Shown one piece after another: positions 1 to 64,000 of a DNA stretch of 64,000 nucleotides. Position numbers and translations under genes: made by a program. Origin of the DNA: Candidatus Woesearchaeota archaeon (GTDB lineage: Archaea > Nanobdellota > Nanobdellia > Woesearchaeales > B72-G16); the NCBI GenBank assembly GCA_003650545.1, contig QMQO01000002.1, positions 16,485 through 80,484 of the forward strand, given 5' to 3'. The notes below the pieces were generated by a model, which saw nothing but the letters and a program-made list of their open reading frames with translations, was not told the DNA's origin and ran no database searches. The first letter of the stretch is position 1, and each line of letters starts with the position of its first letter.

Positions 1-114
1 CAAACAATTGCCAAACCAATAAGCTGGTTTAAAAGAAAGGTATTAGGTAAGAAAAAAAAATCTCCAGATCATGTTTACGATAACATTAACAGTTTCCAAG
101 ATAATATAGATCAG

Positions 115-1554
<1,440 letters not shown>

Positions 1555-1582
1555 TTTTCAATTTTAATTTTCAATATTAGAT

Positions 1583-1624
1583 GCAACAGACAGAGTTTTT
1601 TGTGGGGGGGCTCTGTCTGCTTGC
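1583..1624. terminator. hairpin (cagacagag / ctctgtctg stem) with flanking T/G runs between convergent genes
   Basis: A 9-13 bp inverted repeat is visible between the stop of the 115-1554 ORF and the stop of dph5. T-rich flanks are present on both strands. Confidence 0.35.
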
Positions 1625-1645
1625 ATTATTATATTTTGGACGAAC

Positions 1646-2395
1646 CTAGATACCTAAAAATTCTTTCTCCATAAAGTGAAGCTCTCCTGGAACAATTAAG
1701 CATTGCATTCCTTGCTTAAATCTTTTCTTTAGAATCTCAGAAGCTTTGCCAGCGATGACCTGGTTGTTAGCCCCCAAGCATGAACAGCCAACAACTAATG
1801 TGTTCCTTGTGAACACATTTTCCTTTCTTTTATTTTCTATCCTCAACAAAATATCAATCGCTTCGCCAATAGTCATATAACGCTTTTTTTCTGCATGAAT
1901 GTCGAGCAGACATAATGTGTGCAACTTATTTTTCAGATTCATCTTAATAGTATCATAAGCTGATTCCGGGAAATAGCTTTGCTGTGGGAACACGATGGAG
2001 GTTGTCTTGCCGAATTTATATAATTGTAAACCTGTTATTCCAACTGCAGTAAGAATGCTCGCATTGAAGACAACATTCACCTCAACCTTTAGCTCACGGG
2101 CACGCAGAATTAAATCAATATGGGTTGTTGCTGACAAAGGATCCCCCACAATCAGCAGAGCAATGTCTTCTTTTTTTGCTCTTTGCAGCATCACCTCAGG
2201 ATTTTGCTCAACCAGAATACGGTCTGCTAACCTGATTCTCTTCTTATATAGTTTTTCTAATGTTTGTTTGCTACAGTTCAGCTTGGAGGTGTAGCTCTCG
2301 AGATAGATCTGTTTACATTTTTTAATTATGTCAAGGCCTCGCAACGTTATATCACGTTCGTCATTCAGACCAAGACCGATGATATGAAATGTCAT
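1646..2395 (-). CDS. dph5: diphthine synthase (diphthamide biosynthesis methyltransferase)
   Basis: N-terminus MTFHIIGLGLNDERDITLRGLDIIKKCKQIYLESYTS matches the conserved Dph5 tetrapyrrole-methylase-like signature. Length about 250 aa. Confidence 0.85.
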   Translation of the reverse strand: MTFHIIGLGLNDERDITLRGLDIIKKCKQIYLESYTSKLNCSKQTLEKLYKKRIRLADRILVEQNPEVMLQRAKKEDIALLIVGDPLSATTHIDLILRARELKVEVNVVFNASILTAVGITGLQLYKFGKTTSIVFPQQSYFPESAYDTIKMNLKNKLHTLCLLDIHAEKKRYMTIGEAIDILLRIENKRKENVFTRNTLVVGCSCLGANNQVIAGKASEILKKRFKQGMQCLIVPGELHFMEKEFLGI

Positions 2396-2517
2396 AACCT
2401 AAAAAATAATGTGAGAATATAAAAAGATTTTGTATAATGATTAAGTCATGGTTAAGATCCTTGCTTTCTGCCATGTTTCAGTCACTCAGCCACAAGATGC
2501 AGAATTCTAAATATTAA

Positions 2518-2555
2518 CTTATTTAATTAGCACACATATTTAATTAGCACACATA
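2518..2555. repeat. tandem direct repeat, 2 x 18 bp (atttaattagcacacata)
   Basis: Read directly. Lies in the divergent promoter region between dph5 and the NFACT-R gene. Confidence 0.7.
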
Positions 2556-2695
2556 GGTTGACGTACCTTTATAATGTATAAAATGTAAAGCGCTTTCAAT
2601 CCATGTTGATTATTCATCCTGATTATTTGCAATTATTATTTAAGCAGTATTCTTGAACCAAAAACTATAATAACGATGAATAACATCTCAGACCC

Positions 2696-3478
2696 ATGAG
2701 AGTAACAATCAGTCTAAAAAAGTCAGTTGGGGATAACGCGAGTTCATATTATGAAAAAGCCAAAAAAGCAAAAAAGAAAATAGAAGGTGTTAAAAAAGCA
2801 ATAGCCATTGCAGAAAAAAAGATAGAAGAGATTAAAGCAAAAAAGATCGAAGTTGAGAGAAGAGAAAGGAAAGTCAAACGCAAGCCAAACTGGTACGAAA
2901 AATTTCGCTGGTTTGTTAGCTCAGAAGGTTTCTTGTGCATTGGTGGTAGAGATGCAACAACAAATGAGATCATAATCAAAAAGCACACAGACAAGAATGA
3001 TCTTATTTTTCACACAGATATGGCTGGTTCACCTTTCTTTGTTGTAAAAAAGGATAGTGTTAAGGATAGGGAGATTGGTTCTGCTACACTAAAAGAGGTT
3101 GCCCAAGCAACTGCTTCATATAGTCGTGCATGGAAACTAGGTATGTCCAGTATAGAAGTTTTTTATGTTAGACCAGAGCAGGTAAGCAAAAAAGCTAAAG
3201 CAGGCGAATATCTTCCTAAAGGAGCATTTATGATTCAAGGTAAAACAACTTACCTCAAGCCCATAATAGAACTAGCTGTTGGAATATGTAAAGACGGGAG
3301 CGTGATGGGCGGTCCTGTTGATGCTGTTAAAAAGAATTGTGAGAAATTTGTCGTGATTCAACAAGACACAAGGGCGAAGACAAGCGATACAGCCAAGTCT
3401 ATACAGAAAATCATAGGCGGAGAAATCGACGATATTATACGAGCGCTTCCAACTGGAGGTGCTAAGATAAAGAAATAA
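2696..3478 (+). CDS. NFACT-R (DUF814) domain protein with N-terminal lysine-rich coiled coil; RqcH/NEMF C-terminal-like
   Basis: Motif WFVSSEGFLCIGGRDATTNEIIIKKH...IFHTDMAGSPFFVVK...ATASYSRAW is typical of NFACT-R. A TATA-like ctataataa lies about 27 nt upstream of the ATG, suggesting a leaderless transcript. Confidence 0.65.
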   Translation: MRVTISLKKSVGDNASSYYEKAKKAKKKIEGVKKAIAIAEKKIEEIKAKKIEVERRERKVKRKPNWYEKFRWFVSSEGFLCIGGRDATTNEIIIKKHTDKNDLIFHTDMAGSPFFVVKKDSVKDREIGSATLKEVAQATASYSRAWKLGMSSIEVFYVRPEQVSKKAKAGEYLPKGAFMIQGKTTYLKPIIELAVGICKDGSVMGGPVDAVKKNCEKFVVIQQDTRAKTSDTAKSIQKIIGGEIDDIIRALPTGGAKIKK

Positions 3479-3594
3479 ATGTGTCAACATCCATTATTCA
3501 TTCAAACTTCATTTCTTCATCATATCAAAATATTTTGAATTTGAATTTAATAAATAAAAATAGAACTGAAAATAGAAAATTAAGATGGATTTTT

Positions 3595-5670
3595 TTACCA
3601 CAAGATTGCGTCTTTAATCTTATAAATGCCAGTATTTTTATTTTCCATGATGATTTCAGCATCTTTTATAACTATCTTTTGTTTAAACATGGGACAATCA
3701 AGTACAAGGGTTTCAGCTTCACCGCCTTCCAATGCCACATTCAGACCAATCCTTTTATTAAGTTCAACTAATTTATCAACATCTTTCTGTAACATCTTTC
3801 TTCCTAGCCAAGATTTATCCAGGCCTTCTGCAGCAACAGAACTAAATATAACCTCAAAACCTTCTGTGATCAGCTGTCTCATCTCATATTCTTGATCAAT
3901 ATGCCACAGCGGAGAGAAAATTTTTAATCCAAGGGAATCAGCAATCTTCTCGATTCTGTCACGTTGGTAACTAGAATATAGTGCGCCAGTAATAACACCT
4001 TCGATCTTATACTTCTTTTTTGCATATGCAAGAGCTTTCTTCAGATCTTTAAGCTCTTCTTCTTTTTCACCTTTTGTTTTTTCAATTACGTATGGCAATT
4101 GCATTGCTCTTGCTTGCAACGCAACAAGTTGAACATTTGGCGTGTGAAACATATAGCTTTCAGGATTCTCAGAGATGATAGTGACAACACACCCAACTTT
4201 GTAGTTTTGCTTCAACATCACATACATCGCAAACAAGCTATCTTTGCCACCACTAATCAAAGCTGCAAGATTTAGATTGTGACTAGGATAGAATTGTCTA
4301 AGATACTCAGATCTTAATCCAAAGCCACGTTTCTTTGATAGCTTTTTTACAGCTTTATCTATGTTACTGCCATATTGTGCAGCATCTTTTTTTCTGCTTG
4401 CAAACTTCATAGGAATGCCTAAATCCTGAGCAACCATCCTAAGAATAATTTTATCCTGCTTCTCATCTAACTTTAGCTTTGCCGGAATTCTCAATGCGTG
4501 CTCAACAAGATACCTATCCAAAAATGGAACCCTCAATTCAAGATTATTAGCCATTGTCACAACATCGTCTCTGTAGAGATCACGTTCATACATTTTTAAT
4601 AATCCAGAGATGCATTCTTTATTAATATCTTGACTTTTCTCGTGTCGATAATAACCTGCAAAAATCTCTTCACTTCCCAAGCCTGATAAAATAACCTTAC
4701 AGCGGTCCTTCTTTGCTAGCTCACAAGCAGCATATAGTGTGAGTGCAACCTCTACTTTGACAACATTATTATCCTCAATTAATGGCACGACTTTTTTTAG
4801 ATAGCCTTCAACATTTGAAAGCTTTATTTTATTAATCTTGAGCTCAAAGCCAAGCTTTTCTGCAACTCTTTTTGCATAGACGATGTCTGGGGGTTCTCTA
4901 AAACCAGGATGGTCCACAACAGCAGTATAACATGTAAACTTTTTGCCTAACATTTTACAGATAAAAGATAAAGTAGTGCTATCTATGCCACCTGAAAAAA
5001 GAATGCCTAGTTTTTTGTTAGGTAGTCTTTTTCTAACAGCATCTATCAATAGTTTTTTTGTCTCTTCTAAGACATAACTGCTTTTCTTTTTGATAGTTGG
5101 GGTTATCTTAAAAAAATCGCGTTCAATAAACTTAATATTATTTGTTTTAATATCATAACTGACAATCTTTCTAGGATTTAATTCTTGAATATCAATGTAA
5201 CCCATTTTTTCCAGGGCTTTTTTTTCAGATGCAAATGCCAGACCTTCTCTATAGGAAAACCATAGAGGTTTAACACCAATTATGTCACGAGCTAATATTA
5301 GTTTATCTCTGAACAGATAAGCAAAAGCATAAACACCGTCAAGTTGCTCAAGAACTTCTTTAATCTGAGCAACACCTTTTTTATCAAGCAATTTTAATAA
5401 TAACTCAGCATCATTTTTAGCGTCAAGTTCTTCTCTCTCGTTTAGTTCTTTCCAGTTGTAGATTTCACAATTAGAAATAAGCAAACCTTTTCCAAGTATT
5501 GGCTGCTTTACATGCCCAACAACAGCATGTAGCAAATGACCAATAGCAGCAGTATCATTTACAGCGTCAACACATCTTGCATCCTTGCCGCGGTGTTTTA
5601 TTACAGCCATGCCTTTTCTAACTAGCTTTTCAGCATCCTGTTTATTAAAAACCCCGATTATGCCGCACAT
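3595..5670 (-). CDS. asparagine synthetase-like (class II Gln amidotransferase + AsnB PP-loop domain) fused to C-terminal diphthine-ammonia ligase-like (Dph6/MJ0570, DUF71) domain
   Basis: N-terminal MCGIIGVF (Ntn Cys). Mid-region LGILFSGGIDSTTLS (AsnB PP-loop). C-terminal about 225 aa carries ALISGGKDSLFAMYV...GALYSSYQRDRIEKIADSLGLKIFSPLW, typical of Dph6. There is no stop codon between the domains. Confidence 0.7.
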   Translation of the reverse strand: MCGIIGVFNKQDAEKLVRKGMAVIKHRGKDARCVDAVNDTAAIGHLLHAVVGHVKQPILGKGLLISNCEIYNWKELNEREELDAKNDAELLLKLLDKKGVAQIKEVLEQLDGVYAFAYLFRDKLILARDIIGVKPLWFSYREGLAFASEKKALEKMGYIDIQELNPRKIVSYDIKTNNIKFIERDFFKITPTIKKKSSYVLEETKKLLIDAVRKRLPNKKLGILFSGGIDSTTLSFICKMLGKKFTCYTAVVDHPGFREPPDIVYAKRVAEKLGFELKINKIKLSNVEGYLKKVVPLIEDNNVVKVEVALTLYAACELAKKDRCKVILSGLGSEEIFAGYYRHEKSQDINKECISGLLKMYERDLYRDDVVTMANNLELRVPFLDRYLVEHALRIPAKLKLDEKQDKIILRMVAQDLGIPMKFASRKKDAAQYGSNIDKAVKKLSKKRGFGLRSEYLRQFYPSHNLNLAALISGGKDSLFAMYVMLKQNYKVGCVVTIISENPESYMFHTPNVQLVALQARAMQLPYVIEKTKGEKEEELKDLKKALAYAKKKYKIEGVITGALYSSYQRDRIEKIADSLGLKIFSPLWHIDQEYEMRQLITEGFEVIFSSVAAEGLDKSWLGRKMLQKDVDKLVELNKRIGLNVALEGGEAETLVLDCPMFKQKIVIKDAEIIMENKNTGIYKIKDAILW

Positions 5671-5733
5671 AAGATATTTATATTTCAGGAGACTTATAAA
5701 GGTTATCTATACTGGTTAATATGAGGACAGATT

Positions 5734-6561
5734 CTATAACAAATCAAAAGGACTTTTGACCTTCAACAGTGCTAAGGAAGCAGTATGCAGATAAACCTTT
5801 GTGCTTTTTAGAGTAGTATGCCCAAGAAGAGATTGTGCAGTAAGTAAGTCATAACCATTTTCAATCAAATGCGTAGCAAACGAATGTCTAAGTGTGTGCG
5901 GATGTATATTCTTCTTGATATTAGCTTTTCTTGTAGCTTTTCTGATAATTTCTTGGACAGTTCTTTGACAAATATGTGTTCTTTTATTTCCTTCAAACAA
6001 CCAATCGTCATGATTAAGTTTATTATCTTCAATGTATTTGAAAATTTCTTGTTTCAATTTATCTGCTATGATAAATGGTCTATCTTTATTTCCTTTACCA
6101 TTTCTTACCCAGCCAAGGTTTTGGTTTAATTCAATGTCTTTAACTTTTAAATGAACAAGTTCACTTAGCCTAAGACCAGCAGAATACATTAATTTTAACA
6201 TTAGTTTATGTTTAACATTACTAACAACATTAAAGATTTTTAGGATTTCATTCTTAGTGAGGACTATAGGAAGAGCTTTAGGTCTTTTTGAATATTTCAG
6301 TTTTAGATTTATTCTTTTCTTCAATACTTCAATAACCAAAAATTTGATCGCGCTAAGATAAACATTAATAGTGCTGCCTGTTGCATTTGTATCAACAAAT
6401 TTGTTCATAAACTCTTTTATAGCTTTCTTGGTCAATCTTGCTGGTTCTATCTTGCAATAATCCAAAAACCGTCTAACACAGTAAAGATATGTCTTTGTGG
6501 TTCTTGGGCTATATTTTCTGCGAAGCAGCTCTTTTTTCATTTCGTATATGGGGTCTATCAT
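5734..6561 (-). CDS. tyrosine recombinase / integrase (XerA/XerCD-like)
   Basis: C-terminal HTLRHSFATHLIENGYDLLTAQSLLGHTTLKSTKVYLH gives the R..H..R..Y catalytic signature. Length 275 aa. Confidence 0.8.
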   Translation of the reverse strand: MIDPIYEMKKELLRRKYSPRTTKTYLYCVRRFLDYCKIEPARLTKKAIKEFMNKFVDTNATGSTINVYLSAIKFLVIEVLKKRINLKLKYSKRPKALPIVLTKNEILKIFNVVSNVKHKLMLKLMYSAGLRLSELVHLKVKDIELNQNLGWVRNGKGNKDRPFIIADKLKQEIFKYIEDNKLNHDDWLFEGNKRTHICQRTVQEIIRKATRKANIKKNIHPHTLRHSFATHLIENGYDLLTAQSLLGHTTLKSTKVYLHTASLALLKVKSPFDLL

Positions 6562-6689
6562 ATATCAATCAATGTAAACTTGCTTTATATAGTTCACGTC
6601 TAGATGTCCAGTGTCCAGTGCCAACACCTTTAAAAATATATTAAAAATATATACTTCCAGACACAGTTTATATACATTCTATAATTTAA

Positions 6690-6833
6690 GTCTATATAGA
6701 CTCGTATAGAGTTTTGCGTTTATAATTTAATGGTTTTTAGAATTTCGTATTATAATTCGTAGTCTGTATAGAATCGTGTAGAGTTTCGCTTAAGTTTTAT
6801 AATTTAATAGTTGAGTTTCGTATTATAATTTAG
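6690..6833. repeat. direct repeat, 2 x about 72 bp (tctatatagactcgtatagagttttgcg...tattataattcgtag)
   Basis: Two adjacent imperfect copies read directly in the intergenic region downstream of the SDR gene and upstream of the integrase. Confidence 0.7.
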
Positions 6834-6859
6834 TTTTAAGTTTTTGAATTAACAATTGC

Positions 6860-6986
6860 TAGATATTTATTATATACTTATAGACATTTATTATAATAGA
6901 TATTTATTATATACTTGTAGATATTTATTATAATAGATATTTATTATATACTTATAGACATTTATTATAATAGATATTTATTATAG
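6860..6986. repeat. tandem repeat, about 3.4 x 37 bp (tagatatttattatatacttatagacatttattataa), each unit built of two about 18-bp half-repeats
   Basis: Read directly. Nearly perfect copies with 1-2 substitutions. Confidence 0.85.
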
Positions 6987-7105
6987 TTTTTAATATTTCA
7001 TTGATACAGCCTTTAAAACCTATGAATCTCTCAAACTTCGCATATAATATGTTATGTGCAATTCGAAAACCTGCCTAGAAATTATTTCTTTTTAGGGGCG
7101 GGGCG

Positions 7106-8029
7106 TTATGAGCCTTCATTTGGAAATTGTCCCTTTGCAACTAAGTTTAAGGAAGGTATATGTGCAGGTGTTGTAAATACATAATTTATTGCTTCTCCTA
7201 CTGCTGTTGGTGGAGCTAATCTTATTCCTTTATTTCTCCAATCACATTGGTATTCGTCTGCTGCGTCTTTTACTGCTTCTTGAACAACAGGATTATCGTA
7301 CATACCAGTATCTACCCCACCCGGTCGTATTGTGGTTACAAAGATATTCTCCTTGTATAGCCCTAACATACAAGCATTTGCATACCTGTCTATTGCTCCT
7401 TTGGCTGCACAATGTGTTGCCCCATAAGAATATCCTCTTATTGCGCTCATTGAAGTAATTAATGCTATTCTTGTTTCATCTTGTTCTCTGAATGTTGGCA
7501 AAAGTTCTTGCATCATTAAATGAGTTGCTCGTAGAACAATCTGAGATTCTTTTTCTATCAGTTCAAGAGGTATCTTTTCAATTGGCAGATATGGATTGTC
7601 GTCTTTTAGTTTATAACTTCCTGCTCCTAAACCAACAGATTGTACCCAGTAGATTGGTTTATCTCTCGGTAAATGCTCAACAAATCTTTTTACTTGATCC
7701 TCATCAAGTAAATCTAATGCAGAATATTCTATTAAATGGTCGTCAACAAATTCTGCTAAACATTTTTTTATATTCTTTAATTTACCCTCAGATCTTGAGA
7801 CCATATGAACCGTGGCACTATTTAGTGCAAGGACTCCTGCTACAGCCGAACCTATGTTTAATTTCATCTCTTGTCCTTCTACTTCTATTGAATCATGGCT
7901 TGGCTCTCCTGTTGTTATGTCATAAAAGATATGTTTAAGAGGTTTGTAACCACAGCCAGTTATGATTATTCTTTTTCCTTTCAATCTTTCAGATTTAACT
8001 ATGCGTTCTAATCTACTCATTTTAACCAC
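7106..8029 (-). CDS. short-chain dehydrogenase/reductase (SDR) family oxidoreductase
   Basis: N-terminal KRIIITGCGY glycine-rich dinucleotide-binding segment. Active-site YGATHCAAK (Y-x3-K) and IRPGGVDTGM are present. Confidence 0.6.
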   Translation of the reverse strand: MVKMSRLERIVKSERLKGKRIIITGCGYKPLKHIFYDITTGEPSHDSIEVEGQEMKLNIGSAVAGVLALNSATVHMVSRSEGKLKNIKKCLAEFVDDHLIEYSALDLLDEDQVKRFVEHLPRDKPIYWVQSVGLGAGSYKLKDDNPYLPIEKIPLELIEKESQIVLRATHLMMQELLPTFREQDETRIALITSMSAIRGYSYGATHCAAKGAIDRYANACMLGLYKENIFVTTIRPGGVDTGMYDNPVVQEAVKDAADEYQCDWRNKGIRLAPPTAVGEAINYVFTTPAHIPSLNLVAKGQFPNEGS

Positions 8030-8074
8030 TAAGAAATAGTTATAACCATAACTATAATTAACTTTACCCGATAA

Positions 8075-8797
8075 TTATCGGTATCTAAGAAAATAGTCTA
8101 TAATCTTATTTTCCGCTTTTCTTAAGTTTTCTTGGAAAGTAGAGTAAGATCTCTTAATAGTTTTGGCAAGCCTTTGCAATGTTAATTTTCTTGGATATTT
8201 ATAGTATCCTGCCTTATACGCTATTCTTAATGCTTCTAATTGTTTTTCTGTTAAAAGAGGTGTCAATTCAAGACTTGTAACACTTCTAAGTGTTTCTTTT
8301 TTAATAGAAAATAATTCTCCATGATAATATCTTGTTGCTGCTTGAATTATCTTATTTAATTCTTTGCGGTTTAAAGAAGCAATCTCCCAATATTCCCATC
8401 CATCGCTTGCTACATGAACTGGCTTTACCCTAATATATTGAGGATTATAAAATATTCTAATTTCAGCTTTTGATTCTCTTGAAAGAGGATGCTGGACATG
8501 GACAAGAATAAAATCATGGTGTTTTTCTACAGTCTTAACTCGTTTATCTTTTTTTACTTCTTGAATAAATTTTCTTTTATTTTCTTCAGAACCAGAAATA
8601 GTTCCACCAACAAGAAGATTAATTTTTTTGTTCTTAATAAAATTCGTGTAGGGAACCGCAAAAAACTCTATTCTAAATTTTTTACATAAAGGACTATAAA
8701 TATCTTCATCATCTTTTAATTTAAATTTAGCAACCCACATAATCCGATAATTGTCGGTTAAGTATATAAATATTACGCCCCGCCCTTTATTGATCAT
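8075..8797 (-). CDS. HTH_10 (Bat/bacterio-opsin-activator-type) transcriptional regulator
   Basis: C-terminal LTEKQLEALRIAYKAGYYKYPRKLTLQRLAKTIKRSYSTFQENLRKAE helix-turn-helix. TATA-like atttatatac and a GC-rich 11-mer lie just upstream. Confidence 0.55.
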   Translation of the reverse strand: MINKGRGVIFIYLTDNYRIMWVAKFKLKDDEDIYSPLCKKFRIEFFAVPYTNFIKNKKINLLVGGTISGSEENKRKFIQEVKKDKRVKTVEKHHDFILVHVQHPLSRESKAEIRIFYNPQYIRVKPVHVASDGWEYWEIASLNRKELNKIIQAATRYYHGELFSIKKETLRSVTSLELTPLLTEKQLEALRIAYKAGYYKYPRKLTLQRLAKTIKRSYSTFQENLRKAENKIIDYFLRYR

Positions 8798-8839
8798 AAA
8801 TCACTTGAAATTGGCAGGTTTTCGAACTCTGCGGGATTT

Positions 8840-8975
8840 CTGCCTACGGCAGAACCGTTGCACTATCCCTTGGTCTTTTCTTCGAAAAGACGCACATAAC
8901 ACGGCTTATGCGGTTCACTCACCTTGCAGGTTCGTTCACCCAAATTTCCCTTCGGGAAACTTCGCATAAGCCGAT
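8840..8975. repeat. structured repeat element, copy 1
   Basis: Enclosing stem cggcttatgcgg / cgcataagccg, internal tttccc-ttcg-ggaaa hairpin, linkers ccaaat and cttcg, 3-prime atatgtta. An upstream hairpin tctgcctacggcaga is shared with copy 4. The region to 9250 also holds a second degenerate copy. Confidence 0.6.
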
Positions 8976-9249
8976 ATGTTAGCCAAAATTTTCTTACTGC
9001 CTAGAAGGTGCATACGCTTACGCTATTTCCGAAAATCATTCTGATAGGTGCCTTCGTTAAATCGATTAAAACAAAAACGGTTTTTCAATTGCTTCGCAAC
9101 TAAACCTAACATTGATTTAACGACTTCATTTCATTCCATCCAAATTTTTACTTACTTTATAGACGAGAGAGGGGGCTTAGTTCTTCGGACAGATAGACTT
9201 TTATTGCGTAAAAGAAGATTTTAAGGAAGAGAAAAAACTACATAAGGAT

Positions 9250-10167
9250 TTAACTCAATTGTTTTTGTATGCCCAGTTGACTAGCATTCTCAATAATAAC
9301 TTTAACTACTTGTTTTATACCACTAATGTACTTATCAAAATCTAATATTCCTTCCTTTGCGATGTCTTTTACTTTATCCCTAAAACTTTCTTCATTCAGT
9401 CCCGATTGATATAGCTCTTTATATTGTTTGTATACATAACCAATCGGTAATTTAATGTTTTTTCCAAAATCAATGATAATATTGTAAAACGTTGCAACTA
9501 TCCCAATATATGGTACTAAAACTGTTAATTTCATATCCCTAATTAATGTGCGGTAAGTTTCCTTAAAAACATCACTTAGTAATCTATTCAATATTTTGTT
9601 TCTGTTTCCTTTTCCAATTTCTCTCTCAAGTTTTGAGATATATTTATTATCTAAAGTGATGATATCTTTTTCTTTCCTTAAATAACCAAAATCAATCAAA
9701 AATTTGATATACCTTATTTGCTTCTTGTCAAAAGACTTAGATAATGAATCTGCATGATGATCTTTCCTATAAAATGCATCTAGAACTATTCTAAGCGGAG
9801 TTAAAGCCTGATGAATTCCAGGTATTCTCACGATTTGGCTGGAAAGTAATCTTATTATTATTCTCTCTCTTAATTTATGTAATTCTTTATATTTTTCTAG
9901 CGCATTATATACGATTTCCTTTGAGTCGGAATAATTCATTAAACCGCCTTTGTTATCTAGTTTAATAAGACCAACATTTCTTAATTTGATAAAATAAACA
10001 AATTCAGTGTTTAATTCTTGATCAAAAATCCTTTTTGGAACTAAGAAGTCTAGATATATTTCTATCTCGTTCTTCAATTTGGTTACATCTTTGTTTAGAC
10101 TGATGCCATTCCAATATTTCTTTACGACTATTTCTCTTGCCTTTTTTAGTATTAATTCTTGTTCCAT
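9250..10167 (-). CDS. hypothetical protein, last gene of the Type III R-M operon
   Basis: Start is 1-2 nt from the stop of the upstream gene. No recognisable motifs. Confidence 0.5.
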   Translation of the reverse strand: MEQELILKKAREIVVKKYWNGISLNKDVTKLKNEIEIYLDFLVPKRIFDQELNTEFVYFIKLRNVGLIKLDNKGGLMNYSDSKEIVYNALEKYKELHKLRERIIIRLLSSQIVRIPGIHQALTPLRIVLDAFYRKDHHADSLSKSFDKKQIRYIKFLIDFGYLRKEKDIITLDNKYISKLEREIGKGNRNKILNRLLSDVFKETYRTLIRDMKLTVLVPYIGIVATFYNIIIDFGKNIKLPIGYVYKQYKELYQSGLNEESFRDKVKDIAKEGILDFDKYISGIKQVVKVIIENASQLGIQKQLS

Positions 10168-10168
10168 T

Positions 10169-10849
10169 TTAAGTTAACCATTGATTTAGAGATTTTTTCT
10201 CACTTTTTTCTATAGGTTCAAACCAATAAACCCTATTTAAAAATGTACTTGCAAACCTACTTAGAACATGATGGGGAGTTTTAACTCTTATATTTTTCAA
10301 ATTCAGCACCTCTTTTTGATGATTATATACTAGATCTGGATCATAGATATAAAAATGTTCCGAATCAAAACCATGTATTACCACCGCATGAAGATAATCA
10401 GGATCCTCGCCTCTTACTTCAATTTTGTGAGGGTTAATTACTATACTATTATTAATATATTTTGGATTTATTAGTAAAATTGGGTAAACCCCACTTTCAA
10501 TCATAAATTTGAGATCATCCAACGAAAAATCAACTTTAAAACGTAAGACAATATTAGCTGTTTTTAAATTTTGATTAAGTTTCAGATGAAATTTATCTAA
10601 TTCAAACACACCATGATACATTTCTTTAAGCAAACGTAAATCTCTCCCGCTTAACTTAGCCATTCTTTTTGCGACACTGTTTGGGTTATAACCCACCCAA
10701 TTTTTTATTTTTCTATAATTAATGTGTTTTAGATTTACTCTCTTATCTTTTTTAAATTGATTTAATATAATTGTGTATAATACACAAGGTAAGCATTGTT
10801 CGTCAGTCTGTTTCCGTGGCTTACTTATTTCCAAAACTTTTTTTTCCAT
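10169..10849 (-). CDS. hypothetical protein; Cys...His-Val-Val...Asp-Pro pattern reminiscent of papain-like (C39-type) peptidases
   Basis: QCLPC near the N-terminus, then HAVVIHGFDSEHFYIYDPDL. This is a pattern resemblance only. Translationally coupled to res (TAA-n-ATG). Confidence 0.35.
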   Translation of the reverse strand: MEKKVLEISKPRKQTDEQCLPCVLYTIILNQFKKDKRVNLKHINYRKIKNWVGYNPNSVAKRMAKLSGRDLRLLKEMYHGVFELDKFHLKLNQNLKTANIVLRFKVDFSLDDLKFMIESGVYPILLINPKYINNSIVINPHKIEVRGEDPDYLHAVVIHGFDSEHFYIYDPDLVYNHQKEVLNLKNIRVKTPHHVLSRFASTFLNRVYWFEPIEKSEKKSLNQWLT

Positions 10850-10850
10850 C

Positions 10851-13445
10851 TTAATCTAATCTTAATTTTTCATTGAACACATTAATAAAATCAGCTTTCA
10901 TACCTTCATTATAGAATGGCATACCTATAAGTTTATAACTTTCATTTTCTGCTAAAATCTGTAATTGACAATTACCTTCAATCTCTTTCAAAAATTCTTC
11001 TTTCCATTCGTCTGTTTTTAACAAGTGAGTTCCCTTCGGTTCAATAAATAATTGATATTGAATTAGTTTTTGTTTCCCTTTTTCTTTCAGGAATAAAACA
11101 AAATCCGGCTCTGTCGGCCTTCCGTCTGAGAATCTGTATAGCTTGAATAAATTGGCGTTCCTAACAAGATAAATCTCCGAATATTTTTTGCTTAATTTAT
11201 CCATCACTCCATGCAAAAACTGAATAAAGTGCTTTTCTTCGGATGTTCCGTAATTTTCGTTATAAACATACCATTTCTTATCAGATAAATTTAATCTTAG
11301 ATTCTCTTTTGTTGTTTCACTCATTGCGATACCGAATTCTTGGTCTGAATAATCACCTACATTAATGTTTAATGTCTTATCTTTTACAACATCTTTAATT
11401 CTGTGCTGAACAAATAATTTTGTTCCTTTATAATCTGTATAACCAGCTCTTATTTGTGATTCTAATTGTTTGAGGATGTTTAAACATACTTCAAGTTTAT
11501 CATCAGGGCTTAAATTGTCCAGTCTTGTTTTTGAGCTTCTTATATCTACTTTTATTTGTTTTAATGATTCAATGAATTCATTAATTGAGTTTAACTTTGG
11601 GAAATACTTTTTAAGATTGTCAAATTTATAAAAGTCAAGTTTTGAGAGTGCTTTTCTTAGTACAGCTTCATTAAAACTCTTTAATTCAAATGGTTTAGTT
11701 ATTCTATCTTCTTCTGCTTTTATTTCATCTACAAAAATAGTTCTGTCTTGTGTAAAACCACTTCTTAAATTAAATGGACCGAAATTTTTTGAAACATCAA
11801 TATCGCTTATATCTTTTATTCTTGACCTGTCAGCTTCAACTCTTTGGTTAATGAAAATAAAACCTTTTTTCCAGAAGTCAGTTTTTTTAATATCTTCTTT
11901 AACTTTGAGATGAATTATTTTTGGTTCTTGCGGCGGCATTATTCCAGTGTCCCTTAGAGCAGTTTTTAATTCCTGAATATATCTTGGATTATGTGTGCTA
12001 TGATAATACAACTCTTCAATAATCTTCAAATCATTTTCCAAATCCTGATCAAATTTTCTTCTGAATTTATCTTGTTCATCATTTAGTTTAAATGGAAAAT
12101 ATCTTGCTCCTCTTCCTATCAGCTGGGCTTCAGCTATTGTTGTTTTTCCCGGCCTGTTTCCTTTGCTGTCTCTTGTATCGTATAATCTAACAATATCAAA
12201 TAAGTTTAGAACATCCCAACCTTCATTTAGCATATCAACAGCAAAAATAGCTCTTATCTCATTGTTTTTATCTTCAAGAGAATTTAGTTTTAATTGTTTT
12301 TCCTCATCGATATTATTTGAATCAAGGAGCATACATTTCTCTTCTGAAAAATCTTCTTTTAATTCTGTAACTAAGTTATCAAATGATATTTTTTCTTTCT
12401 CAAAATATTCAAATGCTTTCTGTAAAACACTTCCATTTGCTTGTGATTTTATTCTTTGAATATCTCTTATAGTTAAATTTCGTATTTTTTCAAGAAATTC
12501 CTCATAATTTTTTTCAGATTCTTTTATTGTTTTTGATTTAAACAAAATTACCGGTTTTAAATGGACTTTATTTTTTTCTGCTATTTTCCTTCTGTATTGG
12601 CTTAAAATCATTGCTTGAAGCATTCTGTCAAGATTATCCAAATCTGCTTGTAAAACTTTTACTTCTTTTGAATATCCATCTTGTCTAAATTCTTTTAATG
12701 TGTATTCAAAAATAATCTTATTTTGATATTTCTCATAAATAGCAGGATTATCCAAATCAACGGTTGCAGTGTATTCCAGCATTATGTTTTCTGTATTTGA
12801 GTTAAAAATATTGTTTACTGTATGCTCCCATGTGGTTTTGGCTATCGTTTCCTCTTTTCCTAACTTATTTTTTGTCCATGCGTTTATGTGATGAGCTTCA
12901 TCTGAGATTATGACTATTTTTTTGTCTTTAAAATCTTCATAAGTTAAACTATTCTCTTTTGGCATATTCATATTAGAATGAAGCCCCTGAATTGTCGTGA
13001 AAAGAATATTTATGTCATGATTATTTGATGTTTCAAAATTATTAACTTCGTTTATTTTTACTTCCTTATCCTCAAACTTGATTTTTTCATTAAAGAGATA
13101 TTTTGATGAATTAGGATTAAGAAAATTATCTTTTGTTTTTTCTATGATGTTAGTGCTGTTTACGAAAAACAAGAAGTTTCTGTATCCTTTATTGTAAAGA
13201 TAGAGTATATTTGCGGCCATTAAAAGAGTTTTTCCTGAACCTGTTGCCATGTGAAACAAAAGCTGAGAAGGTTTTATTCTTTGAGGATAATTTTCAAGAT
13301 AATCAATAAAACGAGCTATTGCTTCTTTTTGGTATTCTCTTAATTCAAAAGCAGGATTTAAATTATGGATTATAAACTTCGGGATTTCCTTGTTTAATCT
13401 TCCAAGTTTTGAGAGTGTATCATAATCCTGCCTTAGAGTAGTCAT
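10851..13445 (-). CDS. res: Type III restriction enzyme Res subunit (SF2 helicase + C-terminal PD-(D/E)XK nuclease)
   Basis: Motif I MATGSGKTLLMAA, motif II IISDEAHH, motif VI QLIGRGARY. C-terminal FIEPKGTHL (ExK nuclease motif). Length 864 aa. Confidence 0.8.
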   Translation of the reverse strand: MTTLRQDYDTLSKLGRLNKEIPKFIIHNLNPAFELREYQKEAIARFIDYLENYPQRIKPSQLLFHMATGSGKTLLMAANILYLYNKGYRNFLFFVNSTNIIEKTKDNFLNPNSSKYLFNEKIKFEDKEVKINEVNNFETSNNHDINILFTTIQGLHSNMNMPKENSLTYEDFKDKKIVIISDEAHHINAWTKNKLGKEETIAKTTWEHTVNNIFNSNTENIMLEYTATVDLDNPAIYEKYQNKIIFEYTLKEFRQDGYSKEVKVLQADLDNLDRMLQAMILSQYRRKIAEKNKVHLKPVILFKSKTIKESEKNYEEFLEKIRNLTIRDIQRIKSQANGSVLQKAFEYFEKEKISFDNLVTELKEDFSEEKCMLLDSNNIDEEKQLKLNSLEDKNNEIRAIFAVDMLNEGWDVLNLFDIVRLYDTRDSKGNRPGKTTIAEAQLIGRGARYFPFKLNDEQDKFRRKFDQDLENDLKIIEELYYHSTHNPRYIQELKTALRDTGIMPPQEPKIIHLKVKEDIKKTDFWKKGFIFINQRVEADRSRIKDISDIDVSKNFGPFNLRSGFTQDRTIFVDEIKAEEDRITKPFELKSFNEAVLRKALSKLDFYKFDNLKKYFPKLNSINEFIESLKQIKVDIRSSKTRLDNLSPDDKLEVCLNILKQLESQIRAGYTDYKGTKLFVQHRIKDVVKDKTLNINVGDYSDQEFGIAMSETTKENLRLNLSDKKWYVYNENYGTSEEKHFIQFLHGVMDKLSKKYSEIYLVRNANLFKLYRFSDGRPTEPDFVLFLKEKGKQKLIQYQLFIEPKGTHLLKTDEWKEEFLKEIEGNCQLQILAENESYKLIGMPFYNEGMKADFINVFNEKLRLD

Positions 13446-14069
13446 TTACAACCCTCCTGCAATTGCTTGAGCAATTAAGTTCGTTAAAACATTTAATGGG
13501 ACTTGTCTCAAAAAATCTCTTCCTTTTTGTTTAAGTTCATTCAATAAAGCATTTATTTTAGATTTCTGGATGTTGTCTTTTTTTGTCTCTTCTTCTATCT
13601 CTTTTATTATCCTTTTTATTTGCTCTTTATTTTGAAAATTATTTTTATCTAAAATATTATGAACATCACTAAATGAGGTTATGGTGATATTCATTTGATT
13701 AAGATTTTGATTTAAGTTGGTGTTTGTTATATTTATGTTAGGAACAGGAGAGTCTATATTTACTTCTTTATTTTTATCAAATTTTCCTAATTCATAATTA
13801 TCCTTTATTATTTGAATACCACCTAAACAAGATTCTATATCTCTGTCATAAAAAGCAAATTCTTCAGCAGGTGCGAAATAAAATGGATAAAAAATACCTT
13901 GAAAAAGTTTTTTTATTTCTTGTTCTGAATAAAGTTCTACAATTATACTTTTAATTTTTCCTCGTATCGCATACATTAAATCTTGATTTTCTTTTGAAGG
14001 TCTATTTTTTATTTCATTAAGTTGATTTTCATAATCTTCAAGTTTGGATATTACTTTTTGAATATCCAT
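13446..14069 (-). CDS. hypothetical Asn/Lys-rich coiled-coil protein inserted between mod and res
   Basis: Start refined to MDIQKVISKL with a ggaggt SD 8 nt upstream. The mod stop TAA is 1 nt before this ATG. The gene abuts the res start. Confidence 0.5.
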   Translation of the reverse strand: MDIQKVISKLEDYENQLNEIKNRPSKENQDLMYAIRGKIKSIIVELYSEQEIKKLFQGIFYPFYFAPAEEFAFYDRDIESCLGGIQIIKDNYELGKFDKNKEVNIDSPVPNINITNTNLNQNLNQMNITITSFSDVHNILDKNNFQNKEQIKRIIKEIEEETKKDNIQKSKINALLNELKQKGRDFLRQVPLNVLTNLIAQAIAGGL

Positions 14070-14070
14070 T

Positions 14071-16047
14071 TTATAAACCTCCATAAAATTTTTTATTAAG
14101 CTCAACATCCTCTTTGCTTATTTTATATTGCTTGTCTTCTATTTCGCTGTAATTGGTATATAGGTTATTTGCATCAAGACATTCAATAAGAAGTTTCTTC
14201 TGTTCTTCTGCTGATAATTTCTTAAAGTCTTCAATATTTTCGTCAAAAAGTTTAGGATCTACACGATAACTCAAAAATGCGTGTTGCTTCATATCTTCCC
14301 AGATTTTAAGAAGCTCTTTTGTATCTTTTGCTTTCTTAATCTTCCGGACAAATCCTTCATTAAGTTCTTTTAGCTCCATATAAACAAAATCTCCACCGCC
14401 CTTCCAACCAACAGCTTTTGAGATGCCTGTTTGATCTCCATTGATTACATTTTTCAATCTCACAACAGCACTATTCTCTCCATAATCCAATTGCTCAACA
14501 CCAATATATTGTCTGCCCATTTTGTGAGCTACTGCACAAGTTGTTCCGGATCCTAAATGGTAATCTAAAACTATATCTCCTTCTTTTGTAGCCATGTCTA
14601 ATATCTTTTTCATTAATTTTTCTGGTTTTTTACCCGCTTTTAGTTCAACATTCCCTTCTTTAGCTATTCCTTGATGTAAATTTTCTACCCAGAGATTGTC
14701 ATTTTTAATTAATTTCAATACACTTTTTCCTTCATTACTTTTAATTGCACTATCCCTTAACCATACAATTAATGAACCATCTAAGAAATAATACCTATAA
14801 ATTTGTCCAGCAGATTTACCTTTTGTAGGAATGTATTCAATAGAGTAAAGACCTCTTTTTGGAATATGAGGCATTATTCTCTGCATTAAACCCCCTTGTG
14901 GATTAGTAGTTCTAAAAATCTTCTCAAAATACTTATAATAATTTTCATCAGTTCTATCTTTTGTTAGTAATGTTTCAACATTAAAATTTTCATGCTTGAA
15001 AACTTTTATTTTACCAACATTTCCACCGTTTATATCTTTAACATAGTTCTCCTTACCAAAATCTGTTAAAATTTTATTATACACCCTTTTGAAATTATCT
15101 CCTAGTTCTCCTTCAGCAAACGGTTTATAATTTTCAATTTTACTGCTATCTTTAGCATAAATTAGAATATACTCACAAATATCAAATAAGAAACTTTCTT
15201 GCCCTACACCCCCTCCTGCTTTTGCTTTTAGGGTTATCATCGTCAAAAAGTTCTCTCTACCAAATATCTCATCCATTAGCACTTTTAGATATGCTTGCTC
15301 TCTGTTATCAATCTGAACAAAAATAACCCCATCATCCCTTAACAAGTCTCTCGCAACTTCTAACCTGTTCTTCATAAAAGTTAGCCAAGTGGAATGATTA
15401 AAATTATCATTATACTTAAACTCATCATTTCCTGTATTATACGGTGGATCAATATAAATCAGCTTTACTTTTCCGGCAAATCTTTTCTTTAAAGAATGTA
15501 AAACCAAAAGATTATTTCCTTTTATGATTAAGTTGTCTGTTGGTTTGATTTCTTTGACTTTATGCTCTCCTTTGGCGTCAATTCTTTTAAAGTTTGTAAA
15601 TACTTTTGGGTCTAATAATCTATCAATTTCATCCGGAGCAAGAATTTCATTGTGAAAAATCTCTTTTCTTTTTTCGTCAGATTTCTCTTGTCCACCTTCT
15701 AATATACAATCTTTGTATGGCCAAGCTAAAACAACTTCTTTACTTTTTGAGATATATCGGTCATCATCCGTAATTAAACCAATTTTGTTTTTAAAAGCAG
15801 TGTAAGAATCAGGCAGGAACTCTTTATTATCAACAAATTTCATGAATTTTTCTTTGTCAAAAATTAATGTCCCTTCAACTTCAGTGAAAAAATGCTCCTT
15901 AATTTTTTTGTTGGTCAGAAGAAGCTTGATCAAATCTTTATCTAATTTTAATGCCAACTCTACAATCCTATTTTTTAACAATTCCCCATCAGATACCAAT
16001 CTTTCATCTTTTTTTAAAAGTGATTTTAATTCATCTAAAAGTGTCAT
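14071..16047 (-). CDS. mod: Type III R-M Mod subunit (beta-class N6-adenine/N4-cytosine DNA methyltransferase)
   Basis: Motif IV LIYIDPPYNTGND precedes motif I DYHLGSGTTCAVAHKMGRQYIGVE. Length 658 aa. Confidence 0.8.
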   Translation of the reverse strand: MTLLDELKSLLKKDERLVSDGELLKNRIVELALKLDKDLIKLLLTNKKIKEHFFTEVEGTLIFDKEKFMKFVDNKEFLPDSYTAFKNKIGLITDDDRYISKSKEVVLAWPYKDCILEGGQEKSDEKRKEIFHNEILAPDEIDRLLDPKVFTNFKRIDAKGEHKVKEIKPTDNLIIKGNNLLVLHSLKKRFAGKVKLIYIDPPYNTGNDEFKYNDNFNHSTWLTFMKNRLEVARDLLRDDGVIFVQIDNREQAYLKVLMDEIFGRENFLTMITLKAKAGGGVGQESFLFDICEYILIYAKDSSKIENYKPFAEGELGDNFKRVYNKILTDFGKENYVKDINGGNVGKIKVFKHENFNVETLLTKDRTDENYYKYFEKIFRTTNPQGGLMQRIMPHIPKRGLYSIEYIPTKGKSAGQIYRYYFLDGSLIVWLRDSAIKSNEGKSVLKLIKNDNLWVENLHQGIAKEGNVELKAGKKPEKLMKKILDMATKEGDIVLDYHLGSGTTCAVAHKMGRQYIGVEQLDYGENSAVVRLKNVINGDQTGISKAVGWKGGGDFVYMELKELNEGFVRKIKKAKDTKELLKIWEDMKQHAFLSYRVDPKLFDENIEDFKKLSAEEQKKLLIECLDANNLYTNYSEIEDKQYKISKEDVELNKKFYGGL

Positions 16048-16187
16048 TTTTCATCCTCCTCTTTAAGCTGTTCTTCCATCATTATTTCAAACTGTCTTGA
16101 TATTAATAAACCCTTTTTCTTGCAGAAATTTCTATATTTATCATATAATTCTGAATTAACCCTTAAAGTGATATTTTTTGATTCCAT
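16044..16187 (-). CDS. small ribbon-helix-helix (CopG-like) protein, putative controller of the R-M operon; not in supplied ORF track
   Basis: Minus-strand translation MESKNITLRVNSELYDKYRNFCKKKGLLISRQFEIMMEEQLKEEDEK (47 aa). Its stop overlaps the mod start codon (ATGA). The beta-strand ITLRV plus two helices fit an RHH fold. Confidence 0.5.
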   Translation of the reverse strand: MESKNITLRVNSELYDKYRNFCKKKGLLISRQFEIMMEEQLKEEDEK

Positions 16188-16205
16188 TTTGCACCCCTTT
16201 TTATT

Positions 16206-16231
16206 ACAAATATATTCATTTGTATATAAAT
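16206..16231. promoter_or_regulatory. near-palindrome acaaatatattcatttgt overlapping a TATA-like box upstream of the RHH gene (candidate operator/promoter)
   Basis: Outer 6+6 bp inverted repeat ACAAAT...ATTTGT read directly. TATA tatataaata lies about 35-44 nt upstream of the minus-strand ATG. Confidence 0.35.
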
Positions 16232-16469
16232 ATTTCTATCCTAATGTTCTTTTTCAGAAAAAGAACCAAAAACAGCCCCCTCTCTCGTCTTTCAGACATG
16301 CTCAAAAATGGAACATTTTTGGCATCCTAAAAATCTTTGATTTTTATGATATTGCCTGCTACGCAGTTATTGATATCAAAGTAAGTAAAAACTACGGCAC
16401 CTATCTGATTTTCGGCAGTAAGAAAACTCAAAAATTTAATGTTCCTTGCGGAACTTAAATTTTTGGATT

Positions 16470-16640
16470 TGCTAACGCAAATCTCGGCTAACACGCATTA
16501 AGCGGGAAATTAGCCTAACCACACCCGCCCCTAATTTCCCCAAATTTTGAGTCCAGCTCTGTTCCGCTCAGGTTTTGTGGGTTGCCTCAAAACCTTCGCT
16601 CCACGAGGGACTCAAAACTTCGCTTAATGCGATATGTTAA
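16470..16640. repeat. structured repeat element, copy 2
   Basis: Enclosing stem acgcattaagcg / cgcttaatgcg. Hairpin A gggaaattag...ctaatttccc. Linker ccaaat. Hairpin B gagtcc...gggactc. Linker cttcg. 3-prime atatgtta. Confidence 0.65.
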
Positions 16641-16682
16641 TTGCAATTCAGAAATCAGCCTAGAAAGTTTAGGGGGCAAAAT

Positions 16683-17195
16683 TTAAAAGTCTCTTGTAAT
16701 CTTATGTTCTTTAGAGAATTTTATTTCCAATTGGTCATAGAAGTCATTACAAGATTTTATTTTTTCTTCATCTGTCCTTTGAATTCCTTTCCTCTTTAAT
16801 TCAAGATATTCTTTCAGCCATTTCTCCCAAGCATTTTTAGCTTCAGGATTCTCTTTAAAGTATCTTCTTAAAGTTTGCTTAATCTCTTTAGCAACTCCCT
16901 GTGGGTCAAAAAGTATTTTTTCCTCTAAATATGGATATGACAAGAACGGATACTTTTTGATACGATTAAGCAATTTCTTTTTTGGCCAGAATTCAAAGTC
17001 CACTTTAATTCCATAACGATATTCATGAGTATCTTTATATCGTCCACCATCATAAATAATCTCAATATCAACATCTGAATCTTTATGAGCTGTTCCTCTC
17101 GCTATACTTCCAAAAAGTAAGATACTCACTACTTTTGGATCTTTCTTCTTCTCTTCTATGACCTCTTTTATTATTTTTCTATGAATACTTAGCAT
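16683..17195 (-). CDS. minimal nucleotidyltransferase (Pol-beta superfamily)
   Basis: LFGSIARGTAHKDSDVDIEII gives the GS-x9-DxD NTase signature. Flanked by inverted copies of ttagggggcaaaat. Confidence 0.7.
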   Translation of the reverse strand: MLSIHRKIIKEVIEEKKKDPKVVSILLFGSIARGTAHKDSDVDIEIIYDGGRYKDTHEYRYGIKVDFEFWPKKKLLNRIKKYPFLSYPYLEEKILFDPQGVAKEIKQTLRRYFKENPEAKNAWEKWLKEYLELKRKGIQRTDEEKIKSCNDFYDQLEIKFSKEHKITRDF

Positions 17196-17294
17196 ATAGG
17201 AATAAATAAAATTCTTAGAATATAAATTTTGCCCCTTAATTGTTTTGTTTGATGTATCGCTTCGCTCATAAGATGACGGCTGATTTCTGAACTC

Positions 17295-17440
17295 ACTTCG
17301 CTACGCTTCGTGCCACGCTGCGCTCTCGCCTTCGGCTCGGGGCAATTAACAGGAATTTAACGGAAAAATGCTCAGCTCGCATTTTTCCCAAATCGTTCGC
17401 TACGCTCACGACTTCGTTAAATTCCAATGTTATGCTCAAT
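17295..17440. repeat. structured repeat element, copy 3
   Basis: Enclosing stem ggaatttaacgg / cgttaaattcc. Hairpin A ggaaaaatgc-tcagctc-gcatttttcc. Linker cccaaat. 3-prime aatgttatgctcaat. Upstream about 55 bp is alignable with copy 4. Confidence 0.65.
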
Positions 17441-17499
17441 CCGCCCGCTCGCCTCTTTTCAGAAAGAATTAAATATAATTGTTCTAAACTATTATTATT

Positions 17500-18327
17500 A
17501 TGATGAGATTCAAAAAGATTGTTTTGTATGATTTGAGGTCAAAACCTCTTGAAAAAGAATTTGTTGATAAACTAAAACAGTTTGCAGAATCTATAAAGGT
17601 TGTTTTTGCTAAAGGAGAATATCTAAAAGTTTTGAAATTGTCAGATTTGGAAGATGCTGATGCTTTAATCACACGCATCTTTGATTATTATGATGATTCA
17701 TTATTTGAAAATTCAAATTTGAGATATATTGGTGCAATGCATACTGATGTTTCACACTTTAATATTCAACTTCTTAATAGAAAAGGAATTACATTAACTA
17801 ATATTCCTGGCTATGCTACTGAAGCAGTAGCTGAATTAACAATTTCTGCATTGCTTAATATTTCTAGACAAACTCATGACGCAATGAATTTTGTTAAACA
17901 AGGCAACTGGGGTTTTGAAAAGTTTTTGGGCTGGGAATTGGGAGGAAAGACCTTGGGAATAATTGGCTTAGGAAGAATAGGAAGCAGAGTTGCAGAAATT
18001 GCTCAGGGATTTGGAATGAATATTATTTATTATTCTAAAGAGGAAAAAGACGTTTCTTATAAATTTGTTGAATTGGACAATTTATTAAAGCAAAGCGATG
18101 TTGTAAGTTTGCATTGTAATTTAACTGATGAAACAAAAAATATCTTAAATAAAAAAAATCTGAAATTAATGAAGCAAGGAGCTGTTTTACTTAATTCTGC
18201 TAGAATGGAATTAGTTGATTTAGAAGCTTTATATGAACTTTGTAAAGAAAGAAAGATTTTTGTTTGGTTTGATGAACTTCAGGATGCCTTCTCTCTTCTT
18301 ATTTGTGAGATAATCTCTATTGTATAA
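17500..18327 (+). CDS. D-isomer-specific 2-hydroxyacid dehydrogenase family protein, apparently C-terminally truncated
   Basis: NAD-binding GIIGLGRIGSRVAEIA. The ORF ends after the NAD domain at ...KIFVWFDELQDAFSLLICEIISIV without the usual C-terminal catalytic His segment. Repeat element copy 4 lies immediately downstream. Confidence 0.6.
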   Translation: MMRFKKIVLYDLRSKPLEKEFVDKLKQFAESIKVVFAKGEYLKVLKLSDLEDADALITRIFDYYDDSLFENSNLRYIGAMHTDVSHFNIQLLNRKGITLTNIPGYATEAVAELTISALLNISRQTHDAMNFVKQGNWGFEKFLGWELGGKTLGIIGLGRIGSRVAEIAQGFGMNIIYYSKEEKDVSYKFVELDNLLKQSDVVSLHCNLTDETKNILNKKNLKLMKQGAVLLNSARMELVDLEALYELCKERKIFVWFDELQDAFSLLICEIISIV

Positions 18328-18514
18328 CAGCCATGCACTACACCAAATAATCTTATCATCTTACCCCTCTCAAAAAAATATCTAAGATTTATTCACTTCT
18401 TAATTTTTTGGAATAATGTCAATCTTAAAAACCTTTCGGAATAGAGGGAGTTCCTGACTCTAAATTTAGTCTGCCTTCGGCAGTTATTTAATATTAAAGT
18501 GAAAATTCGACTCT

Positions 18515-18661
18515 CTCCGCTTCGCTCCGAGCCACGCTACGCGCTCTCGCCTACAGCTCGGGTCGGCTAACAGGCATTATCCGAGAAATCCCTCGGCTCG
18601 GGATTTCTCCAAATTTTTGCTAACGCAAAAACTTCGGATAATGCCATATGTTATGCTCAAT
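18515..18661. repeat. structured repeat element, copy 4
   Basis: Enclosing stem ggcattatccgag / ctcggataatgcc. Hairpin A gagaaatccc-tcggctc-gggatttctc. Linker ccaaat. Hairpin B ttttgc-taac-gcaaaa. Linker cttcg. 3-prime atatgttatgctcaat. Confidence 0.65.
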
Positions 18662-18722
18662 AAAAAATCGGCTAAAAATAGAAAGGGTCGGCTCTTGAAA
18701 ATAGTCTCACTTCGTGAGAAAT

Positions 18723-19688
18723 TTATCTATTCAAAATGTAGGCTCTTGCTTTGCCCTCTTTAAATTCAAGAATTCCAGCAGCAGGTTTTAAGTTTCTACC
18801 AACATGGTCATAAACTGCTCCAGGATTGAAGTCAAGTCTATCTGATAATTCTCCCTGTTTAACAGGTTGCTCATCAGGAGTTATTAGTCCATATGCTTCA
18901 TGAATGTGTCCGCTCACAGCAAATTTAGAACCAATTGCTTTTCTAACTCTTGCTAAATCAACTCCGCCAACATTAATTCCTCTATCAATAACATCCAATC
19001 CTCTTTTTGTCCTGTATTTTTGAGGAATATGTGTTGCAATCAAAAGAGGTTTATCACATTGATATTGTTTTGCTAATTCTCCTAATCTTTCAAAATCTTC
19101 TCCATTTCTTAAATATCCATCTGGAACACAAAATCGAGAATTTGCATTTCCACCTAAAGCAACAATAGTCAAATCATCTAAATCAGCAACAGGAACTTTT
19201 TCCATATCTACAACATTTGAATATTTTGATGTCAAATGTTCTAATGCTTTGTCATAGGCTCTTTTTTGCTCGTGATTTCCTGGAACTGCTAAAACAAGTT
19301 TTCCTGTTGCAGCTACTGGCTCAACAACGCTTAAAATTTCATTAAAATCATCTTTTGCTCCTTCGTAATCCCCAAAAGAATGCGATAAATCTCCTGCTAA
19401 AAAATAAACATCAACACCTTCTTGATTTAGCTGATTTGCAAAAAATTGAGAATTTCCTTGATGAGCATGAAGATCAGCCATTACGCCTAATTTTATTTGT
19501 CCATCTCCTCTTGTTGCTTGACTAATAACTCCATCTTGAATTTGATATTCAATACCTTTAAGATTTATTGTTTTAGGAGAATCTGACTTTTTACTGCAAC
19601 CTGTCAAAGGCAATCCTGAAGCTACTGCTCCAGCAACTAAAGCCCCTCTTCCAAGCCATCCTAAAAACTCTCTTCTATTCATTCTCAT
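18723..19688 (-). CDS. calcineurin-like metallophosphoesterase, Tat-secreted lipoprotein
   Basis: MRMNRREFLGWLGRGALVAGAVASGLPLTGC (twin-arginine signal plus lipobox Cys). GDLSH and GNHE phosphoesterase motifs. Confidence 0.75.
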   Translation of the reverse strand: MRMNRREFLGWLGRGALVAGAVASGLPLTGCSKKSDSPKTINLKGIEYQIQDGVISQATRGDGQIKLGVMADLHAHQGNSQFFANQLNQEGVDVYFLAGDLSHSFGDYEGAKDDFNEILSVVEPVAATGKLVLAVPGNHEQKRAYDKALEHLTSKYSNVVDMEKVPVADLDDLTIVALGGNANSRFCVPDGYLRNGEDFERLGELAKQYQCDKPLLIATHIPQKYRTKRGLDVIDRGINVGGVDLARVRKAIGSKFAVSGHIHEAYGLITPDEQPVKQGELSDRLDFNPGAVYDHVGRNLKPAAGILEFKEGKARAYILNR

Positions 19689-19956
19689 ATAATATGGTTA
19701 AAACTACCCCTTTATAAATGTTTCGTCATTAGAAAGTAGTTATGACGGATTTTCAAAAAAGCGTCATAATGTCGCTGAAGAGTAAATAAGCCGAAAAGCC
19801 CGAATTTCAGGGTTTCAGGCTCTAAAACGCTAATTCTGAAAAAATGAGATGAAACAAGGCAATTTGACAACTTTCAGGAAAATCCACGAATTTTGGCCTT
19901 GATTTCTGGTGGAGAAGGGGAAGCCGAATCGATTGAGTTTGAGGAGGTGAACCCCA

Positions 19957-20229
19957 ATGAAAGACCTGCAAACGGTTGAGAAATTCCAGCAAGCCCAGGC
20001 AGAAAAATGGGCAAAGAAAGAGAAAGACATACACCTGCAAGTCTGCTTCAAGAAAGCAGTTGATGTTGAGATACACCTCATCCAAGGCGCACAAGCCCTA
20101 GATGAGTCAGAAATCACAGCAAGAATTCTGAAGCGAGCAGAGTATTATTTCCTGGGCTATGAGAAGCTGAAAAGCAAACTCATTGACGGAATTTCTGAGG
20201 AGGCGGATCAGGATGAGCCAAGCAGATGA
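19957..20229 (+). CDS. hypothetical protein (first gene of viral block)
   Basis: ORF with gaggaggtga SD. Confidence 0.4.
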   Translation: MKDLQTVEKFQQAQAEKWAKKEKDIHLQVCFKKAVDVEIHLIQGAQALDESEITARILKRAEYYFLGYEKLKSKLIDGISEEADQDEPSR

Positions 20230-20398
20230 GATCCGCCAGGAACTTGAGAGAAGAAACAAGGAAACACGCCAGAAAATCAAGAAGCAACAAGATGAAAAGG
20301 AATTCAGAGAATACCTTGATGATCTTGGCATAGAAAGGATTGATGCTCCTAAAAAGGAGAAAAAATTGACCCACAGCGGTCGGAGGTCCCGAAAATGA
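20213..20398 (+). CDS. hypothetical basic coiled-coil protein
   Basis: Start chosen at MSQADEIRQ, with a gaggagg SD 10 nt upstream. Confidence 0.35.
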   Translation: MSQADEIRQELERRNKETRQKIKKQQDEKEFREYLDDLGIERIDAPKKEKKLTHSGRRSRK

Positions 20399-20874
20399 AA
20401 ATGGAAGTATCTGACAAGGTAGCAGTGCCTCAAAAGAGGCCACACATAAAGAAAGGCTTCTATCACGCCAGACTGGTGGAAGTCAAGCCAAAAAAGACAG
20501 AAAGCAAGTACGGCAAGAAGATCGTGCTGCTCTTCGAGATTCTGAACGATGCCTTCAAGCAGAATGGAAAGTATCTGCAACTGGCAACAGAGGCATATTA
20601 CGAATACAAGCAAGATGATGGCTCGTACAGGACAGCAGTGACTCCAAACTCAAGGATAACTCAGATTTTCCAAGCACTGGGCTGGAAGTTCACAACGCAG
20701 GGCCTTGATACGAATGACTTCATTGGAGCTGAAGCAGAAGTTCTGGTTGATGACTATGAGTATGAATACACAGATCCAAACACGAACAAGACTGAGATAC
20801 TCAAGGCAAGCACTATCAACGATGTGAACAAATGGGAAGATCAGCCAGAGGTAGTTGAAGAGGTTGTCGAGTGA
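20395..20874 (+). CDS. hypothetical protein with acidic C-terminus
   Basis: ATGA overlap with the upstream gene. A ggaggt SD is present. Confidence 0.45.
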   Translation: MKMEVSDKVAVPQKRPHIKKGFYHARLVEVKPKKTESKYGKKIVLLFEILNDAFKQNGKYLQLATEAYYEYKQDDGSYRTAVTPNSRITQIFQALGWKFTTQGLDTNDFIGAEAEVLVDDYEYEYTDPNTNKTEILKASTINDVNKWEDQPEVVEEVVE

Positions 20875-21076
20875 AATGACAAGTGCAGTTGTTGTTACTA
20901 TGCAGTACGATATCCCAGAAAGTGGGGGAAAGACACACATTAAACACGATTTTTTTGTGAGGGGTCTTCCTCACTTTTTCAAATATCGTACTAAGCAGTA
21001 GTAATTATTGATTGAGTTTGAAGGAAAACTGCACTCACATAGCGATAGCTCTCCAAAAAGGAGGTGAACAAACAAA

Positions 21077-23131
21077 ATGGATAGCAAATCATTCCTAACA
21101 ATCCTGAAATACATAGAAGACTCTAAACTACCAAGAGAAGTCATAAGCAAGTTAAGAAGCAAGTGCGTAGACATATCAGGAGAACTTCTGCCATCAACAA
21201 CAGACAGAAACATAAAACGTAATATCAAACTTATCAATGAATTAGAAGAACTGTTCAAATCAGTTGCAGAAAAGCACAACACAGATTTCCCTGACATATT
21301 CTGCTTCTTCAAAGGATACAAAGACTCAGTGATCATACACGAAAGCATAGAGGAAGATAGCAGAGTTCCAGCTGCAATGATTGAATCACTGCAGATAAGA
21401 TGTAAGACAAACAGCGTCATCAAGATATCCGAGAAGTTCAATTATCAACAAATAAAGGTCATTACAAGAAGAATATTTGATGCTCATCCTAACTCACCTC
21501 TTGTCTTTCCGATAACAAAATACCATCACATAGAAGGAAAAGTCATCGGAGAAATAGAACAAAGAAAGATCAAGATACCTGTTGCGTGGAAAGTAGAAAT
21601 AAGCACCAAAGAAGACAAAACATACGTGCCTTACTTATTTGGAGAGAAGATACCTAAAAGAACAAAGATTGTCGATGAAGTAAGCGGAGAATTCTATCTT
21701 TACAGGTTCTTATCAAAAGAAAGAAAGGAGTATGCTCTGATCAGTACGGACAGGCTGAAGCTTGACGATTATTCCATTGACGGCATTAGCATAGAAGTTG
21801 AAGATTTCAAGATCATAGGAGATGCTTATAGGCTCATAAACAAGTTCACTGTTTTCTTTGTTCACACAGCAAAAAGCCACATCTGTCAATTGCAAAATCA
21901 TAAACAGTTGTTTGAACATGCAGATAAACTCAAACTTACAGGAAATAGGCTCTACCAATACTTAAGCAGTTACAGAAAGAACGGTTCAATACAAGTTTTG
22001 GAGCATCCTAAATGGTTCTTGAAATTAACTTCCGCTTTTCTCTTCCACAAAAAGAAAGGGGACACTGCTGAATACCCTATGCACATTCTTTGGATCTCTG
22101 AAAGAGGTGCTGGTAAAACCACTTTTATGGAATCTCTTCACCAAAAAAGCGGTGAGACTCAAGAAATAATCGCTGGGAGTGCCTCAACAATAAAATATCT
22201 CATCCCGAGTTTCAAAGAAACTAACAGGCCAGACATGGGTGCTCTTGCAAAAGCATCAAGACTTTGCATAATAGACGAGTTCTTCAGGATTCTTCGAACA
22301 AGCCACAAAGAAAGAGAAGATGAAAGCGGTCGGATGAATGACTTGCTTGAACACAAAGACAGGCAAGCAGGAAGCGGCCAAGGGAAAGTAAGAACCAGCA
22401 TGACTGCAAGGCTTTTTGCAGGAACAAATCCTATCGCAGGAACTAACAATATTGTGAATCTTGTTGAAAAATTCGATGACTCCTTCCTTAGCAGGTTCTT
22501 GATATATTATCAAACAGACGATCACGTAAAACTTGTCCATCAAAAGAAAAAAGAAGCTAAGGTTTACACAACTGAGTGGATAGAGGTTAATGATTTTCTG
22601 AGCATCCAAGATTATCTCCAAAGTTTTGATGCGAAATACAATCGGGAAAGGCTTGTCAAAATCTTTGACAAATTTTTGATTTTCTTCAATGAAGAGGTCA
22701 AGGGAATTTATGAGGCAAGATATCTTCATCATCTTGAATGCCTTATTGATGGCATCATAAAAACAAGATGCTTGATAACGAGAGATCCTTCATTCAAGGC
22801 AAAAGAAGAGGATTATCAAGAAGCGGAATACATTTGGGCAATAATAATCAAGGGATGGTTCAGGCAAAACCTTGATGACATTCTTCGTGATCTAAGCATC
22901 CCGATAGAGTCAAGAGCAAGATTCTTGCCGGAAAACGCTGTTTATCTTTTGGAAAAACTTGCTTCTCTTGGCTACAAAGCCAAGCTTGGCGATTTGAGGG
23001 ATAAATGCAGGGGTGAACTTCACGCTCCAAGCATCGCTTTCTATCTTTCCTTGTTGAAGGAAGGAGCGTTTGTCATAGAACGGGATGGATATCTCTATCA
23101 TCATGAATGGGAGGCGATAGAAAGAAAATGA
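21077..23131 (+). CDS. replicative P-loop NTPase, SF3-helicase-like
   Basis: Walker A WISERGAGKTTFMESL, Walker B LCIIDEFFRI, and a downstream FAGTNP sensor-like Asn. Strong aaaggaggtga SD. Preceded by a T-rich hairpin. Confidence 0.55.
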   Translation: MDSKSFLTILKYIEDSKLPREVISKLRSKCVDISGELLPSTTDRNIKRNIKLINELEELFKSVAEKHNTDFPDIFCFFKGYKDSVIIHESIEEDSRVPAAMIESLQIRCKTNSVIKISEKFNYQQIKVITRRIFDAHPNSPLVFPITKYHHIEGKVIGEIEQRKIKIPVAWKVEISTKEDKTYVPYLFGEKIPKRTKIVDEVSGEFYLYRFLSKERKEYALISTDRLKLDDYSIDGISIEVEDFKIIGDAYRLINKFTVFFVHTAKSHICQLQNHKQLFEHADKLKLTGNRLYQYLSSYRKNGSIQVLEHPKWFLKLTSAFLFHKKKGDTAEYPMHILWISERGAGKTTFMESLHQKSGETQEIIAGSASTIKYLIPSFKETNRPDMGALAKASRLCIIDEFFRILRTSHKEREDESGRMNDLLEHKDRQAGSGQGKVRTSMTARLFAGTNPIAGTNNIVNLVEKFDDSFLSRFLIYYQTDDHVKLVHQKKKEAKVYTTEWIEVNDFLSIQDYLQSFDAKYNRERLVKIFDKFLIFFNEEVKGIYEARYLHHLECLIDGIIKTRCLITRDPSFKAKEEDYQEAEYIWAIIIKGWFRQNLDDILRDLSIPIESRARFLPENAVYLLEKLASLGYKAKLGDLRDKCRGELHAPSIAFYLSLLKEGAFVIERDGYLYHHEWEAIERK

Positions 23132-24246
23132 GGCTTTGCTGCACTCAACAGGAAGAGGACTTTTGGCTTGGCGAGCCACTCTATGAAGAAGACAAATCAG
23201 TAGGCTTTCATAGAATGTGGTTCCTGGAAGTTCTTGCCAGGAAGACTGATTTCAAGATAAGCCTTCAAAGCAAAGAAGGATATTACACTAAAAGAATACA
23301 CTGGTCTGATTTCCACTATGAGAAAAAACTCAGAGCATACATAATACACAGAGAATTGTTATCAAATGAAATAGTGCTTGATTTTGATGCTCCAACTTAC
23401 GAAAAGAACGTGAGCAACTTCAAGGACATTTATCCTTTTCTTAAAAGAAAGGGGTTTGTTCCTTACATCTACTTTTCAGGAAACAAAGGATTGCATGTCC
23501 ACTTCTATCTAACCTTTAAGCCCTTAGTCAAAGAACTTGAAATGAAAATTCAGGAAGACATAGTGAACCATTTCAGAAAAGCAGCAACATTTGAGAAGAT
23601 GTTCACAAGATTCATCGCAAAGAAGCTTGAATGGTTATACACTCATTTTTCAATTGATGGGAATCTCAATCATACAAACCATCTCATAAGGTCAGAAGGA
23701 AGTCTTAACAAATTAGGCTTCAAGACTTTTTTAGGCCATACTCCTGAAGACATACCTATCATTGCTCCTATTTACAACATAGAAAACAAGTCTTATCCGA
23801 AGTTTCCTTTTCATGATTACACAAACTCTCTGGATGACATAAAATATTCAGCCTTAACTGACCTTGTCAAACTATGCAAGGAATTTGTTAAGGTAAAAAA
23901 GATTGGTAAGAAAGAGCCAAAATACTTATCTCTTAAGGATTTCTTCCAGAAACCGAGAGTTAATTCCGAGAAGCCGTGCATAAAGTTTCTGGAGAGCCAA
24001 GAGTTTGGAAATATAGGTGAGGGAAGAAAAAGGGCTTTGTTCGTTCTTGCTTCTCATTACAATGATGATCCTCAACAAGTTGCCAAACTCAAAGAATGGA
24101 ATGAGGTAGTTCTCAATAATCATCTTTCAAGTTTTGAGATAGAAAGTTCTGCAAAGAGCACGACAGGAAAAGTAGGTTGCAGGTACATTAAGGAACTTCT
24201 CGGTTCAATAGGTTATGGTCACATATGCAAGGGGTGTTCAAAATGA
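23128..24246 (+). CDS. primase-polymerase (archaeo-eukaryotic primase superfamily) with C-terminal Cys cluster
   Basis: AEP motif I VLDFDAP (DxD) and motif II YFSGNKGLHVHFY (sG.G.H). C-terminus GKVGCRYIKELLGSIGYGHICKGCSK. ATGA-coupled to the helicase. Confidence 0.6.
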   Translation: MRLCCTQQEEDFWLGEPLYEEDKSVGFHRMWFLEVLARKTDFKISLQSKEGYYTKRIHWSDFHYEKKLRAYIIHRELLSNEIVLDFDAPTYEKNVSNFKDIYPFLKRKGFVPYIYFSGNKGLHVHFYLTFKPLVKELEMKIQEDIVNHFRKAATFEKMFTRFIAKKLEWLYTHFSIDGNLNHTNHLIRSEGSLNKLGFKTFLGHTPEDIPIIAPIYNIENKSYPKFPFHDYTNSLDDIKYSALTDLVKLCKEFVKVKKIGKKEPKYLSLKDFFQKPRVNSEKPCIKFLESQEFGNIGEGRKRALFVLASHYNDDPQQVAKLKEWNEVVLNNHLSSFEIESSAKSTTGKVGCRYIKELLGSIGYGHICKGCSK

Positions 24247-24482
24247 AAAAAGAGCCAAAAAATGCGGAAGGGTCGCAAAGGACCTTGGTCAACTTGTATG
24301 ACAAGAGAAACTCTTCAAAGCAACTCAAGACAGTAATTTTCACAAAGCACGTTCCTAAATTCGTTGACCTTGACCTTAAGACTATTGGACCTTTCAAGCC
24401 TGGAGACATTCTCAGAACTCATATTGACATTGCTAATCTGCTTATTTTGAAAGGCAGAGCAAAGGAGTTCGATATAGATTGA
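24243..24482 (+). CDS. hypothetical protein
   Basis: ATGA-coupled to the PrimPol gene. Confidence 0.35.
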   Translation: MKKEPKNAEGSQRTLVNLYDKRNSSKQLKTVIFTKHVPKFVDLDLKTIGPFKPGDILRTHIDIANLLILKGRAKEFDID

Positions 24483-24498
24483 CGGGAGGTGATTCAAG

Positions 24499-24665
24499 TG
24501 GGTGAAATAGAAAACATCAGGAAAAGAATCCTTGCGGACATAGCCGCAATGAAACAAGACAACAATTCCTGGAAAAGGCAAATCCAGGAGAATGAGAGAA
24601 AAATAGCGGAACTTGAGCAAGCAGCTGAAGTTCTAGGAAAGATAAGCGGAGGTGCTGAACAATGA
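24499..24665 (+). CDS. hypothetical small coiled-coil protein (GTG start)
   Basis: A ggaggtga SD lies 5 nt before the GTG. Translation VGEIENIRKRILADIAAMKQ. Confidence 0.3.
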
Positions 24666-24820
24666 AACCGCTAAAGAGAAGGTACGTCTATGAAGAAAAC
24701 TTTGAAGAAATAATGGCGTGGGCTCATTCAAGAGGCATAAGAGCTCCAAACAGGAAGGATAACTTCCCTTATTTTCTCGATGCCTACTTGAAAGAACTGA
24801 AAGGAGAATCAACACAATGA
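24662..24820 (+). CDS. hypothetical small protein
   Basis: ATGA overlap. Translation MKPLKRRYVYEENFEEIMAWAHSRG. Confidence 0.3.
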   Translation: MKPLKRRYVYEENFEEIMAWAHSRGIRAPNRKDNFPYFLDAYLKELKGESTQ

Positions 24821-24841
24821 ACTTGTTGGAGGTAGAACAAT

Positions 24842-25789
24842 ATGTGGAAAGGGTATGAAGCACTGCCAAGTTATTTTGGCGGAAAAAGAAAATTAGCCAG
24901 GAGAATACTCAGCTATGCAGAAGGAAAAGTTTTCATCGATGCGTTTTTAGGAGGTGGCAGCGTTTCCTTATTGGCAAAAGCAAAAGGCTTCAAAGTAATA
25001 TGCAATGACATTGCTGAGAGGTCACGAATTGTTGGAAAGGCCATTATAGAAAACAAGAACAAGAAATTAACTGATTATGACATTTACTCATTGTTTAAGG
25101 AAACTGATAATAATTTCATACGAGATAATTTTCCGAACCTGGCTCTTGAAAAAGACGTGAAGTTTCTTGACAACGCTTTTGCTAATGCCAAGACAGACCT
25201 TCAGAAACTACTGCTCATCAAGTTTCTCTTCAAATATAAACCATTTAGCATGTTGTCAAACAAAGTTCCTAAGGACTTGTCAAACTGCAATTTAAAGGTC
25301 ATAAAGCCGCACTTGAAATATATGTTTAAGCCGATAAGAACCTTGAAAAGAATAAAGGAACAAATTAATTATGGAATATTTGATAATGGCCAAGACAATG
25401 AGTTTCATCAAAAGGATGTTTTTGAATTCTTGAGAAACGTAAAGGGAGATACTATTTATTTTGATCCTCCTTACGCTGGCAGTCAGAGTTATGAGGAGTT
25501 CTACAATATACTTGATAGCATTCTGATGCAGAAGAAGATACCTGTTAAGAAAAGCAAGTTTAACTCTGCTGAAGCAGAAAAGTTTCTTCACAGGTTGCTT
25601 GACGAATCTATGCACATTAAGAAAGTAATATTCAGCTTTGGCGGCCCTAAGATTGACGGGCAGCAATTGTTGAAAATAGTGCAGGAGCATCGCCCTGCTG
25701 AACTGTATGAGATTAAGCATAAATGGTCTATCACGGCCAGCAAGGAGCAGATGCAAACTGCAACAGAAATATTGGTGGTGACAAAATGA
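24842..25789 (+). CDS. Dam-family (alpha-class, D12) DNA N6-adenine methyltransferase, orphan
   Basis: N-terminal YFGGKRKLARRI...DAFLGGGSVSL (Dam motifs X and I) followed by IYFDPPYAG (motif IV). No cognate endonuclease adjacent. Confidence 0.8.
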   Translation: MWKGYEALPSYFGGKRKLARRILSYAEGKVFIDAFLGGGSVSLLAKAKGFKVICNDIAERSRIVGKAIIENKNKKLTDYDIYSLFKETDNNFIRDNFPNLALEKDVKFLDNAFANAKTDLQKLLLIKFLFKYKPFSMLSNKVPKDLSNCNLKVIKPHLKYMFKPIRTLKRIKEQINYGIFDNGQDNEFHQKDVFEFLRNVKGDTIYFDPPYAGSQSYEEFYNILDSILMQKKIPVKKSKFNSAEAEKFLHRLLDESMHIKKVIFSFGGPKIDGQQLLKIVQEHRPAELYEIKHKWSITASKEQMQTATEILVVTK

Positions 25790-26451
25790 AAACTGAAAAA
25801 ATACCAATGGAGTTAATCGAAGAAAACAACTACAATCCAAATGAGATGGATGAGAACAAGTTCAAGAAACTTGTCTTGAACATAAAACGCAAGGGTTTCA
25901 GGAAGCCTATTGAAGTGAGGAAAGTAGGGGAGAAGTACGTTATAATTGACGGAGCTCATAGATTCAGGGCTTGTAAGGAATTAGGTTACACCGAAATTGA
26001 TTGCATAGTTGATGATGTTGATGAAACTGAGGCCATGATTGACACCCTCAACGCAAACATTCATGGCACCCATAATCCTTACAAGGAGGCGCAAATATTC
26101 AAGCAGATTCACGAGAGGTACACTCTCAGGGATATTGAGAAGTTGACTATTTTTAATCAGTCTGAGATTAAGGACAGGCTTGAGTTGCTTAGTCTTTCTC
26201 CTGCAATACAGAAAGAGATTGAGAAAAGGGAGAAGGCTGAAGCGAGGGAGGCGCCAGTAGTTCTTACTTTTATGATTAAGGAAGCCGAGAAAGAGATTGT
26301 AATGAAAGCTCTTGATCTTTGCGAGAACTCTTCAGACAAGAACAAGGCCCTGGTAGAGTTATGCCAGAAATCGCTTAATTTTATGGAGGTGAAAAACGTT
26401 GGAGAAGAAAGCGAGCAGTCAAACGAGCAGTCAACATCCAAAACTGCGTAA
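25786..26451 (+). CDS. ParB/Srx-like nuclease domain protein
   Basis: KPIEVRKVGEKYVIIDGAHRFRACKELGYTEIDCIV. ATGA-coupled to the methyltransferase. Confidence 0.6.
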   Translation: MKTEKIPMELIEENNYNPNEMDENKFKKLVLNIKRKGFRKPIEVRKVGEKYVIIDGAHRFRACKELGYTEIDCIVDDVDETEAMIDTLNANIHGTHNPYKEAQIFKQIHERYTLRDIEKLTIFNQSEIKDRLELLSLSPAIQKEIEKREKAEAREAPVVLTFMIKEAEKEIVMKALDLCENSSDKNKALVELCQKSLNFMEVKNVGEESEQSNEQSTSKTA

Positions 26452-26508
26452 CTTTAAGGGAAACATTCACACATTAACGGAAGAGGACAGGAGGAAGGCA
26501 GGGAAAAC

Positions 26509-26992
26509 TATGACGCCAAAAAGAAGGCTTGCTAACACGCTTAATCCTATGAAGACTGGCAGGTACTCCAAAAGAGTTCCTCACTGCCATACTTGTGTCT
26601 TCAAAAACAGATGCAGTGCCTATGATCCTAAAGACCCAAAAGCAGCATGCAAAGTAATTGATATTCCTAACTATTTTCATCTTATGAGTGCCTTGACTTT
26701 TCGCACAGAAGAAGATTTTGATGATTTTGTGAACAAACTCACTCAAAGATTGTATCTGAAGAATATGACCAGTGATGACTGGGACAAAATGAAAGACTTC
26801 TTGTTGATATTTCTAAGGGTCAAAGACTCAAAATTCAGGAATCCCAGAGAACAAACAGTCAACATCCAGATCAATAATTTTCATGAGGAGTTCAACTTGT
26901 TCAAAGATGTCACTTTGAAAGTGCTGAGAAAACATCCTGAAGTTATGAAGGAATGGAGGAATGCTCTTGATGCTGCCAAACAATCCGATTGA
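26509..26992 (+). CDS. hypothetical protein, positional candidate for terminase small subunit
   Basis: Position immediately upstream of TerL. Basic N-terminus. No motif support. Confidence 0.3.
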
Positions 26993-28436
26993 AACAGCGC
27001 TCTTTGAAAGTTTTAAAGAGCCGACTTATGAGAACTTCATAGGATTTGTGAAGAGGTATCTCGCTCCTTATATGGAACAAGAATTTGTGGAAGAAGACTA
27101 TTACAAGGAGTGGTTTGAACTTGAGCAAAAATACCAATACAATGCGATTGAAGCGCCAAGGGGACATAGCAAGAGTGAAAACTTCACAGTTTGGTTTACT
27201 ATTTATTATGCTGTTTATGATCTCAAACACGAACAAATAATCTCATCTGTAAGCGGAGATCAGACAAATGAATTATTTGACAGGATTAAATATTTCTTCT
27301 ATGTAAGTCCTTATCTTAATAGGAATTTTAAGCCAGAAGGAGCTGACAAGAATGTCAGTTTAAGTTCCTGGAACTCAAAAAAGATCGTTCTCAAGAATGA
27401 TGCTGTAATTCATGCGAGAAGTATTGCTGGCAAGTGGAGAGGTCTTCACGTTGACAGGATTGTTTGTGATGACATCATTACAGAAGACAGCACGTTAAGC
27501 GATAAGCAAACCATTAACAAGTTTTATTCAGCCGTGTTTAATTGCTCAACCGCAAAGAAAGGAAGCATAACTGTAATTGGGACTCCCTTGCGTTATTCAG
27601 ACATACTTTTTGATCTTAAGGCCAATAAGCAATTTAATTTCAAGGTTTACCCTGCTATTCTTAACTTTGAGGAGAGAAAGGTATTATCTCCTAAAAGAAA
27701 ATCTTTTGATGAATTGATGAGGATCAAAGAAACCATAGGTTCTTTGAGGTTTCAGTGCGAGTTCATGCTTAATCCTATCGATGATCACAGTTCTATCTTC
27801 AAGAGGGCTTGGCTGAGAAGGGCAAGAAATGAGAGCATAGAACTGATTAGGAACAGAAGGGAACTTCAACAGTACGGTTTTGAAGTCACGTCTATTATGT
27901 GCGGTGCTGATTTCGCTTTCTCTGAAAGGAAAAGCGCAAACTATTCAGTGTTTTTGACATTAGCAAGACTGACTGATGGCAGACTCTTGCTTTGTGATTT
28001 TTTCAGGAAAAAAGGAATGACTGGCCAGCAACAGATTGACAAGTTAAGAGAACTTCATTCAGCATATGATTATGATGTTATGGCATTGGAAGAAAACAGC
28101 ATTATGGCAATAAGCAGGGATATCAAGAACATTGGCTTGCCCATAAAGACCCTTAGGACAGGAACAAGGGACACAGACGTTTCAATCTCAAAAACAAATG
28201 CGATCTTAAGGATGACCACGTGGTTTGAGAATAATCAAGTTGTCATACCTTATGCGAGTGAAGAAGCTAAAGAAAAGTACGAACTTCTTGAGCAAGAGTT
28301 CCTGAGTTTTGCTCTTGAGGATGGGAAGATTACAGAAATAGGAGTTCATCCAGACATTCCAATAGCTTTTGTTTATGCAGCTGAAGCTGTGAAAAGAACA
28401 ACCCCCACAGGTTTTGTCACAAGCATAGTCAGATAA
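26961..28436 (+). CDS. terL: terminase large subunit
   Basis: Walker A-like IEAPRGHSKSENFTVW, Walker B-like LHVDRIVCDDII, and a C-terminal nuclease-type region. Length 491 aa. Confidence 0.75.
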   Translation: MLLMLPNNPIETALFESFKEPTYENFIGFVKRYLAPYMEQEFVEEDYYKEWFELEQKYQYNAIEAPRGHSKSENFTVWFTIYYAVYDLKHEQIISSVSGDQTNELFDRIKYFFYVSPYLNRNFKPEGADKNVSLSSWNSKKIVLKNDAVIHARSIAGKWRGLHVDRIVCDDIITEDSTLSDKQTINKFYSAVFNCSTAKKGSITVIGTPLRYSDILFDLKANKQFNFKVYPAILNFEERKVLSPKRKSFDELMRIKETIGSLRFQCEFMLNPIDDHSSIFKRAWLRRARNESIELIRNRRELQQYGFEVTSIMCGADFAFSERKSANYSVFLTLARLTDGRLLLCDFFRKKGMTGQQQIDKLRELHSAYDYDVMALEENSIMAISRDIKNIGLPIKTLRTGTRDTDVSISKTNAILRMTTWFENNQVVIPYASEEAKEKYELLEQEFLSFALEDGKITEIGVHPDIPIAFVYAAEAVKRTTPTGFVTSIVR

Positions 28437-28459
28437 AAAAAAGGAGGTAAGGAAACAAG

Positions 28460-28834
28460 ATGTTTGAACCAGATAAACTATCCAAGCGAGACAAGAGAAT
28501 ACTGAAAGCCCTGTTGTACTTTTATCCCAGGAAGAAAAGCGCTGCTCAAATCCACAATTACATCTCAAAATATTGGCAGAAGAGCGGCATAAGGAATGCG
28601 AAAGCATTAGGACATATTTTGATGAGGTTTCCTGTTGATTCTGAATTAACAGTGATCAGTTCAGTGACTAAAACTGGGATAATAAACAGCAGATATTTGA
28701 GGATTTATGTTCTCAAAAAGAACTTCGTGAAGAAATATTATAAAGAAAAAAATGACCTGATAAAATTGGGAAATAAGAAGTCACGACGCAGTTCAAAGGC
28801 TAAAAAAGATGGAAGAACAAAAAGAAAAAAGTAA
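28460..28834 (+). CDS. hypothetical basic protein
   Basis: aaaggaggtaagg SD. Lys/Arg-rich C-terminal tail. Confidence 0.4.
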   Translation: MFEPDKLSKRDKRILKALLYFYPRKKSAAQIHNYISKYWQKSGIRNAKALGHILMRFPVDSELTVISSVTKTGIINSRYLRIYVLKKNFVKKYYKEKNDLIKLGNKKSRRSSKAKKDGRTKRKK

Positions 28835-30893
28835 GCATTTTATGGTTCTGTCGCAAGTTAATGAAGGTGTACGGCAGACTGCGATCACAGTAGATTATTC
28901 TATCGTAAATTATGCCAAGCTTGAAAGCATTTACAAGACAGACCAAATGATCTTCCAAGCAATAAATATCATCAGCACATTCGCAATATCAAAAGGTTAC
29001 GAGTACATAGTCAGCGAGAACACAGATGAACAGCTTGAAATGAAAGAAAAGATCCTTTCTTTCGATGCAAAAGTCGGTCTTTCGAAACTGTTGACAGATG
29101 TTGTGAGGCATCTGCACATTTATGGCAACGCATATCTTGAAATAGTTTATTCTAAAACAGATAAGAATAAAGTTGTCGATCTCGCACTTATTGATCCTAA
29201 AACAATATCCTTCAAGAAAAGAGGAAATGGGGAGATTGATTTTGATGAGAGTGGAAACATTAAAGGTTATGTGCAGAAAGTAAATGCCAAGACAGTGGAT
29301 TTGTCACCAGATCAGATAATTCATTTCAGAATAAACACGATTGCGGACTCTCTTACTGGAACAGGAATTATAGAACCTTTAATAAAAGTCATTGAAGCAA
29401 AAAGAAACATTGAGATTGGACTTGCAGAAGCAGTGTATCGCCACGGTTTTCCTCAGTTTCATGTAAAGTTAGGTGATTCTGATCACCAGCCAACAACCGA
29501 TCAAGTGACTGAGGAAAGCGAGAAGTACAAGAGAATCAATTCAAAATCTGAATTTGTCACGCCATATTATTACGATATAAAACTCTTGGAAGCTCCTTCC
29601 TTAAAGGGCGGCGAGAGTTATTTGAAATACTTCATAGATCAAATTGTTGCAGGCACAGGAGTTCCTCAAAGCATATTATTAGGAACAGGAGAAGGAAGCA
29701 ACAGAGCCACTTCATTCACTCAGCAACAGAATTTCTTTCTTTACATAGGCGGAGTGCAGATGCTATTAGCTGAAACGCTTCAGAAAAACTTGTTTACTAA
29801 ATTGCTTGGCGTTGATGAAAGTCCTGTGTATATGGTCTTTAATTCTCTGCAAACAAAGACTGATCTCGAATTAGCGCAAGAAAGGGAAATCTATCTGAGA
29901 AACGGTGTTTTGACTCCTGATGAGGTCAGGCAAGAGATGGGTCTGGAACCTATTTCTTCACCCCCAACAACTGAGCAGAACATCTCTGATGATTCATCAG
30001 GAGATTTTATTTTTTCAGAGAATGAGTTTCTCAGCAATAAAGACCTGATGCTTGAAGAGGACGATGACTTTGAAAAAGTCTTTGGTCCTTATGCAGATAA
30101 TTTCAAGGCAGCTGACAACCTTGATTTCGGAGGGATACTTCAAGAACTGGGAAAACCAATAAGATCACGTTTCATAAAAGATCAACACATACTTACTCAC
30201 AGGATTAATAAAATCATGGACAGATCAAGAAAGAAGATACTTAACTTAATCGATGAAGCGCTTGGAGATAAGGATAAAAAACTTGCAGCAGAAGACTTGG
30301 TGATTGATCCTGAACTTCTTGCTCCTGAAAGGGATGCTTTGATAGCTGCCGTGTTCCTTGATTCAAAGAAGAAATTCAAGCAAGGAATTAAGCTTGGAGA
30401 GGAGTTCATAAAGAAAAAACATCCTGTAGTCGCAGGAATCAAAGTCAAAAGCACAGTTAATGAGCAGGCAATAAAAGCGCTTGATCTCCGTTCAACTCAG
30501 CTTGCCAAGACTGTTTCTGGAGATCTTTTGAAAGCAACCCAAACAGTTATACGTGAAGGACTCCAGGCAAGGAAAGGAGCAAGACAACTCAAGGAAGACA
30601 TTGAGAAAGTATTTGAAAGGTTCGGAGGGACTCCAGGAAGATTTAACAAGATAGGCACAAGGGCAGAACTAATAGCAAGGACAGAACTGCACAGGTCATT
30701 TATTGATGGAACTCTTCAAAGTTTCAAGGAATTAAGGGTTGAAAGACTCAGAATGATAGTCAACGTTGGTGCTTGCGAGCAATGCTTGGATGTGGCGGCA
30801 GACAATCAAGAAACACCCATTCATTTATCTGACGGAATAATTCCTGTTCATCCAAGATGCAGATGCGGGTGGGTGGCCAAAACCATTAGATAA
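28809..30893 (+). CDS. portal protein with C-terminal Mu-F/SPP1-gp7-like head-morphogenesis region and terminal Cys motif
   Basis: Position after TerL. Length 694 aa. C-terminal ...ARTELHRSFIDG...GACEQCLDVAADNQ...HPRCRCGW. Confidence 0.55.
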   Translation: MEEQKEKSKHFMVLSQVNEGVRQTAITVDYSIVNYAKLESIYKTDQMIFQAINIISTFAISKGYEYIVSENTDEQLEMKEKILSFDAKVGLSKLLTDVVRHLHIYGNAYLEIVYSKTDKNKVVDLALIDPKTISFKKRGNGEIDFDESGNIKGYVQKVNAKTVDLSPDQIIHFRINTIADSLTGTGIIEPLIKVIEAKRNIEIGLAEAVYRHGFPQFHVKLGDSDHQPTTDQVTEESEKYKRINSKSEFVTPYYYDIKLLEAPSLKGGESYLKYFIDQIVAGTGVPQSILLGTGEGSNRATSFTQQQNFFLYIGGVQMLLAETLQKNLFTKLLGVDESPVYMVFNSLQTKTDLELAQEREIYLRNGVLTPDEVRQEMGLEPISSPPTTEQNISDDSSGDFIFSENEFLSNKDLMLEEDDDFEKVFGPYADNFKAADNLDFGGILQELGKPIRSRFIKDQHILTHRINKIMDRSRKKILNLIDEALGDKDKKLAAEDLVIDPELLAPERDALIAAVFLDSKKKFKQGIKLGEEFIKKKHPVVAGIKVKSTVNEQAIKALDLRSTQLAKTVSGDLLKATQTVIREGLQARKGARQLKEDIEKVFERFGGTPGRFNKIGTRAELIARTELHRSFIDGTLQSFKELRVERLRMIVNVGACEQCLDVAADNQETPIHLSDGIIPVHPRCRCGWVAKTIR

Positions 30894-30943
30894 TTTAGGC
30901 TTCTACTAAAATAATATTAAGAAAAAAATAGATTTCTCAACTT

Positions 30944-32164
30944 ATGAGCGATCAACTAATTCAAGAGATAAACAGTTTTATCAGTTTGTTGGATGTAACA
31001 GCTGAAACGTTGAATTCTAAGGAACTCATAGATAGTTTTATTGCTCACAATGACGCAACAGTTCAAGAGATTAACCAATTCATTGAACTTATTCAAGATT
31101 TTGAAGAGAATGCCGTTGATCAATCATTCTTCAAAGGAAGGCCAGGACTTCCTAGAAAGCAATTGCCAGACGCTGCTTTTGCAGTAGTTGAGGAAACAGG
31201 AAAGAAAGATGAGGAAGGAAGAACTATTCCTGACATTGCAAGGCATTTGCCTCATCACACAGATGCTGTGAGGGATGGGACAGAAAATGACACTCTGGAC
31301 ATTGCAAGGTATAGAAACGCATTGGCAAGGGTCAGCCAGATAAAAGCAACGCAAGGAGGATCAACCGCTGAACTGATTGAAAAGGCAAGGAAACATCTGG
31401 AATCTCATAGGGAAGCACTTAACCCACCCGAAGATAATGAAAAGTTAATCCAGACATTTGAAGAGACAGAAAATGAGGTCACCTTTCTTCTTGAAGAACC
31501 ATCTGCCTTTTTAGGCAACACTTTCAAAAGAAGGAATCTCGGAAACGGAATATCAATCATACTTGGAATGCTTAAGGATGTAACAAGGGCCAGCTTAGCA
31601 CTCCAGAGTTTCAGGTTCAGCAAGAAAGAACCTTGGAACTGGACAATAGACCGAGCAAAGGCGTGGCTGCAAGGAAGAAGAATAATTGAGAATCAAGAAC
31701 TCATAAGCAAACATCTTCAGTATGTCAAGATAAGCGATGTCAAGATTGAGCAGGTCCTAAGAGAAGGCACTGCTCTAAGGATCACAGGCATTGCCATAAG
31801 CGAAGGGACTTGGAACGGAATATTTTATCCTGCTGAAGAACTCAAGAAAGGCCATAAATCTTTGGAAGGGAAACCTCTAAGGATAGATCATTCAAGCAGC
31901 ACTCGTGACATCGTTGGAAAAGTAATCAAGTCAACATATAATCCGCATAAGAAATGGATAGAGTTTGAGGCTATTGTTACAGACGAAGACATTGCTCAGA
32001 AGCTGCTTGACAAGCTTATCGATTCTGTTAGTGTTGGAGTCCTCATAGATAATGAAGAAGAGGATGGCCGCCAGGTAGCACGCAACTTGGAGTTTAAGGA
32101 ATTGAGTTTGGTAGATGATCCAGCATGCAAAGATGCGAAAGTGAGTCCTGTAAAGAAAAAGTAA
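30944..32164 (+). CDS. HK97-family prohead protease with N-terminal extension
   Basis: C-terminal half LRITGIAISEGTWNGIFYPAEELKKGHKSLEGKPLRIDHSSS fits the S78 prohead protease pattern, including the conserved His. Confidence 0.55.
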   Translation: MSDQLIQEINSFISLLDVTAETLNSKELIDSFIAHNDATVQEINQFIELIQDFEENAVDQSFFKGRPGLPRKQLPDAAFAVVEETGKKDEEGRTIPDIARHLPHHTDAVRDGTENDTLDIARYRNALARVSQIKATQGGSTAELIEKARKHLESHREALNPPEDNEKLIQTFEETENEVTFLLEEPSAFLGNTFKRRNLGNGISIILGMLKDVTRASLALQSFRFSKKEPWNWTIDRAKAWLQGRRIIENQELISKHLQYVKISDVKIEQVLREGTALRITGIAISEGTWNGIFYPAEELKKGHKSLEGKPLRIDHSSSTRDIVGKVIKSTYNPHKKWIEFEAIVTDEDIAQKLLDKLIDSVSVGVLIDNEEEDGRQVARNLEFKELSLVDDPACKDAKVSPVKKK

Positions 32165-32180
32165 AGGAGGAGATGATCAC

Positions 32181-32643
32181 GATGGAAGAACCTAAAGAAA
32201 TGAAACACGCAAAGTCTCTTTTGAAGAAAGCCTCTGAAGAACTTGCGCAAAAGAATCAAGAGATTGGAAAACTCAAGGAAGAACTTGCCAAGAAAGACAA
32301 GCTTATCTCAGAATTGACTGCCAAGCAAGAGAAATTGGCAAAGGAGTTTGAGGCTGTATCAAAAGAACTTAAGCAAATCAAACAAGAAGCAAGAGACGTT
32401 GTGCTCAAAGAACAAATTGAAGCTGAAGAAAAACTTGGCATTCTTGAAGTGCCCAAGGAACAAAGGCTTGCTGAGTTGAGGGAACTTGACGAAGCAGGAG
32501 GGTTTGATCTGTATGCCAAACAGACAAAGAAAATGCTTGAACTTCACAAGAGCATTGGCGACAGGAAAACTCTGATCAATAATTCAAACCAGTCAGCTGA
32601 CCGAAAGCAAGAGATTGCCAAGGCACTGGGCATAGAATTGTAA
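32181..32643 (+). CDS. scaffolding protein (coiled coil)
   Basis: Start refined to MEEPKEMK with an aggagg SD. Lys/Glu-rich heptad-like sequence between protease and capsid genes. Confidence 0.5.
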
Positions 32644-32658
32644 AGGTGGTGAAACAAA

Positions 32659-33033
32659 ATGACATACGACATTCAAATTGATGATGGAAGAAATCCCAGC
32701 ATGCTCGTTGCAGCAGCAGACCTGCAGAAAGGACAGTTCGTTGGTTTGGACCTTCAACCAGCAGCTGCTCAAGCAGACATCTTAGGCGTGTGCTTGAAAG
32801 ACTCTGCTCAAAACAACCCAATCTCACTGGGTGCGATCGGAACGTTTTACGTTGACGTGGAAGTGGGAGCTTCAGCAGTTCTCAACGTTGGAGACGAACT
32901 GGAAGTGAAGGATGCAAGCACGTTGCAGGCAAAAAACACAGGAGTGACCGTTGCCAAGGCTTACGAAAAAGTTGACAACAGCGCAGGAGGCAGTGCGGTC
33001 GTGAAAAAAATCCCTGTGAAGATCATAAAGTAA
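32659..33033 (+). CDS. hypothetical head-associated protein
   Basis: Position between scaffold and capsid genes. Confidence 0.35.
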   Translation: MTYDIQIDDGRNPSMLVAAADLQKGQFVGLDLQPAAAQADILGVCLKDSAQNNPISLGAIGTFYVDVEVGASAVLNVGDELEVKDASTLQAKNTGVTVAKAYEKVDNSAGGSAVVKKIPVKIIK

Positions 33034-33050
33034 AAGGAGGAGAGAGCAAG

Positions 33051-33857
33051 ATGAAAACAATGCAAGAACTATTTTCAACGCAAGATGCCGCACCCCTCAT
33101 AAAAGAAGTAATTGACTCCAACGTCTTCAAGGTAGCTGAAAGAGAGAGGGTTGGCAGGAAACTTTTGCGAGTTATCTCCCTGAACGAGGGTTCAGCTTTG
33201 AAGATTCCCAAGATGGGAGCAGGACAAGCATACGTCATCCCTGAATTAGGTTCAATTCCTCTGGATGTAAGCACATTCAGTGAAGTGGTCATCACGCCAT
33301 ACAAGATTGGGAAGGCATTCGCAATCTCAAAAGAATCAATTGAGGATTCTGCTTTTGATGTCGTTAGACTTAAGGCTGATATGGCTGCAGAAGACGTGGC
33401 CAGGAAAGAAGACGCTGAGATCTTCAGAGTGCTTGTCCAGACTACTAACACTGTCTCTCCAAAGACAGCTGGCGAGTTTGTCCAGGAAGACGTGATAACC
33501 TTGAGAAATGCAGTGAACAAGCATAACTACAAGGCGAAATGGCTCGTGGCTCACCCAGATGATCTTGCCAAGCTTGAGAAAGACCTTATCAGCAAAGGGT
33601 ACAAGGCTTTTGACAGGCTTGACGAAACAGGAATCATCGGGAATGTCGCAGGTCTTCAAGTCTTGGAGACAACCGCCCTGGACCCAGGAACTGTTCTCGC
33701 TCTTGACAGCAGAGCAGTTGTGTTGGTAGAAAGAAGGCCACTCTCAACAGAGAACTTCACAGATCCTTTGAGAGACCTAGCAGCTGGAGTCACAATCACG
33801 GAAAGGGTTGCACCTGCTGTGCTTGATGACAATGCAGTCGCTAAGATGACCTTGTAA
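33051..33857 (+). CDS. major capsid protein, HK97 fold
   Basis: aaaggaggag SD. Motifs KWLVAHPDDLAKL and C-terminal LALDSRAVVLVERRPLSTENFTDP...ERVAPAVLDDNAVAKM are typical of HK97-type capsid proteins. Confidence 0.6.
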   Translation: MKTMQELFSTQDAAPLIKEVIDSNVFKVAERERVGRKLLRVISLNEGSALKIPKMGAGQAYVIPELGSIPLDVSTFSEVVITPYKIGKAFAISKESIEDSAFDVVRLKADMAAEDVARKEDAEIFRVLVQTTNTVSPKTAGEFVQEDVITLRNAVNKHNYKAKWLVAHPDDLAKLEKDLISKGYKAFDRLDETGIIGNVAGLQVLETTALDPGTVLALDSRAVVLVERRPLSTENFTDPLRDLAAGVTITERVAPAVLDDNAVAKMTL

Positions 33858-33886
33858 GGCCAGCCAACTGAAAATGGAGGGGCAGT

Positions 33887-34624
33887 ATGGACCTAAGTAG
33901 CTTGAAGACTCAAATAATTGTGGAAGCAAACAAGTTCAGGCTAGGTCCAAGGCTCCTGAGGCTTCAAACGCAGACAGAGGGTTCTGCAACAAAAATCACA
34001 AAAATAAAGAACGTGAACGGAGCGATAGTTCCCAGCTTGGGAGCAGCTCCTGTTTCGCTTTTAGAACTCGATTCAGTTATTGTGTTTCCCCTTACAATCA
34101 AATTGCCAATTCTTTTCGCAATTGAAGATTTTGAAGACAACGCACTCAATGACATCCTTCAAAGATCATTCAAGGAAAGTTTTCATTTCGCAGACATTGA
34201 GAATAGGCTTGTAGTTGAAACGCTTATTGCTGGAGCTGGCAAAACCATAACAGCACAAGCGAAACCTGACGTGAGAGAAGTTCCAATAATAGATAATTTT
34301 CTGGAAGCAATAAGATTCATAGAAGATAACGGATATGCTCCAAACAAGATTCTTGTCAATCCTGACATTGCCGAATCATTGAGGCAAAGAGAGGAATTGA
34401 AAGAGAAACTCATAGCATACGCCATTGAAGTGATAATTAACATAGCAGTTCCATCTCAAACAGTTATCATTCTTGACAGTAACCATGCTGGCTTGCTAAT
34501 TGAGAGGGTTTCTCTTGAGATAAATGATTATATCGATCCTTGGCAGGGGAAGAAAGGTTTTCTTTTGAGAGAAAGGGTTGCTCCTGTTGTGATCAACGGA
34601 AACGCTGTGGCGGTGATACAATAA
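33887..34624 (+). CDS. second HK97-fold capsid protein, paralogue of the upstream gene
   Basis: Alignable with the preceding gene: KILVNPDIAESL vs KWLVAHPDDLAKL, and ILDSNHAGLLIERVSLEINDYIDP...ERVAPVVINGNAVAVI vs the MCP C-terminus. Confidence 0.55.
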   Translation: MDLSSLKTQIIVEANKFRLGPRLLRLQTQTEGSATKITKIKNVNGAIVPSLGAAPVSLLELDSVIVFPLTIKLPILFAIEDFEDNALNDILQRSFKESFHFADIENRLVVETLIAGAGKTITAQAKPDVREVPIIDNFLEAIRFIEDNGYAPNKILVNPDIAESLRQREELKEKLIAYAIEVIINIAVPSQTVIILDSNHAGLLIERVSLEINDYIDPWQGKKGFLLRERVAPVVINGNAVAVIQ

Positions 34625-35418
34625 TGGGTGTCGAGATTGAATTATTGGAACAAGTAAAAGCCGCTCTTGGTGAGATTAAGGCAGTCGCCAATGCGTTAAA
34701 CATTGAGCCAGATGGGAGCATAAACGTCAATAACAACAATCTTGCGGAATCTGTTTCAATCAAGGACGGAGCAGATCCTACAAAGAAAGCAATTGTTGAT
34801 CAAGATGGAAGACTGCTTGTAAGAACTCAGCAAGCAGGAACAACAGAAACAATCATAATCGATCCGAATAATCAAAATTTCAAAGCTCAAGTAGATTCTA
34901 ACGGAAGGCTTCTTGTGAGTGCCGCTTCTGGCTCAAGCGGTTTACTGGGTTCTGTAAAGTTAGAAGATGCCTTTGATTCAAATAAAAAAGTATTTGTTGA
35001 TGCTTCAGGAAGACTGCTTGTTGCCTTGCCTCCACCCAGCCCTCCAGCTGGAACAACAGAAGTGAAGAGAAGCAAGTTTAATGATGTTTTTGGCAACAGC
35101 GCAGATTACGATTATTATGTAATCCCAAATGGAGAGACTTTGAGGATTCAGAAACTGCTTGGTTCTTCAGAAGACAGAAGCAAGGACACTTATGTTGCCT
35201 TGTGGCTTGACAACAATGGGGACACTCCATCTCCCACTCAACGTGACGGCCACCCTAACTGGGTACTCATTGCTATGGCCTTCACTAATGTCAGCAATGT
35301 GAACTTCGATCTTAACGAGGAAATTGTTGGAGACGGAATTAAAAGAATAGTTCTGCACAGGAGAAGAATGGAAGCTGGAAGAAGGCTTGTTTTTGCCAGG
35401 TGGCAGGGGTATTACTAA
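34625..35418 (+). CDS. hypothetical protein with three internal about 35-aa repeats (D-x-[DNS]-G-R-L-L-V)
   Basis: Start refined (TAATG overlap). DQDGRLLVRT, DSNGRLLVSA and DASGRLLVAL are read in the translation. Confidence 0.45.
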
Positions 35419-35420
35419 AA

Positions 35421-35816
35421 ATGACAGCTGAAAAATACAAGGGAAGGCTTGAATTGTACAATCCAAGCAGTCCAGTAACCCTAACAACTGCTTATGCTAC
35501 CATATTCAACATATCTGGAGAAGGTTTCATTGATATGATGAAACTTGCTTTCACTAACATCACCGATGTTTTTGTCAAGGTAACCATAGACAATGAAATC
35601 TATTATGAGATTAATCTTTCAGACTTGAAGAACAGGGTCAAGTTGACAAAGGATGAGCAGGATACGTTCCTCAATACTGCTCACAATGCTTTTTCAGATT
35701 CGTATCCTGTGCCTTTGTTCTTTGAGAGTTCCCTTCAAGTGGAAGTAAAGAAAGACACGGGAGCAAAAAGAAAGATCAAAGGAGGAATCATAAGGTACAG
35801 GTTGAGAGGTGATTGA
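35421..35816 (+). CDS. hypothetical protein
   Basis: ORF in the structural block. Confidence 0.4.
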   Translation: MTAEKYKGRLELYNPSSPVTLTTAYATIFNISGEGFIDMMKLAFTNITDVFVKVTIDNEIYYEINLSDLKNRVKLTKDEQDTFLNTAHNAFSDSYPVPLFFESSLQVEVKKDTGAKRKIKGGIIRYRLRGD

Positions 35817-35818
35817 TT

Positions 35819-36055
35819 ATGGTAACTGTTCAAGAAAAGATGGATGCTATTGAAAGCGGACCTAATTATGTTCACGGCTCGCTTATCATTAAGAGTTATG
35901 ATGACAGGGGTGTTGTCCTCAAGTGGCTTGAACAGTCCAGCGGTGTTGCGGAAAGGAAGGAGCACTTCATTGAACTTAACGAGGATGAGTCAAATATGCC
36001 TCTTGAGAACAGGACTGCGGTCAACGATATTGAAATAGAACCACCAAGCGGGTAA
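35819..36055 (+). CDS. hypothetical protein
   Basis: Start refined to ATG with a gaggtga SD. Confidence 0.4.
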   Translation: MVTVQEKMDAIESGPNYVHGSLIIKSYDDRGVVLKWLEQSSGVAERKEHFIELNEDESNMPLENRTAVNDIEIEPPSG

Positions 36056-36060
36056 TCAAA

Positions 36061-36216
36061 ATGGCAGTATGGAAGTACAAGGTCGTGCACAGGAGAGTGA
36101 AGAACATTTCAGAGAGAGCTCTGAATCTGTTAGGCAATAATGGCTGGGAGTTGATCTTTATGACTCAACTCTGGAACGGCAAGGTTTTGGCCGTATTCAA
36201 AAAACAAGTGAGGTGA
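36061..36216 (+). CDS. hypothetical small protein (51 aa), not in ORF track
   Basis: MAVWKYKVVHRRVKNISERALNLLGNNGWELIFMTQLWNGKVLAVFKKQVR. Fills the gap between flanking genes. Confidence 0.3.
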   Translation: MAVWKYKVVHRRVKNISERALNLLGNNGWELIFMTQLWNGKVLAVFKKQVR

Positions 36217-36221
36217 AAACA

Positions 36222-36458
36222 ATGGCAAAGAGAGTTATAGTGCAACCAGCAGAATATGACCTTAAGCTAAGGCTCAAATTAGGCGTTAAGAGGTTCCTTA
36301 AAGGACTCGGCGCTTCGCTTCTCGTTGCAGGAGTGCAATATGCCGCTGAGTTTTTGCAAAACAGCAAGGACTTGTTTCCTCAAGAATACACTTTGTATGT
36401 TGGACTTGTGGTGTCAGCGTTGCTTGGAATAGAAAAGGCAGTCCAAAGGCAAAAATGA
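36222..36458 (+). CDS. hypothetical membrane protein
   Basis: gaggtga SD. Hydrophobic segments GASLLVAGVQYAA and LYVGLVVSALLGI. Confidence 0.4.
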   Translation: MAKRVIVQPAEYDLKLRLKLGVKRFLKGLGASLLVAGVQYAAEFLQNSKDLFPQEYTLYVGLVVSALLGIEKAVQRQK

Positions 36459-36534
36459 GGTTTAAGAAAAGAATGGAAATTGAATTCGCCTTGCTAGCAG
36501 GCTGGGTGGTTGTCAAGTACAGGAAGATGAAAAA

Positions 36535-37017
36535 ATGGCTCAAACAGAATATACGACTGTTGCGATTGTAAAAGCAAGAGTTGGAGAGAACAACATTGGA
36601 TCAGATGTTCAAGATAGTGAGATCTCTCAATGGATTCAAGAAGCGAGCAATTTCATAGACCTTTCAACAAAAAAGGTGGGTGTTGGCTTTGAACAAACAG
36701 ATCCTCTCTATCCAACTGTGCAGCAAATAGTGACTGATTTAGCAGTCATAAAACTTATCCTGAGAATGAGCGGAGCTGGAAAGGCAACAACAGCGGGATT
36801 GTCGTACAGGATTGGAGAGTTTTCTGTTGACAAGAAGAACATAGATTCATCTTCTGCCAAGGAAATTCAAGTCTATGAGAAGAGCGCCAAGGACAGCTTG
36901 AAAGCATTAAAGGAGTATCTGGGAATTGACAATGGTGGTTTTACAGGGGCAGCAGTCATAGAGGGAGAACCTGCACCCACAACAAACTTCGGAGAAAACA
37001 CGCCTCAACAACCATAA
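36535..37017 (+). CDS. putative head-tail connector protein
   Basis: Position and size only. Confidence 0.35.
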   Translation: MAQTEYTTVAIVKARVGENNIGSDVQDSEISQWIQEASNFIDLSTKKVGVGFEQTDPLYPTVQQIVTDLAVIKLILRMSGAGKATTAGLSYRIGEFSVDKKNIDSSSAKEIQVYEKSAKDSLKALKEYLGIDNGGFTGAAVIEGEPAPTTNFGENTPQQP

Positions 37018-37021
37018 GAAA

Positions 37022-37399
37022 ATGATAGGCATAAGCAGCGAGGATTTCGAGAAAGTAGTTGACCTTGACCTTGGAATAGATGTGATTCTCAGAAGAAAGA
37101 CGCAAAGCATAGATCCAGATTATGGAAGCCTCGTGTCCGACTCTTATCAGGACACTCCCATAAAAGTAGTGTGGCAAGAAGTAACAGGGGAAGAAGAAAA
37201 CTTCAGGCCGGAGGGGGAGTTCAAGATAGGAGACATCAAGTGCTTCACAAAACCATCATACGATAATGGCAACATAGTCCCTAATAGGGAAACAGACATT
37301 ATCGTCAAGGATGGAAAAGAACACAAGATAATCAAAATAACCTCAAAGACAGTTGGCAACTCAGTAGTTTACAGGTTGCTCCAACTAAGGCTGAAATAA
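37022..37399 (+). CDS. putative head-tail joining protein
   Basis: Position and size only. Confidence 0.3.
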   Translation: MIGISSEDFEKVVDLDLGIDVILRRKTQSIDPDYGSLVSDSYQDTPIKVVWQEVTGEEENFRPEGEFKIGDIKCFTKPSYDNGNIVPNRETDIIVKDGKEHKIIKITSKTVGNSVVYRLLQLRLK

Positions 37400-37428
37400 T
37401 ATAAAGAAAAAAACACGATTCAAAATTA

Positions 37429-37791
37429 ATGGTCAAGATCACAATACTCAGTCCCGACCTGAAGAAGTTCAAGGATAAAATAACCAAACTTCGAGACAAG
37501 GGATTCAAAAAAGACATTCACGAAGGCATAAGGAAAATCCTTCCAAAAATCCACAGGGACGCTTTCCTGGCTGCTCCAAAGAAAACGGGAGCATTGGCAG
37601 CATCACTCCACGTGGGTTTTGAGGATGAAACAACAGGTTTCATCGCGGACGGAGTATTTTATGGAGTCTTTCAGGAAGAAGGAACACGCTACATAGAACC
37701 TAAGCATTTCATGCGTAACGCGGTCAACAAACATTTCCCAAGCGTGGGAAGTGAAGTCACGAAAATCGTAAAGAAGCAATTCAACCAATGA
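37429..37791 (+). CDS. HK97 gp10-like tail-component protein
   Basis: AAPKKTGALAASLHV...FYGVFQEEGTRYIEPKHFMRNAV resembles the gp10 family signature. Confidence 0.5.
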   Translation: MVKITILSPDLKKFKDKITKLRDKGFKKDIHEGIRKILPKIHRDAFLAAPKKTGALAASLHVGFEDETTGFIADGVFYGVFQEEGTRYIEPKHFMRNAVNKHFPSVGSEVTKIVKKQFNQ

Positions 37792-37828
37792 AAATTGGGC
37801 ATCTCTTCAAGAGCGAGGAGGCCAAGAA

Positions 37829-38290
37829 ATGGAGAAAGAACCGATAATCATAGTTCAGGATCTCTTGAGAGATCAATTGTATGACTACAATACTTCTCGC
37901 ACTACTGAATGGATATACCCTGACTTTCCGAACGTGAACTTGGGGAATGATTCTTATCCGAGGGTGTCTGTAACAGATTCAGATGAGCCCGCATCAAGAA
38001 TGACTGTCGGAACAAAAGATGAGATGCAAACAGTAGACATAGACATCAATGTATGGGTCAAGTCTGGAATCATCTATGAACGAGATGGCGAGCAGTTTGA
38101 AGGCGCAAAACTCAGGGATGCTATTGCCAGAGAAGTGGTTGAAGTGTTGAGAACGCATCAGGATACTCTGGCAGCATATGGGTTGAACAATTATGAAAGG
38201 ATTGGAATGAAGACGATTAACTCAGAAGTTGCTGAAGGCGTGTTAAGAAAACAGATCACTGTCCGATTCGCAAGGCCAGTAATGGATTGA
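37829..38290 (+). CDS. putative tail completion/terminator protein
   Basis: Position only. Confidence 0.3.
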   Translation: MEKEPIIIVQDLLRDQLYDYNTSRTTEWIYPDFPNVNLGNDSYPRVSVTDSDEPASRMTVGTKDEMQTVDIDINVWVKSGIIYERDGEQFEGAKLRDAIAREVVEVLRTHQDTLAAYGLNNYERIGMKTINSEVAEGVLRKQITVRFARPVMD

Positions 38291-38340
38291 GTTTCAAAGA
38301 AAAGGATAGAACCAGAATAAACAAAGGAGGATGATCAAGA

Positions 38341-38808
38341 ATGGCAATATTTTTTGGAACTCAAGGAAGCATTACGATTGACGGTGTTCAATCACAAAAC
38401 ATAACCGAGTGGAGTTTATCAACAAGCGCTGACGTTGAGCAGATCAAGACAATTGGCAATTTCACAATATTTGATGAAAAACCTCTTGATTTGCTTGAGG
38501 GAAGTTTGAGCATCATAACAGATGATGCTAGCTTCATCGCTAAACTATTCGGGAACGTTGCAACGCAACCTGACACTCCTAATGTTGGAGACACCACAAC
38601 CACAGTCACCCTTGGAACTACAAGGATCAAGTTTGACGCAGAGTTCAGATACACTGATGCGAGTGGCAACGAAGTTAAGATAACCTGCATTGATTGCATA
38701 GCAACAGATCACGAGTTTAGCAACGAGGCAGAAGGCATCTTTGAAGAAAGTTTCAGTTTCAACGTGAAGCCTGAAAACGTGACTATAACTCATGTGAAAA
38801 AAGCATAA
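38341..38808 (+). CDS. putative major tail protein
   Basis: aaaggagga SD. Position upstream of the chaperone pair and tape-measure gene. Size 155 aa. Confidence 0.4.
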   Translation: MAIFFGTQGSITIDGVQSQNITEWSLSTSADVEQIKTIGNFTIFDEKPLDLLEGSLSIITDDASFIAKLFGNVATQPDTPNVGDTTTTVTLGTTRIKFDAEFRYTDASGNEVKITCIDCIATDHEFSNEAEGIFEESFSFNVKPENVTITHVKKA

Positions 38809-38832
38809 GGTAACATCATAAGATCAAGTTCA

Positions 38833-39168
38833 ATGGAATCAGAACAAACAAAAAAGGAGAATGAAAGCGAGGAAAAGAGTCCGCAGGAAAGGTTTGAACA
38901 GCATGAGTTCCGCAACATAACCATATATCACATGCACAAGGAATTGGTTAAGGAATTCAAGGAATGGTGCAAGATTCATGCTGGCAACAAGTTTCCTGCA
39001 GGGATTCAACTCTTGCTTTCAAGAGCCAAGGCATTTGACCTGCTAACAACAATGGAAAGCAGGATAAAAGCTTTGGAACAACAAGTCGCCCTGCTATCTC
39101 AAGGGCGCAAGAGTGTCGAGGAACACTCAGAACAAAAAACAGAGGTAAAGACTATTGGAGGGAATTAA
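38833..39168 (+). CDS. tail assembly chaperone (first of pair)
   Basis: Position immediately upstream of the tape-measure gene. Confidence 0.4.
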   Translation: MESEQTKKENESEEKSPQERFEQHEFRNITIYHMHKELVKEFKEWCKIHAGNKFPAGIQLLLSRAKAFDLLTTMESRIKALEQQVALLSQGRKSVEEHSEQKTEVKTIGGN

Positions 39169-39499
39169 TATGACAAACAGATACACGCTTCAAGAATTAT
39201 TGGCAAAATCAGGCGAAAAGAAAAGGATAGAAGTTCCTTACGAGGACGGCATAGTGGAGATGGAAATAACGCCAGTGACATTTGGACCTGTCAGCAGGAT
39301 TCAGAATGATAAAACTGATGATACTACAATGACAAGAGAGATGATCAAGACAGCAACTGGCCTGACGGATGAGCAAATTGACAAGCTGCCACTAGGTTTT
39401 GTCCCAGCGCTTGGAGAAGCAATATCAAAAGCCTCAGGGCTTGACAAAGTGACTCAAAAACGTGCGGAGCGTTTTCCAAGTCCTCAGAAGGAAAACTGA
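39155..39499 (+). CDS. tail assembly chaperone with candidate -1 frameshift extension ORF (39497-39649)
   Basis: An about 50-codon ORF (LIYILLRHYGMSWDEIRNLTMPQVYFMLAAYNED...) follows in the -1 frame. Its start overlaps an A-rich stretch gaaggaaaactga at the stop. Confidence 0.45.
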   Translation: MEGINMTNRYTLQELLAKSGEKKRIEVPYEDGIVEMEITPVTFGPVSRIQNDKTDDTTMTREMIKTATGLTDEQIDKLPLGFVPALGEAISKASGLDKVTQKRAERFPSPQKEN

Positions 39500-39686
39500 T
39501 CTACATCCTTCTGAGGCATTACGGGATGAGCTGGGATGAAATAAGGAACTTGACAATGCCGCAAGTATATTTCATGCTAGCAGCCTATAATGAGGACATA
39601 AAACAAAGGAACAAGCAAATGAAAAAAGCAAGGAGAAAGAGATGATATTCCTGCGAGGTCGGGTGAACTAAAATGAGTCGTGAAAC

Positions 39687-42600
39687 ATGGTTGAATCAGT
39701 ACGCATCAAGTTCAAGGGAGAAGACAGCGTCTCACCAGCACTGTCAAGAATCAACGCAGGAATTAGTAGATTAAGCTCTAAAATAGGCAGTGTTGGAAAA
39801 ACTTTCTCCAGCTTCAACAAAAAACTCCTTCTCGGTTTCACGGCAATAGGAACCGCACTAACAGCGCTGGGAATAAAAGCCATAAAGAGTTTCGGAGAGT
39901 TTGACAGGCAAATAAAGAGAGTTCAAGTCCTGGCTGGAGGGACGGAAAAAGACTTCAAAAGGCTTGCTGATACCGCATTCAAATTAGGATCAAGCACGGC
40001 TTTTTCAGCTCAAGAAGTTGCTGAGGCGTTTGAAGAATTTGCCAAGGCAGGATTTTCTGTCAATCAGATTCTTGACGCTTCAGAAGCAACTCTCGGTTTG
40101 GCAACTGCTGGGAATCTCAGCCTTGCTGAAGCAGTCAATATCGCGGTGGCTGCTTTGAATGCTTTTGGAAGAGAAGCAGAAGATATGAACAGCGTTGCCA
40201 CAATACTTACAACAGCATTCACAAATTCCGCTCAAACACTGCAAGACTTGGGACAAGCGTTGAAGTTCGTCGCTCCTTTGGCTTCAAGCCTTGGCATAAG
40301 CCTTGAAGAAGTAAGTGCGGCTCTTGGAGCTCTTGCTCAGGTCGGAATAAGAAGCAGCATAGCTGGAACAAGCTTGAACCAGGCATTGTTGCAATTGTTA
40401 AGGCCAACTGCTGAGTCATCAGAGATTATGGAGGATCTCGGAGTTTCTTTTTTCACTTTGAATGAAGCAGGCCAAGCTGCAAGGGCAACCATTCAAGCAA
40501 CAAAGGATGAGTTCAACGCTTTGAAAGAGAGAGTAAGAGAAAGCGATATCGAGGTTGCTGAGTTAGGGTCTAAACTGGCAGAAGCGAAAAGGCAGCTGAA
40601 AGCCTTTGGCGGTGAGACAGGAAGTTCAGAGAGCTTGTCAAAGAGTCTGAAAGTGCTGCAGGCTCAGTTTGACGAGGCAAGACTGAGAAACAAGGAACTT
40701 CGTGATTCATTAGAAGCTCAAGAGAAAACATTTGAAAGTCTCAGGAGACAAGTAAGGGAAGGCTCTCTTGAGTTCGTGGGATTAAGAGACGCTGCCAGGC
40801 AATTGAATGAGGCATTCAAGAAAATGGATGCTTCAACGATACAGAAGGCAACAGCGCTTGTTCAAATTTTCAAGGTCAGGGGAGCAAGATCCTTTCTTAC
40901 TCTTACAAAAGAACTTGAAGAGTTTGACAGGCTTTTCAATATCATCGCTGCAACTGAGTTAAGGACAGAACTTCTTGACGAGGGCAGCCTTAAGGCAGCT
41001 CTTTCCGCCCAGGACAGTTTCGCAAGGCAGTTCGGCATAACCTTTGAGAAGCTTGTCGCCAATGCTACCAAAGTGCCTGAAGGTGTTGACAAGGCACTGA
41101 GGGATGCAAAACTTGATGAGAGGGCAAGGGACATATTCAGAAACCTGAGGAACGAGATCAAGGCTCTGGGCTTGGAAAGCGAAGCAATAGAAGCGGTTCT
41201 TTCTGACTTCTTGCCTTTGGATGCTGTCAAGGATTTCAGAAAGATCATTCAACTTACAGATGAGGACTTTGAGAAGTTCCTTGAGAACATTAATGCTGCT
41301 AATCAGGATGCTCAAACATTGAACAAAACGCTTCTTCAGAATCTTGGAAGTGCTTTGGAAGAGTTGCAGGACACAATAACGACCACTTTCATCAGGATCG
41401 GCGGAGCGATAGCCGAAAGACTTGACCTTAGCGATGTAGTGAGAAACATCCAGCAATCCATAGAAGATTTCTCAACAGGAGGCGGAGTTGAAAGACTTGC
41501 TGACAGATTAGTCTCTGTTTTCAGGACAATAAGCTCTTTCTTCAAAGGCATTGGAAAAGGGTTCAAGCAAGTTTTCACACCAGACATTGTAGCGAACCTT
41601 AAGAACGCATTTGTCAAGAACTTTGGAACTATTCAGAAAGAGGCATCTAACTTTGGCACCATCCTGGGAAGGATATTCGGAAGCATAGTCAAAGGAGGAG
41701 CAGAACTCATCACAAGAATTCTTAATGCTAACCTCATAGAAAACGCTAGCACAGCCTTCAAGAAACTTGGAAACGTGCTTGAGAAGATAGGGCCTGTTAT
41801 TGGGGCTGTTGCTGCTGGATTTGTGATATTGTCTCCTGTTCTTGGACCTCTCTTTTTCATTCTCAGCAAAGTAGTCGGAGTTTTTGGCTTGTTAATAAGA
41901 GGGCTTAGTGGAGCCGGGAAGGCAATTGCTTCCTTGTTTGGAGGAGTTGGAAAACTTTCATCTTTGTTTGGAGGGGTTGCTGGGAAAGCTGCGAGCGTTG
42001 GTTCTGCTGCCGTGAGTGCCACTACTGGCACGACAGGGTTCTTGGCTAAATTAAGCGCTTTGGGTTCTACCATTAGCAGCATATTCTCTGCGATAGGAAG
42101 CGCATTAGGAGTTACTGCCGGAACAGCAGCTGCCATTGTTGTTGCAATAGTTGGCACAATAATAGGGTTCATCAATCAAGTAAGGCAGAATTTTCTCGGG
42201 CTCGGAGATGACTTCAAAGTTATTTTTGGGGCAATAATCAATGTTTTCAAGGCCATTGGCAGTGCGATCATTGAGAATTTTGTTGATGTTGGCAAACTCT
42301 TGAAACCAATATGGGATGGCATAAAAGAAACTTTCAATGGGTTAGGCAAGATTCTGGCAAGCCTGGTGGCAATAGTCATCAAGCCCTTTGCTAACGGATT
42401 AAGGGAAGCAGGTCAGCAAGGCATTAACAGCTTTGAGATTATAAAAGCACTTGTTTCAATATTGTTCGCCCCATTGAAATTAGTTCTCACTCTTGTCGGA
42501 AGCGTACTCAAGGCAATAGGAGCGATAGTCAATTTCATAGGCGACTTAATAGGGGGCATTGTCGAGTTCGGATTCGCAGTGGCAGATGCTTTCAAGAGAT

Positions 42601-43799
42601 TCAGGGAAGAAGGATTCTCAGCCTTTAATGAAGTAGGCGACTTGGCAAAGAAAATAGGGCTGTCAATTCTCAAATCATTCATAGGAGCTATTGATTCAAT
42701 GATTAACATCTTCATTGATCTTATCAATGAATTGATCAATGTTGCTCGAAAGATTCCTCTCTTGAACAAGCTAATTGGTGACAATTTCAAGATAGACAAG
42801 AATGTCCTAAGCAACTTGCTCGGATTCACTAAGGAAGCTGAAAAAGCAGTTCTTCCAACCGTTGAACAAGGAAAGTCTGCTGGTTTTTCGTTTGCTTCAT
42901 CAGCAAGAACAACCTTGACAGCAGAGAGCGGAGCAGTAACAGAAGCTGCAATTCAACCATTCAAACAGGCAAGCGCAGACGTTACTGAACTTGGTTTTCA
43001 GACTGTGTCAAATTTCACTTTGCCTTTCAAGGACCCAGTGAACGTTAATGCTGCCAGAGCAGATGTCATGAGCATATTTCCTGATCAGGCTCAAGCATCT
43101 CAAATGGGAAGAGATTTTGGAAGAGCGTTCTTCACAGGTCTTGCTGAAGGAGTTCAATCTTTGGCAGAAATTTTTCAGGAAAACATAAAGCCCGTCTTTA
43201 TCACTATGAATGACGCATTGAAAGATTTCATTGCATTGTTCCTGAGAAACTTGTTCACATTAAAACTTGTTCCTGTATTCTTGCAGAACCTTGCTGCCAG
43301 AATGTTTGACATATTTGTTGGAGGATGGCACGCAATGTTCACTGCAGTGATTGACATTACTGAGAATTCCATTAACACAATGCTTTCCAATCTTCAGAAA
43401 TTTTTCAATCAGCTTGTCTCTGTTGTGAACAGGCTGATTGCAGAATACAACAGAGCTGCTGCCGTTCTCTCAAGAGATATCACAAGAACAAGGATAAGGA
43501 GAGTCAGGAGAAGAACGAAGTCTGGGAAGATAAGGACCAGGATCATAAGAACCAGAGAAGTGCTGTTCAAAGGAGTGAACATTCCGAGACTGAGAGCATT
43601 TTCTCCAGTGAACCTGACTCCTCTCCAATTGGAGAGGCCAGAACTTCCAACGCCACCGCAAGGAGTTTCTGTCAATGCAGGCGGTTTCACTGTCAACATA
43701 GAGAACTTCAACGCATCTTCTGAGGCTGATAAGCAGAAACTGTTTGCTGAGATTGACGCATTCATAGCAAGAAAACTTGGGGAATTGGTGAGACTATGA
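39687..43799 (+). CDS. tape measure protein
   Basis: 1370 aa. Ala/Gly/Leu-rich with multiple hydrophobic G/A-rich segments. Lies between the chaperone pair and the baseplate genes. Confidence 0.8.
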   Translation: MVESVRIKFKGEDSVSPALSRINAGISRLSSKIGSVGKTFSSFNKKLLLGFTAIGTALTALGIKAIKSFGEFDRQIKRVQVLAGGTEKDFKRLADTAFKLGSSTAFSAQEVAEAFEEFAKAGFSVNQILDASEATLGLATAGNLSLAEAVNIAVAALNAFGREAEDMNSVATILTTAFTNSAQTLQDLGQALKFVAPLASSLGISLEEVSAALGALAQVGIRSSIAGTSLNQALLQLLRPTAESSEIMEDLGVSFFTLNEAGQAARATIQATKDEFNALKERVRESDIEVAELGSKLAEAKRQLKAFGGETGSSESLSKSLKVLQAQFDEARLRNKELRDSLEAQEKTFESLRRQVREGSLEFVGLRDAARQLNEAFKKMDASTIQKATALVQIFKVRGARSFLTLTKELEEFDRLFNIIAATELRTELLDEGSLKAALSAQDSFARQFGITFEKLVANATKVPEGVDKALRDAKLDERARDIFRNLRNEIKALGLESEAIEAVLSDFLPLDAVKDFRKIIQLTDEDFEKFLENINAANQDAQTLNKTLLQNLGSALEELQDTITTTFIRIGGAIAERLDLSDVVRNIQQSIEDFSTGGGVERLADRLVSVFRTISSFFKGIGKGFKQVFTPDIVANLKNAFVKNFGTIQKEASNFGTILGRIFGSIVKGGAELITRILNANLIENASTAFKKLGNVLEKIGPVIGAVAAGFVILSPVLGPLFFILSKVVGVFGLLIRGLSGAGKAIASLFGGVGKLSSLFGGVAGKAASVGSAAVSATTGTTGFLAKLSALGSTISSIFSAIGSALGVTAGTAAAIVVAIVGTIIGFINQVRQNFLGLGDDFKVIFGAIINVFKAIGSAIIENFVDVGKLLKPIWDGIKETFNGLGKILASLVAIVIKPFANGLREAGQQGINSFEIIKALVSILFAPLKLVLTLVGSVLKAIGAIVNFIGDLIGGIVEFGFAVADAFKRFREEGFSAFNEVGDLAKKIGLSILKSFIGAIDSMINIFIDLINELINVARKIPLLNKLIGDNFKIDKNVLSNLLGFTKEAEKAVLPTVEQGKSAGFSFASSARTTLTAESGAVTEAAIQPFKQASADVTELGFQTVSNFTLPFKDPVNVNAARADVMSIFPDQAQASQMGRDFGRAFFTGLAEGVQSLAEIFQENIKPVFITMNDALKDFIALFLRNLFTLKLVPVFLQNLAARMFDIFVGGWHAMFTAVIDITENSINTMLSNLQKFFNQLVSVVNRLIAEYNRAAAVLSRDITRTRIRRVRRRTKSGKIRTRIIRTREVLFKGVNIPRLRAFSPVNLTPLQLERPELPTPPQGVSVNAGGFTVNIENFNASSEADKQKLFAEIDAFIARKLGELVRL

Positions 43800-44179
43800 A
43801 ATTAATGGATGAAAATCAAACGCAGGACCTTTTCGTTTTCAACAATACTGACAAGGCTATAACAAGCCTTGAAACAAAGGATAAGATCATATGGATAGAA
43901 CATGAAATTCCAAACAGGACAGGCAACATAAGGCACTTTATGGGAACGGGAGATGGAGACATCGTATTGACTGGCAAGCTTCTTGGGACGCATCAGGACA
44001 AGGTAAACAACAAGGAAACGCTAAGAAATCTTGCTCTTGCTGGGACTATCTTGTATCTTGATTCAGAAGGGTATGCTGACAACCTCAATGGCAAGTATGT
44101 GATAACTGAAATCGAGATTCCTGAAAGGGGAGGGGAGCCTTGGGATTTCACAATTGTGCTGACGCAATTCAATAATTGA
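43796..44179 (+). CDS. putative distal tail protein
   Basis: ATGA-coupled after the tape-measure gene. Confidence 0.4.
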   Translation: MKLMDENQTQDLFVFNNTDKAITSLETKDKIIWIEHEIPNRTGNIRHFMGTGDGDIVLTGKLLGTHQDKVNNKETLRNLALAGTILYLDSEGYADNLNGKYVITEIEIPERGGEPWDFTIVLTQFNN

Positions 44180-46737
44180 AAATGGTAGAACCTCACAAAC
44201 CCGTTTTCAAAGTCTATGTTGACAATGGGAACGGATGGCAAGACGTAAGCGACAATGTTGTTAAATGGGACTCTTCAGTAGCTGTAACTACGAAGACCAA
44301 TACTGCATCACTAACTTTTGATTATGGAGTTCTTCAGCAAGTTCAGCAGCTTGATTCCTCTGCAAAAATCAAGATTGAGGCGGGTTATGACAGCAACAAC
44401 CTCAAGCTTATCTTTGATGGCTTAATAAGAAACATAAGGAAGAGCAACACGAAAGAGGATTTTGATGTTGACGCTGATGATTATTCTGTTTTTATGCTTG
44501 ATAGGTTCATAACCGATGCTTTTGAGAATATCAAGGCTGTGGATATCATTAAGGACATTCTTTCTGAGAAAATTCCAGAGTATGTTTGGGATGCTGATTC
44601 CTTTGATGATCACGAATTCATTGTTGAGAAGATAGCTTTTGAAGACAAGCCAATAATCGAGATCATAGAGTACCTCGCAGAACTCATTGGCTTTGATTTT
44701 TGGGTGGAAAGCGATGGCAATGGAACTATCAAGTTCTTCTGCAAAGTTAGGAAGAGCATAGAATCTGATTTTGTTCTTGAAAGAGGAAAAAATCTCAAAA
44801 GCCTTATATTCATAGAGGACAAGAGCCAAATGTTTAATAGGGTTATTGTTGAAGGTGACAAAAGAGAGTTTTCCACGAAAGAAGACTTCACAGGGGATGG
44901 GACAACAAAAGATTTTGTCCTAAGGTTCAGACCTCATAATGTTCGGGTGATTGTTAATGGAACGATTCTTCAGGGAGGAGTCGAAGGCATATCGCAGAAC
45001 CCTGATTTCTTTGTTGATTTTTTCAACAAGAAAGTTACTTTTGTGAATGCTCCTCAAGCAGGATCGAGCATTGAAATAGAATACGCTTATGACATTCCCA
45101 TTAAGGTAGAAGTTACTGACTTTGCTTCAATCTCTAAATATGGTGAAAGGGTTCAACTGATAAAAAACAAGAACATTAAGGAAAAAGCAGAAGCAAAGAG
45201 ATTTGCCAGGGAGTACATCAAAAGGTACGGTAAGCCCTTGTTCATAGCAGAAGCTGAAGCGCCAGCAAGTATAGATTTCAGTGTGGGAGATGTCATTACA
45301 GTAAAGGACTTGGCAAAAGGAATAAATAATTCAATGCAAGTGTTGGAATGCACTTATTCTTATTCAAAGACGGAAGGATTCAATTCATCCCTGAAACTTG
45401 CTCAAACAGAACAAACAGGATCAAACGTTCTCAAGGATATAATATTGAGACTTAAGCAACTTGAAGAACTTCTTAAGGGAGATGTTGAGGTAGTAACAAA
45501 ACTCACAACTTTTGAGGAAACAATAACTATCAGAATAAAGAGAATCACGGCAAAGAAAAGGCAGCTTCTTGAAGGGTTCAGTTGGAGCAGGGACGGAGTT
45601 TGGAGCGGGAATGATTGGGGAGTCGACAATTTCGTGAGTTATGAAACATTCTTTGAGTATGGAGATAAGGATGTCCTGCAAAAAGATTTCAATGTCATCC
45701 GGGAAGAAGAACTAAGGGTTGAGGTTCTGTTCAGTCCAGAACTTGATAAGATTCTTGTATGGTCTCTTGGAGATTGGACTAAGGATTCTTGGTCAGGAGA
45801 AACTGAATTCATTGTTCCAACACCGACTTTCCTTAAGGAGATAATTGACGAACTCAAGAGCGATCTTGAAAGGACGGCTTTCAATCTTTCAGTGCACCCA
45901 GATTACAGTTCAGCAACCATTTGGAGCTTGAATGGAGGCAGTCCGCCTTATTGGTCAAAAATAGGATTCACAAGAACATTGTCTCCAGCAGGGCCAACCC
46001 AGCAGACGCATGATAAGGCAGTGACAGATCTGGCTTCATCTGATGAAAGACTTGGATTCGAGTTAAGAATTGAACCTGCACTTGATGATAAGACTCCTGT
46101 CTGGAGCATGAATTATGTATGGAGTGAGACTGGAACTGAAGCAGCAATAAGTGTTCCTGAATTCAAGAAATATGCTTCTGAATTGCTCAATGCCAGTGAA
46201 AGATTAACGCTTGCTCAGGAATTCCTGTCATTCCTTGATGATGAACTTGCTTGGAGCAGATCAAGATGGAGCAAGAGTCCAGCAATTGAGTTCGTGGAAA
46301 CAGAAAATGTTATTTTGAAAGAAATAGATGATAATATCATAAGCGGGGAGAAAATCTCCTTCAAGCTTAACGAACCAGAAGACGGGTTCTTCTGGAGCAT
46401 GAGGGCCTGGAGCACGGATGACTGGGGGAACATCCCTCAAAATCTTGCTCAGCAGGACATACAGAATAGAATCGTAAGCGATGATTTGGTTTCTGAAGAC
46501 AGCATAAAGATGGAGCTGTCGCTTGATTCATCCTTCCACGGATGGAGTCTCAAGATTTGGAGCAAAGACGGATGGATTAAGTTTGAGCAACCAGCACCTC
46601 AGCAAAGCACTCACTTGAAGACTGAGGAAGAATTGCTGGCAATAACAGAGAGGAAAGGGTTTGAGAGCATATTGAGTCTCAACCCGCAAACAGAGTTAAT
46701 CAATACAAAATCAAAATGGAGTGAGGCAGCATGGTAG
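44176..46737 (+). CDS. tail/baseplate structural protein (853 aa), Trp/Ser-rich C-terminal repeats
   Basis: Position. Repeated W-S-x-D/W-G motifs. Confidence 0.45.
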   Translation: MKMVEPHKPVFKVYVDNGNGWQDVSDNVVKWDSSVAVTTKTNTASLTFDYGVLQQVQQLDSSAKIKIEAGYDSNNLKLIFDGLIRNIRKSNTKEDFDVDADDYSVFMLDRFITDAFENIKAVDIIKDILSEKIPEYVWDADSFDDHEFIVEKIAFEDKPIIEIIEYLAELIGFDFWVESDGNGTIKFFCKVRKSIESDFVLERGKNLKSLIFIEDKSQMFNRVIVEGDKREFSTKEDFTGDGTTKDFVLRFRPHNVRVIVNGTILQGGVEGISQNPDFFVDFFNKKVTFVNAPQAGSSIEIEYAYDIPIKVEVTDFASISKYGERVQLIKNKNIKEKAEAKRFAREYIKRYGKPLFIAEAEAPASIDFSVGDVITVKDLAKGINNSMQVLECTYSYSKTEGFNSSLKLAQTEQTGSNVLKDIILRLKQLEELLKGDVEVVTKLTTFEETITIRIKRITAKKRQLLEGFSWSRDGVWSGNDWGVDNFVSYETFFEYGDKDVLQKDFNVIREEELRVEVLFSPELDKILVWSLGDWTKDSWSGETEFIVPTPTFLKEIIDELKSDLERTAFNLSVHPDYSSATIWSLNGGSPPYWSKIGFTRTLSPAGPTQQTHDKAVTDLASSDERLGFELRIEPALDDKTPVWSMNYVWSETGTEAAISVPEFKKYASELLNASERLTLAQEFLSFLDDELAWSRSRWSKSPAIEFVETENVILKEIDDNIISGEKISFKLNEPEDGFFWSMRAWSTDDWGNIPQNLAQQDIQNRIVSDDLVSEDSIKMELSLDSSFHGWSLKIWSKDGWIKFEQPAPQQSTHLKTEEELLAITERKGFESILSLNPQTELINTKSKWSEAAW

Positions 46738-47192
46738 AAGGAAAAGACACTCTTAAGGCAAAAGGAACTGTGAACATCAAGGTCATCCAAAAAGATGGCA
46801 AGGTCATTGAGAGCATGACCATAAACAAAGTTGTTGATTTGGGCATTGAGGCATTGCTTCAACACATTAATGGAAACTATTCCAGTCTTATCAGCCATTT
46901 CAAGATCGGAACTGGAACAACTGCTCCTGCAGGAACTGACACTGATGTTGAGAACGGTGTTGAATTTGACACAGGAATAACCACAAAGGCATTTGACAAC
47001 GTCAGTTTTCCCTCAGCGAAAGAAGTCAAGTATCAATTAACAGTGGACTTCACTGAAGGCAATGGCAACACGCTGAGCGAAGTGGGATTGTTCTTCGCTG
47101 ACAACAGAATGTTTTCCCGTTTTGTGCATCAGGGAATTAACAAGACGAGTTTCATCAAGATAGTGTTCCAATACACGATCAAGATAGAATAA
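46731..47192 (+). CDS. hypothetical tail protein
   Basis: Position only. Confidence 0.35.
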   Translation: MVEGKDTLKAKGTVNIKVIQKDGKVIESMTINKVVDLGIEALLQHINGNYSSLISHFKIGTGTTAPAGTDTDVENGVEFDTGITTKAFDNVSFPSAKEVKYQLTVDFTEGNGNTLSEVGLFFADNRMFSRFVHQGINKTSFIKIVFQYTIKIE

Positions 47193-47204
47193 GGAGGCTA
47201 AGAA

Positions 47205-47552
47205 ATGGTATTCACCAATGCTGGCAAGCAACAAATCCTGGAAGCGCTAAAGAATCAGATCACTCACGTGGCATTAGGGACTGGACAAAATACCGACACG
47301 GAATTCGCTACAAGTCTGGGGAACGAAACTTTCAGGAAGCCAGTGACAGACAAAACAATAGAGACTGAAACCAATAGCATTGACATAGAATGCTTCTTGG
47401 GTTCAAGCGAGGGGAACGGAAATGATTTCTCTGAACTTGGGCTGCTTGACTCTCCTAGCGGAGGAAACTTGTTCGTGATCACTAATTTCCCTCCAGAAAG
47501 CAAAACCCCGCTTCTTGAGTGGTTAATAGACATCGTGATTGAGATAAAATAA
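47205..47552 (+). CDS. hypothetical tail protein
   Basis: aaggagg SD. Confidence 0.35.
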   Translation: MVFTNAGKQQILEALKNQITHVALGTGQNTDTEFATSLGNETFRKPVTDKTIETETNSIDIECFLGSSEGNGNDFSELGLLDSPSGGNLFVITNFPPESKTPLLEWLIDIVIEIK

Positions 47553-47581
47553 CATAAAGAAAGAAATATGAGGTGATTATT

Positions 47582-50251
47582 ATGGCATACGAAATCAAAA
47601 ATAATGAAATCGCTTGGGCTGCTGCTGTTGAGAACATCAACCGAGGATATAGAGTTTTCGGCGTGAGCGAAGATAATGCATTCAAAGTTCTTCCATTTGA
47701 AGGCATGACAATTCATCTTCCTAATGGCGGCCAATGTTGGATTAATGACGAGCGGAGCGTATGGACTGATCATATTCAGGATGATTTCGAAGGTGGAGTG
47801 AGTGATTGGAAAACTGATTCTGATACTACAATAAGTGAAGAGACTAGCATAGTGTATGCTGGCACTAAGGCCATGAAAATAGTCTGGAATCATGATGGTG
47901 TTACTCAATTCAATAATCGTGTGTACAAAGAATATAACTCGGTTGACATTAAATATAGGAATAAACTGATCTTACAGTTTTATCCAGAATCAGCACTTCA
48001 AGATGACCTATATATTAAGTATAAGAATAACAATAGCGAATTCATCCTTACTCAAATACCTGCAGCATCATTAACTCCAGGGCAATGGAATAGGATTCTT
48101 GTTGATTTGCCTGCTAATGATGTCCAAAAAAATAAATTTCAAGCATTAATCTTTGAGTTTGACGGGCTTCAATGGAGTTCTGGAACGCATACATTCTATA
48201 TTGATCTTGTGGAGTTTGACACTCAAATTGACATTCCTGATGCAGATCCTAATGATGAAAGAAAAGACTTGATCGTTGTAGGAGCAGATGGCAAGGTTGA
48301 ATTAATTCAGGGCACACCTCAAAGCCAAAACCCTGTAGAACCACCTGATCTGCCCGTTGATAAACACGCTCTTGCAATCGTGACTGTGCCAGCAGGATTA
48401 ACAACTATCACTTCTGCCCAAATATTTGATACAAGAGTTCCTAATACCTTTGCAGTTAATGCGGACAAAACTAAAAATGAATTAACAGTGATTAAAAGTC
48501 AAATTGTTGATCTTGCACTTGCTGACATAGAACAAAATGCTCTCCTTGGCCTTCCAAGCGACATTCCTTTCAGCAACATGGTTGTTGAGAAATTTTGGGA
48601 TAGAGATGGTTTGAATAACACTGTTGAGACTGTGAATGAAGGAGAAAACATGCATGGTTTCTATGAGGCTATTGACGTGGCAAGAGGGCAAATAAATGTT
48701 AGTGGTTTGCCTGATATATCTGGCCTTGGTGGAACTGGCTGGACTGAGGCTACTTGGAGAACAAGAGCATATTATTGGAGAGGAAAGATCTGGACCTGGA
48801 TGAAGAGAAATTCATCTTACGATGAAATGGGGTGGGGTATAGCAAGCATAAATCCCATAACTGGGGCAAAAATATTTGCTAACATATGGACTGATGATTG
48901 GCAAGCGGATCCCAATGATAATACGCCCAATGGCAGCAGGCAATTTAGTTTCTTTAAAGACAATAGCACAACATGGTGCGCGCATCCTAAAGACTGGTGT
49001 CACGACGAAAACTATTTGTACGTGCCTGTTTATGTAAGCGCCACCCCCATAGGATGGTATAGCAGCCAAGTAGTCATATTAGTTATAGATGAGGATGGGC
49101 ATGTTGTTAGATCAATCCAAGCAGAGGAAACAAACGGGCCGTTTCATGATTGGTATGGGATTCAATCATTTTATTATGATGTGAACCTTAAGGCATTTCT
49201 CTTATGGCATAATGGCAGAAGATATACTGACTGGGGCCATTATTATGTGCCTGTAATGTATGATAAGAATTGGAATGCTATCTTTTCAGGTAATCTGCAA
49301 ACTACGGAATATTACCCATATCTATTTGCGTATCTGCCAGATAATCAGTACCTCTATCAACTTTCATGGAGGCAAGCAAGCGGCAATTATAGAATATACG
49401 CTTACAGGTGGAGAATAGTTAAAGACATTAATGGAAATTTGAATATAACGAATGCTGGCAGCTACACAACAACGAACCATTCCAACACTAATGGTCGGCC
49501 AATTTGGTTCAATCAAACAACTATCTGTAACCAGAAAGACAGGATTTGGATGTGTTACAGAGATAACGAGTACCATATAAGATGTCTGTATATACAAGCA
49601 GGGTATAATGATGATTGGTGGCAAAATTACAATATAGGAGACAATCCTCTTGATAGAGGGATAATAGTAGAGTCAAACGTAGAATCCTCACAAACAAACG
49701 GAATTCCTTTTGTTTCATGGGCTGTGGCATATGGAAGCGATACAGCATTTTATGGATTTGGAGATAAAACGTATAAACTCGAAGGAGGGAAAGCAGTTCC
49801 AGGGGAGGTTGTTGCCGCAGGTTCTTTTGCTGGAAGACGTGGCGTGAGCATCGTCGGAAGAAATTCAGTTACTTTTTGGGACACGACAAATGATGCTTTT
49901 TATATTGCAGACTATTCTAACGCATTGACCGGGAGAGAACAGATTGGCTTTGATATAGTGACAAAGACATTTAATTTTGAGAACACCAAAGGAATCTATG
50001 TAACTGCTAAAGTTGCTGGAAGAGGAACAACAGCCTTATTATCAAAAATCAAGGTTGACATATTAGATTCTCTTGGCAATCCTATAACGGGATTAACTGA
50101 TCTTGCAGTTGACACTTATCATCCCATTCCTGTTGATGCTCAACCGCTTGATCAGTTCAAACTGAGAATCTATTATGTGCCAGATGGTGTTGATAACATA
50201 CTTGCTCAATTCCATGAATATGGCGTTTTTGTGGATAATGAGGTGGCTTAA
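47582..50251 (+). CDS. tail fibre / receptor-binding protein (about 890 aa, aromatic-rich)
   Basis: gaggtga SD. Very high Trp/Tyr/Asn content. Largest distal tail gene. Confidence 0.5.
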   Translation: MAYEIKNNEIAWAAAVENINRGYRVFGVSEDNAFKVLPFEGMTIHLPNGGQCWINDERSVWTDHIQDDFEGGVSDWKTDSDTTISEETSIVYAGTKAMKIVWNHDGVTQFNNRVYKEYNSVDIKYRNKLILQFYPESALQDDLYIKYKNNNSEFILTQIPAASLTPGQWNRILVDLPANDVQKNKFQALIFEFDGLQWSSGTHTFYIDLVEFDTQIDIPDADPNDERKDLIVVGADGKVELIQGTPQSQNPVEPPDLPVDKHALAIVTVPAGLTTITSAQIFDTRVPNTFAVNADKTKNELTVIKSQIVDLALADIEQNALLGLPSDIPFSNMVVEKFWDRDGLNNTVETVNEGENMHGFYEAIDVARGQINVSGLPDISGLGGTGWTEATWRTRAYYWRGKIWTWMKRNSSYDEMGWGIASINPITGAKIFANIWTDDWQADPNDNTPNGSRQFSFFKDNSTTWCAHPKDWCHDENYLYVPVYVSATPIGWYSSQVVILVIDEDGHVVRSIQAEETNGPFHDWYGIQSFYYDVNLKAFLLWHNGRRYTDWGHYYVPVMYDKNWNAIFSGNLQTTEYYPYLFAYLPDNQYLYQLSWRQASGNYRIYAYRWRIVKDINGNLNITNAGSYTTTNHSNTNGRPIWFNQTTICNQKDRIWMCYRDNEYHIRCLYIQAGYNDDWWQNYNIGDNPLDRGIIVESNVESSQTNGIPFVSWAVAYGSDTAFYGFGDKTYKLEGGKAVPGEVVAAGSFAGRRGVSIVGRNSVTFWDTTNDAFYIADYSNALTGREQIGFDIVTKTFNFENTKGIYVTAKVAGRGTTALLSKIKVDILDSLGNPITGLTDLAVDTYHPIPVDAQPLDQFKLRIYYVPDGVDNILAQFHEYGVFVDNEVA

Positions 50252-50408
50252 AATGAGAGTTTATAGAAGAAGACTATCAAAAGCTCAAATGATTCAAGCA
50301 AGAGCCAGACTGGCTGCTCAAAAAGCCGAATACGTTGCAGGCTCAGAAGAAGAAGCAAATTGCCAGGTAATGATTGACCGTTACGACCAATTGATTAACG
50401 CAGCTTAG
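50252..50408 (+). CDS. hypothetical small basic protein
   Basis: MRVYRRRLSKAQMIQARARLAAQKAEY. Confidence 0.3.
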
Positions 50409-50420
50409 GAGATGTAAAAA

Positions 50421-50936
50421 ATGAAAGAAATAGACGATTTTGATAAAGAATTTGCTATTGAAGGCAGATGGACGGAACGTCAGAAGGAATTAATGTCATC
50501 CTTAATGGATGAAATTATTGTTGTTTTAAAAAAAAGATTTCCTGATGTTGTAGAACAAATCAAATTAGATTATTTTTTCCCAAAGGAAAAGATAGGGATT
50601 AAGTTTAAGACAAAATTTTTAGCAACTAACGAAAAATATCTTGGAGAACTTCAATCTCTTCATCTTTTGAATGCTTTTAAGGAAGAACCTGATGCTACTG
50701 AAAATTTATTGAAAACATTGTTTAACAACCATGCAGTTATGCTCTATGAAGAAACAATTCATTATGTTCTTTCTAAATTGCTTCGTTATCTTGTCAAGAG
50801 AGCCAATGATGAGGATGTGGAGCAGGATGGTTCCTGGATTGCAGAAGGTATGAAGATTATTCCTGTCTTTGAAGTTCCTGAAAACGTGATTATTATGAAT
50901 GCAAACACTTTTGATAAATTTAAAGATAAAAGGTGA
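50421..50936 (+). CDS. hypothetical protein
   Basis: ggagatg SD. More AT-rich than the structural genes. Confidence 0.4.
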   Translation: MKEIDDFDKEFAIEGRWTERQKELMSSLMDEIIVVLKKRFPDVVEQIKLDYFFPKEKIGIKFKTKFLATNEKYLGELQSLHLLNAFKEEPDATENLLKTLFNNHAVMLYEETIHYVLSKLLRYLVKRANDEDVEQDGSWIAEGMKIIPVFEVPENVIIMNANTFDKFKDKR

Positions 50937-51265
50937 TGCTAATGAACCAACAAGAACAACTAAATAAAATCAAGGAAATACTTGAAGAGGTTAAGAAAGA
51001 GATAAACACGGAAACCCCTGTGTCAGTTTCTCTTGAGTCTCGCAACAATGGAGGAAGGATTTCTTTTGCGTTGCGAGGAAGGATTTGTTTTGAAGAAGCA
51101 TCAGAGTTCGGCACCTCATTGAGTTCTGCTTTTGAGGAAGAAGATTACGATGCTGTTAAGCAAGAAGTGAGCAGTGCTTATAGGGAATTGATGCAGAACC
51201 TCTTAAGGAAAGTATCTGAGACAGTTGAAACAGGTGATGCAGAAGATGGCGACTCCGAAGCTTAA
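50933..51265 (+). CDS. hypothetical acidic protein
   Basis: ORF coupled to the upstream gene. Confidence 0.4.
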   Translation: MMLMNQQEQLNKIKEILEEVKKEINTETPVSVSLESRNNGGRISFALRGRICFEEASEFGTSLSSAFEEEDYDAVKQEVSSAYRELMQNLLRKVSETVETGDAEDGDSEA

Positions 51266-51572
51266 TGGCAAGCATGGAGTGATGATCACAAAGATGTATG
51301 GCCAGATCGGAGTGCTTATCACTGATGTTGCTAATATCAAGGAGTCTCAGAAGGAGCTGAAGGAAGACATTGCTCAAATTCATGAAAGCGTAACCGATCT
51401 TAAGATTAGCGCTAAAGGTTCTGCGGAGAAATTAAGAGCTGTCAGCGCTGCTCTTGATGAGCACAAGAGAGCTCATGAGCGATTGTTTAGCAGGGTCCTT
51501 GGAATCATTGGGATCATCACAACCATTGTTTCGTTGGCAGTTTCAGTCATATTTAATCTTTTCAAACGCTAA
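51225..51572 (+). CDS. hypothetical protein with C-terminal transmembrane helix
   Basis: C-terminus LGIIGIITTIVSLAVSVIFNLF. Confidence 0.4.
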   Translation: MKQVMQKMATPKLNGKHGVMITKMYGQIGVLITDVANIKESQKELKEDIAQIHESVTDLKISAKGSAEKLRAVSAALDEHKRAHERLFSRVLGIIGIITTIVSLAVSVIFNLFKR

Positions 51573-51704
51573 TTTTTTGTCAAGTCCAAAAAGGTGCTGA
51601 AGTGCTGAAATAGACGATATTTTGCGTTTCAGAGTTTTTGTATTGCTTGTACTTGACACGCAGACGAAAACTATTTATAAAAGCTGGAGATATTTCTGAT
51701 AAGG

Positions 51705-52757
51705 ATGCCTCTTTTCCGCGATATGCTTCACGCAGATGAATCTCTGCTCAAAAATGAACAAGTGCTTGACTTCGACTATCAACCGAAATTGGTTAAGTAT
51801 AGGGAAAGTCAACAGTTTGCAATAGCTGACTGTATGAAACCCTTGTTCAACAAGCGTGATGGCGATAACGTTCTTGTTTATGGCACATCTGGAATTGGCA
51901 AGACACTTGCTTGCAAGCATATTCTTCAAGAGTTGGAACAAGAAACTGACGCTATAATACCCATTTATGTGAATTGCTGGGAGCACAACACGACATATAA
52001 GATAGCCTTAAACATCTGCGAGCAATTGCAGTATCCTTTCACTCCAAACAAGAAAGGAGTTGAGTTATTCCAAAAGATTGCTGAAAGGCTCAACAAGAAA
52101 AGCGCCGTTTTTGTTTTTGATGAAATTGACAAGGCAGAAGACTTTGATTTCCTATATTTCATCAGCGAGAAAATATTCAGGAATTCCATTGTGCTGATCA
52201 CAAACTTCAAGAGCAAGCTTTTTTCTATGGACAAGAGGCTCAGATCAAGGTTGTTCTTGGAGTTTGTGGAATTCAATAAATACACCTTTGAGGAAACGAG
52301 AGGCATCCTGCAGGAAAGGGTGGATTATGCGTTCTTCAAGGATGTTTGGACAAAAGAGGCATTCGATCTCGCAGTCCAGAAGACATTTGAGATGGGAGAC
52401 ATACGTTGCGGCTTGCTCATCCTTAGGAAGGCCGGAAAATTGGCAGAAAACGAGTCAAGCAGGAGCATTGAGGTGAACCACGTTGAGAAAATCCTTGACA
52501 AAGTTGACAAGTATGCCGTCAAGGGAAGTTCTGACCTAGATGGTGAGACCAGGAACATCCTTCATTTGATAAGGGACAATAGCGGATCAACAATATTTGA
52601 CGTTTTTAAGATGTATCAGAAGAAGAAAGGAAAACTCGTGTACAGGAGTTTTTATAGAAAGGTCAAGCACTTGGAACTCAACAAATACGTGCGCATAAAG
52701 AAAATTTATGGGGGTAAGAAAGGGAACACTTCAATAGTTGAATATTTAGGACTTTAG
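51705..52757 (+). CDS. Orc1/Cdc6 AAA+ replication initiator
   Basis: Walker A LVYGTSGIGKTLACKHI, Walker B VFVFDEID, and a C-terminal winged-helix region. TATA tttataaa lies about 30 nt upstream. Confidence 0.8.
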   Translation: MPLFRDMLHADESLLKNEQVLDFDYQPKLVKYRESQQFAIADCMKPLFNKRDGDNVLVYGTSGIGKTLACKHILQELEQETDAIIPIYVNCWEHNTTYKIALNICEQLQYPFTPNKKGVELFQKIAERLNKKSAVFVFDEIDKAEDFDFLYFISEKIFRNSIVLITNFKSKLFSMDKRLRSRLFLEFVEFNKYTFEETRGILQERVDYAFFKDVWTKEAFDLAVQKTFEMGDIRCGLLILRKAGKLAENESSRSIEVNHVEKILDKVDKYAVKGSSDLDGETRNILHLIRDNSGSTIFDVFKMYQKKKGKLVYRSFYRKVKHLELNKYVRIKKIYGGKKGNTSIVEYLGL

Positions 52758-53551
52758 GAATCTTCAGTTTCCTGTTCATATTCGTGGCACGGGCATTTCT
52801 CTTTTAATTGCTTACAAAGATAACCTTCATTTTGAGGATAATCTTTAATATCATCGGATTTAGTTTTTTCAAAGACCTTTTTGCATTGTTCTTCTGCGTA
52901 TTTTAGCATAGCGTCATCCACAGAGATTAAATGAAGCCTTTCTTTTAAGAAATAAATACCTACTTTGTCTGGTTTCCTGCCGTATTTTTTTTCGTATAGC
53001 AAAGCATATATTGCCAGCTGTAACTTGTATTCTTTGGTTATCTCAAATTTTGACGAGGTTTTATAATCTATTATTCTAATTTCGCCATTCACGTTTTCAA
53101 TTGCATCTATAAATCCTTTGGTGTCATATTCTTCAAGATAACATTCATCTTCGGTTATAGGTTTGAGTTTATTAAAGGCGCTTTGAAAATTATCGCCTGT
53201 CTGTTCAATGCGTTTTAAGAAATCTTGAAGCCAATGATTCAGCATATCCCAACATTCTTCATAATGTTCTTTGAGTTCTTCTTTAGACATTCTTAATTTT
53301 GCTATCTCATTTTTCTTCCCGTTCCATGCTCTCATAAACATCTTTTTCAAAGTTTTAGCAGCCCAAAACTGATAATTTTTTTCAAATAAGGGAGGTTCTT
53401 CTGAAAAAAAACTTTCTAATGCCTTGTGCACAACATTCCCTTTTATGAATATTATATTAGGACGGGCTTCTCTTTTTTCTTTGTAAATATGATAGTATAA
53501 TCTTGGACATTGATTGTAGATAATTATGCTTGTTGGTGAGTTTCGCGCCAT
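52754..53551 (-). CDS. Cas4-like PD-(D/E)XK nuclease with 4-Cys Fe-S cluster ligands, stand-alone
   Basis: N-terminal QCPRLYYHIY, then GFIDAIE, IIDYKTS, QLAIYALL (RecB motifs), and C-terminal CKQLKEKCPCHEY. Confidence 0.7.
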   Translation of the reverse strand: MARNSPTSIIIYNQCPRLYYHIYKEKREARPNIIFIKGNVVHKALESFFSEEPPLFEKNYQFWAAKTLKKMFMRAWNGKKNEIAKLRMSKEELKEHYEECWDMLNHWLQDFLKRIEQTGDNFQSAFNKLKPITEDECYLEEYDTKGFIDAIENVNGEIRIIDYKTSSKFEITKEYKLQLAIYALLYEKKYGRKPDKVGIYFLKERLHLISVDDAMLKYAEEQCKKVFEKTKSDDIKDYPQNEGYLCKQLKEKCPCHEYEQETEDS

Positions 53552-53669
53552 ATCTTTTATTAAACTCTTTTTATTTAAAAAAGTTCTGAAAAATAGTCTA
53601 ATTTCAACTAAAACTGTTTAGTGAAAATCAGGGGAATATTTATAAATGTCCAGTGATTATTAGTAAAGT

Positions 53670-54419
53670 ATGGCAAAGATTGTAATATCTTCACTATTCA
53701 CATACGATCCTTTAGTTTGCGGTTTCCAGTCAGGGAGAGATCTTTCTGAAACAGATTATAACGAATTAAATCCTTCTGAAGAAATCGACTTGGATATTGC
53801 TAGAGCAGTACATCATAGATTAAGCAAGAGAGTTATAAAAGAATTGGTCGATTCAGTTATGCTGTGCGTTATGAAAAAAGAGATTGATAATCTTATTCTG
53901 CTAATGGACAACCGAACAGATCCTCTTCAAGAAGAAGCCCTCAAAATTTTGCAAAGCAGAATAGGGGATAGCGCTCAAATAGAAATAATTCGAGTGAATG
54001 GGAATGATACTTTATCAGTTGCGCGTGAAGTAGTTAATTCAATTGATTCATTTGATCCAAAGACAGATGAAATAAGAATTAACATATCTTCTTTAAAACA
54101 TACAAAAACTCTGGGAATGATTTATGGATCATATGTAAGATCTGAAAAGGTCAAAGAAATAATGTATGTTGAAAAAGAAGACAGAAGAGTTGTTAATATC
54201 CCAAAACTCTCTTTAACTCTAACAAAAAACCAAAGAAAAATTTTGCAATATTTTAAAGATTTAGAATGCGGGAAAATAGAAAAACCTAAGAAAAAGTTGT
54301 ATGACTTATTTAAAGTTGACAAATCCTCTTTCTATTACATAATCAACCTTTTGAAAGACAAAGGGCTCCTTGATGATGGCAATAAATTAACAGATATGGG
54401 GGAAGTTGCTTTATTGTAA
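53670..54419 (+). CDS. winged-HTH transcriptional regulator (C-terminal MarR-like wHTH; N-terminal region possibly a Rossmann-like sensor domain, Csa3-like architecture)
   Basis: C-terminal KNQRKILQYFKDLECGKIEKPKKKLYDLFKVDKSSFYYIINLLKDKGLL. The gene A start lies 2 nt after its stop. TATA atttataaat lies about 27 nt upstream. Confidence 0.4.
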   Translation: MAKIVISSLFTYDPLVCGFQSGRDLSETDYNELNPSEEIDLDIARAVHHRLSKRVIKELVDSVMLCVMKKEIDNLILLMDNRTDPLQEEALKILQSRIGDSAQIEIIRVNGNDTLSVAREVVNSIDSFDPKTDEIRINISSLKHTKTLGMIYGSYVRSEKVKEIMYVEKEDRRVVNIPKLSLTLTKNQRKILQYFKDLECGKIEKPKKKLYDLFKVDKSSFYYIINLLKDKGLLDDGNKLTDMGEVALL

Positions 54420-54421
54420 AA

Positions 54422-56896
54422 ATGGAAAAAAACAAAAACTGGGTTGAGGAAAATTTAGAAGATATTGAATGCGTGCTTTGCTGGAGTTCTGACAGCGACA
54501 TCCTCAATCATAATGGAACGCACATAATTTTCCATACAGTTGACAGAACAATACTTTTTCTGGAAGAAGCTCTAATAAATCACGAAAAAAATGGGGTGCT
54601 CGTTTATCCAGTAACCAAAACAGAAGTTACAGTGCCTATGTGTGTGGAAGCTTTATATTCATTGATGAAAAATAAAACTGTAAGAAAAAAAGTTCTTCTT
54701 ATCAGCCAGAATATTGCGGTAAGAGAATTATACTGGCAGCTTAAAGTAAACTATTTGAGACTTAATGAAGTTTTTCCATTGGGAATAATAAAGATGGATG
54801 GAACAGTTAAGCCTCAACTGAAAACATCAGACGTTTCAAGGATCTCTGATGTTCAATGTTCTTTTTTGCATACAAGCAATCCGAAATTCATGCCAAATGA
54901 AGATATTGCTAAAGAAATAGGGTGCATAATTGTTGATGCTGCAGGTTACGATAAAAACTTGCTCAAAGAAATCATAGAATGGTCTGAAAAAAACGGAGTG
55001 CTGTCATTAATCATCCTAGAGAGCAACCCTTACTCTGAAAATTTTGATCTTTTCAAATCTTACGGGATTCCTGTTTGGGGGTGGGATAGCAATAGCCTAA
55101 GCGCTGATTTTGAGAATGATCTTGAAGAGTTAGAAAAAAACCCGCAAAAATATTACAATCCTTTTTCTCTGTCAGTGTTTCATATTCGCAATTGGCTGAA
55201 AGGCATAAAACGAGAATTTATAGAAGTTAAAGATGAGGAAATAACAAACGCCCTTAACGAAGCTTTGCAATTATATTTTGATATAAAAAAGCTTTGCAAA
55301 AATACAAAAAACGAGGCGCTTTCAAGAGCTCTGATTACTTATCTGTCATGCAAATATGCTTTTGAAAGGATGCTTGCGCCTTTAGAAATTACTGAAAATG
55401 AATGCAAAATGACTTTCCTTGCTAAGACGATAGAGAAAAGAATAGAAAATTTAGAATATTGGCAAAACATTCTTTCAACACAAGACCCTTATTTTGGCAG
55501 CTTCTGGGGAAAGACCTACAGTTTAATAAAAGTTTTATATCAAAAATTCATTTCAAGAGGAAATCCTAAATACGAACAAATAAAAAAGATCATCAAAGAA
55601 TCGATAAACAACAACGAAAAAATTTTAATCTTCAATTATAGCGAGCCTTATGCTAGGGCTTTGAAAACCGCTTTAGAAAAAGATTTTGCCTTATCTGATG
55701 AAGAACTTCAAGAAAAAGGAATTTTTATCACAAGCATAAATGAAAGGCATGTTGAAGCGGATTATGATAAATGCATTATTTTTGGCCAAATGCCTTTTCG
55801 GGCTTCTTGGTTATTAAGAACTGCTTGCGCTCATAAAGTTATTTTCTTGGTTTATCCCTCAGAAAAAGCATTATTAAAGTATCAATTTGAGAGCGAAGAA
55901 AAAAAATTCACAGATTCTTTTGGAAGAGGCACCAGGATTAATTTTCTTAAAAGGATATTGAAAAAAGAAGACCTTAAAAGATTGCCCCCGCCTCCAAAGC
56001 CCGGGGCTCAAAACGTTTTCTCTTTAAAGCTCGATGAGAAACAGATTAAGGACGAAGAGAAATTAAAACCTCTCTTGTCTGACATAGAAATAGATGATGA
56101 GCTAATATTAGAAGAAGAAATAGATTTTGAAGATGAAAATGAGCTTGAAGAAACATCAATAAATGAAGAGGGAAAAGTCGTTGTCAAATGTTGTAAGATT
56201 GTTTTGGAAGATGGCGGAGTAATGTACGTCAGACCTTCCCGGAAGATACCAATATTTAAAAACGGAAAAAGGCTGGAGTATGTAAGCGTACAAAAAGCGC
56301 GAGAAGGAGATTTGTTAATAGTGGTCAAAAACAACATAAAGAACAGTTTAGCTCAAGAAATAATAAAAAAAGCGGACAATCACCCCAGCATGCAGAAATT
56401 AAAGTTTCTTGTGAATTCCTGGGTCGTTGCTTTAAGGAAAGGCATGGCAGAGCATAATGACAGCGTTCATAAATTCTTGGAAAAATTGCAAGCAGAACAA
56501 AAGAAAGAGAATTCGCCAGTAATAACTAATTGGCTGACAATACAATTATGGAAAGAAGGATTGGTCATAGGACCTCAAAATTCTAAAAACATTAAATTCA
56601 TAGGAAAGATATACAATCAGCAATATCTTGTGGATCATTATAGGGAAATTGGCGCAGCAATAAGCAGGTTAAGAGGAATACACCATAGGTTGCTGAGAAA
56701 ATTAAATGACATGGTTTTAAGAGCAGGATTAAAAAGCATTAGCGGCTCCATCCAAGATGAATTAATTGACGAAGAATTTAATTTATACGTCGAAGATTTT
56801 GCTGATATAATCTCGATAGAGAAAATAAAATCGATATCCTTGAATGAATCTGCTGAAAGGTCAAAATTAGATAAAATAATGAGGTATGAAAAATGA
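54422..56896 (+). CDS. large uncharacterised protein (824 aa), gene A of candidate defence operon
   Basis: No recognisable catalytic motif. Internal PPPPKPG linker and acidic stretch separate two regions. ATGA-coupled to the helicase gene. Confidence 0.5.
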   Translation: MEKNKNWVEENLEDIECVLCWSSDSDILNHNGTHIIFHTVDRTILFLEEALINHEKNGVLVYPVTKTEVTVPMCVEALYSLMKNKTVRKKVLLISQNIAVRELYWQLKVNYLRLNEVFPLGIIKMDGTVKPQLKTSDVSRISDVQCSFLHTSNPKFMPNEDIAKEIGCIIVDAAGYDKNLLKEIIEWSEKNGVLSLIILESNPYSENFDLFKSYGIPVWGWDSNSLSADFENDLEELEKNPQKYYNPFSLSVFHIRNWLKGIKREFIEVKDEEITNALNEALQLYFDIKKLCKNTKNEALSRALITYLSCKYAFERMLAPLEITENECKMTFLAKTIEKRIENLEYWQNILSTQDPYFGSFWGKTYSLIKVLYQKFISRGNPKYEQIKKIIKESINNNEKILIFNYSEPYARALKTALEKDFALSDEELQEKGIFITSINERHVEADYDKCIIFGQMPFRASWLLRTACAHKVIFLVYPSEKALLKYQFESEEKKFTDSFGRGTRINFLKRILKKEDLKRLPPPPKPGAQNVFSLKLDEKQIKDEEKLKPLLSDIEIDDELILEEEIDFEDENELEETSINEEGKVVVKCCKIVLEDGGVMYVRPSRKIPIFKNGKRLEYVSVQKAREGDLLIVVKNNIKNSLAQEIIKKADNHPSMQKLKFLVNSWVVALRKGMAEHNDSVHKFLEKLQAEQKKENSPVITNWLTIQLWKEGLVIGPQNSKNIKFIGKIYNQQYLVDHYREIGAAISRLRGIHHRLLRKLNDMVLRAGLKSISGSIQDELIDEEFNLYVEDFADIISIEKIKSISLNESAERSKLDKIMRYEK

Positions 56897-59800
56897 CAAT
56901 AGATAATAATTTAAGAAGAAAATTTGTAAAACATGTTTACAAAAAATTAAAGGAAAGATTAAGCGGTTCGGGTTGCGATAGAGTTTATGGGGATAAACCG
57001 CAAATCAAATTTTTTGTTGGATCATTGTGCAGTCAAGATCCGAAGAGTTCTTTAGGCAGCATAAGAACAAAAGTTGCGCCCGTTAGAATGGGAGTGGAGT
57101 TTCTTTTAAACAAAGACGATGTGGCAAATGCAACTTTGAAGATTAAACCAAAAGCATCCGTCTTTTTTAAAGTGATCCCCGATTATGAAGAACAACTTGA
57201 AGCAGCTGTAAAAAAGAGCAAACTTTCAAGAGAAGAATTCATTAAAGAAGTAGAGAAACAAAAAAAATTAGCTGAAGAAGGCAAAGAAGATATAAACTTA
57301 GGCATCAAACCGCTTACAGTTTTCAAAAAGCATAAAATAAAAGATGCTTTGTTGACTTGCAAAATTTCTGAAGTTGTAGAAAAAGATTTTGAGGGAGAAT
57401 TTGAACTTCCTGGCGTGAAAGAACTTGTAGAAGACGCGCACAATGCTTACAAATCAGAGGAAAGATTATACCGTCCGAAAAAAAGAAAAAAAGATGAGAT
57501 GGAATCTAAAATACCTCTTTCTGTTCTCTCATCTGAAGAAGATTATTACAAATTCATGAGCGAATGGGGAGAAAAAGATGTTTATCCTTCATGGGATTTC
57601 AAAGTTGTTGTAAAAACAACAGAGTTTAATGACTCTCAAATAAAAGTGAGCGTTCTATTCGAAAATACTTGCGTAGCAAAGGAAAATGATCATATTGACA
57701 ATTTTCTCTTTGACACGCATCTTGACGTTGAAGTGGAGGGTGCTGACATCCAGAATTTTATAATCGATTATCTTAATGATCATTACAAATACAATGGAGA
57801 TATGGGCGCCAGCGGAATAAATTGCGAAGCCAAAAGAACAGGCAACAAAATCGTAACGGAACACATGCCTTTTTTTGAACAACTCAGGCTTAAAACTAAT
57901 GACAGATTAAAAGCAAAGTTTGAAGATTTAGCCTCAGACAGAGCTGTTGAAGTGCTGGAAAAAATAGCAAAAGAAATGAGGAGATATCTTGAAGAAGAAT
58001 ACAAACGTTTTGGAAAAGAAGCTGTTTTCAAATCAGAGATAGGCAAGAAAAGATTTGAGGAAGATATGAATGCTTTTGAAGATGAGATAAAGAGATTCGA
58101 GTATGGAATTGAAATTCTCAAAAAATATCCTTTAGCCATGAAAGCATTTAAAAAAATGAATTTGAGTTTTTTAAATTCTAGCAAGAGCAAAGCGTCTGAC
58201 AAGAAATATGATTCATGGAGAATATTTCAAATAATCTTTATCGTAATGAATGTGCCCGATGTCGTTTCAACCGAATATCCTGAGGTCAAATCAAATTTTG
58301 AAAGAGTTGAAGTCCTTTATTTTCCAACAGGCGGAGGAAAAACAGAAACCTATCTTGGGCTTGCAATATTCACTTTATTCTTTGATAGATTAAGAGGCAA
58401 GAAATTTGGCGTGTCAGTTATGACAAAATTTCCACTTAGGCTTCTTTCTCTTCAACAAATTCAAAGAATAGCGAATATCTTAGCGCAAGCAGAACTTATT
58501 AGGAGAGAAGATCCGGAAACAAACAGTGAGGGTTCTGAAGAATTCTCACTAGGATACTTTGTTGGAGATAGAAACACGCCTAATAAACTCATGAGCAAAG
58601 GAACAATATTCGGCGGGCAAGATAAGGATCTTCTTACTCCGATAGTAACTGAAAGAAATCAGATTCTAAAAGGAGAACTTAAATTAGATGATGAGAATTT
58701 AGAAGGTAGAAAATACCTCATTATCTCAAAATGTCCCTTTTGCGGAAGTAAAGAGATAATGATTGATGCAGATGTTGAAAAGATAAGGCTAATGCATAGG
58801 TGTATGAATAAAGAATGCCAAGAAGATGTTTTGCCAATTTACGTCTCTGATATGGAAATTTACAGATATCTCCCTTCTTTCATTATTTCAACTTTGGACA
58901 AGATCGCCATATGCGGGCTTCAGAAGAACTTTAGAAATCTATTCGGACAAGTAACCCATAAATGCCCTCTCCACGGATACAGCAATTCTTCTGAGTGCAC
59001 TGAAAAATGGTTATGCAAAGCAGACAAAGAGAAATTTGAAAAAGTAACACCTTATGATCCTGTTCCAACGCTCCAAATACAAGACGAAATGCATTTAGTA
59101 AGAGAGTCCTTAGGAACTTTTAACTCTCATTATGAAAGCTTTTTAGAACACTATGAGAAAATGCTTACTAAAGGGAAACGCAGCATGAAAATACTAACCG
59201 CAACTGCAACTATATCCGAATATAAGATGCAAACAGATCATCTATATGCTAAAGATGCGTGCCAGTATCCTTCTCAAGGACCAAAGATCTCTGAGTCTTT
59301 TTATGCTTCTGTGGACAATGATGATTTAAATAGACTCATAATAGGGATAACTCCTCACTTCAAAACGATGATATTTTCTGTTCTTGACGTAATCGAAACA
59401 TATCATGAGTTGATTCAAAGATGGCATTCCAATCCTCAAGAATTAATTGCTGAGTTAGGCGTAGAAGTAACTAATGAAGAAATTAAGGAAATGCTAAAAG
59501 ACTATATGATAAAATTATCTTATCATCTTGCAAAAAGCGACGGAGATAGCATATCAAACTCAATAAGGACTATGACAAATAGGTCTTTGAGAGAAAAAGG
59601 GATACCAGAAATAAAACAAAGCCCGCTTACGGGGGACGTATCCTTCAATGATGTGAGGATAGTCCTTGATAAAATTGAGAATCCTAAAACAGAGGAAGAC
59701 ATGGTTGATTTAATTATTGCCACTAGCATGATATCTCACGGGGTGGATATCGACGCCCTAAACTTCATGGTATTCATGGGAATGCCTCATAATACTGCAG

Positions 59801-60408
59801 AATACATCCAAGCTAGCAGTAGAGTAGGAAGGAAATACCCTGGCATTGCAATTGTAATATTTAACCCGACCAGAGAAAGAGATCAAAGTTATTTCAAATT
59901 TTTTACAAAATTCCATGAATATAAAGATTTGCTAGTGGAAGCAGTTCCGATTAACAGGTGGGCTAAATTTAGCATAAACAGAACTGTGCCGGGCATATTT
60001 AGCGCCTCAGTTTTAAATTATTTTGATGCCATTGCAAGCCCCCAACTAAAAGGCAAATCTTTAAACATGAGCAAGGTTTTTGAAAAGGCCATTGATGAAG
60101 GAATTATCAATGAAGAGGAAATAAAGCAGTTTCTTCTTGAAAGTTACAAAGTGAACAAGGATACTATTGGATTTGGTTTTGATAAAGTTATAGAGGATAA
60201 AACAGAAACATATATCCATGAGATTACTCAAACTTTAGGAAACGAGTTTATTACAAGACCCATGTCCGATAAACCTATGACAAGTCTGAGAGATGTTGAC
60301 ACGCTCATAGACATTAATCTGTCACCCGACGGGATGATGATTTTGAAGAACATAAAAGCAAGCAGAACTCCTGTCTTTGATGAAGAAGAAAATGAGGAGG
60401 ATGAATAA
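56893..60408 (+). CDS. SF2 DExH-box helicase (1171 aa) with about 480-aa N-terminal extension and embedded zinc ribbon
   Basis: Motif I YFPTGGGKTETYLG, motif II LQIQDEMHL, motif III ILTATATIS, motif VI QASSRVGRKYPG. CPFCGSK...HRCMNKECQ is inserted between motifs I and II. Confidence 0.75.
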   Translation: MTIDNNLRRKFVKHVYKKLKERLSGSGCDRVYGDKPQIKFFVGSLCSQDPKSSLGSIRTKVAPVRMGVEFLLNKDDVANATLKIKPKASVFFKVIPDYEEQLEAAVKKSKLSREEFIKEVEKQKKLAEEGKEDINLGIKPLTVFKKHKIKDALLTCKISEVVEKDFEGEFELPGVKELVEDAHNAYKSEERLYRPKKRKKDEMESKIPLSVLSSEEDYYKFMSEWGEKDVYPSWDFKVVVKTTEFNDSQIKVSVLFENTCVAKENDHIDNFLFDTHLDVEVEGADIQNFIIDYLNDHYKYNGDMGASGINCEAKRTGNKIVTEHMPFFEQLRLKTNDRLKAKFEDLASDRAVEVLEKIAKEMRRYLEEEYKRFGKEAVFKSEIGKKRFEEDMNAFEDEIKRFEYGIEILKKYPLAMKAFKKMNLSFLNSSKSKASDKKYDSWRIFQIIFIVMNVPDVVSTEYPEVKSNFERVEVLYFPTGGGKTETYLGLAIFTLFFDRLRGKKFGVSVMTKFPLRLLSLQQIQRIANILAQAELIRREDPETNSEGSEEFSLGYFVGDRNTPNKLMSKGTIFGGQDKDLLTPIVTERNQILKGELKLDDENLEGRKYLIISKCPFCGSKEIMIDADVEKIRLMHRCMNKECQEDVLPIYVSDMEIYRYLPSFIISTLDKIAICGLQKNFRNLFGQVTHKCPLHGYSNSSECTEKWLCKADKEKFEKVTPYDPVPTLQIQDEMHLVRESLGTFNSHYESFLEHYEKMLTKGKRSMKILTATATISEYKMQTDHLYAKDACQYPSQGPKISESFYASVDNDDLNRLIIGITPHFKTMIFSVLDVIETYHELIQRWHSNPQELIAELGVEVTNEEIKEMLKDYMIKLSYHLAKSDGDSISNSIRTMTNRSLREKGIPEIKQSPLTGDVSFNDVRIVLDKIENPKTEEDMVDLIIATSMISHGVDIDALNFMVFMGMPHNTAEYIQASSRVGRKYPGIAIVIFNPTRERDQSYFKFFTKFHEYKDLLVEAVPINRWAKFSINRTVPGIFSASVLNYFDAIASPQLKGKSLNMSKVFEKAIDEGIINEEEIKQFLLESYKVNKDTIGFGFDKVIEDKTETYIHEITQTLGNEFITRPMSDKPMTSLRDVDTLIDINLSPDGMMILKNIKASRTPVFDEEENEEDE

Positions 60409-60409
60409 G

Positions 60410-62287
60410 ATGATGAGAAGAGGTAAAAATCAAGTTCTTTTTAAATTTCTTCCAGGAAAACCCATAGATTATAATCAAGGGAATGCAATTGCTCTGGTTG
60501 AGAGGTGGTTCAGTCATAAAGTTGATGATGTTAATAAAACAAGGATCATAAAGGAAGTCTATAATGCTATAAGATCATTTAAGTCAAAAAGAGGATATCC
60601 TAGAATTGCAAGTCCAGATTCCTTTGAATTGTTATCTCCTGTATTTGTAGAAGCCGAGTTATTCCCATTGACTTTTATTTGCGATTCATGTAGCAGAGCT
60701 TACAGTTTTGGTTCTGTGCAACAACTTAACAGAGTGTTAAGAAAACACAAATGTATTTCTTGCGGTGGGAAATTAACGCAAATGGATCTGGTATATACCC
60801 ATGAATGCGGGCATTTATGGGCTCCGAAAATTGCGCCATGCAAAGAACACGGATTTGAAAAAATCATTCTTAATAAACATGGCAGTAATTCTCCAAAAGA
60901 TTGGCGTTGGGAGTGCGGAATATGCAAGAGGGAAACATCCTCCTTAAACAGTTGGTGCCCTGCTTGCAAAGGAACATCAAATTCTCAAATTTGCTATCCA
61001 AAACCATTCAGGCAAACAAGCGTTTTCACACCGCATTCATTAACTCTTGTCAATCTTCAAAATTTGAATGAAGATAGGATTTACGAAGATGATATCTTCA
61101 AAAAGTTGATATTAGCCAAATACATGGATTTGTTTAAGAAGCATAATTCAACTTTTCAAGAATGTTTAGATGTTTCTCCGAAAGACGATAATAAGCTTGA
61201 TCAATTGATTAAGGAGCTCAAAGCGAAAAATATGTCCGAAGAGATGATAAATCAAGTTCTGGAATCAATGAACAAGGTTAATCCGAACAAGAAAGGCGTT
61301 AGGGATGCTATAATCAAAGAGGTTGAAACATTGATTTCACCTCCAGAAGGAGATATGTCTGGTGTAGCCTTAAAAGCATATGAATTTATGGAGACTTTAG
61401 ATTCTTCTGCTTCAGTTCATATAAAAAGGATTGTAGAAAGTTCAGAGAGAAAGAACCATCCTAAAATAGAACAAATAAGAAAATTTCCTAAAAAATTAGA
61501 AGAAATCGGAATTAAAAATGCATATGTGCTTAATGATCTCTCCATAGTTAAGTTAGTCTACGGTTACACAAGGGGCGCTCCTGACAATAAATCAAATGAG
61601 GATAAAAGGACTTTGAATAGATTTGCTACTGATAAATCAACTGACCAAGGAAAAACCCCCATTTATCTTAATAAAGCAAATACTGAAGCGATTTTATTAG
61701 AATTTGATAGATGGAAGATTCTGACCTGGTTAAAAGAAAATGGTGTGATAGATGAGGTCCCTTCTAAAGATGATGAAGCGGCATTAAAGGCTTGGTTTCT
61801 GAACAATGTGCAAACAGACAGAATCTCTCCTTTTAGAGAGATTGATCCGCAACTTAAAAAAACAAAAATGGTATATAAACTTCTGCATTCTATAAGTCAT
61901 GCTCTATTGACGACTTGTTCTGTTGAGTGCGGAATGGATAAAAATTCTCTGGCAGAACTTATCTTCCCATCCATTCCTGCGATAATCATTTATTGTAGCA
62001 ACGTTCAAGAGTTCCAAATCGGCGGGATGTTCACTTTATTTGAGAATAATATAATCCCATGGGTTGAGAAAACACTCACCAAAGTTGGAAGTTGTATATA
62101 TGATCCTGTTTGCATGGATCATCAATCAGCTTGCCATGCTTGTTTGCATTTAAGCGAGATTTCTTGCGTACATTTCAATTATGATCTTGGAAGGGATATT
62201 TTAATTGGAAAGAAAAATAGCAATGAAGAAATAATCGGTTTTTGGAGTAAAAAATTCCTTAGAAAGGTCAATGTTGAAAATGGTTGA
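60410..62287 (+). CDS. multi-zinc-finger protein (636 aa), possibly DUF1998/MZB-like
   Basis: Cys clusters CDSCSRAY...HKCISCGG, HECGH...CKEH, WECGICKRETSSLNSWCPACKG, and C-terminal CIYDPVCMDHQSACHACLHLSEISC. A gaggagga SD lies before the ATG at 60410. Confidence 0.5.
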   Translation: MMRRGKNQVLFKFLPGKPIDYNQGNAIALVERWFSHKVDDVNKTRIIKEVYNAIRSFKSKRGYPRIASPDSFELLSPVFVEAELFPLTFICDSCSRAYSFGSVQQLNRVLRKHKCISCGGKLTQMDLVYTHECGHLWAPKIAPCKEHGFEKIILNKHGSNSPKDWRWECGICKRETSSLNSWCPACKGTSNSQICYPKPFRQTSVFTPHSLTLVNLQNLNEDRIYEDDIFKKLILAKYMDLFKKHNSTFQECLDVSPKDDNKLDQLIKELKAKNMSEEMINQVLESMNKVNPNKKGVRDAIIKEVETLISPPEGDMSGVALKAYEFMETLDSSASVHIKRIVESSERKNHPKIEQIRKFPKKLEEIGIKNAYVLNDLSIVKLVYGYTRGAPDNKSNEDKRTLNRFATDKSTDQGKTPIYLNKANTEAILLEFDRWKILTWLKENGVIDEVPSKDDEAALKAWFLNNVQTDRISPFREIDPQLKKTKMVYKLLHSISHALLTTCSVECGMDKNSLAELIFPSIPAIIIYCSNVQEFQIGGMFTLFENNIIPWVEKTLTKVGSCIYDPVCMDHQSACHACLHLSEISCVHFNYDLGRDILIGKKNSNEEIIGFWSKKFLRKVNVENG

Positions 62288-62684
62288 TGTATTCAGCAAA
62301 GAGAAAAGAAGCTGGATTATGTCCAGAATAAGATCGAAAAACAGTAAATTAGAAGTGTCTTTCAGAAAAATTCTTTGGCGTGAAGGCTTTCGATACAGAG
62401 TTCATTATAAGAAGCTGCCTGGCAAACCAGATATCGTTTTTACAAAACAAAAAGTCGCTGTCTTCATCGATAGTCATTTTTGGCATGGTTACGACTGGGA
62501 AAAGAAAAAGAAAAAACTAAAAAGCGAATATTGGCAATGGAAAATTCCATACAATATGGAACGTGACAAGAGGGTTAATAAAGAATTAAAAAAAATGGGC
62601 TGGAAAGTCTTGAGGTTCTGGGAGCATGAAATCAAAAAAAATCCTTACGCATGCATAGATAAGATTAGGAAAGCTCTTCTCTAA
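62280..62684 (+). CDS. vsr: very-short-patch-repair endonuclease
   Basis: IMSRIRSKNSKLEVSFRKILWREGFRYRVHYKKLPGKPDIVFTKQKVAVFIDSHFWHG is the canonical Vsr signature. Its start overlaps the end of the zinc-finger gene. Confidence 0.85.
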   Translation: MVDVFSKEKRSWIMSRIRSKNSKLEVSFRKILWREGFRYRVHYKKLPGKPDIVFTKQKVAVFIDSHFWHGYDWEKKKKKLKSEYWQWKIPYNMERDKRVNKELKKMGWKVLRFWEHEIKKNPYACIDKIRKALL

Positions 62685-63801
62685 TTTTATCTAACATAGA
62701 TTTGTTTAATCTCCCATGAGATATTAGCCTAAGTTCTCTTAAGAAATTTATTATATCCATTCCGCTAATCAATTTAATTGGATAACTGTCTTCAAATAAC
62801 TCTTCTTGTGCTTGTATTGAAAAATATGATGTTGTAATAAATAACCCATACTCCCCCCTATTCAGCTTGGCAGCTAATCTTGAGAGGTCTTTCGGACCGA
62901 CAGCGTTATTAGGTCCGAATTTTTTGGCTTCGCCTTTAAAGAATATTGTATAATTTAGAGGATAAGGCAGTGTGAAATGGCCAAAAAAGTCGAATCCTTT
63001 ATCTTTTACAAATCGAGTATTCATAATAGAATGTTTTATCCCTTTTATGCTTTCAATGAGATAAACTGTAAACCTTTCGAACTCTTTGGGTTTTAACCTA
63101 TGAATCTCTTCCAGAATTTTATACTCTGAAGAATTCTTAGCAGGAAGCTGTTCTTCTTTTGATTTAATATTCTTTCTCCATACTTTCAAATAAGCTGGTT
63201 TTTTCCCAGAAGTATAATCATTCCAGATTTTAGGAGGCGTATATTTCTCTCCTTTGACTTTTTTATGAATCCAATCTAAATCTACTGAATCAATGTCTAA
63301 TATTTGAAGAACGGCTCTATAATTTCTCACTGGTTTGCCTTTATCTTCAAACCAGGTTCGTTCAAGATTCTCCATAACGCATAAGCCTTCAAATATAATC
63401 TTCCCTCTTTCAGGTTTTGAGAAAAACAATATTGGAGGAATTTCTTTTAAGTTTCCTTCTAAAATCTTATCATGAACTTTTTTCAATATTTTGTTTCCCA
63501 TGAAGTCTTCGCATTTGCGTTTTTGATCGGCTTTTGCATCACCCCAATAATAAATAACTCCGTTGTTTCTATCTATCACGTCTTCCCAAGGATTATGATA
63601 AGAACTCGAAGCTGTTTTTGTAATCAAAATCAGTGCGGCTGGCAATTCTTTTTTATCTTTATAACGCAACCACCTAATCCCTGGTGAATTCATCATTCCA
63701 GAAACTCCAGGTATATTAATCCAGCGCATAAACTGATCTTCTTCAAAGTTGGGGTTGCCTTTGTCTACATATTCTTTTCCAATCTCAAAAATACGCTTCA
63801 T
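62665..63801 (-). CDS. restriction endonuclease with C-terminal Mrr-cat-like PD-(D/E)XK domain, probable Type II partner of adjacent C5-MTase
   Basis: C-terminal FVKDKGFDFFGHF...IFFKGEAKKF...GLFITTSYFSIQA (D...ExK plus the liTTs.Ft..A motif). Its start lies 9 nt downstream of the methyltransferase stop. Confidence 0.55.
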   Translation of the reverse strand: MKRIFEIGKEYVDKGNPNFEEDQFMRWINIPGVSGMMNSPGIRWLRYKDKKELPAALILITKTASSSYHNPWEDVIDRNNGVIYYWGDAKADQKRKCEDFMGNKILKKVHDKILEGNLKEIPPILFFSKPERGKIIFEGLCVMENLERTWFEDKGKPVRNYRAVLQILDIDSVDLDWIHKKVKGEKYTPPKIWNDYTSGKKPAYLKVWRKNIKSKEEQLPAKNSSEYKILEEIHRLKPKEFERFTVYLIESIKGIKHSIMNTRFVKDKGFDFFGHFTLPYPLNYTIFFKGEAKKFGPNNAVGPKDLSRLAAKLNRGEYGLFITTSYFSIQAQEELFEDSYPIKLISGMDIINFLRELRLISHGRLNKSMLDKIREELS

Positions 63802-63809
63802 GATCCTGG

Positions 63810-64000
63810 ATTAATAATATTCTTTTAATATATGCTTTGCTATCCTTTCTGCTAATGCTGGAGGGACCGCATTCGCAATTTGCTGCGATACTGCTTCTAA
63901 TGTTCCTTCAAACACAAAATTATGAGGGAAAGTATGCAATGTAGCCTTCTCTCTGTTCGTAAGATATCTGTCTTCATCGGGATGGATGATATAATTATTT
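63810..64000 (-). CDS. DNA cytosine-5 methyltransferase, C-terminal fragment (continues beyond window)
   Basis: Minus-strand translation ends ...RYLTNREKATLHTFPHNFVFEGTLEAVSQQIANAVPPALAERIAKHILKEYY, which gives C5-MTase motifs IX-X. Confidence 0.65.

What the first reader, a model, noticed from the sequence alone, without database searches (positions are those of the whole stretch)
53670..64000. Candidate undescribed defence operon: wHTH regulator, 824-aa unknown, DExH helicase with zinc ribbon, multi-zinc-finger protein and Vsr, convergent with REase and C5-MTase
Five co-directional genes are joined by ATGA or 2-nt junctions and preceded by a single TATA box at 53638, so they form one transcription unit. 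The regulator has a MarR-like wHTH. The 824-aa protein has no recognisable motif. The 1171-aa SF2 helicase has an unusually large N-terminal extension and a CxxC...CxxxC zinc ribbon inserted into its RecA1 domain. The 636-aa protein carries at least four Cys/His clusters. Vsr is translationally coupled to the zinc-finger gene rather than to the methyltransferase. The operon converges on a C5-cytosine methyltransferase and a Mrr-cat-type endonuclease. Helicase plus Cys-rich protein plus 5mC methyltransferase, with an upstream large unknown gene, parallels class-2 DISARM (DrmE-DrmA-DrmB-DrmMII). However no PLD nuclease is present, and a PD-(D/E)XK REase plus Vsr appear instead. The locus is either a divergent DISARM variant or an undescribed helicase-based system. 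It sits next to an Orc1/Cdc6 gene and a Cas4-like nuclease at the provirus border, a typical defence-island location.
Basis: partly seen in the sequence, partly recalled or inferred. Interest (0 to 1): 0.85.

Follow-up and report, generated by a model that had tools for sequence, protein, structure and literature searches.

The report
DISARM defence cassette in archaeal provirus
This stretch is a recognisable class 2 DISARM anti-virus system (lacking only its dispensable PLD nuclease) plus a mismatch-repair nuclease, a methylcytosine-dependent restriction enzyme and a cytosine methylase, carried as cargo inside an integrated tailed virus of a Woesearchaeales archaeon. This same locus was already annotated that way in a 2024 paper, so it is not an undescribed system.

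Summary
The gene layout is real, but the system is not undescribed. Profile searches identify the 824-aa protein as DrmE, the 1171-aa helicase as DrmA and the Cys-rich protein as DrmB. Together with the convergent C5-methyltransferase they form class 2 DISARM without DrmC; no PLD gene lies within 10 kb either side.

The "REase" is an AspBHI/MspJI-family 5mC-dependent enzyme. The MTase, Vsr and MspJI-type trio is a published neighbourhood. The "MarR-like" regulator is a CARF + winged-helix protein of the Csa3/Crn1 type.

Gene coordinates match, base for base, provirus QMQO01000002_pro (a Woesearchaeales tailed provirus) in PMC11705971. That paper reports class 2 DISARM there, and its supplement lists Csa3, DrmE, DrmA, DrmB, Vsr, AspBHI and Dcm. 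The locus therefore lies inside the provirus, about 11 kb from its right end, not at its border.

One thing appears new. In related proviruses the same Orc1/Cdc6 then CARF-wHTH pair precedes quite different defence cargo: Dnd/Pbe, GmrSD with type IIG R-M, or DrmD-like with type III R-M. The CARF-wHTH thus leads a variable defence hotspot and is not DISARM-specific. A conserved TGTCCAGTG box sits at its promoter.

The predicted DrmE fold is an SF2 helicase without a conserved Walker A motif.

Verdict: a known system and an ordinary finding, with a modest regulatory lead.

The parts
51705..52757 (+). Orc1/Cdc6-type AAA+ initiator of the provirus. It forms the conserved left flank of the defence-cargo hotspot.
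   Evidence: NCBIfam ORC1-type 2e-58 (below the curated cut-off); Pfam AAA_22 and Cdc6_lid. Relatives at 62-78% identity occur in related proviruses. A plateau of about 50-54% identity matches more than 100 Woesearchaeota proteins. The paper's gene 38 'cdc6' has the same coordinates minus 19712.
52754..53551 (-). Cas4-like PD-(D/E)XK nuclease, transcribed divergently from the CARF/DISARM operon.
   Evidence: Pfam PDDEXK_1 3e-21; PADLOC Cas4 7e-14. Conserved next to CARF-DrmE in L003/4, L005 and L013/14.
53639..53646 (+). TATA box (TTTATAAA) of the CARF-DISARM operon, 23 nt before the ATG. This spacing suggests a leaderless or short-leader transcript.
   Evidence: TATA-like boxes align at the same position in L004, L005 and L013 and occur about 30 nt before the CARF ATG in L016-L018.
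53647..53655 (+). TGTCCAGTG box, a candidate operator or initiator element between the TATA box and the start codon.
   Evidence: The window has three exact copies, all in promoter regions. In the fetched loci, exact copies lie in CARF-gene promoters (L003/4 with two mirrored copies, L016 and L017 in inverted orientation), apart from one inside L005 DrmE.
53670..54419 (+). CARF + winged-helix protein (Csa3/Crn1-like, HFX_2341 family). It is the leader gene of the hotspot.
   Evidence: PADLOC CARF3 1e-37; Pfam HFX_2341_N 29.5 bits, just under the cut-off of 30. AF2 model pLDDT 84. Foldseek PDB top hits are Crn1 SSO1393/Sis0811 (1e-7) and Csa3 (1e-4). The paper's HHpred match is 2WTE_B at 99.89.
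54422..56896 (+). DrmE, the class 2 DISARM signature protein. The predicted fold is an SF2 helicase without a conserved Walker A, followed by the DrmE_C domain.
56893..60408 (+). DrmA, the DISARM SF2 DExH helicase.
   Evidence: PADLOC DrmA 1e-215 (residues 15-1104). PDB 7S9V_A DrmA 2.5e-61. Motifs I, II, III and VI are intact. The Zn ribbon is conserved family-wide.
60410..62287 (+). DrmB, the DUF1998/MZB zinc-binding partner of DrmA. Alternative start codons lie at 60377 (TTG) and 60413.
   Evidence: PADLOC DrmB 1e-94. Pfam MZB 24.3 bits (cut-off 24.2). NCBIfam DrmB_fam 5e-33, below cut-off.
62271..62684 (+). Vsr very-short-patch T:G mismatch endonuclease. It overlaps the end of drmB.
   Evidence: TIGR00632 129 bits (cut-off 97.85). 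Pfam Vsr 6e-29. A Vsr gene is also found beside DrmEAB in L004, L005, L008, L009 and L010.
62665..63801 (-). AspBHI/MspJI-family 5mC-dependent (type IIM/IV) restriction endonuclease. It is an exchangeable accessory.
   Evidence: Pfam RE_AspBHI_N 4e-40 plus Mrr_cat. PADLOC mREase_II 3e-51. PDB AspBHI 4OC8 4e-35 and MspJI 4F0P 3e-21. The EAK catalytic motif is present. The gene is absent or replaced in L004 and L005.
63811..64000 (-). C-terminal part of the C5-cytosine methyltransferase, the DrmMII candidate. The full gene runs to about 64827, beyond the window.
   Evidence: Translation shows motifs IX and X. The full 338-aa protein from L001 matches Pfam DNA_methylase at 8e-64, and motifs I, IV (PCQ), VI, VIII, IX and X are all present.

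Best explanation
Window 53,670-64,000 (continuing to about 64,830) is a DrmC-less class 2 DISARM cassette. Its core is DrmE, DrmA and DrmB, with a C5-cytosine methyltransferase acting as DrmMII. It sits as cargo in the accessory-gene hotspot of a 55-kb head-tailed provirus of a Woesearchaeales (DPANN) archaeon.

Inferred mechanism, by analogy with characterised DISARM:
- The methyltransferase marks the lysogen's DNA with 5mC.
- The DrmA-DrmB helicase/DUF1998 complex loads on incoming unmethylated DNA and blocks its replication. DrmE is probably a catalytically dead SF2-helicase-like scaffold.
- No dedicated PLD nuclease is needed, because DrmC is dispensable in the tested systems.
- Vsr repairs the T:G mismatches produced by deamination of the self-made 5mC.
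- The AspBHI-like enzyme is a separate, swappable arm that cuts invader DNA carrying 5mC in a different sequence context.

The first gene is not a DISARM part. It is a CARF-wHTH protein that heads this hotspot in related proviruses whatever the cargo. It most likely regulates or autoregulates the single TATA promoter through the adjacent TGTCCAGTG box.

Shown: family identities, intact motifs, operon structure, synteny and provirus location. Inferred: every biochemical activity, the regulator's target and any ligand.
For: - Family identity. PADLOC gives DrmE 2e-48, DrmA 1e-215 and DrmB 1e-94. NCBIfam DrmE_fam is above cut-off. Pfam DrmE_C and MZB are both above cut-off. DrmA matches PDB 7S9V_A at 2.5e-61.
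- The catalytic motifs of DrmA, the MTase and the REase are intact.
- No PLD gene is present.
- The same order, CARF-DrmE-A-B-Vsr with a convergent MTase, is found in relatives at 47-78% identity: L003/4, L005 and L013/14.
- Archaeal relatives in methanogens and a Halomicrobium plasmid have the canonical DrmE-A-B-DrmC. In L008 and L010 this is followed by MTase-Vsr.
- Publication. PMC11705971 names class 2 DISARM (DrmE, DrmA, DrmB, MTase_II) in the two Woesearchaeales proviruses. The supplementary gene table for QMQO01000002_pro matches window coordinates minus 19712 for genes 38-46.
- DrmC is reported as dispensable and often missing. The DrmAB mechanism and methylation sensing are described in PMC9142583.
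- The hotspot. Orc1 followed by a homologous CARF-wHTH (hhalign probability 99.7%, E 1e-25) precedes different defence cargo in L016, L017, L018 and QZIT01000006_pro.
- The MTase/Vsr/MspJI-type neighbourhood is described in PMC2938202.
Against: - PADLOC's strict definition of type II DISARM requires DrmC, and the published PADLOC run filed these genes as 'DMS_other'.
- The methyltransferase scores better against generic type II MTase models (7e-96) than against DrmMII models (3e-48). It is convergent rather than co-oriented, so its assignment as DrmMII rests on conserved proximity only.
- A 5mC-dependent nuclease beside a 5mC methylase demands non-overlapping specificities, which could not be tested.
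- No experiment exists for any archaeal DISARM.
- The regulatory role of the CARF-wHTH is inferred from position and a short conserved motif.
- One related provirus (L019) lacks the CARF gene.
Confidence: 0.85

Rival explanations
1. Two or three independent systems lie side by side rather than one integrated system. On this reading there is a methylase-less DISARM core (DrmE/A/B) and a self-contained MspJI-type module (C5-MTase, Vsr, AspBHI-like nuclease) that happens to be adjacent in a defence hotspot.
For: - The founding MspJI locus is helicase-MspJI-Vsr-C5-MTase, and about half of the family sits beside a C5-MTase (PMC2938202).
- The MTase matches type II models best.
- The MTase and nuclease converge on the operon.
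- The nuclease slot varies between relatives.
Against: - The MTase and Vsr stay with DrmE/A/B in every Woesearchaeal relative even where the AspBHI-like gene is absent (L004, L005).
- In methanogens (L008, L010) MTase-Vsr follows DrmB or DrmC in the same direction.
- Vsr overlaps drmB by 17 nt.
Confidence: 0.25
2. The first gene is a virus-encoded Crn1-like ring nuclease, acting as an anti-type-III-CRISPR factor that degrades cyclic oligoadenylates. On this reading it is not a transcription regulator of the cargo, and its position ahead of DISARM is incidental.
For: - The best structural matches are Crn1 ring nucleases SSO1393 and Sis0811 (Foldseek E 1e-7, TM about 0.54), ahead of Csa3 (1e-4).
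- The gene is carried on a virus.
- No cas genes or CRISPR array occur in the window or the 10 kb beyond its end.
Against: - Crn1 and Csa3 share the same CARF + wHTH architecture, so the fold cannot discriminate between them.
- The gene abuts the first cargo gene by 0-4 nt in every relative.
- A conserved 9-mer sits at its own promoter, as expected for an autoregulated DNA-binding protein.
- HFX_2341, the family namesake, is a transcriptional repressor (PMC11434293).
Confidence: 0.15
3. The cassette is a decaying, non-functional DISARM remnant that lost its nuclease.
For: DrmC is absent within 10 kb either side. The closest archaeal relatives in methanogens and haloarchaea retain it.
Against: - All five ORFs are full length and their catalytic motifs are intact.
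- The DrmC-less arrangement is conserved across relatives down to about 50% protein identity without disruption.
- DrmC is reported dispensable for DISARM activity and often missing (PMC9142583).
Confidence: 0.07
4. This is an undescribed helicase-based defence system unrelated to DISARM.
For: None was found with tools.
Against: Full-length, high-scoring matches to the DrmE, DrmA and DrmB models and to the solved DrmA structure. The locus is also published.
Confidence: 0.01

Closest known systems
Class 2 DISARM (DrmE-DrmA-DrmB-DrmC-DrmMII; Ofir et al. 2018, as summarised in PMC9142583, PMC9252829 and PMC11529989)
   Same: DrmE, DrmA and DrmB are each matched by family models, in the canonical order and translationally coupled. 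A C5-cytosine methyltransferase is adjacent. The helicase and Zn-binding motifs are intact.
   Different: - There is no DrmC (PLD) gene.
- The methyltransferase is small (338 aa), convergent and type II-like.
- Vsr is fused into the operon.
- A CARF-wHTH gene leads the operon.
- The host is a DPANN archaeal provirus rather than a bacterial chromosome.
The published annotation of this very locus: Woesearchaeales tailed provirus QMQO01000002_pro (PMC11705971)
   Same: Gene order, lengths and coordinates are identical (offset 19712). The paper states class 2 DISARM (DrmE, DrmA, DrmB, MTase_II), and its supplement lists Csa3, DrmE_fam, DrmA, DrmB, Vsr, AspBHI and Dcm.
   Different: In the passages and supplement parts examined, the paper does not discuss the missing DrmC. 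It also does not mention the CARF-wHTH as a conserved leader of a variable hotspot, the promoter motif, or the fold of DrmE.
Archaeal class 2 DISARM in methanogens and haloarchaea (L008-L011; Halomicrobium urmianum plasmid NZ_CP084091.1)
   Same: DrmE-DrmA-DrmB are present, with DrmA 37-45% identical to the window's and the same Zn ribbon. MTase-Vsr follows in L008 and L010.
   Different: These loci keep DrmC (PLD, 294-299 aa) except L010. They lack the CARF-wHTH leader and Cas4-like neighbour. In L011 an HhH-GPD glycosylase replaces Vsr.
MspJI 'RM system' neighbourhood (helicase, MspJI, Vsr, C5-MTase; Zheng et al. 2010, PMC2938202)
   Same: A 5mC-dependent Mrr-like nuclease of the MspJI/AspBHI family lies beside a C5-MTase and Vsr, next to a helicase gene. 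The (Q/E)AK catalytic motif is present.
   Different: Here the nuclease is closest to AspBHI (4e-35). It is one interchangeable cassette in a provirus hotspot, and the helicase is demonstrably DrmA.
Csa3 / Crn1 / HFX_2341 CARF-wHTH proteins
   Same: A CARF Rossmann-like domain with a motif following the fourth strand (N-x-S-x-x-K-H-x-K here; D-x-T-x-x-R-K-x-K in the 199-aa relatives), plus a C-terminal winged helix. The structural matches are to these proteins.
   Different: It is not next to cas genes. It is encoded on a tailed provirus at the head of non-CRISPR defence cargo. The window clade has an insertion of about 50 residues after strand 1. Ligand and activity are unknown.

Membership tests
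Class 2 DISARM | DrmA: SF2 DExH helicase of the DrmA family | tested here: met
   PADLOC PDLC02576 1e-215 over residues 15-1104. PDB 7S9V_A 2.5e-61. Motifs GGGKT, DEMH, TAT and QASSRVGR are present. The NCBIfam DISARM_DrmAS score is 421 bits, below its strict equivalog cut-off of 950.
Class 2 DISARM | DrmB: DUF1998/MZB zinc-binding protein encoded directly after DrmA | tested here: met
   PADLOC DrmB 1e-94. Pfam MZB 24.3 bits against a cut-off of 24.2. The gap after drmA is 1 nt. NCBIfam DrmB_fam is below cut-off (114.7 against 240).
Class 2 DISARM | DrmE: the class 2 signature protein, encoded upstream of DrmA | tested here: met
   NCBIfam DrmE_fam 176 bits (cut-off 80). PADLOC DrmE 2e-48, full length. 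Pfam DrmE_C 78.7 bits (cut-off 27).
Class 2 DISARM | DrmMII: an associated C5-cytosine methyltransferase | tested here: inconclusive
   A complete C5-MTase with all catalytic motifs ends 1.1 kb from the operon and is conserved beside DrmEAB in relatives. However, it matches generic type II MTase models (7e-96) better than DrmMII models (3e-48). A functional link cannot be tested here.
Class 2 DISARM | DrmC: PLD-domain nuclease (required by PADLOC's type II definition; reported dispensable) | tested here: not met
   No PLD or DrmC match was found among the locus genes or the larger ORFs of the 10 kb beyond its end. The publication's annotation of the whole provirus lists none either. The published PADLOC call was 'DMS_other'. 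Methanogen relatives do have DrmC.
Class 2 DISARM | Protection against viruses, dependent on DrmA/DrmB and restrained by cognate methylation | not testable with these tools
   This needs expression and challenge experiments.
MspJI/AspBHI modification-dependent endonucleases | N-terminal AspBHI-type (SRA-like) 5mC-recognition domain plus a C-terminal Mrr_cat domain with the D...(Q/E)AK motif | tested here: met
   Pfam RE_AspBHI_N 138 bits and Mrr_cat 35 bits. PDB 4OC8 4e-35 over residues 45-357. EAK at residue 291.
MspJI/AspBHI modification-dependent endonucleases | Cleavage only of 5mC/5hmC-containing DNA | not testable with these tools
   This is a biochemical property.
Vsr very-short-patch repair endonuclease | Match to the Vsr family model above the curated threshold | tested here: met
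   TIGR00632 129.1 bits (cut-off 97.85). Pfam Vsr 100 bits.
CARF-wHTH proteins (Csa3/Crn1/HFX_2341) | CARF Rossmann-like fold followed by a winged helix-turn-helix | tested here: met
   PADLOC CARF3 1e-37 over residues 60-249. AF2 pLDDT 84. The top 7 Foldseek PDB hits are Crn1 and Csa3. Pfam HFX_2341_N scores 29.5 bits, just below the cut-off of 30, but it is above cut-off in the L004 homologue at 34.5.
CARF-wHTH proteins (Csa3/Crn1/HFX_2341) | Genomic association with type III CRISPR-Cas or another cyclic-oligonucleotide source | tested here: not met
   No cas genes, CRISPR array or Rfam CRISPR hit was found in the window or the 10 kb beyond its end. The rest of the host genome could not be examined.
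CARF-wHTH proteins (Csa3/Crn1/HFX_2341) | Binding or cleavage of cyclic oligoadenylate; DNA binding at target promoters | not testable with these tools
   There is only indirect evidence: a motif after strand 4 is conserved across both subfamilies, and a conserved 9-mer lies in the promoter.

The most novel reading that the evidence does not exclude
The CARF-wHTH protein may be a second-messenger-responsive master switch for a defence-cargo hotspot in tailed proviruses of DPANN archaea. In the lysogen it would hold the promoter (TATA plus the TGTCCAGTG box) in one state. On binding a cyclic oligonucleotide made during superinfection, it would switch expression of whatever cargo follows it: DISARM here, and Dnd/Pbe, GmrSD with type IIG R-M, or a DrmD-like helicase with type III R-M in relatives. 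The divergently transcribed Cas4-like nuclease might also be controlled, and it could stand in for the missing DrmC. This would couple nucleotide signalling to non-CRISPR innate defences carried by an archaeal virus.
Probability: 0.15. Interest if true: 0.6.

Novelty: already known. Interest (0 to 1): 0.25.

Why it matters
As a defence system it adds nothing categorically new. It is class 2 DISARM, and this same locus is already in the literature. Its value is as a corrected annotation and as an example of a temperate archaeal virus arming its DPANN host with a 5mC-centred package: a DISARM core, a methylase, deamination repair and a 5mC-dependent nuclease.

The modest new lead is organisational. 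A family of Woesearchaeales tailed proviruses has a fixed Orc1/Cdc6 plus CARF-wHTH "leader" followed by interchangeable defence cargo. This resembles the defence hotspots of temperate phages and their satellites in bacteria (from my own knowledge, not checked here), but with a CARF-type sensor at the head. If that sensor really gates cargo expression, it would be a testable link between nucleotide signalling and innate defence in archaeal viruses.

The prediction that DrmE is an SF2 helicase fold without a conserved Walker A also gives a structural handle on a DISARM component for which Pfam models only the C-terminal domain.

Tried and rejected
- Att sites. I looked for direct repeats between window 15-26 kb and 64-74 kb of the extended contig. 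Only 14-15-mers of chance quality appeared. No tRNA genes were found in the window or in L001.
- IMG/VR scans with the CARF and DrmE alignments found no relatives. tblastn of DrmA against 50,697 phage records gave no hit.
- Sequence-profile searches of the PDB with the CARF family (A1) and the DrmE family (A2) returned nothing at E up to 10. Only structure prediction and fold search were informative.
- The proteins that occupy the AspBHI slot in relatives (L004, 206 aa; L005, 162 aa) have no Pfam or PADLOC match. They show no similarity to DrmC, to AspBHI or to each other, so they remain unknown.
- I tested whether the window's Orc1/Cdc6 is related to the PF24389 'ORC-CDC6-like' proteins next to methanogen DISARM. 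It matches only at the P-loop. The methanogen CARF6-type protein is likewise not detectably related to the window's CARF-wHTH.
- The exact TTTATAAA count is not above chance (5 against 4.4 expected). The longer AAATRGTCYAGT pattern is also not significant.
- Ofir et al. 2018 and Makarova et al. 2020 are not held in the library. Their content is cited only through other papers.
- Two window proteins were not found by exact look-up.
- I did not try to predict methyltransferase specificity. The best solved relative is M.HaeIII at only 3e-31, so no call is justified.

Full report
**1. Observation**

- 53670-54419 (249 aa)
- 54422-56896 (824 aa)
- 56893-60408 (1171 aa)
- 60377/60410-62287 (636/625 aa)
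- 62271-62684 (137 aa)
- the convergent 62665-63801 (378 aa), followed by the tail of a further minus-strand gene

Gene junctions are +2, -4 (ATGA), +1 and -17 nt.

TTTATAAA lies at 53639-53646, 23 nt before the first ATG. The same spacing occurs before the Orc1/Cdc6 gene at 51674-51681. The number of exact TATA matches in the window is not above chance (5 against 4.4 expected). However, the box aligns with TATA-like boxes in three homologous loci, and no other exact copy lies inside the five-gene block. A single promoter and one transcription unit is therefore a reasonable but unproven reading.

**2. What the genes are**

PADLOC, Pfam and NCBIfam scans give unambiguous family assignments.

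| Gene | Identity | Main evidence |
|---|---|---|
| 824 aa | DrmE | PADLOC 2e-48 over the full length; NCBIfam DrmE_fam 176 bits, cut-off 80; Pfam DrmE_C |
| 1171 aa | DrmA | PADLOC 1e-215 over residues 15-1104; PDB 7S9V_A 2.5e-61 |
| Cys-rich, 625-636 aa | DrmB | PADLOC 1e-94; Pfam MZB/DUF1998 just above threshold |
| 137 aa | Vsr | TIGR00632 above cut-off |
| 378 aa, convergent | AspBHI_N + Mrr_cat | PDB AspBHI 4OC8 4e-35, MspJI 4F0P 3e-21 |
| Last gene | C5-methyltransferase | 338 aa on the parent contig, all six catalytic motifs present |

The 378-aa protein belongs to the MspJI/AspBHI family of 5mC-dependent endonucleases and is not a conventional R-M partner.

The helicase's N-terminal region and its CPxC...Cx4C ribbon are not unusual. 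The DrmA model spans them in one stretch, and the ribbon is conserved in DrmA from eight other loci, including methanogens, a haloarchaeal plasmid and a distant metagenomic locus.

The first gene is not MarR-like:
- It matches CARF3/CasR models (1e-37) and Pfam HFX_2341_N.
- Its AlphaFold model (pLDDT 84) matches the Crn1 ring nucleases SSO1393/Sis0811 and Csa3 as top solved structures.

No PLD/DrmC gene exists in the window or in the 10 kb beyond its end.

**3. The locus is already published**

The window is part of metagenomic contig ERZ1742239 NODE_110. Identical proteins carry NCBI names from a Candidatus Woesearchaeota MAG.

PMC11705971 (Microbiol Spectr 2024) describes two "Woesearchaeales tailed proviruses". 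It states that they carry class 2 DISARM (DrmE, DrmA, DrmB, MTase_II).

Its supplementary gene table for QMQO01000002_pro (55,455 bp) lists genes 38-46 as cdc6, exonuclease (Cas4 superfamily), CSA3 (2WTE_B, 99.89), DrmE_fam, DrmA (7S9V_A), DrmB (7S9V_B), Vsr, AspBHI (4OC8_A) and Dcm. Their coordinates equal the window coordinates minus 19,712 for every gene.

It follows that the provirus spans window 19,713 to about 75,167. This fits the portal, capsid and tape-measure genes at 28-44 kb and the composition shift near 20 kb. The DISARM block therefore lies inside the provirus, between the lysis genes and an integrase at about 67.2-68.1 kb, and not at its border.

PADLOC filed the genes there as "DMS_other". 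This is consistent with its rule that type II DISARM needs DrmC.

**4. Relatives**

Close relatives were recovered from metagenomes, with DrmE 47-78% identical. They keep the order Cas4-like (divergent), CARF-wHTH, DrmE, DrmA, DrmB, Vsr and a convergent C5-MTase.

The AspBHI-like gene is absent from them. In its place are unrelated small ORFs without family matches. It is therefore an exchangeable accessory, whereas MTase and Vsr travel with the core.

A scan of one genome per species found four methanogen loci:
- Three are DrmE-DrmA-DrmB-DrmC (PLD confirmed).
- L008 is followed by MTase-Vsr and L011 by an HhH-GPD glycosylase; in L009 Vsr lies upstream of drmE.
- The fourth, L010, lacks DrmC and is followed by MTase-Vsr.

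A Halomicrobium plasmid has DrmE-helicase-DUF1998-PLD as annotated by RefSeq.

The window's cassette is thus a DrmC-less derivative of an archaeal class 2 DISARM lineage in which T:G repair is a recurrent accessory. DrmC is reported as dispensable and often absent (PMC9142583).

**5. The CARF-wHTH belongs to the provirus hotspot, not to DISARM**

The sister provirus QZIT01000006_pro has cdc6, CSA3 and a PD-(D/E)XK exonuclease followed by Dnd/Pbe genes instead of DISARM.

I took Orc1/Cdc6 homologues at 62-78% identity and looked up their contigs. In each case the same tail module and Orc1 were present:

| Locus | Gene after Orc1 | Cargo that follows |
|---|---|---|
| L016 | 199-aa CARF-wHTH | GmrSD, UvrD-PDDEXK, RmuC |
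| L017 | 199-aa CARF-wHTH | GmrSD-like, Cas4-like, HKD-Snf2, type IIG R-M |
| L018 | 199-aa CARF-wHTH | DrmD-like SNF2 helicase, type III Mod and Res |
| L019 | no CARF gene | Eco57I-type (N6) methyltransferase with an S subunit |

The 199-aa proteins are homologous to the window's (hhalign 99.7%, E 1e-25, 35% identity). The window clade carries an insertion of about 50 residues. In every case the CARF gene abuts the first cargo gene by 0-4 nt.

The 9-mer TGTCCAGTG lies between the TATA box and the ATG in the window and in L003/L004. Its reverse complement lies in the same place in L016 and L017. Exact copies elsewhere in the fetched sequence are rare.

This points to a conserved, probably autoregulated promoter from which whatever cargo is present gets expressed. 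This step is inference.

**6. DrmE fold**

The position equivalent to Walker A (YPVTKTE) is not conserved among homologues. DrmE therefore looks like a helicase-derived, probably inactive scaffold. It is reminiscent of the SNF2-type DrmD in class 1. Confidence is at fold level only.

**7. Mechanism**

The following is by analogy with Serratia and Bacillus DISARM, as summarised:
- The methyltransferase marks resident DNA.
- DrmAB is activated by unmethylated DNA with single-stranded 5' ends and blocks invader replication.
- DrmE assists in an unknown way.
- Vsr offsets the mutagenic cost of 5mC.
- The AspBHI-like enzyme adds a second arm against 5mC-modified invaders. This requires a specificity that spares the resident methylation pattern, a puzzle already noted for MspJI.

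None of these activities was or could be tested here.

**8. Verdict**

The anatomy is real, and the DISARM analogy was correct gene for gene. The residual interest lies in the CARF-wHTH-led variable defence hotspot of this provirus family and in the DrmE fold. Both are computational leads of modest weight.

Noticed in passing
window 10851-16047 (- strand): A type III restriction-modification system lies in the host flank outside the provirus. It comprises Mod (14071-16047; TypeIII_RM_meth + N6_N4_Mtase) and Res (10851-13445; ResIII/DEAD + HI_1054), with small unknown ORFs between and after them.
   Followed up: partly
window 6605-6620, upstream of the integrase gene 5734-6561 (-): A tandem pair TGTCCAGTGTCCAGTG lies here. 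It is the same 9-mer as in the CARF/DISARM promoter, about 45-60 nt upstream of a host-side tyrosine integrase gene. These are the only other exact copies in the window. They may mark a shared regulator or a second mobile element.
   Followed up: partly
window 6860-6985: A 37-nt AT-rich tandem repeat (3.4 copies, 95% matches) lies in the intergenic region next to the same integrase. It could be an iteron- or att-like feature. It was not examined further.
   Followed up: no
L008:14804-16223, L010:19752-22451, L011:11875-14728 (methanogen loci): Three methanogen class 2 DISARM loci are each followed, on the opposite strand, by a conserved pair. One member is a 'CARF6'-type protein (PADLOC 5e-43 in L011; the others are homologous at 1e-14 and 3e-10). 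The other is a Pfam PF24389 ORC-CDC6-like ATPase. The pairing echoes the Orc1/Cdc6 + CARF-wHTH flank in the window, but no sequence relationship was detected.
   Followed up: partly
L006:1804-13156 (JGI metagenome Ga0369713_1001619): This is a distant class 2 DISARM variant. It has DrmE, a C5-MTase and an HhH-GPD glycosylase facing DrmA-DrmB. A NERD-UvrD helicase (PADLOC RTasNERD-Hel 1e-69) occupies the place where DrmC usually sits. It suggests that both the nuclease slot and the T:G-repair slot are interchangeable.
   Followed up: partly
window 19711-19718 and 51674-51681: One exact TTTATAAA copy sits at the published left boundary of the provirus (19713). Another lies 23 nt before the Orc1/Cdc6 ATG, the same spacing as at the CARF gene. 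The Orc1 promoter also shares a GCACTTGACA box with L016-L018.
   Followed up: no
L001:1-9000 (window about 64.8-73.8 kb, beyond the window end): The right part of the provirus holds a second set of mobile-element-like genes: a tyrosine integrase, a HARE-HTH protein, an 870-aa N6/N4 methyltransferase and a putative endonuclease. According to the paper, a second XerA-type integrase lies at the provirus end. This may be a nested element.
   Followed up: no
P0001 (DrmE, 99% identical): The near-identical DrmE in NCBI is labelled 'Candidatus Schekmanbacteria bacterium'. Every other marker, including Orc1/Cdc6 and the identical proteins P0012/P0018, points to Woesearchaeota. This is probably a mis-binned contig.
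   Followed up: no
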